DNA of 64,000 nt from assembly GCA_046563655.1 (NCBI GenBank), contig CM102290.1, forward strand, positions 13,888,001-13,952,000, in the 5' to 3' direction. Both the position numbers and the translations under genes were made by a program. Shown here one piece after another: positions 1-64,000 of this stretch (within the stretch, counting starts at the first letter, position 1; the number at the start of each line of letters is the position of its first letter). The notes beneath the pieces are model-generated. The model worked only from the letters and a program-made list of their open reading frames with translations. It did no database searches and had not been told where the DNA came from. Source of the stretch: Yuukianura sp. NJ FZ-2021. Taxonomy: Eukaryota.

Positions 1-333
1 AAAGAGAGGAGCCTTAAGGTACATGCTACAGTATGTTGATCATCATTGTCTAAATTATGGTGCGGTGGGGCTGGGTGGGAAGTGGTTGATAGAACATAAA
101 GCATGTGGCAGTACATGTGCCCCACGGTTTCATGCACATGGAGGTTGAATCCATTGGCAGCCGACAGTTGGCAGAAGACTTGAAACATAAAATAAGGCAG
201 AGTTTTCAAAGGAAATGAGTTCCATTTCATGATTCCGAGTCCTTGTGGAGGGAAGCGTGAAACCAGGCAGAGCGTTTTGCTTGAAGAAAGAAGCCTTAGA
301 ACTTAAAGTTGAAAATGAATGTAAGGGCCTTAC

Positions 334-518
334 TCTTTCATTGACTTTGACGGCCCTGTCGGAGAAGACAATGGCTTTGCAGTACGTGTGTGACAGACTC
401 GGAACACGACGAACTGCAGTGCCGCCCTGGAAAATTTGAATGTTTTCTCCATGGACAGAGTGGAACCGAAGGGGTGAAAGGTTTGAATCTCCCGCTTTCT
501 CGTCCTGCCCAACTCCGC
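334..518 (-). CDS. neur: neuralized coding exon 2 (start of NHR1 domain)
   Basis: 185 nt, canonical AG/GT boundaries, NHR signature residues. Confidence 0.88.
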
Positions 519-2241
519 CTGTCAAGTTTCAAAAAATAAGTTAAACAGGAGTAAAAACAGAATTTTTTACCCCCTCTAAAATGCTTTTTAAACTCCGAGA
601 AGATTTGAGAGTTTGAAAGTAAATTGCGTTTACATATGGTTTTGGATTTGAGTTTTTAAGTACAGAAAATGAATGGGAATAATACATCGTGCTATCTACT
701 AACAGATCCTGGGAACCGGCAGTTTTTGAACTCCTTCATTTCAAGTTTTACTAAACTTTCCGTTTCCTGGTTCCAAGCTGTACTGTGTATCAACATGGGT
801 ACAAGATTTCAAAGTTAAAAGTTGAAAATACAAAAAAGAATACAAAAAGTTGAAAATTTGAATTCGACAAAGAAAGTAACTGTTGGATTCACAGGATTTT
901 TCAAAACGTTCTTGTTATGAAACGATGCAAATTTTAGAAATTTAAATAATTAACAACATCAAAAAAAAAGTTTCTTAAAATTGAACAAAATTTTCGACAG
1001 AAGAGGCAAAAGTCAAAAGAAAAACTGTATCAAAAACAATAAATTTGACACAAAAATAAATTTGATTGTTAATGGCATGGAGGTATGACAAAAAAAAATT
1101 CTAAAAATTTTGTCATTAATTTTTCCGAAAACTGCAAACATCAAACGATTTGTACTTTAAAAGTTCAGAAGCCTAAAATTTAGTCACTGTAACTTTTGCA
1201 TTTGTGTTACGTTAACTAAACCAAAATTCAATCTTTTTGAAAACTTTTCAAAATTTTCATAGTCAAATTTTTAAATAGTTTTAACAGTTTAGTGTTGGCG
1301 ATACAGGAAGCATTGTGAGAGGGAACACAGGACTACGGTTTTTTTCTTTTCCGTTGGTGTGAAAGCAGAAGTTAACGGAAAGAGTGAACTCTAACCTAAA
1401 CATTTTCCTTCCTTTTGCTTTGCTTTTAAATTTTGAATTTTTTTGAAATGTGGCTGAGGGCAAAGGGGATGATGGTTTCCGTAGAGCCTTGTGCTTAAAG
1501 CAGAATAAGAAATTGGTTCTAGTTCGTGATTCCTTCCATGAGAAACCCACCACCGTTGCCACCGGAAACAGGACTTCACAGGCCCACTTCCAGTCATAAA
1601 CGGCTCTAAAAAACACAAACCATCCCTCTAGGTTCCTTCAGGCCAAAAGACTCCCAGTTTCCGCCCAACCTACAAAATGTGTCACATCGCTGCTCATCCC
1701 CCCGTTTCTCACAGGAAACAGCGATTTTTAAGGGCTCCCCTACCCTTACTTCAGCAAACGTTGAAAAATTCTGAAAAATTTGAAAATTTGTCTTACCAAT
1801 TCCAATTTTGCTTTGGATTTTCTTGATGGCTTTGACATTGGAGATCCATGGAGCACAAGTTGGCGTGGGGGTTGACACATTATCGGAGTGGACGCGTGTC
1901 GGTTGAAGTGGACCAGGAGAACACTGATTCAAAGCAGGACTGATTTCCTCAGCATCCAAACAATAGGAGTTGAGTGTAGCCAGAGCATTGGCATGAACTT
2001 GAAGATGATGCGAAGGCATGGACAGAGGACGCGGAATCTTGGGGCGCTGAATTCCGGGCACCGAGGCGTTGCGTCGCTGCGTCCCACCGGTGGAGTTGAC
2101 ATAGTGGATTGGGTGGCTCATTGGCCAGGAACGTGGGAGCAGGACGCCCATGGTGCTGTCTTCAGAGCTGCAGGGTGAAGGTTGACCTTTGGAGGGGGAT
2201 GAATGCGGGGTGCGTGGGGAGTAGTAAACTGTTGCGGCCAT
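334..2241 (-). CDS. neur: Neuralized-family E3 ubiquitin ligase, 5' part (coding exons 2241-1797 and 518-334); gene continues left of the window
   Basis: Exon 518-334 encodes LRFHSVHGENIQI...YCKAIVFSDRAVKVNER, the start of an NHR (Neuralized homology repeat) domain. Upstream exon starts MAATVYY and ends ATT G|gtaaga, phase-compatible with acceptor ag|GC at 518. Next donor is AGA|gtaagg at 333. Start Met is uncertain (MGVLLPR is an alternative). Confidence 0.85.
1797..2241 (-). CDS. neur: neuralized coding exon 1 (N-terminal low-complexity region ending in a basic motif)
   Basis: 445-nt open frame with GTAAGA donor; phase 1 matches the next exon. Confidence 0.7.
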
Positions 2242-2699
2242 CAAATTGGCACAACTCACAAAAGATGACACACGAGTAGAAATGTCAAAGGTCACAGGCA
2301 CTCAAGAGCTGCTCAAACGGCGTTCCTTCCCAGAAAGCGTCTCTGTTGCAAAAATGGTTGACTGTGACTTGGGTTGGGGAGAAAGCAGAGGAGAGAGGTG
2401 CTGTCGGGTGCCCAACTTTTTTTAAACTGTGAATGAAACTGTTCAACTCCACACGGTAGAAGGGAGAAGCAGTGTAAAATGGGCAGATGATGCAGCTGTA
2501 AAGGGGGATTCAGCAAAAAGCCCTGGCAGTCGCGTCCTACATCCATTTACACGCCCCTTGGAATTACACATTAAATTTCAAATTTTTTAAATTTTGAGAG
2601 TTTTTGATAAAAAAAAACTCATTAACAAATTTCAGCAAGCAAGGGCTTCGTACAAAAAATTAAACAGTATCTGATTAAAGCAAAATTTTCAGCATCGAT

Positions 2700-3010
2700 T
2701 AGCATTAACATTAGCAAGGGGTACTGGATTAGAAGTTATCTCATCAAATTAAAATTTTAGGTATCCCTGATAGCGTATAAGAGATATCCCTGATATCCCT
2801 GAGATATCCCTGATATCTCATTAAGTTGAAATCTTAGGTATTCCTGAAAGCGTGTCTCATTAAGTTGAAATTTTAGGTATTCTTTTGAGTTAGCAGTGTC
2901 ATGAAGACGAAATTTTAGGTATTTCTGGGAGTTAGCGTATTTTATCGAGGCGAAATTTGAGGTACTCCAATGGATTTGCAGTATCTCATCACGGGGAAAT
3001 TTTAGGTACT
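2700..3010. repeat. Degenerate minisatellite of roughly 36-39 bp (core aaattttaggtat...tctcat)
   Basis: About 7 diverged copies of gaaattttaggtat plus internal gatatccctga repeats. Confidence 0.75.
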
Positions 3011-3264
3011 CGTTTTTAAAGAATTTTGCATATTTTTTTCTAAGTTTTGGAAGCGTCTCCTATCCATTTTAAAACTTGTTGAGTGGATGTGTGTCGCAGA
3101 CTGTCGTTTGCTCTGAAAAGGGCATATGGATGTATTGGATTTGTGCAAGCCGGGTATGGATGGATCCCTTGTGCACAACCGGCTTTGGTTGAATTGGAGA
3201 ATAATGGAGGGGAACAATGGGTCTGAAAGAATTAAAGGGAAGGAGAGGGGGCCCTTTAAAGGGA

Positions 3265-3400
3265 CAGTTGGCACGAGGCCCAGGGTCCCAGGCCAAGTCC
3301 ACTTCCAGGTGTTGGCCACTCCACTGGGGCCCTTAAGGGCCCTGTGGCACGCGTAACCAGAGCGGCATAAGGGCTCTGGCCAGGTCGCGTGGCAGCTGCT
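3265..3400. promoter_or_regulatory. Candidate enhancer upstream of neur with clustered bHLH activator and repressor motifs
   Basis: GC-rich island with CACGAG (3272), CAGGTG (3306), GGCACGCG (3346-3353), CGCGTG (3386) and GCAGCTG (3392). Confidence 0.4.
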
Positions 3401-3840
3401 CCAGCTTAACAACACTTCCGTCTGCTCTCCTCACAAGCAACATCTGAAAATCGAGAACCTGCCTTCCGCTTGCTGAATGCCACATTTCACGACAAAGCAG
3501 CTTCTTACTTTTCAAAAAATGAAAAATCAAGATATGAATCAATTTTTTTGACAATTTTAGTATAAACGCAAGGTTATATTAAAAAGAAAACTGAAATTTT
3601 TCCAGAACAGTTTCTATGACAACAAACGTAAATGTTTTTGTTGACATAATGACGGAAGTCAGGATCAAAATTTTGAATTTTTTTGTCTGTTGAGTTCCTC
3701 CGCTAGCTAGCGGCCGACGAAAGTTGTGCTCTCGCTACTTTCCTGGAAGAAGGTTAGTTGACGTTTTTTGACGCATGACGTCTTTTTTTGACGCATTTGA
3801 TGACACGTCGTTTCTGAATTCTTGCAGATTCGATTTCAAG

Positions 3841-6227
3841 ATGAGCGATTTCAACAACAACAGAAGTGACAATCAGCATCCGTATCCCTTCGCTCCTCCG
3901 CCGTGGAACCGAGGTGAGGTCAATGACCTTGGCTTGAGGTCAACGACCTTGTTTGAGGTCAATGACCTTGGCTTGAGGCCAACGACATTGTTTGAGGTCA
4001 ATGACCTTGATTTGAGGTCAATGACCTCAGCTACTAAATTCGAACTTTTCTGAATTTTATGATTTTCGTTTGGTTTTAGTTGCTGTTGAGAATTATGCGA
4101 TCGGACACAATTTCCTGTTTGAGCATTTGAGACACGGAGATATGAATACATGGGAAATGTTTAACAAAGATGAGGTCATTCCGCTGCCAACGCCTAAGTT
4201 GTCATGGATTCCAATTCGGCTGGACCCTGGTGACAGAGTGTCAACTTTTTTGAAGCCGCTGAAGCTCACTCAATATGTCGTACCGGAAAACTGGCAACCG
4301 AGACGGTTTGCCGGCGTTGCCGGTCTCTGCGGCGGCAAGTTCCGGCACGAACCGAACGGTGGACAGGCATTTGAGAACGCCATGAAAGATATCCGAAGAG
4401 CCTTCATTACGATGCAGTTGGACAAGGGCGCTTGCATCAAGGAGTTCCTTCCGGATGACGTCACTTTCGAAGAAACCTTGGCACTCGGTATACTTTTTCA
4501 CAAATTTCAAATTTAAAAAAAAATTGAAAAGTGTGTTTTTTAAAGGTGATTTCCTGTTTGAGAATCGACACAGACTTCCAGTCCGGCAAAATCCGTTTTG
4601 TCGACCAACGCCAAATTTTTGTGACCCAATCCAAAATTTTCAAATTCCTGAACCCATTCCGGGCATGTGCGGTGTTCCAAATTTTGGGAGTTGTCCAAAT
4701 TTCGCCAGCGGTACAACTCCTATGAGTGGACCAAATTTTGGAAGTGATCCATTTCCAAGCCATTCGAGTGGACCAAATTTTAACAACGGTAATCCAAGTT
4801 TCTCTACTGGTCCATGGCCAGCATCTTCAAGTTGTCCTACTCCGACGAATCATCCAACCTTCGCTGGACAAAATTCATCAACTGGTCCAGGGACAAGTGA
4901 CTCCAGTGGTTCAAATACTGCCAATTTTCAAAGTATCTTTCCTGATCCATGGCCAGTACCACCTTCAAGTTGTCCAAATCCAATGAGTTATCCGAACTTC
5001 TCTGGTCAAAATCCAACTGGTCTAGGCACAAGCCACTCAAGTGGACAAAATGCTGACAGTCTTCCAAGTTTCTCTAATGGGCCATGCCCAGCACCTGCGA
5101 ATTGTCCAGCACCTTCGAATTGTCCAAACATCTCTGGCCAAAATTCATCAACTGGCCAAAATTCACCAACTGGTCAAAATTCATCGATTGGCCAAAATTC
5201 ATCGATTGGTCAAAATTCATCGACTGGTCAAAATTCATCAACTGGCCAAAATTCATCAACTGGCCAAAATTCATCAACTGGTCAAAACTCATCAACTGGC
5301 CCAGATAAAAGTCACTCCAGTGTAGCACATGATGTCATTTTTCACAGTTTGTTTCCTTTTCCATGGGCAGAACCGGCAAGTAGTCCTCGGAGTCGTCCAA
5401 GTTCCTCTGGCCAAAATTCTCCCACTGGTCAGAATTCACCAACTGGTAAAAATTCTCCAATTGGTCAAAATTCACCAACAAGTCAAAAATCATCAATTGG
5501 TAAAAATTCAGAAACTGGTCAAAATTCATCAACTGGGCCAGGTACAAAGAACTCCAGTGGACCAGATACTTCAATTTTTCAAAGTTTCTTTCCTGGTCCA
5601 TGGCCAGTACCTTCGACGAGTCCTCCGATTCGTCCAAACTTCTCTGGACAAAATTCATCAACTGGTCAAAACTCAATACCTGGTCAAAATTCGTCAAGGG
5701 GCCAAGGGCCAACCATCTCCACTGGACAAGATGCTACCAGTTTTCAAAGTATCTTTCCTGGTCCATGGCCGCTACCTTCCAGTAGTCCTCCGCGTCGTCC
5801 AAACTTCTCTGGCCAAAATTCATCCACTGGTCAAAATTCATCAACTGGACAAAATTCATCAACTGGACAAAATTGCCGGAGTGGACCATTCACAAGCGAC
5901 TCCAGGTCTCCAAGGTCTGCAAATCGTGCATGCCCACCTCCCTCGAGTGGCCAGTCTTTTGGAAATCGTCCACCCGATCCAAAACCTTGGAATGGTCTAC
6001 CAGAAGACAAAGAATGGAACGCAGTGCGCAGAACTATCATGTCGATCATGCGCAGACCAGATCCGAAACCGGTATCTTCAGAAACCGAGTCGACGGTTGA
6101 GCCGGATCCGGAACCCGGTCCGAGTAGCGGAATACGGACTCCGTGGTTTCCTAATCCCGACGCAAGTCCGTTCACTCCGCGCATGGCTCAGGTAAGTCCT
6201 GAGGAAGAACCGACAGATCAATGTTAA
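3841..6227 (+). CDS. Uncharacterised protein of about 720 aa (exons 3841-3913, 4080-4487, 4546-6227): putative globular N-terminal region plus long Ser/Gly/Pro/Asn/Gln-rich repeat tail
   Basis: ATG at 3841 follows a probable 5'UTR intron (3753-3827). Two phase-1 GT-AG introns (3914-4079, 4488-4545) join three ORF-track frames into one 2163-nt frame. AATAAA at 6292. No family recognised. Confidence 0.7.
3916..4028. repeat. Intronic tandem array of six 19/20-bp palindromic units (gAGGTCAaTGACCTt)
   Basis: Units start at 3917, 3937, 3956, 3976, 3995 and 4015. Confidence 0.92.
5135..5875 (+). repeat. Coding 18-bp tandem repeats (ggtcaaaattcatcaact = GQNSST) in four blocks
   Basis: Blocks of about 9, 7, 3 and 4 hexapeptide units in the 4455..6227 frame. 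Confidence 0.9.
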
Positions 6228-6983
6228 AAACTCTTTATTTGAACACAAGTTTCTAGCCGAAGCAAATTAATCATGATTCATGATTGGTGTAAATAAATTT
6301 AAAATTTAAGTTTACAACTAATCCAACGCTGGTCCTACACTTTTTCAAAGCTAAAAATTCAATTAAAAAAAAACAACAACCTTCACATTTGTACGAAATC
6401 AGTGGCCACATGACACCACTGCATCAGTTGTCCACTCAACCCTCAAAAAGCAAATTTTCAAAAAGTCAAATTTTCAAAAATCCAAATTTTCAAAAATTTT
6501 CAATTTTTGTTGAAGAGAAACTTCAAGTGTCTCCATTTTGTCGCTCCCTAGTTAAATTTCACTGGTTTCTTTTAACTTTTTTTAACTAAACAACACAGAG
6601 TATGAAAGGCTAAAATTAAAACAGTTTGTACACGTATTAAAGTCTCAGTTGGAGACTGAAATTGGGGTTAGCTGCCAGGAAGAGCAATGTTAGCCTTGAG
6701 GTCACTCAAGGTCAACAGGTCAACTTGACCTAGGTCAAGTTCAGGGTTAATACAAAATATCAAGTTATGAGAGATTACGCAGAACCAGTCGCCTTTCCAC
6801 ACTAAAGAACAAGTACTTTATAATATTTCGGAGTTGATTATAATATCTTTCCTTTGGGGAGCTAACTCATAGACTTAGCAGTCAATGTGCTGCCAAGTAT
6901 CGAACAAAGTAACCAAATGCTTAGAAAATACTTGGCATCAAAAGGGAGTCTGTACAGACATGTAACTTTTAGAGTGTACTGGG

Positions 6984-7158
6984 GGTAGCACGCCATAGCG
7001 TCGAATGAAATGTTCCGAAGTCAATTACTTCGAATGAATTGCTATGAAACCAATTGCTCCGAAAGACAAGTCGGGCGTTCGGAACAATATGGCATTGAAT
7101 AATTGAATTCGTAGGAATTCGCTTCGGAGAAATTCATTCGGAGAAATGGCATGGAACC
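6984..7158. mobile_element. MITE with internal attgctccgaa/ttcggagcaat sub-repeats; relatives at about 18765-19092, 32300-32385 and 62060-62220
   Basis: Imperfect inverted arms ggtagcacgccat...atggcatggaacc; flanks gtactggg/gtacaggg match at 7 of 8 positions. Confidence 0.65.
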
Positions 7159-7241
7159 GTACAGGGAGTATTTAGAGTTTAGTTACAGTTGGGAGATTAA
7201 GTTTAAAATAGTTAGAAATAAATTAGAGATTAGGAAGAGTT

Positions 7242-7468
7242 CTAGTAACACTTCTTGGAGCAAGCACATTTCTTAATTATTTCAACATCTTTGGTATAAC
7301 TTGTACCGTCGTTACAAATTAGTCTGACTCGACGACGGCGAGAACGTTTTGGAGTGCAGCAAGTTTCACCACAACTCCCCACACAGGCTGCAATCTTGAG
7401 TGGCCTCCTCGACCGACACCCATGTTCTGTGTAGTAGTCTTTATACTGCTCCTTTTTACAAGTGGGGG
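7242..7468 (-). CDS. slit: slit exon 33 (cystine knot, stop codon)
   Basis: 227 nt, [12 protein letters not shown]...[10 protein letters not shown]...[10 protein letters not shown] then TAG. Confidence 0.94.
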
Positions 7469-10400
7469 CTAAAAATTTTGAAATTTTTTGAAAACTTTGA
7501 AATTCTGTTTAAAATTTGAGGAAATGTTAAAATTTTGATTACCTAAATCACAAAAACGGCCCCCGAAACCTCCGGTACACTTACACTCGTAGTCCTTCCT
7601 GGATTTGGAGGGAATGCACCTTCCGTTTTTGCAACGCGAGTCTTTGCAAACGTCTTTGGGTTCTCGCGGGTTAACTTTTGTGGTGAACGTGGATTGCACT
7701 TGCGCAGCAGTTGCGGAAGTTTCTTTTTCTATTGGTTCCTCGTCCTGGATGCTAGCACAGCCAGGCTGGACACCTTGTCTTCTCTTGGCATTTACAAAGT
7801 CTACTCGCTTCTGGTTAATGTACACAAGGCTCAAACATCCTGGTAGCAATAGATAAAAAAAAGTTCATAATTTTGGAAAATCATGTTGGTTTTGAAGTAA
7901 TTTGAATGATTTGAAGTATGGAATTTTGAAATTTCACCGTGAAAGGAAGTACTGTTTCGTAGGTGCCAGAGGTTGAGGGCAGTCGCCGCAGCACTCGACG
8001 GCAACCCGCCAATGTACAGTGGCGTAGTCAACTTGAGCGAGTCCTTGTCTCCATCGTTGATGATACTTCGAGCTTTCCCGCCATTTACTCGCATTGTAAA
8101 GTTTTTCTTATTGGCAAGCAACTCGATTGTGTGCTCTTCTCCGTCAGCTATCATCTCGTAGCTGAAATAAAACACAAGTATCCAGTATAAATATGTAAAT
8201 TAGAATGTAAATAATAAATGGAAACTAACCTGTACATGGTCGAAGAGGGATAATTCCCAACGTCGTAACTAATTCGAACTCTACCAAGGAATAGTTCAAC
8301 AGCGATATGCTGGGATTCTCCATTGTAGAGGATAATACCGTTGAGCTCCGTCGTGGACAGGACGAGCGTAATGTTCGTGTCAGGTTTGGTTCTAAGTGGT
8401 TCCAGCTCTACCCAGGAACCATTGCTCCCGATGCTGATGCTCGACAAGGTCTCGCAGCGTTTCCCTACATGTCAAACCAGACTAGTTTAGTACTTTGACA
8501 TCAAAGAATTAGCAGGAGTGAGACTTTTTTGGCCAAACGCTTACCAGACCACCCCGACTGACATTTGCACATGTAATCAGCTGAGTCTGGCGGAAGGAAA
8601 CAGAAACCATGGGCACAGTCATTGTCTTGACAGGGTGAAGTCTTTGGATACAACATGGATACACTCGGAGCCACTTCACAGTACCGCCCAGCAAACTCCT
8701 CAGTGCACTGGCAAGTGTAGTCATTGACTCCATCAACGCAGGTTCCGCCATTCTATAAAACAGAAACATGTCAGATCAAGGTCATCATCAGTATCCAATG
8801 TACAGTTCTAATTGTGTATCTGTTACCTGACACATGTGACTGACACAGTCATCAATGTTAGTGCTGCAGTTAAACCCAGTGTATCCTGGTAAGCAATTGC
8901 AGGTATAATGTGAAAAGTGGTCCAAACACTTTGCTCCATTTCGGCAGGGGTTGTATTCTCTACTGCAAAATGGAATCTTCTTCTCACAGTACTCTCCTGA
9001 AAGTAACAAACATAAAACGATTAATTGACGATTAATAACAACGGAAATAATGGTTTGTTCCAATCAATACCGATGAAATTTAAAAAAAAATTCAGCAAAA
9101 GTGAAAAACAAACGAAAGTTTCCTCCCCCGATCCGAAAAACTTTCTCCGAAAAACTTTCCCCGGTCCAGTTTGAAACTTTCAAGAAATTTTCTTTCAAAA
9201 TTCAAAGGGAGAAAAAAAATTTCCAAAAAAATTCAATTTTTTTTAACACGGATGACCAGTTTTACTGAATAAATTTAGGTTTAGTTTACCCTAAATCCTC
9301 GCATATACCGCACGCGGACCAGTAGTTTTTGGCGTTCGAGAAGAAAGACAAAATAAAATTATCGGTGCAAGTAAAGAAAACTTTTGAATTCTTAAGGCAA
9401 TATCGTCACATGTCTTAAAACATCGAAGGTAGTAAAAGTTGGTGCGGTATATGCCAGGATTTATGGTAAATTGCTTTAATTTGCGTTAATTTCTACCTTG
9501 GAATCCCGATTGGCAGTCACATCTGTATTTTCCAACCAGATCAACGCAGGTCGAGTTGTTCTCACATTTGTGTCGCAGACAGTCGTTTTCGTTCTGTTCA
9601 CACCGATGACCAAGGTACCCCTTGGGGCAAGTGCAGCTACAAGGTCATCAAAATCATCTTTGCTATAACTTTTCTCTAAACTTTTAATTTTAAAAATCTC
9701 TGAAAGTTGTACCTAAAGCGTCCTTCTTCCAGGACTTTACAAATTCCGCCATTAGTGCAAGGTTGTCCATAGCAAGCGTCGATGACTTGCTCACAATGGC
9801 GTCCTGCTCATACCAACACAAGTCAAGGTTAAATTACAGCAGCCAAAAAAGAAAACAGGGTCAGTGACCTCGGATATTTTGACCTTTACCGTGATATCCC
9901 GGAGCGCACTGACATTGGTAGTCCTTCCTAGGCATTGGCAAGCAAGAGGCTCCATTTGAACAGGGGAACTTAAAGCAGGAGTCGCATTTGGCTCTGACGG
10001 TGGCTGGAATGTTTTCTGGAAAGACGTCAAAGTGTCCATGAAGATCCATCAGTCATGCAATTCATTTCAATCAATATCTAATCCTGCCCGACCGCATTAA
10101 CGTGGCCAGAATACTCGTCAGGCTTTATAAGCAGGGATGTCAAAAATATGTTCTAAAAACACTCGAAATATTGACAAAAAAATATTTTGTAAAAAGCGGC
10201 CAAATATTTACTTAGTTTAACTTTAGGGGCATAGGCAAACAAATAAATATTTAACAGTAAAAACCTGGCAAATTTTTTTTGTTAACATTACGGGCATGGA
10301 GACTAAATATGTTTGACATCCGTGCTTATAAGGGAAAGAACAAAAGAGGAAGATGGGCGTATGGAGATTAAGGTTTGTGCTCAATTGTGTATTCCATACC

Positions 10401-13400
10401 CGTGCATTCGAAGTCTCCAGGAGGACTTGTGAGCAAGAGTTTATTTTTCATGGATTCCGGTTCGCTACATCTTGCAATTCCAGGCTCCAGAAAGTCACGT
10501 TTAACCCAGTCAGCGAGCCATTTGAGTCCGCAGTCACAAAATAAAGGATTTCCACCCAGTGCTCTACCGGATAAAAAAAAACGAACAAAAAAAAACGGAA
10601 ATGAAATCATTCACGGGCTTTTGATTTGACGGGGCACAACAAACAGAGGTGTGCTTCAATTCAATTCGTCGAAACAGGCTAATTAGTCACTCACAAATGC
10701 GTGATGGAACGAAGGTCACGGAATGTCCCTTCTGGAATCTGAGAGATGTCATTGGCATGAACGGATCTGCAAGAAAAACCGTAGCAGGTCAATAGTACGA
10801 AAACAATAAGGGCGAAAACAATAAGGCGCGAAAATAATTCGCCAAGTTGGCAACAACGGAGTTAAATAACGTTGGGTTTCTTAGGCGAACTTGACGTTAG
10901 ATTCTTCCAAAGATGTGGGTTTCATTGGTGGTACAGCAGTGTTGCCAAGTCACTGATTTCGCGCTTATTGTTTTCGCGGAAATTGTTTTAGCATTAATGA
11001 ACTGGAATCGAAAAACAAGTCGAATATTTTGTCGATTTTTTCTCACAAAAAAAACTTACAGGATTCTGAGCGATGACAATCCGACCAAAGCGTCTCTCTC
11101 AATGCACTGCAACTTGTTGTAGCTGATGATTCTAGAGAGAAACAAAGACAAAACGGCTTGAGGTCAAAGGTCATTGACTAAAAAGTACTCAAAACAAGTG
11201 AAAAAACTTACAGTGTGGACAACTTGGTGAGATTCACAAAAGTGTGATTTGACAGCATCGTAATTTGATTATTGCTCAAGTCCCTGCGAGAGAACAAAGG
11301 AAAAGAGAAAGTTTTTAAATTCGCTTTCACTTCCTCCACACGCCTCTAAACTTTTTCTTTTTCTCTTTTCTTTTTTGTACAAAAGTTTAATAACATTTGT
11401 GTTTTCTGATGAGATATTGTTTTCTTTCGCATGTTTGGAGCTTGTTCAAGTTTCCCTCCAAAAAAAATGGCGGACTATAGGGATTTATAGACTCACAGTT
11501 TGGTGAGATGCTTGAGATGACCCAGCCGACTCACGTCAATCGCTTCAACTTCATTCACATCCAAGTAAAGTTCAGAAGTTTCACTCGGAATGCCGCTGGG
11601 AATCTCCCTCAGTCGAGCACGACTACACCAAACGACCGTGCCAGTGCAGTTGCACTGTGGTGGACAGTATTCTTCCCCCAAGCAACCACGGTCTTCACCT
11701 AAAAGCACCACAAATGGTCAAAAGGTCACTTGAAGAAGCCGGTCCAGGTCAAAATGTCACTCGAAAAGTTGGTCCAGCTCAAAAGGTCACTTGAAAGCAT
11801 GGGTCCTGTGGTGTTTGCTCCATCCTCCCAGAGTTTAGAGAATGGGAATGATAGCTCAAGGGTTAGCGCTCTTCCCGGATTGAAGAGACGTGGGTTCGAA
11901 CCTCACCCGGTTCATTCTTTTTTCTACACTCTCTTTCCTTGTCTCTCAAGCCATTTGAGTCCAGAACGAGTCCAGGTCAAAAGGTCACTTGAAAATGACT
12001 TACTTGTGCACCGAAATTCATGTGAGGGGAGACTTCTGATACGAGAATCTTTGTGTCTTAGGGGTGCATGGCACTTGGGTCCATCTGATGGCAGGAGAGC
12101 GTGTTCCCTTCGAAGCCAATCTGCGAACCAGGCCAAGTGACAGTTGCATATGAATGCATTTCCATCCAGATCCCTGTGAACAAATCCATCATCAGACAAT
12201 AAAGATCAGTTAGACGCAGGGAGGGGGCCCTTCGTCACCTGCCTCCCTTGGTTCTATTGACTCTTTTAATTTAAACTGTTCCCAGTGACTAACTATGACA
12301 AGCCAACCATTTTTGGACTGTGGCATATGTTTCTCAACGGAAAATGACAATGTAAACATATCTTTTCCAATGTTCCCGCCAACTTTTGAGTATTCCAAAA
12401 ATTTGTTCCAGGAAGAATATTCCTGCTTCTTCTGTTACTCAGGCGTATCGATCCTCTCTTTTTTTAAGTTTTGAGAGTCTAAAAAAATAATTTTGTAGGC
12501 CACTTTTCCTTCCGGTTTTTTCTTCCAGAATTTTTTTTCCAGAAATTAAAATGTAGAGCAGATTGTGGAAGATGTTTTTGAGCCTGGAGGTTCTGAGTTT
12601 GATGGTTAATTTCCTGGCGGTGGTGGTGATGTGGTTTCTGTTGACAAGGGTCCATTGTCCACAGAAACCAAGGTTCTCATGCCAGTGAAAGGAGAAAGTT
12701 TCGAGTGCGCAGACGCCGCAGTTCTTTGTTGCCAATTCCTCGAGGTGTTTTTCAAGTCACGACGACGACGGAGAAAGTAAATAAATTGGATTTCTCCCCG
12801 TCTCAATTATTTTATGGTCTTCGGCCCCGAAAACCAAGTTTCATTTAAAAGGAAACGCACAACACTTTAATTGAATTCAAAATTACACAAGTGCTGGAGA
12901 AGCATAAAGTAAAAGTTTTCTGCCAAATTCAATTTTGGAATAAAAATATGAGCGACTTTTTTAGTTTAAAAAGTTTCGGTTCGCGTCTGGTCTTGCAATT
13001 AAAAAACAATAAATCCGGTTGTAAAAGGGAGTGTACAAAAGTAGCGAAAGATACTCACGGCTAGTCATACCGGCCCAGTATGATGAGCCACGCTAGACTA
13101 TTAGCCGACATGCCAAAAATATTTTCGCAAAATTGGCTAAATCTTTAAATATTCAATATTTTTTCCAGAAACCTTGAAATAGTTACGTATTTAACATTGG
13201 GCAAATAAGGGCATGCGCAAATAAAAAAAATGAGAAAATATTTTTGTCATGTCTGACTATTAGTTATAAACGGTAAAAGGCAAAAGTTGACCTTTGACCT
13301 ACAGGGCCAATGATGTACACAAAAGTTGTTTGCCTCAATGAGAAAGACAACTTTTGTATAGGCCATCTATCATGTTACCGTGTAAGAAACCCATTGACCT

Positions 13401-16400
13401 TGACTCTTGACCCTGCAGAATTTGACACAAAAAGATGATATTCAATAGTGAAAGCAGATCTGGGAAATGTTTAGCGGTTTATGAGATAAGTCTCCGGCGG
13501 TCGGACGGACAGACAGACAAGGTAAAACCAGTAAGTAGCTTACGCTACTTAATAACTTTTTTGTATGTACTAGACAAGTCTATTTAACTTTACAAGTCAA
13601 AACAGACTTTCGCTCTACTTTTATTCTCCAGATTTTTTTTGTGTCTATTTAAAAACAAAAAGTTTTCTCATTCTAAAAGTCTCCTTGGGCATAATTGGTG
13701 AGAGGATGCCAAAAGACTGGAGAAGAACAAGGTTCAATTTGAGCACGCTTGTCACTCACCCGCCCTTTTGACATTCACCGACCACCGTCGCTTGCGGGCA
13801 ACTCAGGAACTCCGCCTCTCTCGAGATCACTCCCAAATTATAATTTTAGAACTTGAGTCGTTAGTTGCACAAAATCAGAGATCTCTTGTGTCTTGGTGCA
13901 TCGGATGATTAAAAACGTAAAAGGCTCTACCTTGTCACTCACATCCTCATTAATCATATTATTCATCAAAAGACTTCCACATCAAGTCAAACTGCCAACT
14001 TTTCACTTCCATCATTACATCTCTCATGTCCAAATCGCTCATAGTGAACTTTCCAAGCCAAAATTTTCAAAAACAAAAGTTGTCTGTTCAAATCAGTTAA
14101 AAAGTCAAATGTTTTGATGTAACCCTTGGGGGCAAGGTTCCTTGACAACGAAAGATGGATTTTCTTTAACAGGTTGAGTACTACCTCAATTCAATAAAAA
14201 ATTGACTAAGATATTATGAAATGATCTACAGCCTTTTTTTTGCAAAATCGAAAAAACCATGAGGTATTACTCAACCTGTTAAAGAAAATCAACGTCAACA
14301 AACCTTGCTTTGGAGGTGAATGAGAAGAGTAGCAACAGGCAATGGACAGATTGTGACAGAAGAGGTCACTTTTGACACTGACGCCTCAACCTGACAAAAT
14401 ATCTCCTGGAGACATCACTAAGTTGTGAGACTTGTCAATATTTGTCAAAGTGTTGGAACAGAGATGAGGGTCAGTTGATTAAAACTAAAGTTGCTCAAGG
14501 CAACACCAAAATCTAAAAGTTTCTTGTTTTTTTGAAAAAATTGACTTACAGAGATTGAAGACTCGGCAAATGCTCAAAGGAGCCGGGCATTATACATGAA
14601 ATTTGGTTGTCCGCCAAAGATCTGCAAGATAAAAGAGAGAAAATGAAATTTTTGATAAAATGCCTGTCAGATTTGGGATTGGCAGGTTTTAACTTCATCA
14701 GAAGCATTGTGCTCCATTTAGTTTTGGACAATTGGACAGAAGAGAAGACTTGTTTTGAAAAGTCAATTTGAAATTGGATTGAGGAGTGGAGTAATCAGCA
14801 CTTACAAAGTTTTGAGCTGACTGAGTCCAATGAACATCTTGTTATTTATCTCCTTGAGCTTATTTCCCGTGAGGATTCTGGAAGGAAAGCCACAAGAGAA
14901 AGTTAGTCATTCACTCTTTCCCTTTCTTTGGAGCCCAGTCCAGCGGAAGTGAGCTCTGGAAGCTCATCTTCGCACTTTCACTTTTCAATCTCTCACTTCC
15001 AAGCGTTTCAGCGCTCCAGCGTTTCCAGCAACTTGGAACAAAGGAAAGTTTGAGCGGTTTATCACGCTAATCTCATCCGAAATGGACCACGCTACAACTA
15101 AACATCCGCACTTCCACAAGCGAAGGTAGACAAAGTTCTTGCGGTTTACGCCTACTTCCAGACCAAATCAACAAAATTTCAGGTCCGTTGGGTTTTCACT
15201 TTGTACGAGACTGGACTAGCAGCAGGAAATTCATTTTCAGTTTCTACACCCGTAGAAATTGATTCGAACACAAAAAAAGGAAATTGATAGGAATGATTTT
15301 TCAAAACGTGTGTTTTTGTTCGAGCGAGCTAACAATACAGTATTTCCTCTCAAATTGCAACTCGTTTTCTCGTTTTAATAGGCGCTTGCCATACACTTTT
15401 TAATAAGCAGGGATGTCAAAAATATTATGTCTCCAGCAAAAAAAAAAACAGTTTGTTTACTAAATATTTATTTGTTTGCCCACGCCCACAATATTAAACC
15501 AGCAAATATTTGGGCAATTTTATTTATTTGTTTTAATTATTTATTTATGATAAATTTAAATATTTCTGGCGTTTTTAACACATATTTTTGACATCCCTGC
15601 TTATAAGGCTGCAGTTTGTTGTTTAAGCTAAAAAAAAATGTTAGTTTTAAAATTAAAAAAATTGGCGCAAAATGTTAGTTTTTAGGGAAAAAATATCCTG
15701 GGTTCAGTTTTTGTTTGACATTTTGAACCCGCAAGTTTTGAAAAACATTTCTTTTGTTGTGGATTTCTTGGCAAACTTTTTTTGCTCATCTTTTTATCAA
15801 AACACAAGTTCAGTGCCACAACACTGAAAAAACTAAAAGGCCTATTCTTGATCACTGTTCCCTCCCGCCTTCGTCTCCAATCAACATCCAAGGTTCCTTC
15901 TCCTTTAAAGCAAATTTACTTTAATCTCACAAACAAGTTCTTTGTAAAAAGGAAAATTTACTGTTTCAAGATGAATCTTTTAGAAGATGGAATCTTGAGT
16001 TGTGAAACTTTAATTCTAAGCTCCTTAGAAGCCCCATCTTCCCATCATGGCATCTCTTCTATTGTTCTTCATGCACTTCACTCTCCCTTCATTTACGCGT
16101 CACTTTTCCTCATCACAAAGACTCAAAACGCTTTGAAAAACGTCTTGTACTACACTTTTGTAGAACATCAAAGTAAAAACTTACACGTCCACAAGGGAGT
16201 TGGCGTCTCGAAACGAGTTGTCCTCAATGGCCGAAATCCGATTTCCACTCAAGTCCAACTTTTGAAGATTTGGAAACAAATGGACCCAACCAGTACGAAG
16301 TCGCGTCAGTTCATTTCCTGAGAGAATTCTGAACAAAATTTACAAAAAAAAAGTCATTTTATTTTTACAAGAAACTATTTTTTTGAAATTCCTTCAAAAA

Positions 16401-19400
16401 TGGGTTCAGAGTTAGTCTGATTTTCCGCAGTTCCAAGTTCCAATTATTTTTTTAGACTCCAATAAAACGGGTGAAAGGGTTTCTGAAATTTTGAAAAACT
16501 TTTTTTTTCAGTGGGAAGTTATTTGGAACAGCGTCTAAAGAATTTTAAACCATTCTCTCCATTTTCACGCCTGTCATTATAATTGGATTTTCCCCCTTGC
16601 TCTCTCTCTCCGCAACTCTGTGAGAGTTCAAGGAATTAAAAACTTTTATAGTTACTCCCTCTGATCGCATGTTAAGTCCAGAAGTGGGCCCTTACAAGTG
16701 TGTCACGTGCTCTGGAATGTCTTCCGGAATTTCCCGAAGTCCACTTCGGGAACAGTCGACACTTGTACCCTCACAAGTACATTCTGCTGGACACTTTAGT
16801 TCTGCACATTCATCTGTCCATGTCTTACTCTCTTCTCCGTCACCTAAAAAACGTTTTTGGAAGGAGAAATTCTAAAATTTGTTAAAATTTAAAAATTTTC
16901 AATTTTATAACGGGGATGCTATCGGTAGGGGTGTGTATCCGTCACCGCTTTCTAGAAAACCGGATTTTGGATTTTGACGGATTAATCCGGATTTAAATCC
17001 GGATTTCTTAATACATAGGATTTCTCATAAGAATTTTTCTAGTTTTTTCAAAATTATGTACAACAACGGTTTCAAACTCCAAGTATAATAAAATTGATAA
17101 CGGATTTCAGGAATATTTTTGATTAACCTGATTTAAGAAACAATTTCTTAACTCAGTGGTACGATTTTCGATGGCAATTTTGCAATTTTCCATACCACGA
17201 AATGGAACAAAAAATCTGTCAAATCCGGACTCCATTTTTTTGAAATCCGGATTTGTAAGAATCCGAATACGTGAAAAAACCGGAACAAAAATCCGGATTC
17301 ACCACTAACTATGTGTTTAAGTGGACATGGAGTTGGTCAAGTTTCATACATTTCATCTTCTCTTCCCGGAATGCTGCGAGTCTCTTCCGCTGCAGCCTCT
17401 TTGGTCCTTCACACTTAGCTCCCGATGTCTCAATTGGATTTCTGTGGAGGTAGTCCGACAGCCATCGCAGGCGACAGTCACAGAAAAATGGATTCCGAGC
17501 CAAATGACTGCAAATTTAAAAAAACACGGGAGTTATTCGGAATTCGGAAGAATTGTGTTTCGGAAAATTAAGCTCGAACTCTCTGCTTCCTCTTTCTATT
17601 AAGTATGATTTATTCATGAAGCTGCGAGGCGTACTTCCGACACGGAACCTGACACGACTATGGCGAGGCAACAGCAGTTCCTAATCCATTTACACAAATA
17701 TGGTTCTGATTATTGTAAAGACGAGGAAGTCAGTCCCAATTAGGACTTGGTTCATCCAAAGCCGAGCTGTCCAACGTCATTAGTGTCACACTTTTTGGTC
17801 CCACCACCATCAGTCGTCACAGACTCAGAGTCATTTCGTATTAAAGTAACAAAGGGACCATGAGCCCTTATTTTCTCAAGTCATTCCTTCCCCGTGGATC
17901 TCCAACCTTCATCCCTGCACATGATTGCACAAGATTCAAACTGGTCTTGAAGACAGTGTTGTAGAAATTTTTGAGAATTTTTTTTTCATTTCACTGAGAA
18001 AAACTGAGATAAACTGAAAAATTGAAAAGAATTGAAAAAAAAGTGAGATGAACTGAAAATATTTTTCATCTATGTTTTTTTCATTTCACTGAAACAGAAT
18101 AAAGAAGCTAAAAATATGTTTATTTCATCGGATGTATTTTTCAGTTTTTTGTTAATTTTTCACTGAAAAGTGAAATAATTTGAAATCTAACACTGTTTGA
18201 AAAATATCATGGTCATTGGTTTTGGTTCGTTTGACTTTTTCTGAGACAACATGGACACGATGGCCCTTGAGCAAACTGATACAAGGTCCTTGAAACCATC
18301 AAGTCCACTTTTTGTTATACCAGGAATATCAGTTTTCAAAAAAAAAATTTTGAAAAGAAATTTGTAACATTCCAGAAACAGGAAAATATGAAGGTCCCAA
18401 GCTTTTTGTATTGAAATATGACGCCACACCGACACCACGAATTTAACACCCCGTGGCGTCCAAACTGTTTTTTTTTCTATTCTTGGTCTTTTGGGTTCAA
18501 CTTGTTCAGAAACCTGCAAAATTCGGTTTCATTTTCTGGGAAGGATGAAAAAAGCGGGTAATTGGAAATTTAGAGAATTCGGGTAGTTTGGCTTTTCGAA
18601 ATCCCGCGGGAAGATGTTGGGCTTTCTCATTCCTCTGCAAAAACCATTTGCAAAAACCAAAAAAACTTTTTTTGCTTGCCTTATTGCAATACTGATACTT
18701 TCAAATTTAAAAGTTTGAGTTTCTGTGGGGCCTTATGAAATTTAAGTGTTCAGGGTTCAGGACGGTTGCAAGCCAATGTGTCGAATGAAATTCTCCGAAA
18801 CAAATTGCTACTGATGAAATGCTCCGAAACAAACTTCTCCTAATCAACTTCTACGAAATCAATTCCTCTGAAATGTACATTGCTCCGAAATTGAATTAGT
18901 CTACATTAGGGTGTAAGTTAAGTTAAAAATCGTGAGGAAAGGTTTGCTAGGCTAACAATCATAAGATTACATTATAGTATGAGTTGTAAGTCAGTATGCT
19001 AGGTCAGGTAAGCATTTAAAACTATTTTCGGAGCAATTCAATTCTTAGCAATTGAATTCGGAGAAATTCGTTCGGAACAATGGCCAGGGACAGTAGAATC
19101 TCAAGCAGATCTCTGTGGAAAGTGAAATTGCATTGGGTTTGGAATTCTCGTCTGGTTTTTATGCTGGTCTTGGATTGACATAAAAAAATGAAATACTACA
19201 ACGTAAAATGACGCATGAAAATTGGATTTGGAGAGGAGAAGAGAGAAGGGCGAGGGCGCGGTGGTTGTAAAGTTCTCAAGTTATTGTTGACGGCGACTTA
19301 GAAACGGACGGGGAAAGAAACTGTAGTGAGGAATTGGAGCTTAGGGAGACTTCTTAGATTTGGGTTTCGTTTGGCTCAAAGTTGGCGACAGGTTGAGGAC

Positions 19401-22400
19401 AAGCAGTATAGTTGGATTCGCTAAGATTTGAAGTTTAAAAAGAAAATTTAAGAGAGAAAGTTTTCAAAAAACGGAGTTTAGAAGTAAGTGAGTTTAAGTC
19501 CCAGGATATCCCATTTCCTGTGTGGTCCCTCATGTAGCTCTGTCTCAAACACAGTCTAAGGACTACTACTTGTGGACAAAGAACGAAAGACACTGTGGTG
19601 GGGCCAGAGTTTTCTGTGGTGGGGCCACACTTTTCTTTTGAGCTGTGTGGGTGGGAACATAATCCCATTTTGTCCCTCTTCCAGAGCCACAACGACGCTT
19701 TTTCTGAGAGAGAAAAGTCCCTGTCGATTCTTCCAGTTGAAAAGGCAGTGGAAAAGGAGACTCTCAATCTGATTTAGAACATTGAACATCCCATAAGACA
19801 ACTCATCTACAAAGGGCTTCAATGGCTTCGTCTCTGGAGAAAGTTGACTTTCACCGGAGCTTTCTAAAGGACTACTGATTTTCCATTTTTTAGAGCGAAC
19901 TGCACTCGAGGCGTTTTGAAAACTTTGAATTTAGCTTCCAAATTCCTTGAACTTCAAAATCAACCACATTCATTTTCGAAAGTTTAGACTTTCTGAAAAC
20001 TTTGTTTTGATTTGTTCAAATTGCAACTCTGCGGTATTTTTCCTTATATAGTAAGATTAGTTTCATGTTGTCGACTAACGAACCTAAAGACGACGAAGTT
20101 AATGGATCAGCAAACCTTTGTTAGTGTGGGTTTCAGCAGCATTACTTTGCACCATTTGTTGCATGTATCATAATACTACAGTAGATCCTCTCAAATTGCA
20201 ACTCACTGGGATTTGTTGGTTCGATGAGCGCCTGCTCTAAACCTTCGGACTAAATGAATTATACCTCGCTCCAAAAACTTAAGTTTTACGGTTGCCCAGG
20301 TTAAAAGACAGGATTTGAGCGCAGGAAAGTATTTTGGCAGCTCAATAGTGAGAGCGATTACACCAGAATGGTAAGATGTGGGTTCGAATCCCACTCTAGG
20401 CAAATATTTTTGCTCTGTTTCTTGCAATATAAAGTAAGTTCAGACACTGTGCGATTTCAACTGTGTCCCATCGAGAAAAAAGTTGCAGTTTGAGAGAGAC
20501 TACTGTAATTTCAAAAAAGCGCTTTGCCATACTCAAATCCTGCAAATTCGTCAGTCACGTTCTGAGAGAGTTTTTATACTCGGTGTTTCACAAGTCAGAG
20601 TGGAGAATATACATTGGAAATGATTAATTCGGATTTCAAAATGTCAGTTTCAGGACAAAGAGAACATGGAGCTTACAAAAGAGAGTCAAATGGAACTTAC
20701 AGTGTCTGGATACTGTGCAGAGCCTCAAAAGTTCCATTGTCAAGGGTCTTGATGCTGTTGTCATAAAGTGACCTGGAAATATAAAAAATAAAATTCTAAA
20801 CTTTTTTTTTATGATTTTCGATTTAAGAGGTGCAGGAAGCAGCACAAGTATTTTTCTCCAGGATGTTTCTGGCCAAATATTTTATGGTGGCCAATTTAGA
20901 CCAGAGCTGGAGTGGTCCCCGTGGGACGATTAAGCGTCAAAATGGAAGATTAGTGTTATATGGGCTTCACTTACAATAAATTAAGGTTATGTAAGTCACG
21001 GAACACGTCGGCTCGAACGCAAGTGATCCGGTTGGCATTCAGAAGCCTACAAGGAAACAGAGTCAAAGAATTATGAGCAGAGATGTCAAAAATATTTAAT
21101 CCCCATACTCCTAATTTCAATAACAAAATATTTGCGGGTTCTTTGTTACTAAATATTTATGTATTTGTCCACGCACAGGGTCCGTAAAAAAAGGTTGTTT
21201 CTACAACAGGTTGTCCAATAACTCCATATTTTTCATTTTATTAAAAAATTAATTAAAAATTTTCCTATGATAATTATTTTTATGTAAAGCAATTGGAATT
21301 GGGACGAAAAATTATTTGAAGCAAAATTTTTGTAAATGGCGAATTATTGGACAACCTTTTGTAGGAAATACAATTCGGTTGTCAAGCAACCTTGCCCACG
21401 TCCTTAATTATTAAATAAGTGAATATTGGGTCCATTTTTTAACAAGATTTTTTGTCCATATTTCAGGAATTTCTAGGACATATTTTTGGCAACCCTGCTT
21501 ATGAGGTGTTCATATAGTACCAATTTGAATGACATAAATCAAATGGAGCTTTTTTCTGGAGGGGAATCTACTGTAACAGCAGCAGTCGACGGAATCTGCT
21601 AAAATGAGCGTCGCTCCATAAAAACCATAATTCCGGGGCGGAGTGGGAAAAATAATGATGTGTTTGGGTAGGGATGAGACGGAGGGCCATTAAGTGGCAG
21701 TGGCCAAGGGAGGCTGACTTGGAAAACAGTCGAACCAAGTCAAGTAGTACTCTGCTCCATTCGTTTCGACTTCCCGCGTTGTTCAATGTTTTCTGTTCGA
21801 TTCCAAGAAAAAACACGTTTTTTGGAAATGGAGTCCGAGAGATCGTTAACAAGTCTTGTGGAAAGACAATATTCTTGAAACGGTGTAGATGGAAACAAAT
21901 ACTAAGCCCCACCGCGAGCCACCCTTGGTGACACGATCATCACAAATTGTTTCTTCACTTATTAAAAAAAAAGTTCTTCAAACTAACTTTTCCCGGGAGA
22001 AATTCAAGACTTTTTGAAAAAAAAATTTTCCTCTTACAATTTTCTCTTTTCGGCGGTACTAATTCTCTGAAAAATGTAAAAGTTGAGACACAAGGCGGGA
22101 CAGGTGACAAAGGAAAGTGAAAACTTTTGAGCAAGTTTTTGGAGGAAGTAACTATAAGATGTAAATTAGATCCTCATCAAAATGTCATAAATCATGGAAT
22201 GGATCCAAAGACTTACAAGAGCTGAAGGGAACTGAGTCCATGGAACAGTCCTGGTGGCAAGACGCTGATTCGATTTCCATAGAGAACTCTGAAATATAGT
22301 AACAAACACCTTCAACGTGAGTGCCTTACTTCAACCAAAGGCCAACGGCCTTACTTCAACCCTCTAATATATTCCCTTCCATCACCAGCCTTTTATCATC

Positions 22401-25400
22401 TCATCTCCGCGCATCTTCTTCCTTCCTACACCAAAAACCATTTCCAAAAAACTTTTATTTTGACGTCGCTCCGCTCCTTTTATCTAAATTACAGTTTCAT
22501 TCCTTCTCTCAACAGCCTTTGTCATTTTTAAAAAATTCAAAAAAGTTTGACATTTTTTGAAACTGAAATAAATCGGTTTTTAATAGTGCAACTACCGCCT
22601 AGTCCATTGTAAATTTGTTTATACAGTACATCTTCGCAAATCGAAACTTTACTATGCTTGGTTGGTTTGATTGGCGGCAAAATTTGTTTATACAGTATAT
22701 TCTCTCAAATTGGAACTCTTTGTGATTGGTCGGATTAATTGGCGCCAAAATTTGTTTATACAGTAGATTCTCTCGAATTGCAACTCTCTGTGATTGGTCA
22801 GATTGATTATCGCCATACCGTTAGCTTACGCATTACTTTTTTTTCAAGTTGAGCTCTCCGTCAAAACTTTAGATTTTACAGCATTTCGATGAGAAAAAAG
22901 TTGCAATTTGAGAGGATCCACTGTATATCAAAAACTTTTTTTTAGAATTTTGTTTTTGGCTTACAGTGAAGTGAGAGATTTGAGGTTCCGAAAAGCATCA
23001 ACGGAAATTTTCTGGATCTGATTGTTGCTGAGATCCCTGTAAAACAAAATCCAAAATTTGATTTTTTTTTCAAATCGTCAGCCTAGGAGATGTCAGTTTG
23101 GATTAACTGTGGACAGCACCAGCAAAAAAAGAAACTTTTAGCTAAGGGTGCCAAGGGAGGACCCCTTGGCCATCGTATCTTAAGGACCATAACGACAAGG
23201 CTCCAATATCTCTTACAGTCTGCGAAGACGCTTGTACGTAGAAAACGCTCCGGGAGGTATCTCCGTTATTTCGTTCTGTTCCAACCGCCTAAAAAAAGTA
23301 CACAAGAGTCATGAATTTTGGATCTTGCTGGAAGATCACTTTGAGATACTTGTCGAAGACAGGCTTTCAGATCATCGCCTTCTAAGCACAATAACAATAA
23401 AAATGATGGGGGAGAATAGTCATATTTCAGACACTGCTAAGTCCCCCTGTGTGAGGGACTTCAACTGGAAGATAAGTATCTGGTGAGGTCCTTAAGGCCA
23501 TCACCACTTCAATTCCCATAGGACACAACTATTTTGGAAAAAATGCTTACAGTTCGATAACATCCGCAGGAAGGGAGTCCGGAACGTGCCTGAGGGCGAG
23601 GTCACGACAGTCCACTACGCCATCAGCGCAGACGCAGGGATGAGGACATTCATCATCACCTCCACACTTGTTCCACGTCCGTTCAATTACACCTGAAATT
23701 TTGGAAATAACTTTTTGACTGATTTGAAAAATTCAATTTTAGAAAAATTCAAAAAAATGTGGGAGAATCCATCATTGTCCTAAAAAAACACAATTTGGGT
23801 GATCCGTGAGCTCATCCAAGGAAAATTGTTTTTCAAAGCCATGAAATATGAAATGGAAGCCTTTGCAGTGGAAATATTGAAATCGAAAACAGAAATAATG
23901 TTTGTGAGTTTTGTGGCTTTTGAGTTCAATTTTGAAAGTTCTAATGGTACGACATGTATTTCTCCTTTTCCAGTCCCATGAAGTGTTATGACCCATAAGC
24001 CTTTCTCCATTACAGTAGAACCTCTCATTGTGCAACTTTTTGCTCCGCTTCTCGAGAAGGTGAGATGCAGTAAAACTCAAATTTTTGGAGGATTTTAAGT
24101 TGTAAAAAACCAAAACGCTAGTCCAAATAGGGAGTTTGCGTTATAAATAATTTATAGATTTTATAGAATTTATTAAATTTATTAAGTCCCGCCTCTTTTC
24201 ACTCCCTGAAACTAATTTTATTACGGTTCCCGCGATTGGTCGATTTCAAATCTGTGACGTCATTTTCCAAACTTTTTTCATTTATGGAACTTATGAATCG
24301 TGTTTATAAATTTCGTAGATGTCAAACATTTACCCGCCCGAAATTCTATATTTTTTATAAATTCAATAAATTATTTATAACGCAAACTCTCTAATATCTC
24401 AGATTTGTAACAATTCAGAACCCGTACAGTAGCCGCCAAAACTCTTTTTTAAACCAACGAATCAGAGCGTGTTGCGAAACGAGAGGTTCTACTGTATTTG
24501 AAAAATGGAGAGAAGCCTGTAGAGCCTTTAGATGCTTTCAAGTACTTTTTGTGAGTGTGGTGTGTTGGGTTTCATCTCCAGAAAGTATTCAAGTATTCGG
24601 AAAGTGTAATGCCAACATTTAGGAGGATTAGGAATCAATAAACTTCCCATTATTCCCCTAACTTTCTCCTTGACGAAATGACTGGGGAAGGCTCATTCAG
24701 TTGTAGTGGCAGGAGAAGATGATCTCTTCCGAAGTGGGTTCAATTACAGACTGAATTCCAAAGGATAATAAGTGGAGTTGAAAGTGGTTCGAGTCCCACC
24801 CGTGGGTTCCACTCTTCTCTGATGGACTTGGAGTGTGGGTGAAAGCCTCATTCTGAATGAAAAGTGTCAAGAAGGCTCGTCTTCTCCAATTCCGTCTTCT
24901 CCTTTTGTGCTCAACGTTTTCTTCCCCTGCCTCCTTTGTTAAAAATTCTGCCGAGTCTCTTGTCCTGGTTTAATGCAATAAATAAAGGAACTGAGGGCAA
25001 TATCCGGACTTTCTCCATTTCCTTTCTCCGCAATCCACTGTCTCCACTCCACACTGTCACTCTAGTACCATGGATTCATTACCATCCTCCTCCTCCTCCT
25101 CCTCCTCCTCCTCCGAAATTTGAGGAGGAGGAGGATATAGCTCTCGAGCCCTCGAGGACAATCCATATCACACTAAAAACTAAACGTTGTTTACTTTTTA
25201 CTAAATTGGAGCAGTTTTTTGTTAGAAGAAAAAAAATGCCAAAATTCTTATTAAAAATTTTTTTTTGGAAGAGAAAGTCCAACAATTTACCCGCATTCAG
25301 AAAACTTTTTGAATTTTTTTTTGTGAAATTTTGAAAAGTCGTGAAATTTTGGAAGATTTGTGCAAATTGGTGTTCAAAGGACTCTTTGTTGTGGTTTTTG

Positions 25401-28400
25401 GAACTTGAAACCAAAGGTTGATGGTTTGATGTAACATTGTTTGGGAAATGCCAGGCACAGGAGACTGTTGCCACGAAGTGGGACCGGAGCCACCTAAAAT
25501 TGGAAGTTTGGAAGGAACTGCGGTCCATCATTATACTTTGTAGAGTAAGAAGACGCTGGAGATCCGCTTGAGGAGGGAAGATATGAATCCTGTGATGTGG
25601 CTCATTTGGTTCCACTATTGAATTTCAATAGAATGGAATACTAACAAGCCACAACACAGTGACTGGCAAGTCCAAAGGCTCCAGCCAGGAGCCAAGAACA
25701 GTTTTTAAAAAAAGGCCCAACTTTTCCTTGAAGCTGATAGCATGTCACGAATTGGGGATTTTGGCTCAGGCTCTATCAGATTCTGCCCTGGAGAGACGCG
25801 TCTTCTATCCACTTTTCAACTCAAGACCCACAAACACAAACTGAACCTGTCTTTTCAACAAAATGCCGCTAGAAACGTTTTTTTGAATTTTTTTTTCAAA
25901 AAAGTCGCTACTCTCACTGCTTCTCATGTATAGATTTCCTGTTCTCTTAAAAAAAGTCTGACTTCCAAAACTTTCCTTTTTGAAAAGACAAGCTCAAAGG
26001 GAAAGGAATTATGGTAAAAGCAAAAATTAGATTTTGATTTCGGAAAGTTTTGAGACCATTTTGATTTTTTTGAAAAAATGTCCTACTGTTGTAACTTGAG
26101 CCAACTTTTATCAACTTTCAAAATTTTGAACATATAAAAACTTGTTTCAAAATAAAGTGGATCGCTTTACTTGTTTGAGTGCCAAAGGTGCATCAGTGTA
26201 AATCGGCGTTACTCAAGTAGCGACAGCGAGTACACTATTTTTTCTGTACCTGAACATTTGAGTTCTGCTTCCTGAACTTCATCCAGCGTCTTGTCACGCA
26301 TGTGGTAAGGTGAGTTGCACTTGGCATTCGTAATGTACTTTGTAAACTTCCGTTGCCATCGCGACAGCCATGACAGATGACAGTCACAAATGAGTGGATT
26401 TTGACCAAGGGTCAACTGACGCAGTTTCGTCAATTCTTCAAACGCTTCTCTTCCAAGTGTAGTCAAATTGTTACTTTCCAAGGTCCTGCAGAATAGCATT
26501 TGTAAAAACAAAATTTAGAAATTAATTTTTAAATAATTTTGAAAAAATATTTTTTGTAATTTTGAAAAATTGAGTCTAGGTGACTTACAGGGCCTCGAGG
26601 TCCTTCAAGGGTCGGATTGAGCCTTCGTCAATACACGTCAAGTGATTATGGTCCAATAACCTACAGAGACAGAGTCATTACACACGGTGGAATGAAGAGA
26701 TAAGTGTAGGAGATAGTTTATCGAGCCCTTAAGTGCCTGTTAAACGCCCTTAACTTACAATGTTCGAAGAGACGTTGGGCCTAGAAGGGACCGCTTCCGT
26801 ATGACACTCAATTGGTTATGGCTCAAATCCCTACATTCAAAAAAACACAAAAGATTGAACTTTCAGAAAACCAAAATTCACTAAAACTTTTGAAGAAATC
26901 ACAATTCATGTAAAAACTTTTGAAAAACCTAAATTCACGTAGAAACTTTCAAAAAATGAAAATTCGGTTGAAAACTTTTAAAAACGAACTTTCGCTTAAA
27001 AATTCTTAAAATTTATAGGAACCTGTAAGTTTAAAACCAGAATGTGTTAAAAATTGACTCTCAAGTATATTTCTCTGCCTAGTCAGTGACCAATCGCCTG
27101 TCTTGACGGACAGTCTAAAGATTGAATCAGAATAAATTAATCCTTTTAGCACGTTCCGACTCCAAATTGTTTTTTGAACCTTCCGTGCTTTGTTGCAGTA
27201 GAAATCAACTCTGCTGAATTTTAAATCATCATGTCACTTGGTCATTTATCAATCCAAAAACCTTCTATTCAAATGCAACTTGATACATACTTGATGCATT
27301 CTCATACTCAACTTGTGTTCTCTAAAAACTTGTTTAAAAACATAACAAGACACTTCTGGACGCTCACTTGTGCACCGTCATTCTTATCTACGGTCACTTA
27401 TGCACGGCGACCTGTAGGTTAGAATTGACTATGCTCTGTGTGTTCGTAAGAAACCGTACATTAAAATAGCGGTTCATAAGTTACCGCCCGCGAGAGCCAG
27501 AGAACCGTTAAAATTTTTTTATATTAAACTGAAGTGTCGCTACTGATTAGTTGACCACCGAGGATTCAAACTTAAGCTTTTGAACTCAAACTTTCAAACT
27601 TTTGACTCTTTTTCAAAGAATCTGCCCTTCAGAGATGAAAAATGAAAAGTAAAAAACTAGAGAGTGAGAAAACTGGTTGACAAACGGTTGGCATCGTTTA
27701 TTTGTACACAGCTTGTGCAACAATGTGGATTTTTGGTGTTCGTGAGCCCTTCTAAAGGGAAAGGGATCAAGGGAACAATTCCTGTTTTAAAAATTTAAAA
27801 AACTGTGCTGGTGCTGTAGTTTATGAAGGTACCCTTAAGGGTACACACCAAAGAATGATTTAAGCATGAATCTTTTTTTTAAATTTAAAAAAAAATGAGT
27901 TCCGTTGAAACTCCGAGTTGCTTTAATCCTTCTGGGACTGTTGGAGGAATCTCTGTGGAATGCACATCTTCTCCTCCCATTTCTTGTGGACCAAACATGA
28001 AATGATCTCAGTGAGACATGAAAAATCACGACCGAATCTGGTACTACGCTCGTACTTTTTTACGCACACCTCTAATAACTTGGACTACAAACGAGCTCAA
28101 ATGGATTACAGTCAACGCCCTTGTTTCCACATGTAAAACACACTCGCACCATATCTCTACGTGTGAAAGCAGGAGAAAGTAAAGGAGAATAGAAATGGCA
28201 ATGTTTTTGAGCAGTGCAAACAAATCTAAAGAATCAGCCAATCAGAGAAGCGGATTCTGCATGATCCAATTCTCATGCTACCCTCATTCATTTTCTATTG
28301 ACATTTTGTGCAAACTGATTTTCCTGGTCTCGTTTACCGTAAAACTTCAAATAATCACCCAGACGTCCATCAATATGTCAACTTTTACCGCCGAGGTTTA

Positions 28401-31400
28401 TAGAGACCCGGCGTTTATTTGAAGTTTTACGGTAATTTCGAATTTGTACGGTAAAAACAGGACCGTTAGTGTCTAAATCTGTGGGAAACAAAACGACACA
28501 AGATGAAATTGGACACCAGAATGAACTTGGAGCCGAGAATCTCGTGTTTTTGGGTTAGCTGGGTTATGACCCCAGTTCTAAAGGTTGCGTGTTGCAGGGG
28601 AGTCCGTGTTCCTAATAATGGCTGCTGTGGTTAAAAACCGGGAGATTTAGTGCTACCTAATATGGACCTGTATCCATCTCTCCTGTCACTGGAAACGACT
28701 ACTTCTTTGGCATAATGAGATCCGAGACCGAAGGGGGAGGGGCCCTTCACCATAACCCCCCCCCCCCTACCACCATCAACAACAATGAAATGCAAGATGA
28801 GCTCAAGTATTCCAGGAATGTAGGATTCTACCTCAACAGAATAGGTTGCCTAAGATGTCATCTTCATTTGTTCAGCCATTTGAATGGGTACAATTTGTTC
28901 TCGCCTGATTACTTCAACCATCTTTATACTCAGAATCTACCATGGTGGTAGCACGTACAAAATTAAATTAGTAGGCACAATTTAAGAATTGGCGGGCTTT
29001 CTCCATGTACTTTCTCTCGGTAGAATGGAAATGGAAAGTTTTGAATTGGGAGCCATTTGAAAGACTAGGCGGGAGTAACAGGCTGGAGCGAAATCAATCC
29101 TGACTTGGTGACGAAATGTAAATCTAAGCTTTAACTCTTCTGGAACAAACAGTCTGAATTCTGAAAGCTATTTTGTTGCTGAAAGTGTAAATTGGACAAT
29201 GTAAAAAGTTTGGTCGTGCCTTTATTTGGTTAAAAACAAAAGGGAGAAGGTACGTGCCGCGAATTGTGAAGGCGCATGACCTCAGCCGCCGTGGGATCTT
29301 AACTCATTTGCCAAAGGAAAAACAAATAGCGGACGTCGGCAGCAATTTTCAATCGTTTTTTGTTCTAACTTTCCTTCTGGATGTTTTTTTTTAGAGAAAC
29401 AAAATACGACGATGCTCAAGTATTGAGCACAGGTCTTCTGGAGACGTTAACTGAAGTAGAGTGAAGTGCACTGTAAGCGGATACATAGTGTTGCGTGTGC
29501 TTGACGTTTCGTCCAGTGGATCTCCAGTTGATAATATATTTCATCCAGTTTTATCCGGGGGAAATGGCTGGATAAAATGGATATAAGTGGATACTACGTC
29601 CTATTTCGTTGTAGGTGGAAGAAATATTTTATCCATCCAGCAACACTGCGGATACATAACCCCCTGACTGCGATGGAGGTTATGTTTCAGTGCACTAGGT
29701 CCTAAACACGCGACAGACAAAAGGACAGACAGACAGACAAAGTCGTATCAACGGTATTTTTTAGAAGAATAAAAAGTAGAGTGGCTCCCACACGCCGATT
29801 TAAAGTTGAACAGGGAAAATGGAGCCCTTAATCAGCGTCTGGAATCGGACGTCAATCACGCCCTTCTTGTTTGAGCTCTTAAAATTCTAAGCTGTCAATT
29901 CAAATGGATAATTTTTAAGGGGAAAGGTTGCACTTCTAAAGGAACTTATGACTTTACAAGGTCATCTTAAACTATGCTCGTTCAACTTGAAACTACACGT
30001 AAACAATTACTAGGAACGCACTCCGCCTTTTCCAATACAAAACGTTTTTAAACCAGAAACCTCTTTGTCAAAATCAGTTTCAAATTTTAAAAAAATTCAA
30101 TCCACAATACATTTTCTGTTTCCCTTTTTTTGTAGTTTTTGATAAGAAAGTTATGCTGTTACTGGTGGACTAAAAAATGCAAATAAGTTTACTTCAACTT
30201 TTTTGTTTTCGTAAACAATGTTTTGCAAATTTGATGTACAGCTTTTTAAAAATTTGCAAACAAATATGCAAAAACTTTCGCAAACTACTCATGTTTGCAG
30301 AGGCGTCTGATGATGACATTACAGAAGGTGATTTCTGGTTAGATTAAACCGAGACTAGCATTCTCGTTAGCCCAAATGTCAATTTCCTAATCCCGTTACT
30401 CAAGTAATGCCTCCTTTCACTTTCCGTGCTTCTCCAGGGATGACGACATCATTAGAATTCTGGTTCTGATGGAACTCCAGGAGTCACAACGTGAAATGAC
30501 AAAGGTATGCTGGAAAGAGATTCCAGGTAAGAAAATCCATCACATCAAAATCCAATGTATAAATTAGGCATCCAAATCCCCATACAAATCCAAATGCGAA
30601 TTTCAAATTCCAAGACCAGCATCTCCAGCATCCAGCATCCAGCAGCTCCATCAACTGGAATGCTTTCCCTGTGGACTCCCCGGATCCAGTCTCTTATTAT
30701 CAAATCTTCTTTATTTATTATCCTCCTTTCTCCGCCACTGAACATCCAATCCTTTTGAATCAACCAATCACAGCCAAGGAAAAACCAACATTCTCGGAAA
30801 CATCATACGAATGCTTGCAAGTATCGCAAAATTTGAAAAAACCAACACTGCAGAACATGCTTGAGTGAAAGCTTTGGAAAAACCAAACCTTAAAGTTTTA
30901 TACCATCCGGCTGAAAGTTACCTCCAGAGGCAAGGTTCTTAACCAAAAAAATGTTTTTTCTCCAGGTCGTCCAGTAACGCATTAAAAATTTGAAAAACTT
31001 TCTTCCTATGGTAATTATTTTCATGTAACGCATTGGCGTTGGAGGGAAATTAGAGGAAAAAATTATTTGAAGCAAAATTTTTACAACCCCCGAGTTATTA
31101 GACAACCTGCTGTAGGAAATACCATTCGGTTGTCAAAGAACCTTGCCCAGAGGCGTAAGAAAAAGTGCGAAATGTGACAAAAAATTGACATTTCGCACAT
31201 TCTTTACTTACATTGAAAAAAAGAATTGCCAGATTCTCAAAACTTACATTTTGCAAAATAAAAAAAGGTGTCAATAATATGACAGAATGAAATTTCCAGA
31301 CTTTTTTAGAGTAAACTTTTGCAGTTAAGCTGAACTTATGGAAGCGTTGAACTCAAACACGGTTGAATTTTGAGAAAAGTCGATATGGTGTGAGCCAATC

Positions 31401-34400
31401 ACGTTGATTGCTGCACCAGAAAAGTTAATCACGGTAACTGAGTAATTAAAGGTGTTGATTAGACCTGCAGCAATTAAGCTCTCCTTTGTTTAGCACACAA
31501 AATGGACTTCCACTGGGACAGCGTGTGAAGGAAGCCATGCAACTTTAATCGTGTTCTAGGTGTGAATCGATACGAAAACGTCCATTGTCATAAAGAGATC
31601 AAATCACACTCTGCCACACCTCGAGCCTAAAACGCCTATGCATCACATTTCAGTTTCAACACAAAATAAAAAGCACAATGGCCTATTTTTTTAAATTTCT
31701 GAAATTGAGCCATCAGTTTCAAAAATTAAAAATTGTGAATCCTTAGAAACCGAAGATTTTATGACTTTCAACCTTCATTTTCTCCTCGACTCAGTTCGAG
31801 AGATCATCAGAGAATATCAGCAGCCTCTTTTAAGAAATGGGCCATTACGTTGAAATAGTTTTGATTTCAATGGTCACATGACAGTTTAAGTGCTTAAATT
31901 GATCGATGTAACTTCTACTGTCCAGAGAGATAGTTTTGTTCTGCCCAGAATTTGAATTTCCAAGAGCATTTTGAGGAATTTTGTGCTTTCTGGAGCAAAT
32001 AATAGAAGTCGTTGACTTTATGGCTCCTCCTAAGCCTCTTTCCCAATTGTTCCAAAAGACAAGCCCTTAAGTGCTTGACAATGATACAGTTCCAATCCGC
32101 TCACAATTTAGGAACAGGGACCTTATTGCGTTGTGCCAACTTTTGATTTGAAGAAGGTCCTTAAGTCCTCCACGCCTTAATAATCCTTTTAATTGAGCAA
32201 ATTCCTTCTCAGAGTTCCCTTGCCATTGCTCAGAAAGAATTGATCCGAAAATAGTATTGTATACTAATCTGGCGTTGTAACCTAAACATTCATGTGGATT
32301 ATTCAGTTTCGGAGGAAGTGTTTCAGAGGAATCTACTTTTCGGAGCAATTGGTTTCGTGGCAATTCATTCGGAAGAATGGCGTGCTGCTTCTGCTCTGCT
32401 GCCAGAGACAAGACACTAGTATAATATCCTGTACAATCCTGAGTGTCAATAACCTTATGAGGAAATTAGGCTACGAGGAGCCACTTTTCAAGGACTTTTA
32501 TTAACATTTTATAATACAAGGCCTAAGTATTGGAAACGTGAAAAGTTCTTTGAGAATCAACAGCTCTCAAACAGCCTGGGGCCATTTGGAGCCTATTTTT
32601 ACCTAAGCTCTACTTTTTCCTTTAGTATAGAAACTAAATTCCGTTAAAAAAATTGAGGAAAATTTGCAACACTGTCATTTTGGTTTCAAATGTTTTCGGG
32701 AAACGTGAGAGAGGAATTTTTTTCTCAATTTGAGTGGATTGAGGAAAAAAAAATCGGCCTTTTTTTGTAATTTATGAAATTGGCCTCCAATCTTGTGTGC
32801 CGAACGAAACTGCTGGCAAATTTGGTTTTCATTTGAGCCAGTACAGGAACAATAATATTCCAATTAGCCAAAACGTGGTGAAACAATTTTTGGTAATAGA
32901 TTGGATCTGCGTGATTACAAAGACGATTTCATGTCATAATTGTACTGGAATAAACTTAGGTAGAGTAAAAACGTTAACCCCTATTTGTGAAACAACGAAC
33001 TATCAAACAATTATGGTTATCAACCGAGTCAATTACTGCCATCGGACAGCCAGACAGACAGACAGACAAGGTCAAACCATAAAGTTGCTTTGGCTAGTTA
33101 ATAATTGACCTCTGAAGAAAACACGGAATAGGAAGTAGAAGCAAGTGTATTTTTTCTTAACATTACGGGCATGGAAACTAAATATGTTTGACATGCCTGT
33201 ATGGACCCAGTGACGGAACAAGATCTCATTTGATTTACAATACAAAGTGCTCCATCCCCTCTATGTCCAGTAGAACAGTTGTAAATTGTTTTAAAATCCG
33301 AAAATTGTGGACGTGGGTTGTAAACTAATGTGTTTAGGAGAAACCCACCCCTTCATTGTTTTCATTGTTGGAGGTTAAGGGTTATGGGCGCTGGACTTCC
33401 ATTTTGAAACAGATCATCATTCCACAAGAGGTCATTCGTATTCTGGACCAGTCACTGGACTAAAGTCGTCGTTCCATTTACCAACTCCGTTCAATCTCAT
33501 GTTTACAACGGAAGCTTTTTCGAATGCGTCGGTGTTTCAATTTTCCAGAATTTTCTGCAAAGTTCACCAAACTGGTTTCGTGTGTTGCAAAAAAAAAAGA
33601 GTAGGAAAGAAAATTATAAGATCTTCAACCAATTTTGAATCATTTATGGAGATGATTAATGTTGCAGACCCACCGTTTTCAACAAACTTTTGCATAAATT
33701 TTGGAATTTGACGTGAAGTAAGCTTTAAAATGCTTCCGAAATTCTAGTTTTCCAAGCCTTATTTTGTCCAAGTTGCATAAACTTTGACCTACAACGAGGT
33801 CAACTGGGTGCCAATGTTCTGACGATTGAAATCGTTTGTTCCAGCCCAGTAATTTGCCATTTTGAATTCCAATGGAAGCAGTACATTGGGCCCAAAATTA
33901 CTTTAATGGCGCTAAAAGAGACTTTTGAAATCCAAATTGCTCTCAATTCTCCCATTGTTATTAGTTTTTTTGGGTTTAAGTGGTGCACATGAGAGTAGTA
34001 AGGGAAAGTGATCTCTCGTTCCCATGTGGAAGATGAAGAAATGAGAAGAGAGTAGGCGGAATTTGAATCCAATTGGTTCGGAATGGGGATTGGAGTGCGT
34101 GTGGTGGATCTGAGAGATGATCGCTGGAATATCAATTATTGTTCGATTGCCTTCTTCCCTGTGGGATCCTAATGGCCAATCTCCTTTGGATCTTGTTTGT
34201 TTGAAGGCCTTAATAGAGACACGTTGTAACAAAATGGTTGGAGGGACTCCTACGGACAAAACGTTATTCATCCGCTCCAAAAAAATAAACGGCTATACAA
34301 AAAGTGTGAGAAAGTAGCGACGTTTGAGACTGCGCTGAGGATCAGCTGCTCTGGCACACCATGCACAGCATATCGGCAAATCATGGTGAAGAGTGTTGCT

Positions 34401-37400
34401 GGATATCCACTTTTTTAGTATTTCGTGCAGGTTATATCCACTGGATAAATAGATAAATCCGGATAAAATCCAGCTTCCGATGGACGAAATTGAGTTTCGT
34501 CCGGAAGAAACCAATAAAATCCGGATATATCCAGCACTTTCGAGGAGAGTGGAAGAAATATTTTATCCATCCAGCAACACTGATGGTGAACCATAATAGG
34601 AGTTCACAGACAGACAGACAGACAGACAAAGTCAAACTATAAACTAGCTTCACCAAGTTAATAAAAATAAGTAGACTTGTCTTTTGCCTAAATGGATTCC
34701 CAAGGGCCACTCCCCTTTGACCCTAGCCTTTAATGACTCTTCAATAAAATGCCAAGCAATATACAAAAAAACACAGCTTAAGCACTGACAAACTACCAGT
34801 ATTCTAGCTTCGTATAAAATCTTCAATTCCCTTTGCATATCCATTCAAATTTTTTTTTTAAATCAAAAGAAAAAGAGGGTGTGACCCTAGGAGGCAATTT
34901 CAAAATTTTTACAAACGTTGTTTCCATTTCATTCATTTCGGAAGTTTCAAGTTTTCCAGATCCGCCACTTTCGTTCTCAAAATTTTTTTATACCCGTGTT
35001 TTTTTTTCTTTTTTTCAGTTCGTTTCGTACATCCCAAAATGCATGCAACTTCAAAAGAGAAGGAAATTGAACTTTTAAAAACTTAGAAAATGAGTTTACA
35101 AGCTTTCATTTTTTCTGGAACAAGTCAAGCACGAGCTTTAAAAAAAAGTGTGAAGCTTTTTGCATTTCCTCTGGAAATTAAGTCCCACTTAACGATACAG
35201 TGTGTCCCACACCAACTTGACAGCAAATCGCCATGTTCAACGTTGAACTTGAGATTTGACTGGCAGATGGAACATTTACATTCTGTGAAAAAACGAATGC
35301 AAATGATACAGAAAAGACAGGCATGAAGAGACTAGTGCTTGCCTGGCACTTTCAAAAGTCAAAGGAGTGGCAGTGAAGGCGGTAAAATCCAAAAGCCAAA
35401 AAATTAAAAAAAAAGTTTTAGAACTTTTGTTTAGAAAAAAAAACGAGCTGCAGTCCAAAGATGGTTGAATAAAAGGAAGTTTTTATGGAAGTGAGTGGAT
35501 GGTTTTTAAGTCGCAAAGTAACAAAATGTAAGCGGACTGTCATGAAAAATAACAACGTAGAAGAGACTGCATAATAATATAATAAAATGGTAATGCATGC
35601 ATGATTTCTTACAACAGTCAAGTGTTTTAAGGTGTTGTGTGAACATGTCAAAGTACACAGGAAAAAAAAGTAAAAGCAAATTTTCAGTTTTAAAAGTTGC
35701 CAAAAAATGAAGAGTGTTTGGCGTGGCAAGATTGGCTAAAGGGCTGAAGACGTGCAATTACAAGGCTCTTGTTTAAAACAATTGTACGGAGAATGATGAA
35801 TGATGATTTGGGGAATATTGAATGAGTTGCGCAGTAGTAATTAGAAGAATAGGTTCTACAATGGAGGTCTAAAGACTCATGGTTAAAGGTAGGCGGCAAC
35901 TAATAAGTCATTTTTGGTTGGCAGTGAGCATCCTTAAGCTACTTTTTGCATTAACCACAACAATTGATCACGATTTGCACGTCATGATAATAATACTGGT
36001 TTTTGCATTTCAGAATCTTGTTCAATAACGATGAAAAAAAACTTCGAATTTGCTTTTCCAGCATTCGAGCGAATTCATTTATTAATTCGGATCCATTTGA
36101 ATTGGATTTATTAAGGAAAAAGCTACTTTATCGTTTGACCTTGTCTGTCTGTCTGTCTGGCCGTCCGCAGCAATTGTGTCGGAAATGCTTGTTTCAGGTC
36201 AAAGGTCAACTTTTTTTTTATTTTTAGTCATTATGGTTAATTAGTTCGTTATCATTAGTCATGATTCGCCGGTGTGAACCACCGTTCGCTAATGCAGCGA
36301 ATATCTTTCGCTACTTTTGTACTTTTGATTTAATTTAAAACTGTTTTTTTTTACATTCACTTTGTTCCTGAACTACTTCTTGAGCACGTTTAGTTCCAGA
36401 ATGAGAAAATCAAAAATATGAAAAATCAGTCAGAAACTGTAGTTTTGCAACAGGTTCTGAAAAAATTATAGAATCTTGTAGTGACGATTTGAAAAAATGC
36501 AAGAGTTTTAAATTTCGTTGATTTTTTTGAGATAAGCTTAAATGAATTAATGCAACACCCAACCAGTGTTTACTTTTGTGTTTCTGGACACCGCTGGTGC
36601 CGATGGTGGGGGTTTGAGCAATCAATTTCCCCAAGAAGTCAAAGTCCTTATCGGACCTAAGCTCTCCACCATAGGAATGCATGGAGAAAGCCTTCTTACA
36701 TAATTCTCCCATTGTAATGTCCAGATCCTATCTAGCACAGACCCACCCACGCCACCATGGCATTTGTAGTGACCAACTTTATGTAAGACATCACGGCAGA
36801 GGCAGTTCCACACAAATCCAGAAACATGGCTCTGCACGCGCTTCACTTGAAACGTCGCTTCGGATTACTGCGCCTCTCTTTTCTTTTGTTTCCTTCTCCC
36901 AAGTATTCTCAGCCCATAAAGACGGGAAGGGGGCAGGAGTCGTTTAGAGTTCTGTGCCCTTATCGGGTCAACTTCTATTTACATTAGGACAAGTAAACAA
37001 ACACGGACAAACTAACTGCGTCCCAAACTAAGTTTAAGGGCCCCCTAACTGTAGGGGGCCCTTCAACCCCCACAAACTTGGACAATCTTTCTGTCACGAC
37101 TACATTCGACCCCAGAGCCAATCCGTGTCATAACTCCCTTCTCGTACTAATTTCCTTAACAAAAACATTTCAAAATTTCGAAAACAATTTCAACCGAAAA
37201 AGTAGAAGCTACGAGAACAGAAAAATTTCACGTCATTAAATTGAAATCAAAGATTTTTTCTTCTATCGTAGCAATATTTCCTCCACGATTAGAATTTAGA
37301 AGAAAAGACAAACAAAATTAGTTTTTTTTTGAAATATTTTTTTTTTTTGAATTTTTGATTTTTTGGAAAACTTACAGTTTGTTGAGGTTTGGGCTGTTGG

Positions 37401-40400
37401 CAAAGAGTAGATCCGGAAGTATCCGCAGTTGGTTGTTGTTCAGTCGTCTGAAACAAAAAAAAAAGCAATTTTTAGAGTGAAATTCTTAGATTTTTAGAAA
37501 AGAAATTTGCTGTTGTGTGAAACAGTTTTTAAACTTTGAATTTTTTGTTGCTTTCGACTGTCTGGAACGACCAAATTCCTGTGGTTTGTAAATATTCAAG
37601 AGGGAATGGGGATTTGAGTGTCAAGTTTGGTGTAAGCGTTTCCAAAAACAAGTTGCAAAGTCCCACGAGAGTCCAAAATGACTTTGTTGTTGACACTTTT
37701 CGGAGAGAAAGGAGTCAATTGGGCGAGGAAAACGGGCATTCTGTGGCAGGGTAGAAATTAAGGCGGGTGAGACTAGCAGGGGAATGGAACTGTGAGTAAA
37801 ACGATAAAAGTTTAGGAAAAAGTGGGATTTTCTAAAAGTGAAAGCAAACTTGGGAAGTTGACTCCAATGTTTTTTTTTATCAAAATTTCCAAGTTTCCGT
37901 AAAATTGAATCATTTCTGTTTCTAAATCTGGATAAATTGGAGCCCGTTTCGACTCAAATTTGTTTTAGCCAGAGGTCAAATTGGAGTTTAGACCTGCAGG
38001 ATAGTACTTTGTAGTACTGAAGCAAAAGTGGGCAATTGGATTTTATCACACGCAACCAAGAGAAGAACATGGTTTAGCTCTTTACTTGTCTAAAAACCAG
38101 AAATTAAATCCCAAGAAAACTTTCTTTAACGTTTCTGTCTCCTTTTCTCTTTTGTTTTTAGTTGAAAACTGAAAGTAAAAGGTGTAGAAAAGAGATTGGA
38201 TTTAATCGTGGTGGCCAAAAGCAAGAGAGTAATTGAGCCTTCAATCCTAATCCCACCATCCTCCATAGGTTAGGCTAACGTTAGGTTACGTTAACCTACA
38301 CCTTAAACCTAACCAAAGCCTAAAACCTAACCATAAAACCCAAAGTCCTTCCACTTTTCTCCATTCTGGAACAAACTAAATAAAAGAACTTTTACCCACA
38401 AAAATAAAACTTTCTCTTCTATTGCTATTCTTCTTGGATAGAGATTCGCCCACGCAACAAATTGCGACGTTAGTCGTTCTGTAGGCTTAGTTTAACTTAG
38501 CTTGTGGACCAATAAAAACGAAACCTCTGGTCGCCCTTCTATTTCAATTTGAGTCTCGACCAAATCCAATTTTGCCAAAAAATAAACTAAAAGAATAAAA
38601 AATCTACTTTTTGGAAAAAAAAAACTGCAGCGATATTTCGTTTTTGATGAAACTGTTTAAGGTTGCAAAGTTCCTGCAGAAAACAATTGCGTTTCCCTGG
38701 AGACCGAGCTAAATTTTAAGTTAAGAATGTGGATAAAAGCGGTCGACAGAAGGAAATGGGCGCATCCATTTGAAGTTTGTGAAGCATTTATGGGTTAGGA
38801 AAGCGGACAAAAGAAGAAGGAAGCTCCATTTGGAGAATTTAGTTTGGCAGGATTAGAGAAGAAGAGTTTCCTTTTGAAGGAAAGCCATTGACTTTGCTTT
38901 GGGTTATTCAAGCGAACTCTGGTTTAATCCTATGGGAAGCTTTAGCAGCGTCTTCTACAACAACTGGAGACTTGTGCAGCTAACCTACAGAGAACCAAAT
39001 GACTTCTTTGAATCCAACCGCCACAAAATCCAATGAATATGAACCCTAAAACTTTAATCGCACTTTTCCTAAACTTGGGAAATAAAATGTCCAATGGAAC
39101 TTAGCTCAGCAGCTAAGTCTCTCCAGGAAGGAACCATTCCACTTTTTAGAATTACTTGGAAAGTTAGCACTTTTCTGTCTTTGAGGCAACAAAAGGGAAT
39201 TCCATATTGCCACCCACCAGCCCTCCCTCCAAGGGAAATCAGAATAACAAACAATGGTTTAAGGAAAAATGTAATTATGAGCAAAGCATGACAAAAAATA
39301 TACCGGTCGTAAACTAGGATTAGGGGTCGGAATCCGGAGCGGGTTTCTTAAAATCCGGATTTCGGATTTTGACGGATTTCAATCCTGAAATCCGGATTTA
39401 AATCCGGATTTCAATTTCTGTGTTAACTCCCATAAGAAATTCAAAATTGGTTTAAGCTGTCAGAAATGCAGGTTGGAAACACTCGTAGCTAAAACCTTGA
39501 TGATAAATTCGGCGTGTTTATTTTTTTATAATTACTAGTGTTGAAAAAAAAATGAAACATTGGCACAACATTAGCACAACATTGGCACAACATTAGCACA
39601 ACATTGGCACAACATTGGCACAACATTAGCAGAACATTGGCACAACATTGGCACAACATTAGCACAACATTAGCACAACATTCGCACAACATTCGCACAA
39701 CATTGGCACAACATTAGCACAACATTGGCACAACATTAGCACAACATTTGCACAACATTGGCACAACATTTGCACAACATTGGCACTACATTAGCACAAC
39801 ATTTGCACAACATTGGCACAACATTGGCACAACATTAGCACAACATTGGCACTACATTGGCACAACATTAGCACAACATTGGCACAACATTAGCACAACA
39901 TTTGCACAACATTGGCACAACATTTGCACAACATTGGCACTACATTAGCACAACATTTGCACAACATTGGCACAACATTGGCACAACATTAGCACAACAT
40001 TGGCACTACATTAGCACAACATTAGCACAACATTAGCACAACATTGGCACAACAATACAAAATACGGTATTTTACGAACCCTGAAATTGAGTATATCTGA
40101 GGTTGGCTATTTTTTTTTTGATACCGCACATGCCCTCGAATAGCTCTTGAAATCCGTAGAAATCCGGATTTCAGTATTTAAAAATCCGGATTTCGGATAA
40201 TCCGAATCCGTCAAAAATCCGGATTTGAATCCGGAGCCAAAATCCGGATTCCGACCCCTAACTAGGATGTACATAAGTATCGACAGATGTTGCACGGGAG
40301 CATGAAAAGTTGACCTCTGACCCGCTAGGAGGTCACATAATATTACAAAAGCTAGTTGAATAACGAGATGAACAACTTTTGTAGAGATGATTTTCGATAT

Positions 40401-43400
40401 TACTGTAGTTGAAACCGATCGATCTTGACCTTTGACCCGGAAGGAGTTGACATGCGTGGATGATATTCGATAGTGAATATCCCGGGGTCAGCAAATGAAA
40501 ACGGCTCCCGGAACAGAGAGAATTGCCGCCGAAGGCTGGTCAGACAGACAGACAGACAGACAAGGTAAATGCATGAAGTAGCTTTCGCTGCTTAAGAAAG
40601 AGGGAATGGCGCTACAGAGGCACATTTCTCTTGATGATAACAATAGAGAAAGAATTCCGAGGTTGTTGGTAGTAAAGCAGCAGTAAGTAGTTTCTAATGA
40701 TGGGGTAGCGTCTTCCCTAATGTAAATATAGACAAGACTTCTTCGTCTTCTGGAACTACCAACCAGCAACTTTTTTTTGTACAAACTTAATCAGGAGTTC
40801 CATCACGATCGGGATAGGAATCTCATCTGTCCGAATTTGACCAAAGAAACAATAGGTGGGTGTAGGACGTTCAACGGAAAAACCTTGAATTGGACACGCT
40901 CAAATCGCTTGGAGAATCTTAGAAATTCAAAACTCCCAAATTTCAAAATTTCCAAATTCCTTACAAAATGTTAATGTTTTTTAAAATTTGGCCTAAATTG
41001 TGTAATTTTTAAGTGCATGTAAATTTTATGTAGTTGACCTTGCAACAACTACTGTGTGTTCTAAAAAACTCCAAGCGAGAAATTCAATTCGTGTTTGGAG
41101 TCTGTAGTCCAGACATGACGAAGATACAAGAGCTTTGACCAAAAAAAACTTCCAAGGGTCTCTGTCACCTTCGTGTTTTGGAAAAACAAGAGTCTCCAGA
41201 TGCCCGTCGTAGATGAGATTCAAAATGGAGGGGGAATTATGAACGTTATAATTTTGAAGTGACAAAGGACGGATTAGTGGAGACCTGAAAAGTGGATGCT
41301 GGAGGGTGTAAGTCTCTCGAGTCCATTTAGAAAGTCTGTCTGCCAAGAGGTTTTCTATTCAGTAAGCATTAGAGTAATCGGCTCGGCTACTTTTCCTCCC
41401 CCCACCAATTCCACATGAATACATTCACAATTGTAATTGTGACGAGGGAATCTGCGTCTCCTACATTTCAGCACGTACTAATATTAGAATGGACCAAAGA
41501 TCAACATGTTTCAATCCCCTAAGCATCGGATGCAGAGAGACAATGACGCTGGATTCAATTTAGGCAGTGACACAAACAAGCAATCCAACCATTTCCAGAA
41601 GGGAGTCATAATTTCAAAACCGAATTTTTATTAATTTTCGAAATTTCGAACCAAAAAAGCAAGTATGTGATAAAAAAGATAAAAAAATAAAAAGTACTAG
41701 ACTGATATTTTGAATACTGCGAGCCAGGCAGACAGACAGACGGACAGACAGGCAGACAGACAGAAAAGGTCGATGCATAAAGTAGGTTTCGCTACTTGAT
41801 AACCAAAAAGTTAAAAAAAATTCTAAAATAGAAATTTGGAAAAACCGTTTTTCCGCAGTAGTCTCGTTTTTCCCAACAAAGACAGTTGATACATTATTTC
41901 TGGCGGGAAAAGAATTTTTTTTAAAAGAATTTTCCTCTCGTAAAACTGCATTCCAATTTCCTCGCACTTTCTTTTAGCACCCAATAATCTCCTGGCGTAG
42001 TTTTTCGTAAAAGTGAAACCCAATCGTAAAAATGTACTGGACAGCAGGAGAACCCAGGAGATTGTCAATTTTGTAAAACACTTGTGTAAGTTTGTAAATG
42101 GCCAGAAGGGAGATTGTCTTGATTCAGTTCCCAATAAATCCCAGTGTTATTTCAATAGATGGATTCTCCAAATTGTATTCTGGTCAGAATCTGAGAGAGA
42201 GAAAGCTCGGACTCTCCTTGGGCTAAGAATTTCTCCGAATTTCGGGGAAAGGTAGGAGACGTGGAGGAAGTTGGAAGTGGAAGAGGCCGTAATTTAATAT
42301 TGAGAACAACAGAGTAGTCTCAATCCCAGTCAATCCCACTTGAATTCAACAGACTTCCGTCTTCATTGAATCCACCAGAAATTCCAGTTGACAAAGGAGA
42401 CAGCAGTAAGTCTTAATATATTTTCTGTAACGTGGTACATTGCAGATAGCACAGCAGCACAAAAGTCCAAACAACAAAAGGAGAGAAGAAAGTTTGGAGA
42501 AGAAAAAACAGGAAACACCGCGGACAAAAAAATTTCACCAGAAGAAATTTTTGTGTTTTCGGAAACATTTCTTGTGAAATGTGCAGGAATTCGGTGGACA
42601 GACGGACAGAGTTGGACAAATAACCTCCCTTGTTAAACTTATCCGCGCCTTGAATCAAAAAGTGGACTTCCTTGGTTTACAGACAACGTCAACGTGAACG
42701 CTTGGCTCCTGGGGGATTCAAAGTATTGGAGTGACTAGAGCTCTTGAGTCCAGTCAACAAAAAAAGTAGTGCTTGGCCACTACAAAGCTTAAATCCCACT
42801 TCGCACCCTCTTGGATCATAAGTCTCTCCAAAATGTGTATCAAATGCAGCTCTTCTCTAAGAAAAAGTTTAGTTGAACTTTGACTTCAGAGAATTTTCGA
42901 GCCTTAAAAGGTCAATTCCTCTCTTTTTCAAAAAATATATTACAGAAATGACACTTCAACACAAAAAATTCCACACTTTTTGTAACAACTTTTAAAAAAA
43001 AAATTATTGTAACTCTGTAAATTTTTTATAATTTGTAACAAATATACTTTACAATAATTTTTTTGTAACTTACAAAACACAAAAGAAACCCAGAATTCAT
43101 TTGAGTAGAGAGAAAGTTTTCAACTTTCACTCTACGCCGCCCACCTTTTCCATTAACGTGCAAACTGAAAGCTACTAACTTTCTCTCTTGTTTATTTTTA
43201 ATGAAAAGTTGTGTTTGGACGTAGAATATTTATGGAGAAAAGGTGTCTAGAACAAGAGTAATTTTGGAGAAAGTAATCAAAGTGTTTTGCTCTTCGTAAT
43301 TTCTCATTTCTTTCACTTTTTAATTTCATTTCCCTCTTTTCCAAAAAACTAATTTCACGAAAGTTGAGAACCATGGGAAAACTGACGACAAAGTTAAACG

Positions 43401-46400
43401 ACAGTGAACAATACATACAGTCTATGGCAAAATTGAAGTTTAAGCCTCCAGGTTGTTCACTGCACTCACAACGCACACGCTCCAACCAAAAACTCTCCTG
43501 ACTCACGTTTGTTGACCAAAAGGATTAGAATTGCATAAAAGTTGAATGGGTTTTTGGAGGGAATTGGAATATGGAGCTCATCTGCCTCATAGGAGGGGAG
43601 GAGAGTAGGGGAAAACAATGGATTCCGTTGTTTCACACGGGATTTAAAAGCTTTTGCTTGTAAGTAATTCTGGTGACTCCACTTTCTTACTTTCTTCTAC
43701 TTTCATCATCTTCCTACTCTCCCCTGAGTTCCTGTCTTCCACAACAGCATCCAAATCCTCTCATACTCAATTCATCTCAGAATCAGGCTTTTCAAACAAT
43801 ACGACGCTGCGGCTTTCAGGTCGAACCGAATGCAAATATGAGTTCAAAGACCGATGTTTAAAAAAAATAGGAAACATTTTTTATCAAAAACAAAGTGAAT
43901 CCTGTCAACCTTTCGCATTTTTCAAATTTAGCGTCTCCAATAATTTAGGAAGACAAATCTGAAATTTACAAATCCGAAATTTGCAAATCCGTGATTTACA
44001 AACTAAAGATTTACAAATTTCAGATTCCAATTCTAGCCAAATCATACAAACTTTTACTTTGTGTAAACTTTAAGGTACAGTAAACTCTCTCAAATTGCAA
44101 CATTTTTTTTTCTCACAGTGGAATACCGTAAAACCAAATAGTATCAGAGGGGCTCAACTTTAAGCAAATCTACTACTAACGGTTTGGTTAATCCGATAGT
44201 TCTAAATCAGAAAGTTTACGGTAGGCATCAAAATCCTTCACAGCCAGTTTCAATTTGCGAGGATTTACTGTACCTAAATTTTTAAGCGTTTTGAATTTCA
44301 AAATTCTGAAATTTCAGTTTAATACTATGAACATGGTCATTATGTTTTAAAGTTGCAGCTCAAAGGTCATTGACCTTTGCTAATTGTTTCCCCGGAGGTC
44401 ATTCCTGTTCAAAACATAATGGATTTGAGTGATGGTGTAAAAAGTGCGGAATTTAGGACTGCGTTGACTAAATTGTGCCTTACGGAAGCGTTGCCTGAGG
44501 GGACACGAAGCTATTAGGTTGAGAGTGGGGCTATTAGTGTGCCTGGTTCAATTGACACACCTTGACTGTGTGTGCTGAATAGTAACGGACAGTGTTATAC
44601 CTTATGTTTTTCATTAGTATACACACTTTGTGCATATACTTGACACTTGGGAAACCTAACCTCTCGAAGTAACTCTAAACCGTCATTGTTTGTTTCTGCA
44701 ATGAGTAGAGTCCGTTTCCATTTAAAGCCTTCGGTTGTAAGTACAAACTGTACTTGACATGAACTCTGCATGACCAAAGTGGCATGTCATCATGACCAGA
44801 CAACAAAGAGGAAAGGGCGTGCCCATAGTCAGCACCTTTAAGTCATTTTCAAAAACAGACATAAACTTTGCCTTAAAAATCATCCAACAACTTCAATCAT
44901 GTCACTAGAGTCATCAAATCACAAAACACGATGAGGATGCCACTGATTTTGAGAATCCAATTTGCCAGAATGGAGAATTTGAAAAGGTTTCCGGTTCAAA
45001 TTATTTCCCGCCATCATTACTACGTATTGATTACTCTCAACATGCAAAAGTATAGTATTTGAGGCTCTGCTGAACTAAAAAGGTTTGCTTTCTCTGACCT
45101 TTTACACACAGACAGCCCAAAGTAATAAAAAAAAAAGTCGTAAAAGGAAACACTCATTTCTTGAGAGAATTTCCAGAAAATTAATATTGGAAATGGTGGA
45201 AGGTGAACACTGAGAGTTTATGTGATGAATTTTTTAAGACCATTTTCTTCTGACTTTTGTTCTTTTAAGCACTTTGGTCGAGGCGCAAGCTGAAACCATA
45301 CGGCTATGAAGTAGTGAAAGCAACTTCATAGATTAAACATGTCTGTCTGTCTGTCTGTCTGCCACGGACAATTTTTTCAATATCTTAACTCAGAAACTCT
45401 TTTCGCGGAATAAACTTATCACTAGTGGCATTTATTGAATATCAACTCGTTCTAAATCAAAGGTCAACCGGCTTCAACTTTACACATGAGAACCTATATG
45501 ACCTTCTTCCGGAGGTCAAAGGTCAACTTTTTTCTTTTAGTTTATAGATAATAGTGCATTGCAGTTCACCATGCGGTGCTTATGTAATGAATCGGTTTCT
45601 TTCGCTACTTTTGTACATTCTATTTTACTACGGGTTTATTTCTTCGTTGTGAACTGGAGCAACGGAACTGAATGGGTTTGGAGCTGTCTCTCCTAATTGG
45701 AATTTCAATGAATTAGTGCGAACATTAAAAATTTTAGATCCCCGAAAATTTTTTGCAGATTTTAGACAATGGGTTATAATTGTGTGAATAGACTTAGGAA
45801 CAGCGGGAGGGCCCAAATCCAGTCAGGAACTCCGAAACCCCCTTAAATCTCCTGCTTCCTGTGTGGGTTTTAGTTGAATCGGGGCGCGCAGTGGTCTAAA
45901 TCCTGAATAATGGGACAGAGCGAAAAGGTGTGTACTGTGTGTGTGTGGTAAGGGTTTAAGTGCATTTGGACTTCGCAAGGGAAGGGAGGCACAAAGAGTG
46001 TCTAATAAAATCAATTAGCACTCAAGTGGATTCCACCCTCCCGGAGTACAGTCCATTTTACTCACACAAATTAGCAGTCCACAAAATAATGGTTCGTGTG
46101 TAGCGAAGATTTATTTAGTAAAAAATGTTTCGGCTGAACTCACCCTTTAAGTTTTCTACAGACGAACCTCTCATTTAGCAACTCTCTTCCTTCTCAGTGG
46201 AAAACCTATGTTTCTGGAGCGAGTTGAACTTTGGGTGGTGAAATGAGGTTCAGGGCTCCCACGGGCTTGAGAGACAAAGAATAATGGCTTGGAAAAATAT
46301 AGAAACCGACGGGATTTGAACCCACATCTCTTCAATGCGGGAAGAGCTCTAACCATTGAGCTATCATGTTCTAGCCTACACATGATGGATTCAGAAGGCT

Positions 46401-49400
46401 TCCCTAAAAGAGGCACTGCAGGGGGACTGCCACAGTGACCTCTGACGAGATTAAATTAGAAAGTTTACTGTAAATGCCACTCGAATGGACCATGAACGGG
46501 TTGCTAAACGAGGGGTTTTTCTGTACTTTGGGGCTAAAGTTAAGTTTGGAATTTTGTAAAAAGTTTGGGAGAAGAGCCAACGCTCAGCGCCAGTCTTGGA
46601 AGACGTGTCAAGACAGGAACCGGGCGACTCCCCGGGACGGCCCAATATTTCCTAGGTTTATCGTGCCACAAGGTGAGGACTGACTAAAGGGAATCTGGAC
46701 TTGAGGTTCGTGCTCTTCCAAGCGTGTATTTTGGAACTGAACGCCAAAAAACGATAGTGCGTGCTTCGGAAGGGCGCGTAGTGTCGTCGTTTTTAGGCCT
46801 TTTGTGTTCTTTTTACTCAAGTATAGTCGGAAAGTTCAAAACTTTCGTCTTTCCCCGCCAAATCCAACCCGTTTTCTTTTAAAATCCAACTTTAGAAAAG
46901 ACTAAAAGGCCGAGTGTGCACAGTGTGCAGGAGATAAACGAGTAGAAAATTAGCCAATTTCTCACTTCACACATATTATTCAGTCCATGAACATTTCCAG
47001 GTCTCAGTTCCAGGAAAACCCTATAAGAGACAAATGGATCTCCAGTTAGAACTTTCTCAAAAGGAATCTTCTCGCTACGCCAACAAATTTTTTTTTCAAC
47101 CGGCCTCACACAAAAATCCGGGAGAAAATCGGAGCGTTTTCACTTTTTTTCACACCATTTTTATCCCCTACTGTAGTAGAATCATCCGAACAAACTCTAG
47201 TGTTCAGATAGTCATTTGCTGACTTGGCCTTTTTCAAAAAATCTTTTCACTTCTTTTTTTCGAAATTCCAACTTTCTTTTATAGAAGTGTTCACACACTT
47301 GAAGTGCTGCACTTTTCACTTCGACATGAAAATGGACCCTACACTTTCTTTTCACAACTTTTTCTCTGCACTTTTTTCCTCTTTTTGTTGAATTGGTTAA
47401 ATTATTTTCAAAAACCGGAAATCTTTGGGCCTTTTTCGGCAGAATCGGAAGTCCCTGGAAAAACTTGTCTCAAAAATGGGCCAAAATTGGGATTCTAGAG
47501 GAAGTTCTGAATTTTCTGGAAATGACATAAAAACCCGTTTTTTTTTGAATTTAAAAAAAAAAGTCTACCGGATCATTCATTTTAATTTTTTTGAAAGTCG
47601 CTTCCCTTTGGCGGTGGCTTCTGGCATAAATGCGTAGACGAGAATAAGGCGGCGTTTGAGCTTGAGAGACAAAGCAGAAAAAGATAAAAGTTAAAACTAA
47701 CCAAGTTAAATCCTCCATTACACTACTGCACTACTCCAAAAAAGGTTTAAATCTCCCGCTTTTTTTGAAAAGGAATACAAGCTTCCTGGAAACTTCCAGT
47801 TTCCTTTGAAACTGCACCGTGCTGTTCCTAACTACGAATGAGAATTCCCTTAGACTTGCTTTTAAAGTTTTTATTTCCTAGTGTCTTGGTTTTGCCTGGT
47901 TTTGTCCCAGTGGGACTCGACTGCCCGGACTCACTTCCTGCCCAGCCCACTTCCGAAGACTTCCAAGTCCGTCTGTACTAAATTCACCTACGGCCCTCCA
48001 TTAGGCCCTTAACATGTCCAATAAAAAATAATAACTCTATACATCATGCCTTAAAAGAACCTGCCTCTTCATTCATTCTGCACTCAAAACCTAAAAAAGG
48101 ACAAAACGAAGGAAGCACCTCTCCAGCAACAAACTTTGTTAGCAAACAGTTCAAAATCGGCCAAACCACAAATCTTATAGAGAGCCAACCAGGCCAAACC
48201 TCCAAATCAAAAATATGACAGACATAAAGATTTTCAATTTTTTGGTTGAAGGTGAAATGGTCAAAATAATTTGACCAAAAAGTAAAAAGGCCAAAAAGTG
48301 AAAATGTCAACCGTAACAAATAGTAACTAGCTTAGGGTTTCTTCTGTTTGGCTTTCTCAGTTTTTGATCTCTTCACTATTTAACCAAAATGCTTTTGACA
48401 ATATTATACATATGGAACATATAACATTTTTTTAAATTGGAAAACTTGATCGCTATAATATAAAAGTTACAGGCATGAATGAATTTAATCCATATTGTTT
48501 TTTGAAAACTGGTCGACTATTGCGATTGGGAATTCTAAACCCTCTGTCTAACTTTTCTTTGCATAAAGAAGACAAGGCACGTGACGGTTGCAACGATGAC
48601 ATGCAATAGTTGAAGTTGCAATTTCTGTTTTGCAAAAATCTGATTCATGTGGCACGAACACTTTTTAGTTGTGGGATTAGGATTAGAACATACTTCAAGA
48701 GTACTGCTCAAAATTTCACACATATTACAAGCGTTTTCTAGGCTAAGAAATGCGGTATACTCCACTTACATTCAAAAGACATTCAAGTGTTTTCCTAGCA
48801 AAAAAAAACAGGAGTTGCAATTTGAGAGGGTCTACTGTAATAATAATTTAAATTAAAAATTGAGTTTGATCAAAATGAAAATTTAATATTGAAAGGAATA
48901 CTGTTGGGGATGGGCGGTTGGCGTGTCATTTGGATGTCAGATTGATCTGGAGTTGAATGAATGGAGAAAGTTGTAAGTTGGAATGACTTAGGGTGTGAGA
49001 TGAGGGATGCGTCTGAAATATGCAGATAAATCGGAGGATTTCTTGGGAATTAAATTTATAGGGAGACATTACGGAAGACTCATCTTGTGGATGGTCCATG
49101 TGACGCTTCCCTATAAAACGGAACCATTATTCCCATCTCCCATTGTTCCTCCTGCCTCATCTTCTCTCCAAGATTAGATTCCAAGCATTCCCCCACCACT
49201 TTTACTACGAATTTCACTAGATCACGGTCAGAACCTAAGAATAGTACAACCCCCCCCCCTTTAACCCCCCCCCCCCTCTTCCTCTGTGACACTCACGACC
49301 ATCAATCTTAGACTGAGGTCATTGACTCACTCCAGGAAATTGGAATTCGACCTCAGTAGAGTTAACCTCTGGAAAATGGAGTTGCGAATAACCTAACCAA

Positions 49401-52400
49401 CTGACCTACGTTATTCTACTTTCAAACTTTTCACTTAATAAGGTTTGTTTACTTTTGAATTTCTTTAATAGGTTGGGTAATACCGCATGTTTTTTCGATT
49501 TTGGAAAGAAAAGTATATCTTTTCAATTCCGGGCATCGTAGTCATAACAATACAGCTAGTTATTTTTTCAATTTTTTTGTTTTGTTCGTTTTTTTTTTGT
49601 CTACAACGGAGGTACTACCCAACCTGTTAAAGAAAATTAACTTTTTGTTGTCAAGGAACTTTGTCACTTAACAACTTCAAAAAAAAGTAGACCGAGAGCC
49701 GTGTGGTGGTTGAAAATTGTAGTTTTAGAAAGTACCGTAAAATATCTAATTAACGTCAGATTTTGAGTAAACGCCCGTGATGCTAAGATTTTTGGTAAAC
49801 GCGTTCGGGCTTCTATTAGAAGTTTTACGGTAGTATTTGTTTCGGCATGACTCTGCAATATATTCGCCTAATGTCCAATAAACTTTAGCCCAATTTATGT
49901 TTAGTTTAACTTGAACTTTAACTCAGGATTGGCTGGTGCCAAATTGGTGTGATAAACAAACAAAAAAGTGTCTACATGGTCACATTTCCTTCGCGTAATT
50001 TCTAACCAGCACAATAATTTTTAATTTAAAGTTTGTGTCAGCTATTTTTCTGAAAGCTGATTACACTTTTTAGCACGCAGGAGTCGGAAATGTGTGCTAA
50101 GTGGGCACTAATTTCATAGGCGACACGAGCTTCTGATTTGTTCTGAATAATTGAATAACAAGTGAGATGATTCAGGCTTGCTAATGGGTCTAACAAGGAC
50201 GTTAAATTAATAATTTCTAAGCAAACTTTTTTTTAGCAAGTCTCAGGCATGAGAAGCGAGTTGCTAAAAAGCAGAGAATCTCTGGAATGGATCTCCAGCG
50301 GCAGTGAAAGTCTTTGCAAAATGGTTTGTAACCACGGTGAAAGCACATTGGAGTACAGTAGTGCTGGTAATGTAGTTTGAACGGTGAGTGTGATGAGTCC
50401 CAGGACAGTCGTCACGGACTAGAGCACAAGCTAAGGGTCCCTCCAGTGTGTGAAACTATCCAGCATCAGTTTCCATTGCTCCACAAAGTTCCTGGAAACC
50501 TTTGTGCTAATGACGGAAACCGTCTTTTGAGCTTTTTCGTTCCATTTCCGCTTGGTTTTTGGAAAGTGATGGAGAGAAAGCAGTGGATTTGATCCGTATT
50601 ACATAATAGGGTGGGGAGGGTCCATGAGGCCCATTACGCTTTCTCCTCTTCGTTTCACACTTTGAGCGGAGTCTTTGTCTCCAATGGCAACGGTGGTCGT
50701 GGTGGGGTGAGGAGATCAGTCTCCAGATTCAAACTTCATCTCGTAATGAGGACCAAGACTTGAAGCCCTTGGGACACAAGAACAATGGGATGACTCAAAA
50801 GACTTATTATTATTCCTGCCCTGCCACTCTGTGTTTTCAACAACCTTGAGTCACTACTCAGACAGGGGGACAATCCCATCTTCCACAAAACCAATCAATT
50901 CCAAAGTCATTTCAACCCGATACTCTCCAGCAGCAGCCGAAAATGGAAACTACCCAATTAAATCCAACTTTTTCTCAAGGTTCGTCGAATCTAAATTATT
51001 TTAATTAAAAAGGCTTTAACAACTTCATTGTCTCTGCTTGATCACTTTAGCTTGAATCACAACTACGCACCAAAGTGTGTGTTTTTAAAGAAACTATTTA
51101 CAGTTTCTACAAAAGTTGTGACAAGCTTCAAGGAAAAATTTTCTCCAGCCACCAATTGTCAAGGGACGACATTTGTACCGTAAGGCTTCCAACAAACGCC
51201 CGGGCGCGTATTCAAAACCTCAGCTTTTTTTTTTATATTCTTTTTTTTTTCTTTATTTGGTATTCTATTCTTCGGTGTTGCTGGATATCCACTTTTTTAG
51301 CATTTCGTCTACTAGATAACTCGTGATATCCACTGGATAAATGGATAAATCCGGATAAAATCCAGCTTCCTGTGGACGAAATTGAGTTTCATCCGGAAGA
51401 AACCACTAAAATCCGGATAAATCAACCACTTTCGAGGATAGTGGAAGAAACATTTTATCCATCCAACAACACTGCTATTTTTTGGCATTTCCTTCTTCCA
51501 AGTGTGGGTTGAACCTGCCGGCCTTTGAATAGAAATCCGGCGTTTGTTAGAAGTTTTACGGTAACTATAATATAAAATGGATCTGTTCAGAATCACTTCT
51601 TAAGACGTTTTGAATGACCTAAATTCGTGATGTCGACTAACTTTGGTGTCAATTTCTTCCAGAAAATACTGGATTTGCGTCATGACAGTGCGTGCTGATT
51701 CGTTAATGACATGGAGAAAAAGTGTCACAGAATTTGAGGTACTTATAGTTTGTTTTGTGTAGTTCTAACTGCAAAGTTGTTCCTTAAGCTGGAGGTTAAG
51801 GTTAGTTGTTCAAAGTGTGAGCTTTTGTTATTAAAAGTGCCTTGAGGACCACTTGGAAGGAACACAATTATACTCTGCCCAATTCAAAGAGATCGTGAGG
51901 ACAGGATTTGTGGCCAAGGTTTGAATGGAACAATGGTTTTAAATTAAAGTAGATTTCTGGTGAAGCTGTTTAGAGAATGAGTTATTGTGAGCCTTACAGT
52001 CTTTCGAGAGCCGCCAAGTCCTGGAACGATCCCTTCTCCAGCGTATGAATCTCGTTATCCGACAATTGTCTAAAAGTGGGTTCAATCAAAGAGCCGTGAC
52101 ATTAGAATTTAGAGTTACACAAATCATGAGGAACAAAGTACTGCATTTCGTGCATTTCCAGCCTCATGAAAGCTTAACTTTGACTTTTGTACTGCTTTTC
52201 CACCACTTTTGTTGTGACTGAAGTCCAAAAGAGAAAGAACTTACAGAATTCGGAGTGATCCGAGTCCAGCGAAATCTGATAGGCGAATGATCGTCAAGTT
52301 GTTCCCTTGCAGATCACTGAAAGGAAAATCAAATGTTCATTAGTGATTAACATTTAAGAAAAACTTTAGTGAGACAGTTTAAGTCCAACGAGGTTCTGTG

Positions 52401-55400
52401 TTTTAAGCATTAATCATCGTCACAGCTAATTCTGTTACAACTAATGATGGATCTGCTTTTAGAAAGCTAAATGTCACCACCGAAATCCTAATGAACCTTC
52501 CAAAACAAAACTTTAAAACTCTGATACTCCAAATTTTTAAATTTTACAGTAGGATTCTCGTTTTTGAACAATTTGAGTCTCAGCCTGTACAAAACCCCCA
52601 ATTTTTTCAATTTTTGTCAAAAAAAAAAAGACTGTCGATTTAGAAATTAGAAACGAAGGTAATTGCGAGGGAAATTTTTTTTTCAAACATTTTGAAATTT
52701 TTTGATTGGATTTTGTTGATTTTCGCCCTTCATGAAAACTACAAACCATTTCACATATCTCTCACCATAAATTTTAGTTTTCAAATTTCTTGAAATTTTG
52801 AGTGATGAAAATTTTGAAACCAGCATTTAAGAAATTTCGTTAACAGGCGTTCGTTCACAAACACTTGGTTCATAAGCGTAAGGTCAACAAGGAATGCGGG
52901 AATGTCGGTTGCCATTTTGTGGCAACGGCTTAAGTTGGTTTTCTTTTGTAGGAAAACAGATAAGAAGCGTTAGTGACAGTGAGAAGCATCATTAATCTTT
53001 CTCCCTCCAGCGACAATGTTTTACGGAGACATTTTTTCAGCGATGCTTCGACACAAGAAGCAACATTCACTCAATGTACTGTGTACACAAGAACAACTCT
53101 TCCTCATCTTCTTTCTTTTTTGTAAAGAAAATCAAGTTTTTGTGCCATTTCAAAATTGTTGCTACTTCACTGCAAAAATGAAAATCACAATTGAATCCTT
53201 GAGTGAGAACAAGACAAATCTGACAACTTGTTAAAAAATATGATAATCCCTAACATGTGTAACATTGAAAATTTATTCCAACCATTGACATTCTGCATTT
53301 GCACATTGTTTAACAGGAAGGCGCCGCAGGGCTTCTGCCCATCGACGTACTAAAAAGTGTCTTTTGTAAAGATTTGCCAAGTTGTCATTTCTGTGTCCAA
53401 ATTATTAAAAAGTTGATTGTTTGATTGGACATTGTCCTCCACAATTGAATTAATTTGACAGTCGGGAGGTGGAAGATAAGTTAGTCGTGCATGCAAAAGT
53501 TGGTAGTTTCAACTTCTAACTTTTCAAATTTTAACATTTTGACTTTTAACTTTTCAACTTTTAAGTTTTCAACTTGAAACTCTCCTGCCTTTCTGCCTTT
53601 CTGTTCAATTTTAGCACAATTATATTTGAAATTTTCTATTTCTAAGCCAAGTGTTTAATTTCCTCAAAATCACTTGAATTTTGAAATTTGGAATTGAAGA
53701 ATGTAAAAATGGAAAATGTTGCAAAAAAAAGTAATTCCGAAATCACATAATAGTGTGAGCGTGCGCAATGCTTTTAACTTTTTTATTTTAACAGTGTTTA
53801 GCCCACACACTTCAAGCCAAACATGGAAGGTCAGCCATTTGCGTCTCTTCGTAATAAGCAATAAGTCACGCCGCCGCTCATTTCTTTTCAAATTGTTGTT
53901 TGCAAATTTTGCAATTAAAAGTTCAATGGAAAACAAAAAAATTCATTTCAAATTTAACAATTTCAACAAAAAAAAATGGACAATGGGCCAAAATCATTGA
54001 TTTGTAGAGATGGTTTAACCGGTTAACTAGTAAACAATGTTAACACGTTTTGTTAATGTTAACACGTACGTTGACGTAAGGTACATCAAAACTCATAAAA
54101 AAAATTTAACAACAAGAGAACTTTGTTTTTTCAAAACATTTTTTTTTACTTTTTAGTTGTCGAAATTTTACAAGTTTGTTAATTTTTTGCTGCTGAGCAA
54201 CTACTGTGTAAATTCCTCGATTGAAACAAATTATTATTTTATAGTGGAAGTCCTTGAGAAAATTATGCCCCGGGGCGGGAGAATTGTTGAAAACTTTTGT
54301 TTAAATCATTTTTTTGTGACACGAAAACAAGTCTTTTTTTTGCAAAGGCAGAAAACTAAAAACTCTGCGGTGTATGAAGAGTGATGTTTAATAAAAATAG
54401 AGACGACAAGCTTTCTCTGCCGCCGCCAAAATCGCTCGAAATGTTTGTTTTAATTTTGATATAACTCGGGAAAACTTCTTTTTTAAAATGTTTTTTGAAA
54501 ACGGAGTGTATTAGATCTTAGACAGAGGACCCATCCAGAGACAAAGTCAACAAGGTTTTTAAGACTACCAAAATATTGTATATCTGTCACCACCCAATGA
54601 AAACTTCAAGGAGCAAGCCGAGCCACAAACTTTTACTTCAAAAGAAACCTCCTTTCACTCGTAAACTTTTTGGCCACGACCAAAAACTTTTAAGTGGAAA
54701 TAAATATTACAAAAAGAGAGAAAAAAGAGAGGGAAAGAAAAAAAAGAGACGGATTTTATTAAAGTCTGGAGTTACTTTATTAGAACAAACTGTCTGTCTG
54801 TCTGTCTGTCAGACACATAACTGTCACGCATTATTTTTTTGGCAAAAACATTTTCGGATGAACAACATTTCACGAAAACATTTTTGCAACAACATTTCAA
54901 ATTACTATCTTGAAACATTGCCACTTTCAAAGTTCGTTATACTTTTTAATCACTTTGTACATTCTACGCCTGTGTAATTTCTGGCACCGCTTGTACTACT
55001 ACTGTACTTGTAAACGAGGAAATAAAAATTCCGTTTTAACATTTCTGAGAAATCAAAATCTGACATGCATTTGCTACTTTTGTGCCTGAGGAATTCCGGA
55101 TAATTTTGAGCCTTCGTTTTGGGTTGGGCCTGCCATGAGTTACGTGTGTGAAGCGGAAGATATTTTTTGAAAGTCATAAGTGGGACGCACTGCTCCTTAA
55201 GTGTTTGGACAAGTGAAGTGGGATAGCACATGGATTATGCGTGCAGAAAAAGTAAGAAGGATGGACACAGGGGAGGTAAAAGTTGACATGCCTTGAAGTG
55301 GCGTGTTGTTTGCAATGCAAAATGAAGTCGTTGGACCTTTGGGCAACGCAATTATTGAACCCAATGAGCTAAAAATCCAGTTCTGCATTAAGACAAAAGT

Positions 55401-58400
55401 GCAAAGTGGGTTGTTAACCAAATTGTAAAGCAATTCAAATGCCGTAACACGTCTCCACCCTACGCTCCAAATTGGCAAAACTTTTTTTTAGCTTTTAACG
55501 TAACTCAAATTTACAAAAATCAGCACTTAGGAGGGTAACAACTTACTGTTGTTTTGTCTTAAATTTTAATATTTGCCACAAGCCACAAGTAAAAGCGTAA
55601 GTTTTGTACGGCCTTTGCGGACTTTTTGAACGCTTTGCGAAAAGTTGAGTGCTCCTGTTTTTGCAAAAAAAGATTGAAGACATAATATGCAAGTTTTCAA
55701 CGGAAAAGTAAATAGAGGCACTTTTAAAAACAGGACGCTGCCTCTCATAAATTCATGCTCTCAGATTGATTTATGCATATAAAATTGTGTTTACTTTTTA
55801 CACGGAAAAGAAAGATTAAAAGTTGTGCTGCTGAAATGAACGTGTGCAGAACTGGAATTAATTTGAACAAGAAACTAACATTTGACAATCGCATAAGGAG
55901 GACACTCAAGTCCTACCGGCATAACACAAGAAACAATTTACAAAAAGGAAGCGAACATTACAGTCAAACCTCTCATTTCTAAACTGGTTTTGATTGAATG
56001 GTTTAAAACATTTTCTAAAAGATTTCCGAAATACAGTACCATTCCGCCGTTCATTTGTGTAAAATTCAGATTCATGTAGGAAGTTAACTTTTTCCGGTGT
56101 TACGTGAATAAGGGAAAAACAAAGTTTGCAAATGAGAGGTTTTACTGTAGTGCCAACCGCCTAGTTCCAAACTCTCCCTCTCAAATCGGCCTCTGTTTAC
56201 ATTTACTCTTCATTTCAACCAAAATCAACAAACTCACACACCTTCATCTTGTGTACCTAAAAATTAGGAATGATAAGCATTTTGAATGAACAAATTAGCA
56301 CACACGGTAGTAAATTTAGTTACTTTAGGTGGATCTGCTCCACTAAATTCCAAAAGGTAATTGGCAAGGAGGCAATTTTGCACAGCCTTTCAGCAAACGC
56401 TGGAAATCGGGTTCTGTTGATTTATGATTTTTAGGAATTAAGCTTCAAATCAAATCTTTTGACAAGGAATGTACCTTGAGAGCCATTGACAAAAATTTAT
56501 AGGGATAAAAAAAAGTACCGTCAATTTTCAAATAGTGTCCTTGTTCCAAATGCTCTGTCCCCCCACTAGTACCCTCTCACCAAAAAAAAACTTAGGTACT
56601 ATTTGGAAATTTACGGTATCCAATTTGAAATATACGCTGGAGTATTTTCAGAGTTTTGAATTACTTCAAAAAATGTGAACTTTGACGCAAAGTTTCTTTT
56701 TTTTTACCGTAATTACCAAATACTTTGTAATTATTCTTTTTTAAACTAAAACTTCTGATCATCATAAGTTCAGTTCAAAATTTTGTTTCATTTCAAAATT
56801 TTCTTTCCCTTGTGAAAATGGAGATTAAAAGAGAAAGTTAAAATTACGATGGTTCAGTGACAAAAAAAACAACATAATTACCAAAATCCAAAATTACAAA
56901 TTTAGAACTACACCCTTCTGACATTTTTTTTCGTTTCTTAAAATTTGAATTGGATGTTCTAAAAAAGTAAAAAGCCCTATGCTATGGCATGTTGATCTAC
57001 CCTGGGAAATGGAAACTTGACTTCTTTTCATGTAATGACTTTCCCTTTTCTCATTTCCCTCCTAATCCCTGGAAGCTATTTACTTTTGAACTTTGTTTTC
57101 CTCTTTTTTATGATGAATTTCAAAAGTTCCAAGGGGTGAAATCTGTGAAGGAACTTGGGGCCAAGGGTTGTGATTTCATCTTCAACAAGGAAAAAATCCT
57201 AAAGCCTATTGCATGTTGGAGGCAATTTATTCTTCCTTTTTCGTTTTTTCAACCCTCCCAAACAAACTAGTTTGAGAATTGAGCAATTTCGATTCCTCAG
57301 TTTCAAAAGATTTGGATTTCACAATGGAAATTACAAAGTTAAACTTTGAAAAAACGGAGTTAGAGGAGTAGTGGAGGTGTAGCTTCAGTGTATCATTTGT
57401 TTGCTCCTGTTTAATCCTAAATTCAATCTGGTTTTTGGCAGTTCACGGTGCGTTTAGAACAAGATGAATTAATCTTCTACATACAGTAGAAACTCTCATT
57501 TAGCAACACGCTGTGATTGGTTGGTGTTTTTGGTCCTACAGCACAGTTCCAAATTCTGACACATTTTGTTTAAAACTTAAAATCTCTTCAAAAATGTAAG
57601 GTTTACGGTATTCCACCCTCAGCGGAGGCGGAGCTAAAAGTTACGAAATGAGAGGTTCTACTGTATTTGAAATTTGTTGGACAGAAAAATAGTAAATGGA
57701 TGCCAGATTTTGATTTTTTTTTAAAACGAGCAAAAAGTTTCGCAATTTGACGTTCCACTGTATTTGCAATTTTTTAGACAGCATAATAGCAAAAGGATGG
57801 CAGATTTTGTTTTTTTTTCCAAGAAGCGGAGCTAGAAGTTTCGCAATGAGAGGTTCTACTGTATACACTTTTTTTTTGTTTGCAAAAACTAAAAAATGAA
57901 GAAGGCGGATTGGATTACAACTTTGACAACAATTGAAAATAATGCAAGAGGAAGAACAAGAAACACAATGGAAATAGTTATAACGAAGAGACCACTACAC
58001 GACCACATCTCCAAAACATCTTTTGAATGTTCCGGGAAGAATGGGAGGAGGACATGCTCTGCACATTAAGCCAAGGAAAGCATGTCAATGGCCATAAATG
58101 GACTTGGTGCACTTCCTTTGAGGTGACACAACCCATTTGTCCTGTCAACCAACAAACCAAGTATCCCCTGGACATGTTCCGGATGTCCATAATTCATGAC
58201 AATCATAGTCCAATAAAAACAACAAATGAAATTGCCCCGAAAACAACTTTGGCACCTAGACCCCCCCTTAACCAACCCCCCCCCCCTCTATACTGGCCAT
58301 GGAACCTGATACTCTTGAAGCATCCGAAGAGTGGATACTGACCCATATACTAAGACTGTTGTAAACTGGCGCGCTGCTTGGAGGGAGGGAGTGATTAATG

Positions 58401-58735
58401 GGCAACTTGGGGAGGAGGGGAGCCTTTTCGCTGCATCGGCATTTAAATGCTTTCTGTAATCCTCTACACTGGGTTTTTGAAATGCTGGATACTTTAGAAT
58501 ACTGGATGATGCTGGGAGTAGTGACTCACATTTTCTCGGTGGAGCGCGGAATGCCTTTGGGGACAGAGACGAGGGCTCTCTGCGAGCAGTCCACTTGGAG
58601 GTTGTAACATTGACAGTCCTTGGGACACTGTGCCAGCACGTCGTTCGTGAGGCCAGAACAGGCGACCATCACTAGTACTCCAACTACGAGCACCGTCCAA
58701 ATCCTTTGGCTGGTTCGTACAAGCCCTTCTCCCAT
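7242..58735 (-). CDS. slit: Slit, secreted axon-guidance ligand; complete gene, 33 coding exons, about 1455 aa
   Basis: All 32 introns are GT-AG and phase-compatible; exon lengths sum to 4368 nt ending in TAG at 7244-7242. Domain order: signal peptide, 4 LRR domains with Cys caps, EGF1-6, laminin-G, EGF7, C-terminal cystine knot. An alternative in-frame ATG lies at 58789. Confidence 0.97.
7543..7839 (-). CDS. slit: slit exon 32 (end of laminin-G, EGF7)
   Basis: 297 nt, [14 protein letters not shown]...[14 protein letters not shown]. Confidence 0.93.
7938..8161 (-). CDS. slit: slit exon 31 (laminin-G)
   Basis: 224 nt, [10 protein letters not shown]...PLYIGGLP...[10 protein letters not shown]. 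Confidence 0.94.
8230..8464 (-). CDS. slit: slit exon 30 (laminin-G)
   Basis: 235 nt, [32 protein letters not shown]. Confidence 0.94.
8545..8752 (-). CDS. slit: slit exon 29 (EGF5, cleavage linker, EGF6)
   Basis: 208 nt, [12 protein letters not shown]...[15 protein letters not shown]. Confidence 0.94.
8827..8996 (-). CDS. slit: slit exon 28 (EGF4-5)
   Basis: 170 nt, [23 protein letters not shown]...[11 protein letters not shown]. Confidence 0.94.
9289..9466. mobile_element. Tc1/mariner-like MITE (TA|CC(G)TAAA...TTTA(C)GG|TA); similar termini at 28337-28432, 49735-49830, 51178-51561 and 56518-56616
   Basis: Terminal inverted repeats of about 20-25 bp flanked by TA at each locus. Confidence 0.7.
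9497..9636 (-). CDS. slit: slit exon 27 (EGF2-3)
   Basis: 140 nt, [19 protein letters not shown]...CQSGFQ. Confidence 0.93.
9713..9803 (-). CDS. slit: slit exon 26 (EGF2, first part)
   Basis: 91 nt, [21 protein letters not shown]. Confidence 0.92.
9890..10015 (-). CDS. slit: slit exon 25 (EGF1)
   Basis: 126 nt, [17 protein letters not shown]...CAPGYH; an alternative in-frame donor exists at 9883. Confidence 0.9.
10132..10324. mobile_element. hAT-like MITE, TIR CAGGGATGTCAAA (family B, copy 1)
   Basis: TIRs plus 8-bp flanks tttataag/cttataag. Confidence 0.8.
10400..10563 (-). CDS. slit: slit exon 24 (LRRCT, domain 4)
   Basis: 164 nt, [32 protein letters not shown]. Confidence 0.94.
10695..10766 (-). 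CDS. slit: slit exon 23 (LRR)
   Basis: 72 nt, [23 protein letters not shown]. Confidence 0.94.
11060..11131 (-). CDS. slit: slit exon 22 (LRR)
   Basis: 72 nt, [23 protein letters not shown]. Confidence 0.94.
11212..11283 (-). CDS. slit: slit exon 21 (LRR)
   Basis: 72 nt, [23 protein letters not shown]. Confidence 0.94.
11497..11698 (-). CDS. slit: slit exon 20 (LRRNT plus LRR, domain 4)
   Basis: 202 nt, [16 protein letters not shown]...ELYLDVNE. Confidence 0.94.
11845..11952 (+). mobile_element. tRNA-derived SINE-like element or pseudo-tRNA
   Basis: A-box/D-arm tagctcaagggttagcgc, stem tcttc..gaaga, B-box ggttcgaacc, T-run, and a tail ttgtctctcaagcc shared with 46264-46372. Confidence 0.7.
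12004..12173 (-). CDS. slit: slit exon 19 (LRRCT, domain 3)
   Basis: 170 nt, [21 protein letters not shown]...HEFRCT. Confidence 0.93.
13032..13552 (+). mobile_element. DINE-1/HINE-like (Helentron-associated) non-autonomous element; relatives at about 36110-36322 (-), 45308-45617 (-), 40300-40594 and 41725-41798, fragments near 29710, 33050, 34605 and 54790
   Basis: 5' aagtagcgaaag is inverted relative to the 3' hairpin aagtagc-ttac-gctactt; a (GACA/GACG)n microsatellite precedes the hairpin; internal tgacctttgacc motifs. The superfamily call is inferred from structure only. Confidence 0.6.
14133..14307. mobile_element. hAT-like MITE with TIR CAAGGTT...AACCTTG; relatives at 30931-31145 and 49439-49663
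   Basis: Long inverted arms (tttctttaacaggttgagta / tactcaacctgttaaagaaa). The 49439 copy has a perfect 8-bp TSD tcacttaa; the 30931 copy has tccagagg/cccagagg. Confidence 0.75.
14550..14621 (-). CDS. slit: slit exon 18 (LRR)
   Basis: 72 nt, [23 protein letters not shown]. Confidence 0.93.
14806..14877 (-). CDS. slit: slit exon 17 (LRR)
   Basis: 72 nt, [23 protein letters not shown]. Confidence 0.93.
15408..15599. mobile_element. hAT-like MITE family B, copy 2
   Basis: cagggatgtcaaaaatat...atatttttgacatccctg; flanks ttaataag/cttataag. Confidence 0.8.
16185..16328 (-). CDS. slit: slit exon 16 (two LRRs)
   Basis: 144 nt, [10 protein letters not shown]...[16 protein letters not shown]. Confidence 0.92.
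16696..16843 (-). CDS. slit: slit exon 15 (LRRNT, domain 3)
   Basis: 148 nt, [27 protein letters not shown]. Confidence 0.93.
16926..17307. mobile_element. Older hAT-like MITE with aatccggatt sub-terminal repeats, related to 39321-40260
   Basis: taggggtg...caccacta ends, many tccgga palindromes, degenerate TSD. Confidence 0.65.
17350..17507 (-). CDS. slit: slit exon 14 (LRRCT, domain 2)
   Basis: 158 nt, [32 protein letters not shown]. Confidence 0.94.
20179..20505. mobile_element. pogo/Tigger-like MITE (TA|CAGTAGA.CCTCTC...GAGAGG.TCTACTG|TA); also 22624-22923, 24013-24494, 44078-44270, 55961-56147, 57484-57861 and 61182-61367, solo ends near 15338 and 48837
   Basis: TIRs of about 24 bp starting CAGT and flanked by TA at each locus. 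Confidence 0.78.
20335..20410 (+). pseudogene. tRNA-like sequence (pseudo-tRNA or SINE head) inside a MITE
   Basis: D-arm gctc-aatagtga-gagc and perfect T-arm gtggg-ttcgaat-cccac; anticodon and acceptor arms are irregular. Confidence 0.55.
20701..20772 (-). CDS. slit: slit exon 13 (LRR)
   Basis: 72 nt, [23 protein letters not shown]. Confidence 0.94.
20975..21046 (-). CDS. slit: slit exon 12 (LRR)
   Basis: 72 nt, [23 protein letters not shown]. Confidence 0.94.
21078..21497. mobile_element. hAT-like MITE family B, copy 3, with a nested CAAGG-type MITE (about 21176-21394)
   Basis: cagagatgtcaaaaatat...atatttttggcaaccctg; flanks attatgag/cttatgag; the inner element resembles 30931-31145. Confidence 0.72.
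22217..22288 (-). CDS. slit: slit exon 11 (LRR)
   Basis: 72 nt, [23 protein letters not shown]. Confidence 0.94.
22965..23036 (-). CDS. slit: slit exon 10 (LRR)
   Basis: 72 nt, [23 protein letters not shown]. Confidence 0.94.
23217..23288 (-). CDS. slit: slit exon 9 (LRR)
   Basis: 72 nt, [23 protein letters not shown]. Confidence 0.94.
23551..23692 (-). CDS. slit: slit exon 8 (LRRNT, domain 2)
   Basis: 142 nt, [23 protein letters not shown]. Confidence 0.93.
24129..24393. mobile_element. MITE nested inside the 24013-24494 element
   Basis: tagggagtttgcgttataaataatttat ... ataaattatttataacgcaaactctcta inverted repeat of about 28 bp. Confidence 0.75.
25085..25135. repeat. (TCC)10 microsatellite followed by an inverted (GAG/GGA)n tract
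   Basis: tcctcc...tcc gaaattt gaggaggaggagga. Confidence 0.9.
26250..26485 (-). CDS. slit: slit exon 7 (LRR plus LRRCT, domain 1)
   Basis: 236 nt, [10 protein letters not shown]...[12 protein letters not shown]...LKCS. Confidence 0.93.
26589..26660 (-). CDS. slit: slit exon 6 (LRR)
   Basis: 72 nt, [23 protein letters not shown]. Confidence 0.92.
26759..26830 (-). CDS. slit: slit exon 5 (LRR)
   Basis: 72 nt, [23 protein letters not shown]. Confidence 0.92.
29486..29648. mobile_element. hAT-like MITE family D (TIR nAGTGTTGC...GCAACACTG), copy 1
   Basis: Perfect 8-bp TSD cggataca. Confidence 0.8.
34391..34582. mobile_element. hAT-like MITE family D, copy 2
   Basis: Perfect 8-bp TSD atggtgaa; body highly similar to 51273-51474. 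Confidence 0.88.
37376..37447 (-). CDS. slit: slit exon 4 (LRR)
   Basis: 72 nt, [23 protein letters not shown]. Confidence 0.93.
39321..40260. mobile_element. hAT-like non-autonomous element carrying an internal minisatellite
   Basis: TIR taggggtcggaatccgga / tccggattccgaccccta; perfect 8-bp TSD actaggat. Confidence 0.9.
39556..40053. repeat. 11-bp minisatellite (aacattNgcac), about 45 units
   Basis: Units vary mainly at one position (g/a/t/c), with an occasional tacatt variant. Confidence 0.95.
43955..44030. repeat. Short 15-bp tandem repeat (aaatccgaaatttac-like)
   Basis: About 5 degenerate copies. Confidence 0.6.
46264..46372 (-). mobile_element. tRNA-derived SINE-like element, second copy
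   Basis: Reverse complement reads atgatagctcaatggttagagctcttcccgcattgaagagatgtgggttcaaatccc...ttgtctctcaagcc; the acceptor stem does not pair. Confidence 0.7.
51273..51474. mobile_element. hAT-like MITE family D, copy 3, nested in the Tc1-like MITE 51178-51561
   Basis: TSD ctattctt/ctattttt. Confidence 0.85.
51998..52069 (-). CDS. slit: slit exon 3 (LRR)
   Basis: 72 nt, [23 protein letters not shown]. Confidence 0.93.
52245..52316 (-). CDS. slit: slit exon 2 (LRR)
   Basis: 72 nt, [23 protein letters not shown]. Confidence 0.93.
58530..58735 (-). CDS. slit: slit exon 1 (signal peptide, LRRNT)
   Basis: [17 protein letters not shown]...[17 protein letters not shown]; donor GTGAGT. Confidence 0.9.
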
Positions 58736-60014
58736 TCTGTAGCTTAAGGAACACAGTCCTCCGACGGGACTCAGAACGAATGAAACCATTTTCAAATCAG
58801 AGTCATAGGTCACGTATTTACAAGGGAACTGTCTCTCTTCGTCCGGCCACAAAACCTCCACGACGAAACGAAGTGTAAACTGTCACTAACTGGGTAGGCA
58901 GAGCCCTTGAGGTCACTTAAGGGTCAACCGATCCCTTTGCTCAACCAAAAGTTGTCCAGTGTTGACTTTTACACTACGCAGCTTATCTTCCTCTGAGTAC
59001 TTTTATCTTAAGGGCTCACACTCTTTGGATATTTACTTTTTGCTTCACTTTTTTTGAAATAGTAGAATTTGTAAAATATTTGTCCTTTGTTGGCAAAATG
59101 GGAACAGCTTTTTGAATTTGAAGAATGAAGAATTGGTAAGCTATGAAGGGATGCTTGGTTGCCTAGCGACGGAAAACACTTTTGGACATGATCTTTGACA
59201 GATTTGTAAAACTCGAAGTTATTAGAGTTAAACAGTACTGTCCAAAGTGTCAGTCAAACTAATTGTGCACAATGGAACAAAAAGGGTTGACACTGACAGG
59301 CCTCTGGAAGATCCGGTTTTCAATTTAGAAGCCAAATTTGTTCCAGTTGTCATCAACTTAATCAGTCCAGTTTCAAATTTGAATGGAACAATAATGGCGT
59401 CTCCTTGTCCAGGATTCTCTGACTTTCTTCTGGAAGGATTTATGAACCAGTCTCTCAATTACTCCAATCAACCAATGCATCTGGACATTCTAATGGACAC
59501 TTCAGCACAATAACTTCTGAATTCCTAAGTTTAAGAGGAAATTCAACTTTGGAACTGACTCTATCAAGATCGTGACTGAGGAGAGTTGTAGTGCAACCTT
59601 ACAGTTTTGTGAACATTACGCACAGCGTCAAGAGACTTGAAGAACACAACGTCTGACTTTCACTTCTGGTCTGCAACTGAGTCCAAGTGAGCACAGTGAG
59701 AGGGAAGAGGGGGAAAAGAGGCCTGAGGTGACGCTTATGAACTAAAAACCTCCCTTCTTCCTCCGACTCTCATCGCATCAATTTCATCTTCCGTTTAAAC
59801 AAATACAACACGTCCAAATTCCACAAACCAATTTCAACCCTTCACTCTCACAATTTTGTTATTCTCATATCATTTTAGTGCAAAGTTTTACTCAAAAATT
59901 TGGTGCAAAATTTTGGCGCTTCATGCTATGAAATACTGGCAATGCTGCAGTATAGCCAACGTTAAAACTGAAAAAATGACAAAATTTTAAGACACATACC
60001 GAGGTAACTACATT

Positions 60015-60330
60015 TTTTTTAAATGTGTTTTCTAAACGTTTTTTTTTTTTGTTTAAACGTTTTTAACCGCTTTTAAAACGTTTTGAACGTTTTCTAAAAG
60101 TTTTAAGCGTTTCTTTTGATTTAAACATTTTTAACCGTTTTTAAACGTATTTTTGCTTCAAACGTTTTTTAGAGTTTTTCACCGTATTTTTTGCTCCAAA
60201 CGTTTTTCTTTGTTTTAAACGCTATTAAACGTGTTAAAGCGGTTTTTTTTGCTTTAAACGTTTTTAACAGCTTCTTTTTTTTCTGTTTTAAACGTTTCTT
60301 GTTTCATACATTAAAAATTGTCGTTTAAAA
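60015..60330. repeat. Degenerate 10-11-bp satellite (tttttaaacg)
   Basis: Repeated aaacgttttt units between slit and ubinuclein. Confidence 0.8.
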
Positions 60331-62946
60331 ATAACTAGTGACTGAGATTACCTTAGGACCAGAGAAATTTTGGTAACAAATGGGCAACGTGAAATCTAAA
60401 AAAAAACTTTTTCAAAAAAGTGTATGATGATTTATTTAAAAGTTTGTTTAAAAAAAAAAGTATTGGGGTAAGGAAAAATGTTTCACATATTTTGGTAATC
60501 GGTTGAGTTGAAACTTTTGTAGCTGAATCAAACCTTTCTTTTTGGAAATAGAAGGGCACAAAACTGGAATTGAAAGGTTTGGTTGTGTAAACATGAAGTA
60601 TATTCTTAAATAAAATAAAATATAAAAAAAAAAGAGGAAAGTTGCAGTAGTATCGGCAGCAGACAGCCTGAGCAAGCAGCCCAGCGTTTGTTGAGCGCCT
60701 CTTAAGCTTCCTTTTCTAAAATTCAATTTTCAGACTTGCTCTCGCATCATTTCCTCGCCATTTCGCTTCAAGGAGCAGAAAGAACGGATTTCACACAGGC
60801 AAAAAAGCACTTTCTCTTTCACCGAACTTCATACTGACGAGGCTGTGTTGGAATGGCGACAGCAGAAGCTTAGCATTTATTGCAGTCTACTCGTATTTGT
60901 TCATCCTAATTCTCAAATCACAAACAGAACCAGACGTTTTTAAAAAAAAATACGATAGTTTCAGGAAAAACCATGCCTTGGTTTCTGGAATTTCAAAAAT
61001 CTTAGCGGAAAGTATGACAGTGCATCAAATTTCTTGTGAAAATTCAACTTTCTTGTAAAAACTAGGATTTCTTCCGATTCCACTTAAAATTACTTCTGGA
61101 TTTTGAAAAAAAAAAAAAATTCCGGAACAGGAACAGGAAAAAAATTCGCTAACATGTCGTTCTACTAAAGTTTTGCAACTACAGTAGAACCTCTCATTTT
61201 GCAACTTTTAGCTCCGCCTCCCTTGATTGATACGGTATACCGTAAAACAAAACGTTTTGGTTCAACAATTCAATCTTTGTGTTCAAATTTGAATCTTTAC
61301 GGCAGCCGCCAAAAACCTGATTCAAACGAACCAATGAAGGCGTGTTGCACAATGAGAGGTTCTACTGTACTACTCATTTCATTATGAATGAAGTTCCATT
61401 CCATTGGATATAATGAGAACAGAGCTTGGCAGATAGGAATTTTTTTTTTTTTTTTTGAAAAATTTTCTTAGAAATTCTGTTTTTCGAAAAGCGGCGGTGA
61501 AAGAGCGGGGAGAGTTGTACGATTGAAAGAAAGTGTGCAGATCTCCTTTCTCCGATTTTATGACTCTGGCTACTCTGCGCTCCCGTGGTGGTTTCCTTGT
61601 GTCCAAAATCCAACAGCCACGATATCCCATTACTCTGTAACCATCTGGAAACTGAGAAATCGTTTTATGTCAAAAGAAAGCGAAGCTCCGTAATGTTTGA
61701 ACATGGTAAACTGCTTCCTAAAAAAATATTTCCCAGCACACACCTTCTACTACCTCCAGTACTTCTGGTTTTTTAGCTTTTCCAGGAAAAGTCGCAAGAA
61801 TCCCTTTCAAAAATATTAGTATTTGATTCCTGGACGCAACTTTTCATGCTTTTACACAAACTCAATGGACAGTGAGGGAGAAAGCAACGGAAAAGAAAAA
61901 TTGGAGAAAAAAAACTGTTTTGCCATTTTGAAACAGAAATGCCAAAGGTTCTTTCAACACACTTTTCTAAATGAAACAAAAATATAAAAAAAATATATAT
62001 TGTACATAAATGTTAGGATATAATATAATATATTATAGAACAGAAACAGTATATTGTTGAATTACAGCTTTCGTCGTAATTCTAAATTCGTTATAATTCA
62101 AATTTCGTTGCAATTCAGCTTTAGCTGTAATTCAACTTTCGTTGTAATTGGTTTCGGGGAAATTCGTTTCATTGTAATACATTCGGAGAAATTCGCTTAA
62201 TTGTAATTCATTCAATGAAATGGCTTGCTCACAAAAAACAGGCTGAAAAACTGGTTCCAGGTCATTTGCTCGAAAACAATAAGCGTGAATTCCACAAGTT
62301 GGCAGGCGGTTGTTACCAGTTTGCAGAATTCGCGTTTTTTGTTTTCGCGTTAATCACCTGTGGCGGAAAATATTTGAAAACAGTTTTTCACGTTATTTTG
62401 TTGAACATTTTTCAGATAATTTTTTATTTTTTAGATAATTGTTTGAACGTTTTACAACAAATTGGAGAAGTCTTAAGAATTTCGATTGAAATCGGAATTA
62501 CTTTTCCTTTTTGGCGCCATTCTGCTTTCATTCAAACGGAGAAAGAGAGAAAGTTTCGCTCTTTTTCTCCTCCACATCTCAGCTTTCAAGCATCCAGAAT
62601 CGCCGTTGTATTGGCAGGCTGCGGTGTTTGAAAATCCAACGAAATGGATATACGTCAATTGATTGTCATTACTGACGCAATTTGTGGGTACAACAATACT
62701 TTATTCCAATTACTAATTAGAATACTCCACTGCCATTAGCCCTCTCAGTACTGCCACATATTGCCAGTCACGGTCATTTTTGAGATTCACTGTCACCGGT
62801 TTGCTAATCTTGGACTAACGTAAGTAAATCCTGTCTAAACGATTAGAATTTTGGAACAACGAAGCTTTTGATTTGAAAATCATATGGTCAAGAATATAAC
62901 ATCGACATGTCCTATTTTATTCCAGATTGAACCAAATTAGGATAAA

Positions 62947-64000
62947 ATGGACGTCATTCCTACACGACCTGCTAACAATGCAGCTGGAACTCCGAAAGTC
63001 GACTACTGCTTTGACCTGAAACTTGGAGAATCGAACGTTGAGACGTACCCGGAGTTTTCCTGGAAGGAATTGGTCAAAGAAGCACAAGCACAAAAATTGT
63101 CTGCAGCATCAGCCGAAGGTGAGATTATTATCTAGCAGTAAGGTTTTGTTGATCGTCGTGACTTAACATCATTAACCAATTTTAAATATAAACGTAGGTA
63201 AGAATACTTTGGACCCATATGCTTCGGATGACGAAGATGATCTGAGAGCTTTAGCTGCGAAATTCGAGAAAAAGTATAACAACGATGGGGGAACTGGGAA
63301 AGGGAAAAGACGGAAACGTAAAGCAGAGGATTACATCGATCGTGGTGCAGGGTACGACGAAACAGACTCGTTCATTGATAACAGCGAAGTTTACGATGAA
63401 TTAGTGCCAGAAGATATGCAACCGGTACATGGAGGCTTTTACATCAATTCTGGAAGGCTTGATTTCAAGGATGCGGATGTTTCTGACTGTGACGTCGATG
63501 AAGAAATTGAGGAACAACTTTTGACATCGGGCAGAAAGTTTTCAAAATCAGTAGTCAAAAAGGGGCTTCCACAAGCTAAGACTAACAAGAAGAAACGAGC
63601 GAGTGATAAAGGTAAGATCACGAGCAATGAATTTGCATATGGAAATTGTGTATAGTTCTAGCTGTGATTAATTTTTGGTTTAAATCAGATGAAGGTGGGA
63701 AATCGGGAAGAGGTAACGGATCTATCGCTAGTAAGAAGGCATCGGAGAGTCCCAAGCGATCTGCAAGTAGTAGTCCAGTCCGGTCATCTGGAAAAACCAA
63801 AACGATTACGATCTCATCCGACTCATCATCATCTGATTCTTCTGGATCCTCCTCATCTTCTTCCAGTGACTCAGAAAAAGACGGCGATAGCTCTGCAACT
63901 CCTCGAGGTTCAGCTACTACCGGAAACGCTTCTACTGCAGTTTCCACTGAAAAACTTCCCGTGCCTTCAAACAACCAATTACCACGAAGACTGAAAGTCA
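62947..64000 (+). CDS. UBN1: Ubinuclein/yemanuclein family protein (HIRA histone H3.3 chaperone complex subunit), 5' part; exons 62947-63118, 63198-63611 and 63689-beyond the window
   Basis: YPEFSWKELV and ALAAKFEKKY motifs plus the HUN/HRD signature DYIDRGAGYDETDSFIDNSEVYDELVP...GGFYINSGRLDFK. Introns are phase-1 GT-AG. A probable 5'UTR intron lies at 62820-62925. Confidence 0.92.

Follow-up and report, generated by a model that had tools for sequence, protein, structure and literature searches.

A tandem array of IR1-type palindromes in the putative first intron of a springtail gene without known relatives is probably a young minisatellite

A short intron made up largely of nuclear-receptor palindromes raises the question of whether such an array was built as a hormone-responsive enhancer or grew as a repeat. 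The array studied here lies at 3915..4027 of the 64-kb stretch of DNA that was analyzed (the window), in a gene whose structure we predicted from splice signals and reading frame. Putative exon 1 (3841..3913, plus strand) begins with an ATG at 3841 and supplies 24 codons and one base of an open frame that runs from 3772 to 4053. Putative intron 1 (3914..4079, 166 nt, phase 1) has the donor cgaG/GTGAGG and the acceptor ttggttttAG/T, and its removal joins exon 1 to putative exon 2 (4080..4487, 136 codons) in frame; the 166-nt intron of the original prediction is thus consistent with the sequence. Several AG/GTCAAT sites inside the array were considered as donors and rejected as productive ones, all being out of phase with exon 2 and having a C at +3. 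Putative intron 2 (4488..4545) is 58 nt long, with an in-frame alternative acceptor at 4581/4582, and putative exon 3 (4546..6227) consists of low-complexity, G/Q/N/S/T/P-rich coding repeats with tandem periods of 18, 36, 54, 135, 165 and 237, all multiples of 3. This exon gave a weak match to Cementoin, a transglutaminase-substrate family (31.9 bits, the cut-off being 27, although no single stretch passed). Exon 2 matched no Pfam family and, among proteins of 238-2000 residues, no homologue, in a protein library from which the gene's own product was not recovered either and which may lack close relatives of this animal. Two matches to it (E ~1e-4) among 1.84 billion representatives were discarded as spurious; both are repeated fibronectin-III proteins, with 24-29% identity over ~59 residues that recurs across their repeats. 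Upstream, four TGACG motifs (3759, 3769, 3776 and 3789, plus strand, spanning 3759..3793) lie 50-80 nt from the ATG and are possibly promoter-proximal sites. On the minus strand, the putative first exon of a divergent neuralized-like gene (1797..2241, within an ORF at 1606-2301) has its ATG at ~2241, so that the array is ~1.68 kb away, as the original prediction had it (about 1.7 kb); the next exon of that gene, at 133-528, carries the Neuralized domain PF07177, and a Protein Atlas look-up with the neuralized exon supported the family name. The single tRNA found in the window by ARAGORN, a tRNA-Cys, lies at 46300-46372, and the idea of a tRNA or SINE as carrier of the array was dropped, none being present near it.

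TRF described 3915-4027 as 2.9 copies of a 39-bp period (90% matches, score 191) and, with a second period, as 5.8 copies of 20 bp. The unit is a 13-bp palindrome, AGGTCAATGACCT, followed by a T/G spacer of 6-7 bp; two variants alternate, giving the higher-order period of 39 bp from units of 19 and 20 bp. A pattern search and a script placed the 13-mers at 3917, 3937, 3956, 3976, 3995 and 4015, with spacings of 20/19/20/19/20 and with 0/1/0/3/0/0 mismatches, confirming the predicted four perfect and two variant copies. In all six the IR1 architecture of two inverted AGGTCA-like half-sites with a 1-bp spacer is present (four perfect, the other two with 1 and 3 mismatches). Unit 1 (3917..3929) is perfect, overlaps the 5′ splice site (G/GTGAGGTCA) and is followed by the spacer TGGCTTG, while unit 2 (3937..3949; AGGTCAACGACCT) has the single mismatch and the spacer TGTTTG. 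The same two spacers follow the perfect unit 3 (3956..3968) and the degenerate unit 4 (3976..3988; AGGCCAACGACAT, three mismatches), respectively. Unit 5 (3995..4007) is again perfect, reads TCAAGGTCA on the bottom strand and is followed by TGATTTG, and unit 6 (4015..4027), also perfect, is the last before 52 nt of ordinary intron tail. Only 2 nt separate the array from exon 1. The claim that the array fills the intron holds for most of its length, namely 112 of the 166 nt, but not for all of it; without the array the intron would measure 54 nt, similar to intron 2. The spacings had also been described as phased at about two helical turns. They are correct as such, but with 10.5 bp per turn the mean of 19.6 bp corresponds to 1.87 turns, a rotation of ~48 degrees between successive sites, so that the sites do not lie strictly on one face of the helix. 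Between the higher-order copies, 3 of 52 palindrome positions and 2 of 20 spacer positions differ, so that in this small sample the palindromes show no stronger conservation than the spacers do.

Chance can be excluded as the source of the array, because the window holds seven matches to the palindrome with at most one mismatch against a shuffle mean of 0.15, a count reached in none of 100 dinucleotide shuffles. The 18-mer unit, with up to three mismatches, likewise has six matches where 0.09 are expected, all of them within the array. The half-site itself is in excess across the whole window. There are 71 occurrences of AGGTCA/TGACCT, of which 62 fall outside the array, whereas 100 shuffles gave 30.6 and at most 47. 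Those outside include ten perfect pairs (four DR1, two DR2 and one each of IR1, IR3, ER0 and DR4) where at most 0.05 are expected, and 0.00-0.01 for each type. The pairs are spread over the entire window irrespective of gene, and a second micro-array at 6699..6737, ~470 bp downstream of the stop codon of the orphan gene, packs five half-sites into 39 bp (DR4, DR2, IR3-like and ER0). Three of the four DR1 sites share an exact 19-mer, AGGTCAAAGGTCAACTTTT, which suggests copying rather than independent selection. With ten other perfect pairs in 64 kb, a perfect site predicts little in this genome. The IR1 of the array is therefore not specific to this locus, the word being scattered in the window and the unit occurring on contigs with other flanks. 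The excess might, for its part, stem from receptors binding at many places.

Comparison with other sources indicated that the array is variable in length. An 805-letter contig from another source (organism B) is ~98% identical to the window, with 12 letters differing over 3300-3951, and joins 3951 to 3993 via ATC, skipping 41 nt and inserting 3. The skipped stretch, 3952-3992, contains units 3 and 4; the contig is thus short by one 39-bp period and retains four units, three of them perfect. A soil-metagenome contig (492 letters) that spans 3919-4425 aligns with 20 gap letters, which makes it approximately one unit shorter than the window. Three sources that are ~98% alike therefore carry four, about five and six units. 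An array of four to six units is kept in all three sources that cover the locus and lost in none, which says little since these are only ~2% diverged. Among the 18 loose ends listed, 11 fall at array positions 3915-4028, and they continue into sequence unlike the window (sources X1, X2 and X5, the last being also the source of the organism-B contig). In X1 the summed contig depth was 345-661 over the three bins of the array and 155 and 218 in those on either side, although these figures are sums over contigs rather than copy numbers and 3488-3722 and 4287-4474 are also elevated. When metagenomes were scanned for two adjacent units, 18 stretches were recovered, none of them from this organism and including contigs with a GC fraction of 0.58-0.67; their alignment to the window is confined to the array. 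The recurrence of the two-unit pattern in stretches that are otherwise unrelated indicates that such arrays arise and spread as plain repeats.

These observations provide the basis for our preferred reading, that the array is probably a young, slippage-prone intronic minisatellite and a local case of a wider AGGTCA micro-repeat habit. Its copies run head to tail with periods of 20 and 39 bp, inside the 10-100 bp range of minisatellites, and their number differs between close relatives, as in a VNTR. We propose that the array expanded inside an otherwise minimal first intron of ~54 nt in a lineage-restricted gene, as one local amplification of the pairing and tandem habit of AGGTCA seen across the window, and that it would grow and shrink by replication slippage or unequal exchange. 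Either process may have been helped by the self-complementary units, which would let a single strand fold back on itself. The predicted single-stranded DNA fold has an energy of -29.5 kcal/mol (z -6.5), and strong single-strand folding is a property expected to favor slippage. We infer the slippage mechanism, the neutrality of the array and the intron itself. Several points weigh against the minisatellite: four of the six units match the best known IR1 site to the letter, the position in a first intron, within ~100-200 bp of the start codon and so presumably not far from the promoter, is a sensible one for an enhancer, the AGGTCA excess could be a mark of receptor binding on a wide scale, and neutrality cannot be established from sequence alone. 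The unit happens to be an ideal IR1 site, so binding by EcR/USP-type receptors would be expected in vitro and is plausible. No observation points, however, to an array assembled or retained in order to serve the orphan gene as a hormone enhancer. The fallback of the original prediction, a palindromic minisatellite, is accordingly favored by the variation in copy number, the units at other loci and the window-wide excess. The scattering of the unit as a repeat, named there as grounds for giving up the regulatory reading, was largely what we found, in the form of contigs with unrelated flanks and AGGTCA pairs throughout the window.

The main alternative is that the array is a working enhancer, with EcR/USP on the IR1 sites conferring a moulting-hormone response on the orphan gene and possibly on the neuralized-like gene too; its copy number would then tune the strength of the response. 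We consider this unlikely. The identification of the motif as the ideal EcR/FXR site stands, since AGGTCAATGACCT agrees letter for letter with the IR1 that was crystallized with FXR/RXR, an element to which the EcR of Drosophila also binds with RXR as its partner (PMC10242635). Multiple EcRE copies are, moreover, the standard design that powers ecdysone reporters (PMC7953021). The array is in the first intron and adjoins the start codon, and the Q/N/S/T-rich repeats of exon 3 with their weak Cementoin match would, speculatively, fit a structural protein that is produced at moults and cross-linked. Three units read CCAAGGTCA or TCAAGGTCA on the bottom strand. Words of this type are the extended half-site of FTZ-F1, SF-1 and ERR, and in a variant of the enhancer proposal monomeric FTZ-F1/ERR-type receptors could bind the bottom-strand YCAAGGTCA words. 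Against either form stand the differing copy number among sources that are ~98% identical, the lack of better preservation of palindromes than of spacers, the ten further perfect AGGTCA pairs that dot these 64 kb without regard to gene, and the 19.6-bp spacing that rotates the sites off one helical face. The dedicated steroid-response multimer of the original prediction is thus without specific support, given that the unit is found on contigs with other flanks, that AGGTCA pairs occur window-wide and that copy number is variable; the enhancer reading lacks support, though nothing refutes it. A broader version, in which this soil arthropod has a lineage-specific layer of exact AGGTCA sites (IR1, DR1 and DR2) amplified by micro-repeat expansion and the array serves as a receptor enhancer within it, strikes us as decidedly unlikely. 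If it were true, AGGTCA amplification would be found mainly in and around tiny introns, and four, five or six IR1 copies would tune the moulting-hormone response of young, lineage-restricted genes. Judged by the titles and abstract openings listed, a search of the literature brought up no report of AGGTCA arrays in springtail genomes; it gave nothing on ecdysone response elements in Collembola and, on minisatellites and nuclear-receptor half-sites, one general review.

The remaining alternatives concern the origin of the array or a role in RNA or protein. A MITE or DNA transposon that has lost its ends may have left the array behind as what remains of its sub-terminal repeats, or may have seeded it from these, in which case the array would have originated by transposition followed by local expansion rather than by de novo slippage. 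The unit does occur on contigs with other flanks, and a near-identical one, AGGTCAAYGACCTTGTTTCA, with 87% identity to window positions 3917-3962 over 47 nt, is found in metagenome contigs L008 and L010. There it sits inside a ~270-bp element with inverted repeats of 35-37 nt (91-92% complementary), which is present on five contigs of its assembly. The source organism of that element is possibly unrelated, however, and the window array has neither a terminal inverted repeat nor a target-site duplication around it and begins 2 nt from an exon. A 24-mer from beside the terminal repeat of the element had no match in the window with up to three mismatches, and self-comparison of the window revealed no copy of the array flanks. 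Such an origin seems improbable to us. Still less probable is that the array acts in RNA, where folding of the pre-mRNA might shorten the effective intron, mask the donor or yield a tailed mirtron or hairpin RNA. The predicted RNA fold of 3900-4095 is indeed strong (-74 kcal/mol, z -6.8, with none of 200 shuffles folding as well), and its first hairpin begins at the donor, with intron positions +2 to +9 paired. Yet any palindromic repeat folds in this way by construction, and a masked donor would count as a cost, not as a function. Rfam gave no match at the gathering score over 1-12000; over 3700-4300, with E up to 1, it gave two sub-threshold mir-192 matches of 23.5 and 18.8 bits, which were set aside as hairpin noise, the best falling well below the required 54 bits for this known miRNA family. 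Finally, the array could be coding if the intron were wholly or partly retained and the repeat translated as (EVNDLGLRxTTLF)n, a proposal to which we give hardly any credence. The exon-1 frame is open through the array to 4053 and the 39-bp period is divisible by 3, but chance alone would leave one frame in three open, and the read-through stops after 71 residues, out of frame with exon 2. Every AG/GT within the array is also out of phase with that exon, and the copy-number variants of ~20 nt would break the frame.

What follows from the minisatellite reading is that the perfection and multiplicity of a motif do not by themselves indicate regulation where the background is rich in the same word. 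The natural alleles of four, five and six units offer a clean, small test case for the reading of AGGTCA pairs by nuclear receptors. Should receptors read these pairs, repeat expansion would be a fast route to hormone control of new genes; should the pairs go unread, the motif-based prediction of enhancers would gain a useful negative control in this genome. Among known systems, the idealized IR1 of EcR/USP and FXR/RXR is the same AGGTCAATGACCT element, EcR binding it with RXR (PMC10242635), whereas here the candidate site is embedded in a variable intronic tandem repeat of a genome rich in AGGTCA pairs. Synthetic multimerized EcRE reporters likewise place several tandem copies close to a promoter (PMC7953021), but those are engineered, upstream and proven active, whereas the array is natural, intronic and irregular, and its units are candidate sites. 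The Alu DR2 retinoic acid response elements of primates are also AGGTCA-type pairs multiplied by repeats far beyond chance, of which only some have been shown to recruit receptors (PMC1785376); they are single sites dispersed on a defined SINE, in contrast to the tandem IR1 units of the array, for which no carrier element was found in the window. The MITE-like element of L008 and L010 (JAAUYA01 assembly) has a 20-bp unit that is nearly identical, with the TTGTTT spacer as well, but is bounded by its terminal inverted repeats, and the window array has no such ends. Like intronic VNTRs, the array lies outside coding sequence, repeats head to tail in units of 10-100 bp with a higher-order period, and differs in copy number between close relatives; it departs from ordinary VNTRs in that its unit is a perfect transcription-factor palindrome and part of a wider excess of the same word.

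Six copies of a palindromic 13-mer, starting at 3917, 3937, 3956, 3976, 3995 and 4015 and carrying 0, 1, 0, 3, 0 and 0 mismatches to AGGTCAATGACCT, make up the array at 3915-4027. The spacers between them read, in order, TGGCTTG, TGTTTG, TGGCTTG, TGTTTG and TGATTTG; two types of unit alternate, and the array is therefore a 39-bp higher-order repeat. TRF scored the array at 191 for a period of 39 (2.9 copies, 90% matches) and also gave a period of 20 with 5.8 copies. The coordinates, unit counts and spacings of the original prediction were right; its description of the array as phased holds roughly but not exactly, as the mean spacing of 19.6 bp amounts to 1.87 helical turns. The array is beyond chance: AGGTCAATGACCT at ≤1 mismatch occurs 7 times in the window versus a mean of 0.15 per shuffle (n = 100), none of the 100 shuffles reaches 7, and all six window matches to the 18-mer unit at ≤3 mismatches lie inside the array. 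On the bottom strand, three units contain YCAAGGTCA, which we take to be an extended half-site of the FTZ-F1/ERR type.

The array lies within a putative three-exon gene on the + strand that is without relatives (the orphan gene). Its putative exon 1 runs from the ATG at 3841 through 24 codons and one base to a donor rated good (cgaG/GTGAGG, GT at 3914); putative intron 1 (3914-4079, +) ends in the acceptor ttggttttAG, after which the frame carries on, in phase 1, through 4080-4487. Putative intron 2 (4488-4545, +) is 58 nt long and is followed by a long open frame to 6227. An acceptor-like ttcttgcag about 12 nt 5′ of the ATG suggests that there may be an additional 5′ exon, and four TGACG motifs (in order TTGACGT, TTGACGCA, ATGACGTC and TTGACGCA) lie at 3759-3793, immediately 5′ of the start codon. 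The last exon is rich in G/Q/N/S/T/P repeats, with GQNSST-like units encoded at 4796-5874; all six tandem periods there (18, 36, 54, 135, 165 and 237 nt) are multiples of three, which argues that this exon is coding. Pfam gave a weak Cementoin match and nothing else. For exon 2, no relative was found among the longer proteins searched; two matches at E ~1e-4 among 1.84 billion representatives were to fibronectin-III repeat proteins, aligned over ~59 residues, and are not credible relatives. The divergent neighbor was correctly predicted as neur, about 1.7 kb away: a neuralized-like gene (PF07177, E 4.7e-8, exon 133-528) has its ATG near 2241, ~1.68 kb from the array. A convergent slit-like gene with EGF, laminin-G and cystine-knot domains lies downstream.

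The array begins only 2 nt past exon 1 and had been described as filling the intron; it does occupy most of it (112 of 166 nt), leaving 54 nt outside. Since this remainder matches intron 2 in size, the array looks like an expansion within a minimal intron.

AGGTCA words and pairs are in excess across the 64-kb window, and the IR1 site is not special among them. AGGTCA/TGACCT occurs 71 times, 62 of them outside the array, versus 30.6 expected (100 dinucleotide shuffles, maximum 47). Ten perfect paired sites lie outside the array (four DR1, two DR2 and one each of IR1, at 44364, IR3, ER0 and DR4), where 0.00-0.01 is expected per type. Three of the four DR1 sites, at 13282-13300 (-), 36196-36214 (+) and 45513-45531 (+), have in common the exact 19-mer AGGTCAAAGGTCAACTTTT, a perfect DR1 plus tail, and this identity is a sign of copying. 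Those at 36196 and 45513 have 3′ sequence in common as well, and both lie ahead of a T-rich tract that ends in TTTTAG. Two further AGGTCA micro-arrays were found, at 11716-11796 and at 6699-6737; the latter, between the 3′ ends of the orphan and slit-like genes, packs five half-sites into 39 bp (DR4, DR2, one inverted and one everted pair).

By z-score AGGTCA ranks 11th among over-used window hexamers. The first, ATCCGG/CCGGAT (53 observed versus 12.2 expected), gives the genome its second palindromic "word" and occurs in short palindromic AAATCCGGATTT tandems, for example at 16984-17006 and 39388-39415. Other repeats include a satellite at 39556-40054 (11-bp unit AACATTGGCAC, 45 copies, 90% matches) and a dispersed repeat at 13282-13555 and 40305-40598 (66% identity over 300 nt), both copies of which have TGACCTTTGACC(T/C)-type motifs (within 13260-13420 and 40290-40450). 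A tRNA-like stretch at ~11845-11915 (in 11716-11987), with GGTCCAGGTCAAAAGGTCACTTGAAA repeats on either side, shares 78% identity over 105 nt with the region in which a tRNA-Cys(GCA) was called (46300-46372, -), within 46264-46372; the pair may represent a tRNA-derived dispersed element.

The array unit is also found at additional loci. Among the loose contig ends listed (18 of 46), 11 fall at array positions 3915-4028 and run into non-window sequence. Summed contig depth in sequencing source X1 reached 472, 345 and 661 in the array bins versus 155 upstream and 218 downstream, although such sums do not measure copy number, and depth was likewise raised in two parts of the compared stretch outside the array. 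Metagenome contigs searched for a pair of neighboring units yielded 18 stretches, three with a GC content of 0.58-0.67; because the array alone aligns to the window, these are not from the window's organism.

Contigs of four runs were compared with window 3300-4700. The 805-letter contig of organism B (source X5) differs at 12 letters across 3300-3951 and at 1 across 3993-4083, and joins 3951 to 3993 via ATC; one 39-bp period (units 3 and 4) is thus missing from it, leaving four units, three of them perfect. The 492-letter soil-metagenome contig (3919-4425) differs at 9 letters and contains 20 gap letters, and its array is therefore shorter by about one unit. Unit number is thus 6, 4 and ~5 in the window, organism B and soil metagenome, three sources that are ~2% different. 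The window's own higher-order copies differ at 3 of 52 palindrome and 2 of 20 spacer positions, a small sample that gives no sign of extra constraint on the palindromes. At 3742, all matching contigs of X1, X2 and X5 have T where the window has C, which may be a true difference or an assembly error.

The array is real and visually striking, and ordinary in kind. We rank as likeliest, and regard as probable, that it is a young minisatellite of variable copy number within the intron, one local instance of the genome's AGGTCA micro-repeat habit without a dedicated hormone function. A mobile-element origin has a precedent in the JAAUYA01 metagenome assembly, where five contigs share a MITE-like element of ~265-280 bp that holds interior IR1 units (AGGTCAAYGACCTTGTTTCA) nearly identical to the window's; in two of the five (L008, 1431-1709; L010, 1433-1695) the element has 35-37-nt terminal inverted repeats at both ends. 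The MITE-like element was absent from the 64-kb window, and we consider such an origin here quite unlikely. Together with the other metagenome stretches, these elements show that such arrays have formed more than once as plain repeats, in at least one case with a MITE-like element as carrier. A role at the RNA level is less probable again. As RNA, stretch 3900-4095 reaches -74 kcal/mol (z -6.8) in a fold that pairs positions +2 to +9 of the intron, and as single-stranded DNA the array folds at -29.5 kcal/mol (z -6.5); these folds are strong because every unit is self-complementary, and are a consequence of the palindromes, not evidence for function. Given such folding, slippage at the array would be plausible and an effect on splicing conceivable. 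Coding read-through is scarcely credible; we infer the intron around the array from its splice signals and frame.

The original prediction of a functioning receptor enhancer appears unlikely to us, with the minisatellite reading preferred, even though its assignment of the unit to the IR1 of the EcR/USP and FXR/RXR type is borne out. The IR1 of the FXR/RXR crystal oligonucleotide is identical to AGGTCAATGACCT, and IR1 is bound by EcR together with RXR (PMC10242635); moulting-hormone reporters contain multiple EcRE copies (PMC7953021). By analogy with these, the array would likely be bound by EcR/USP in vitro. The nearest evolutionary parallel is that of Alu repeats, which have spread consensus DR2 sites of which only some recruit receptors (PMC1785376).
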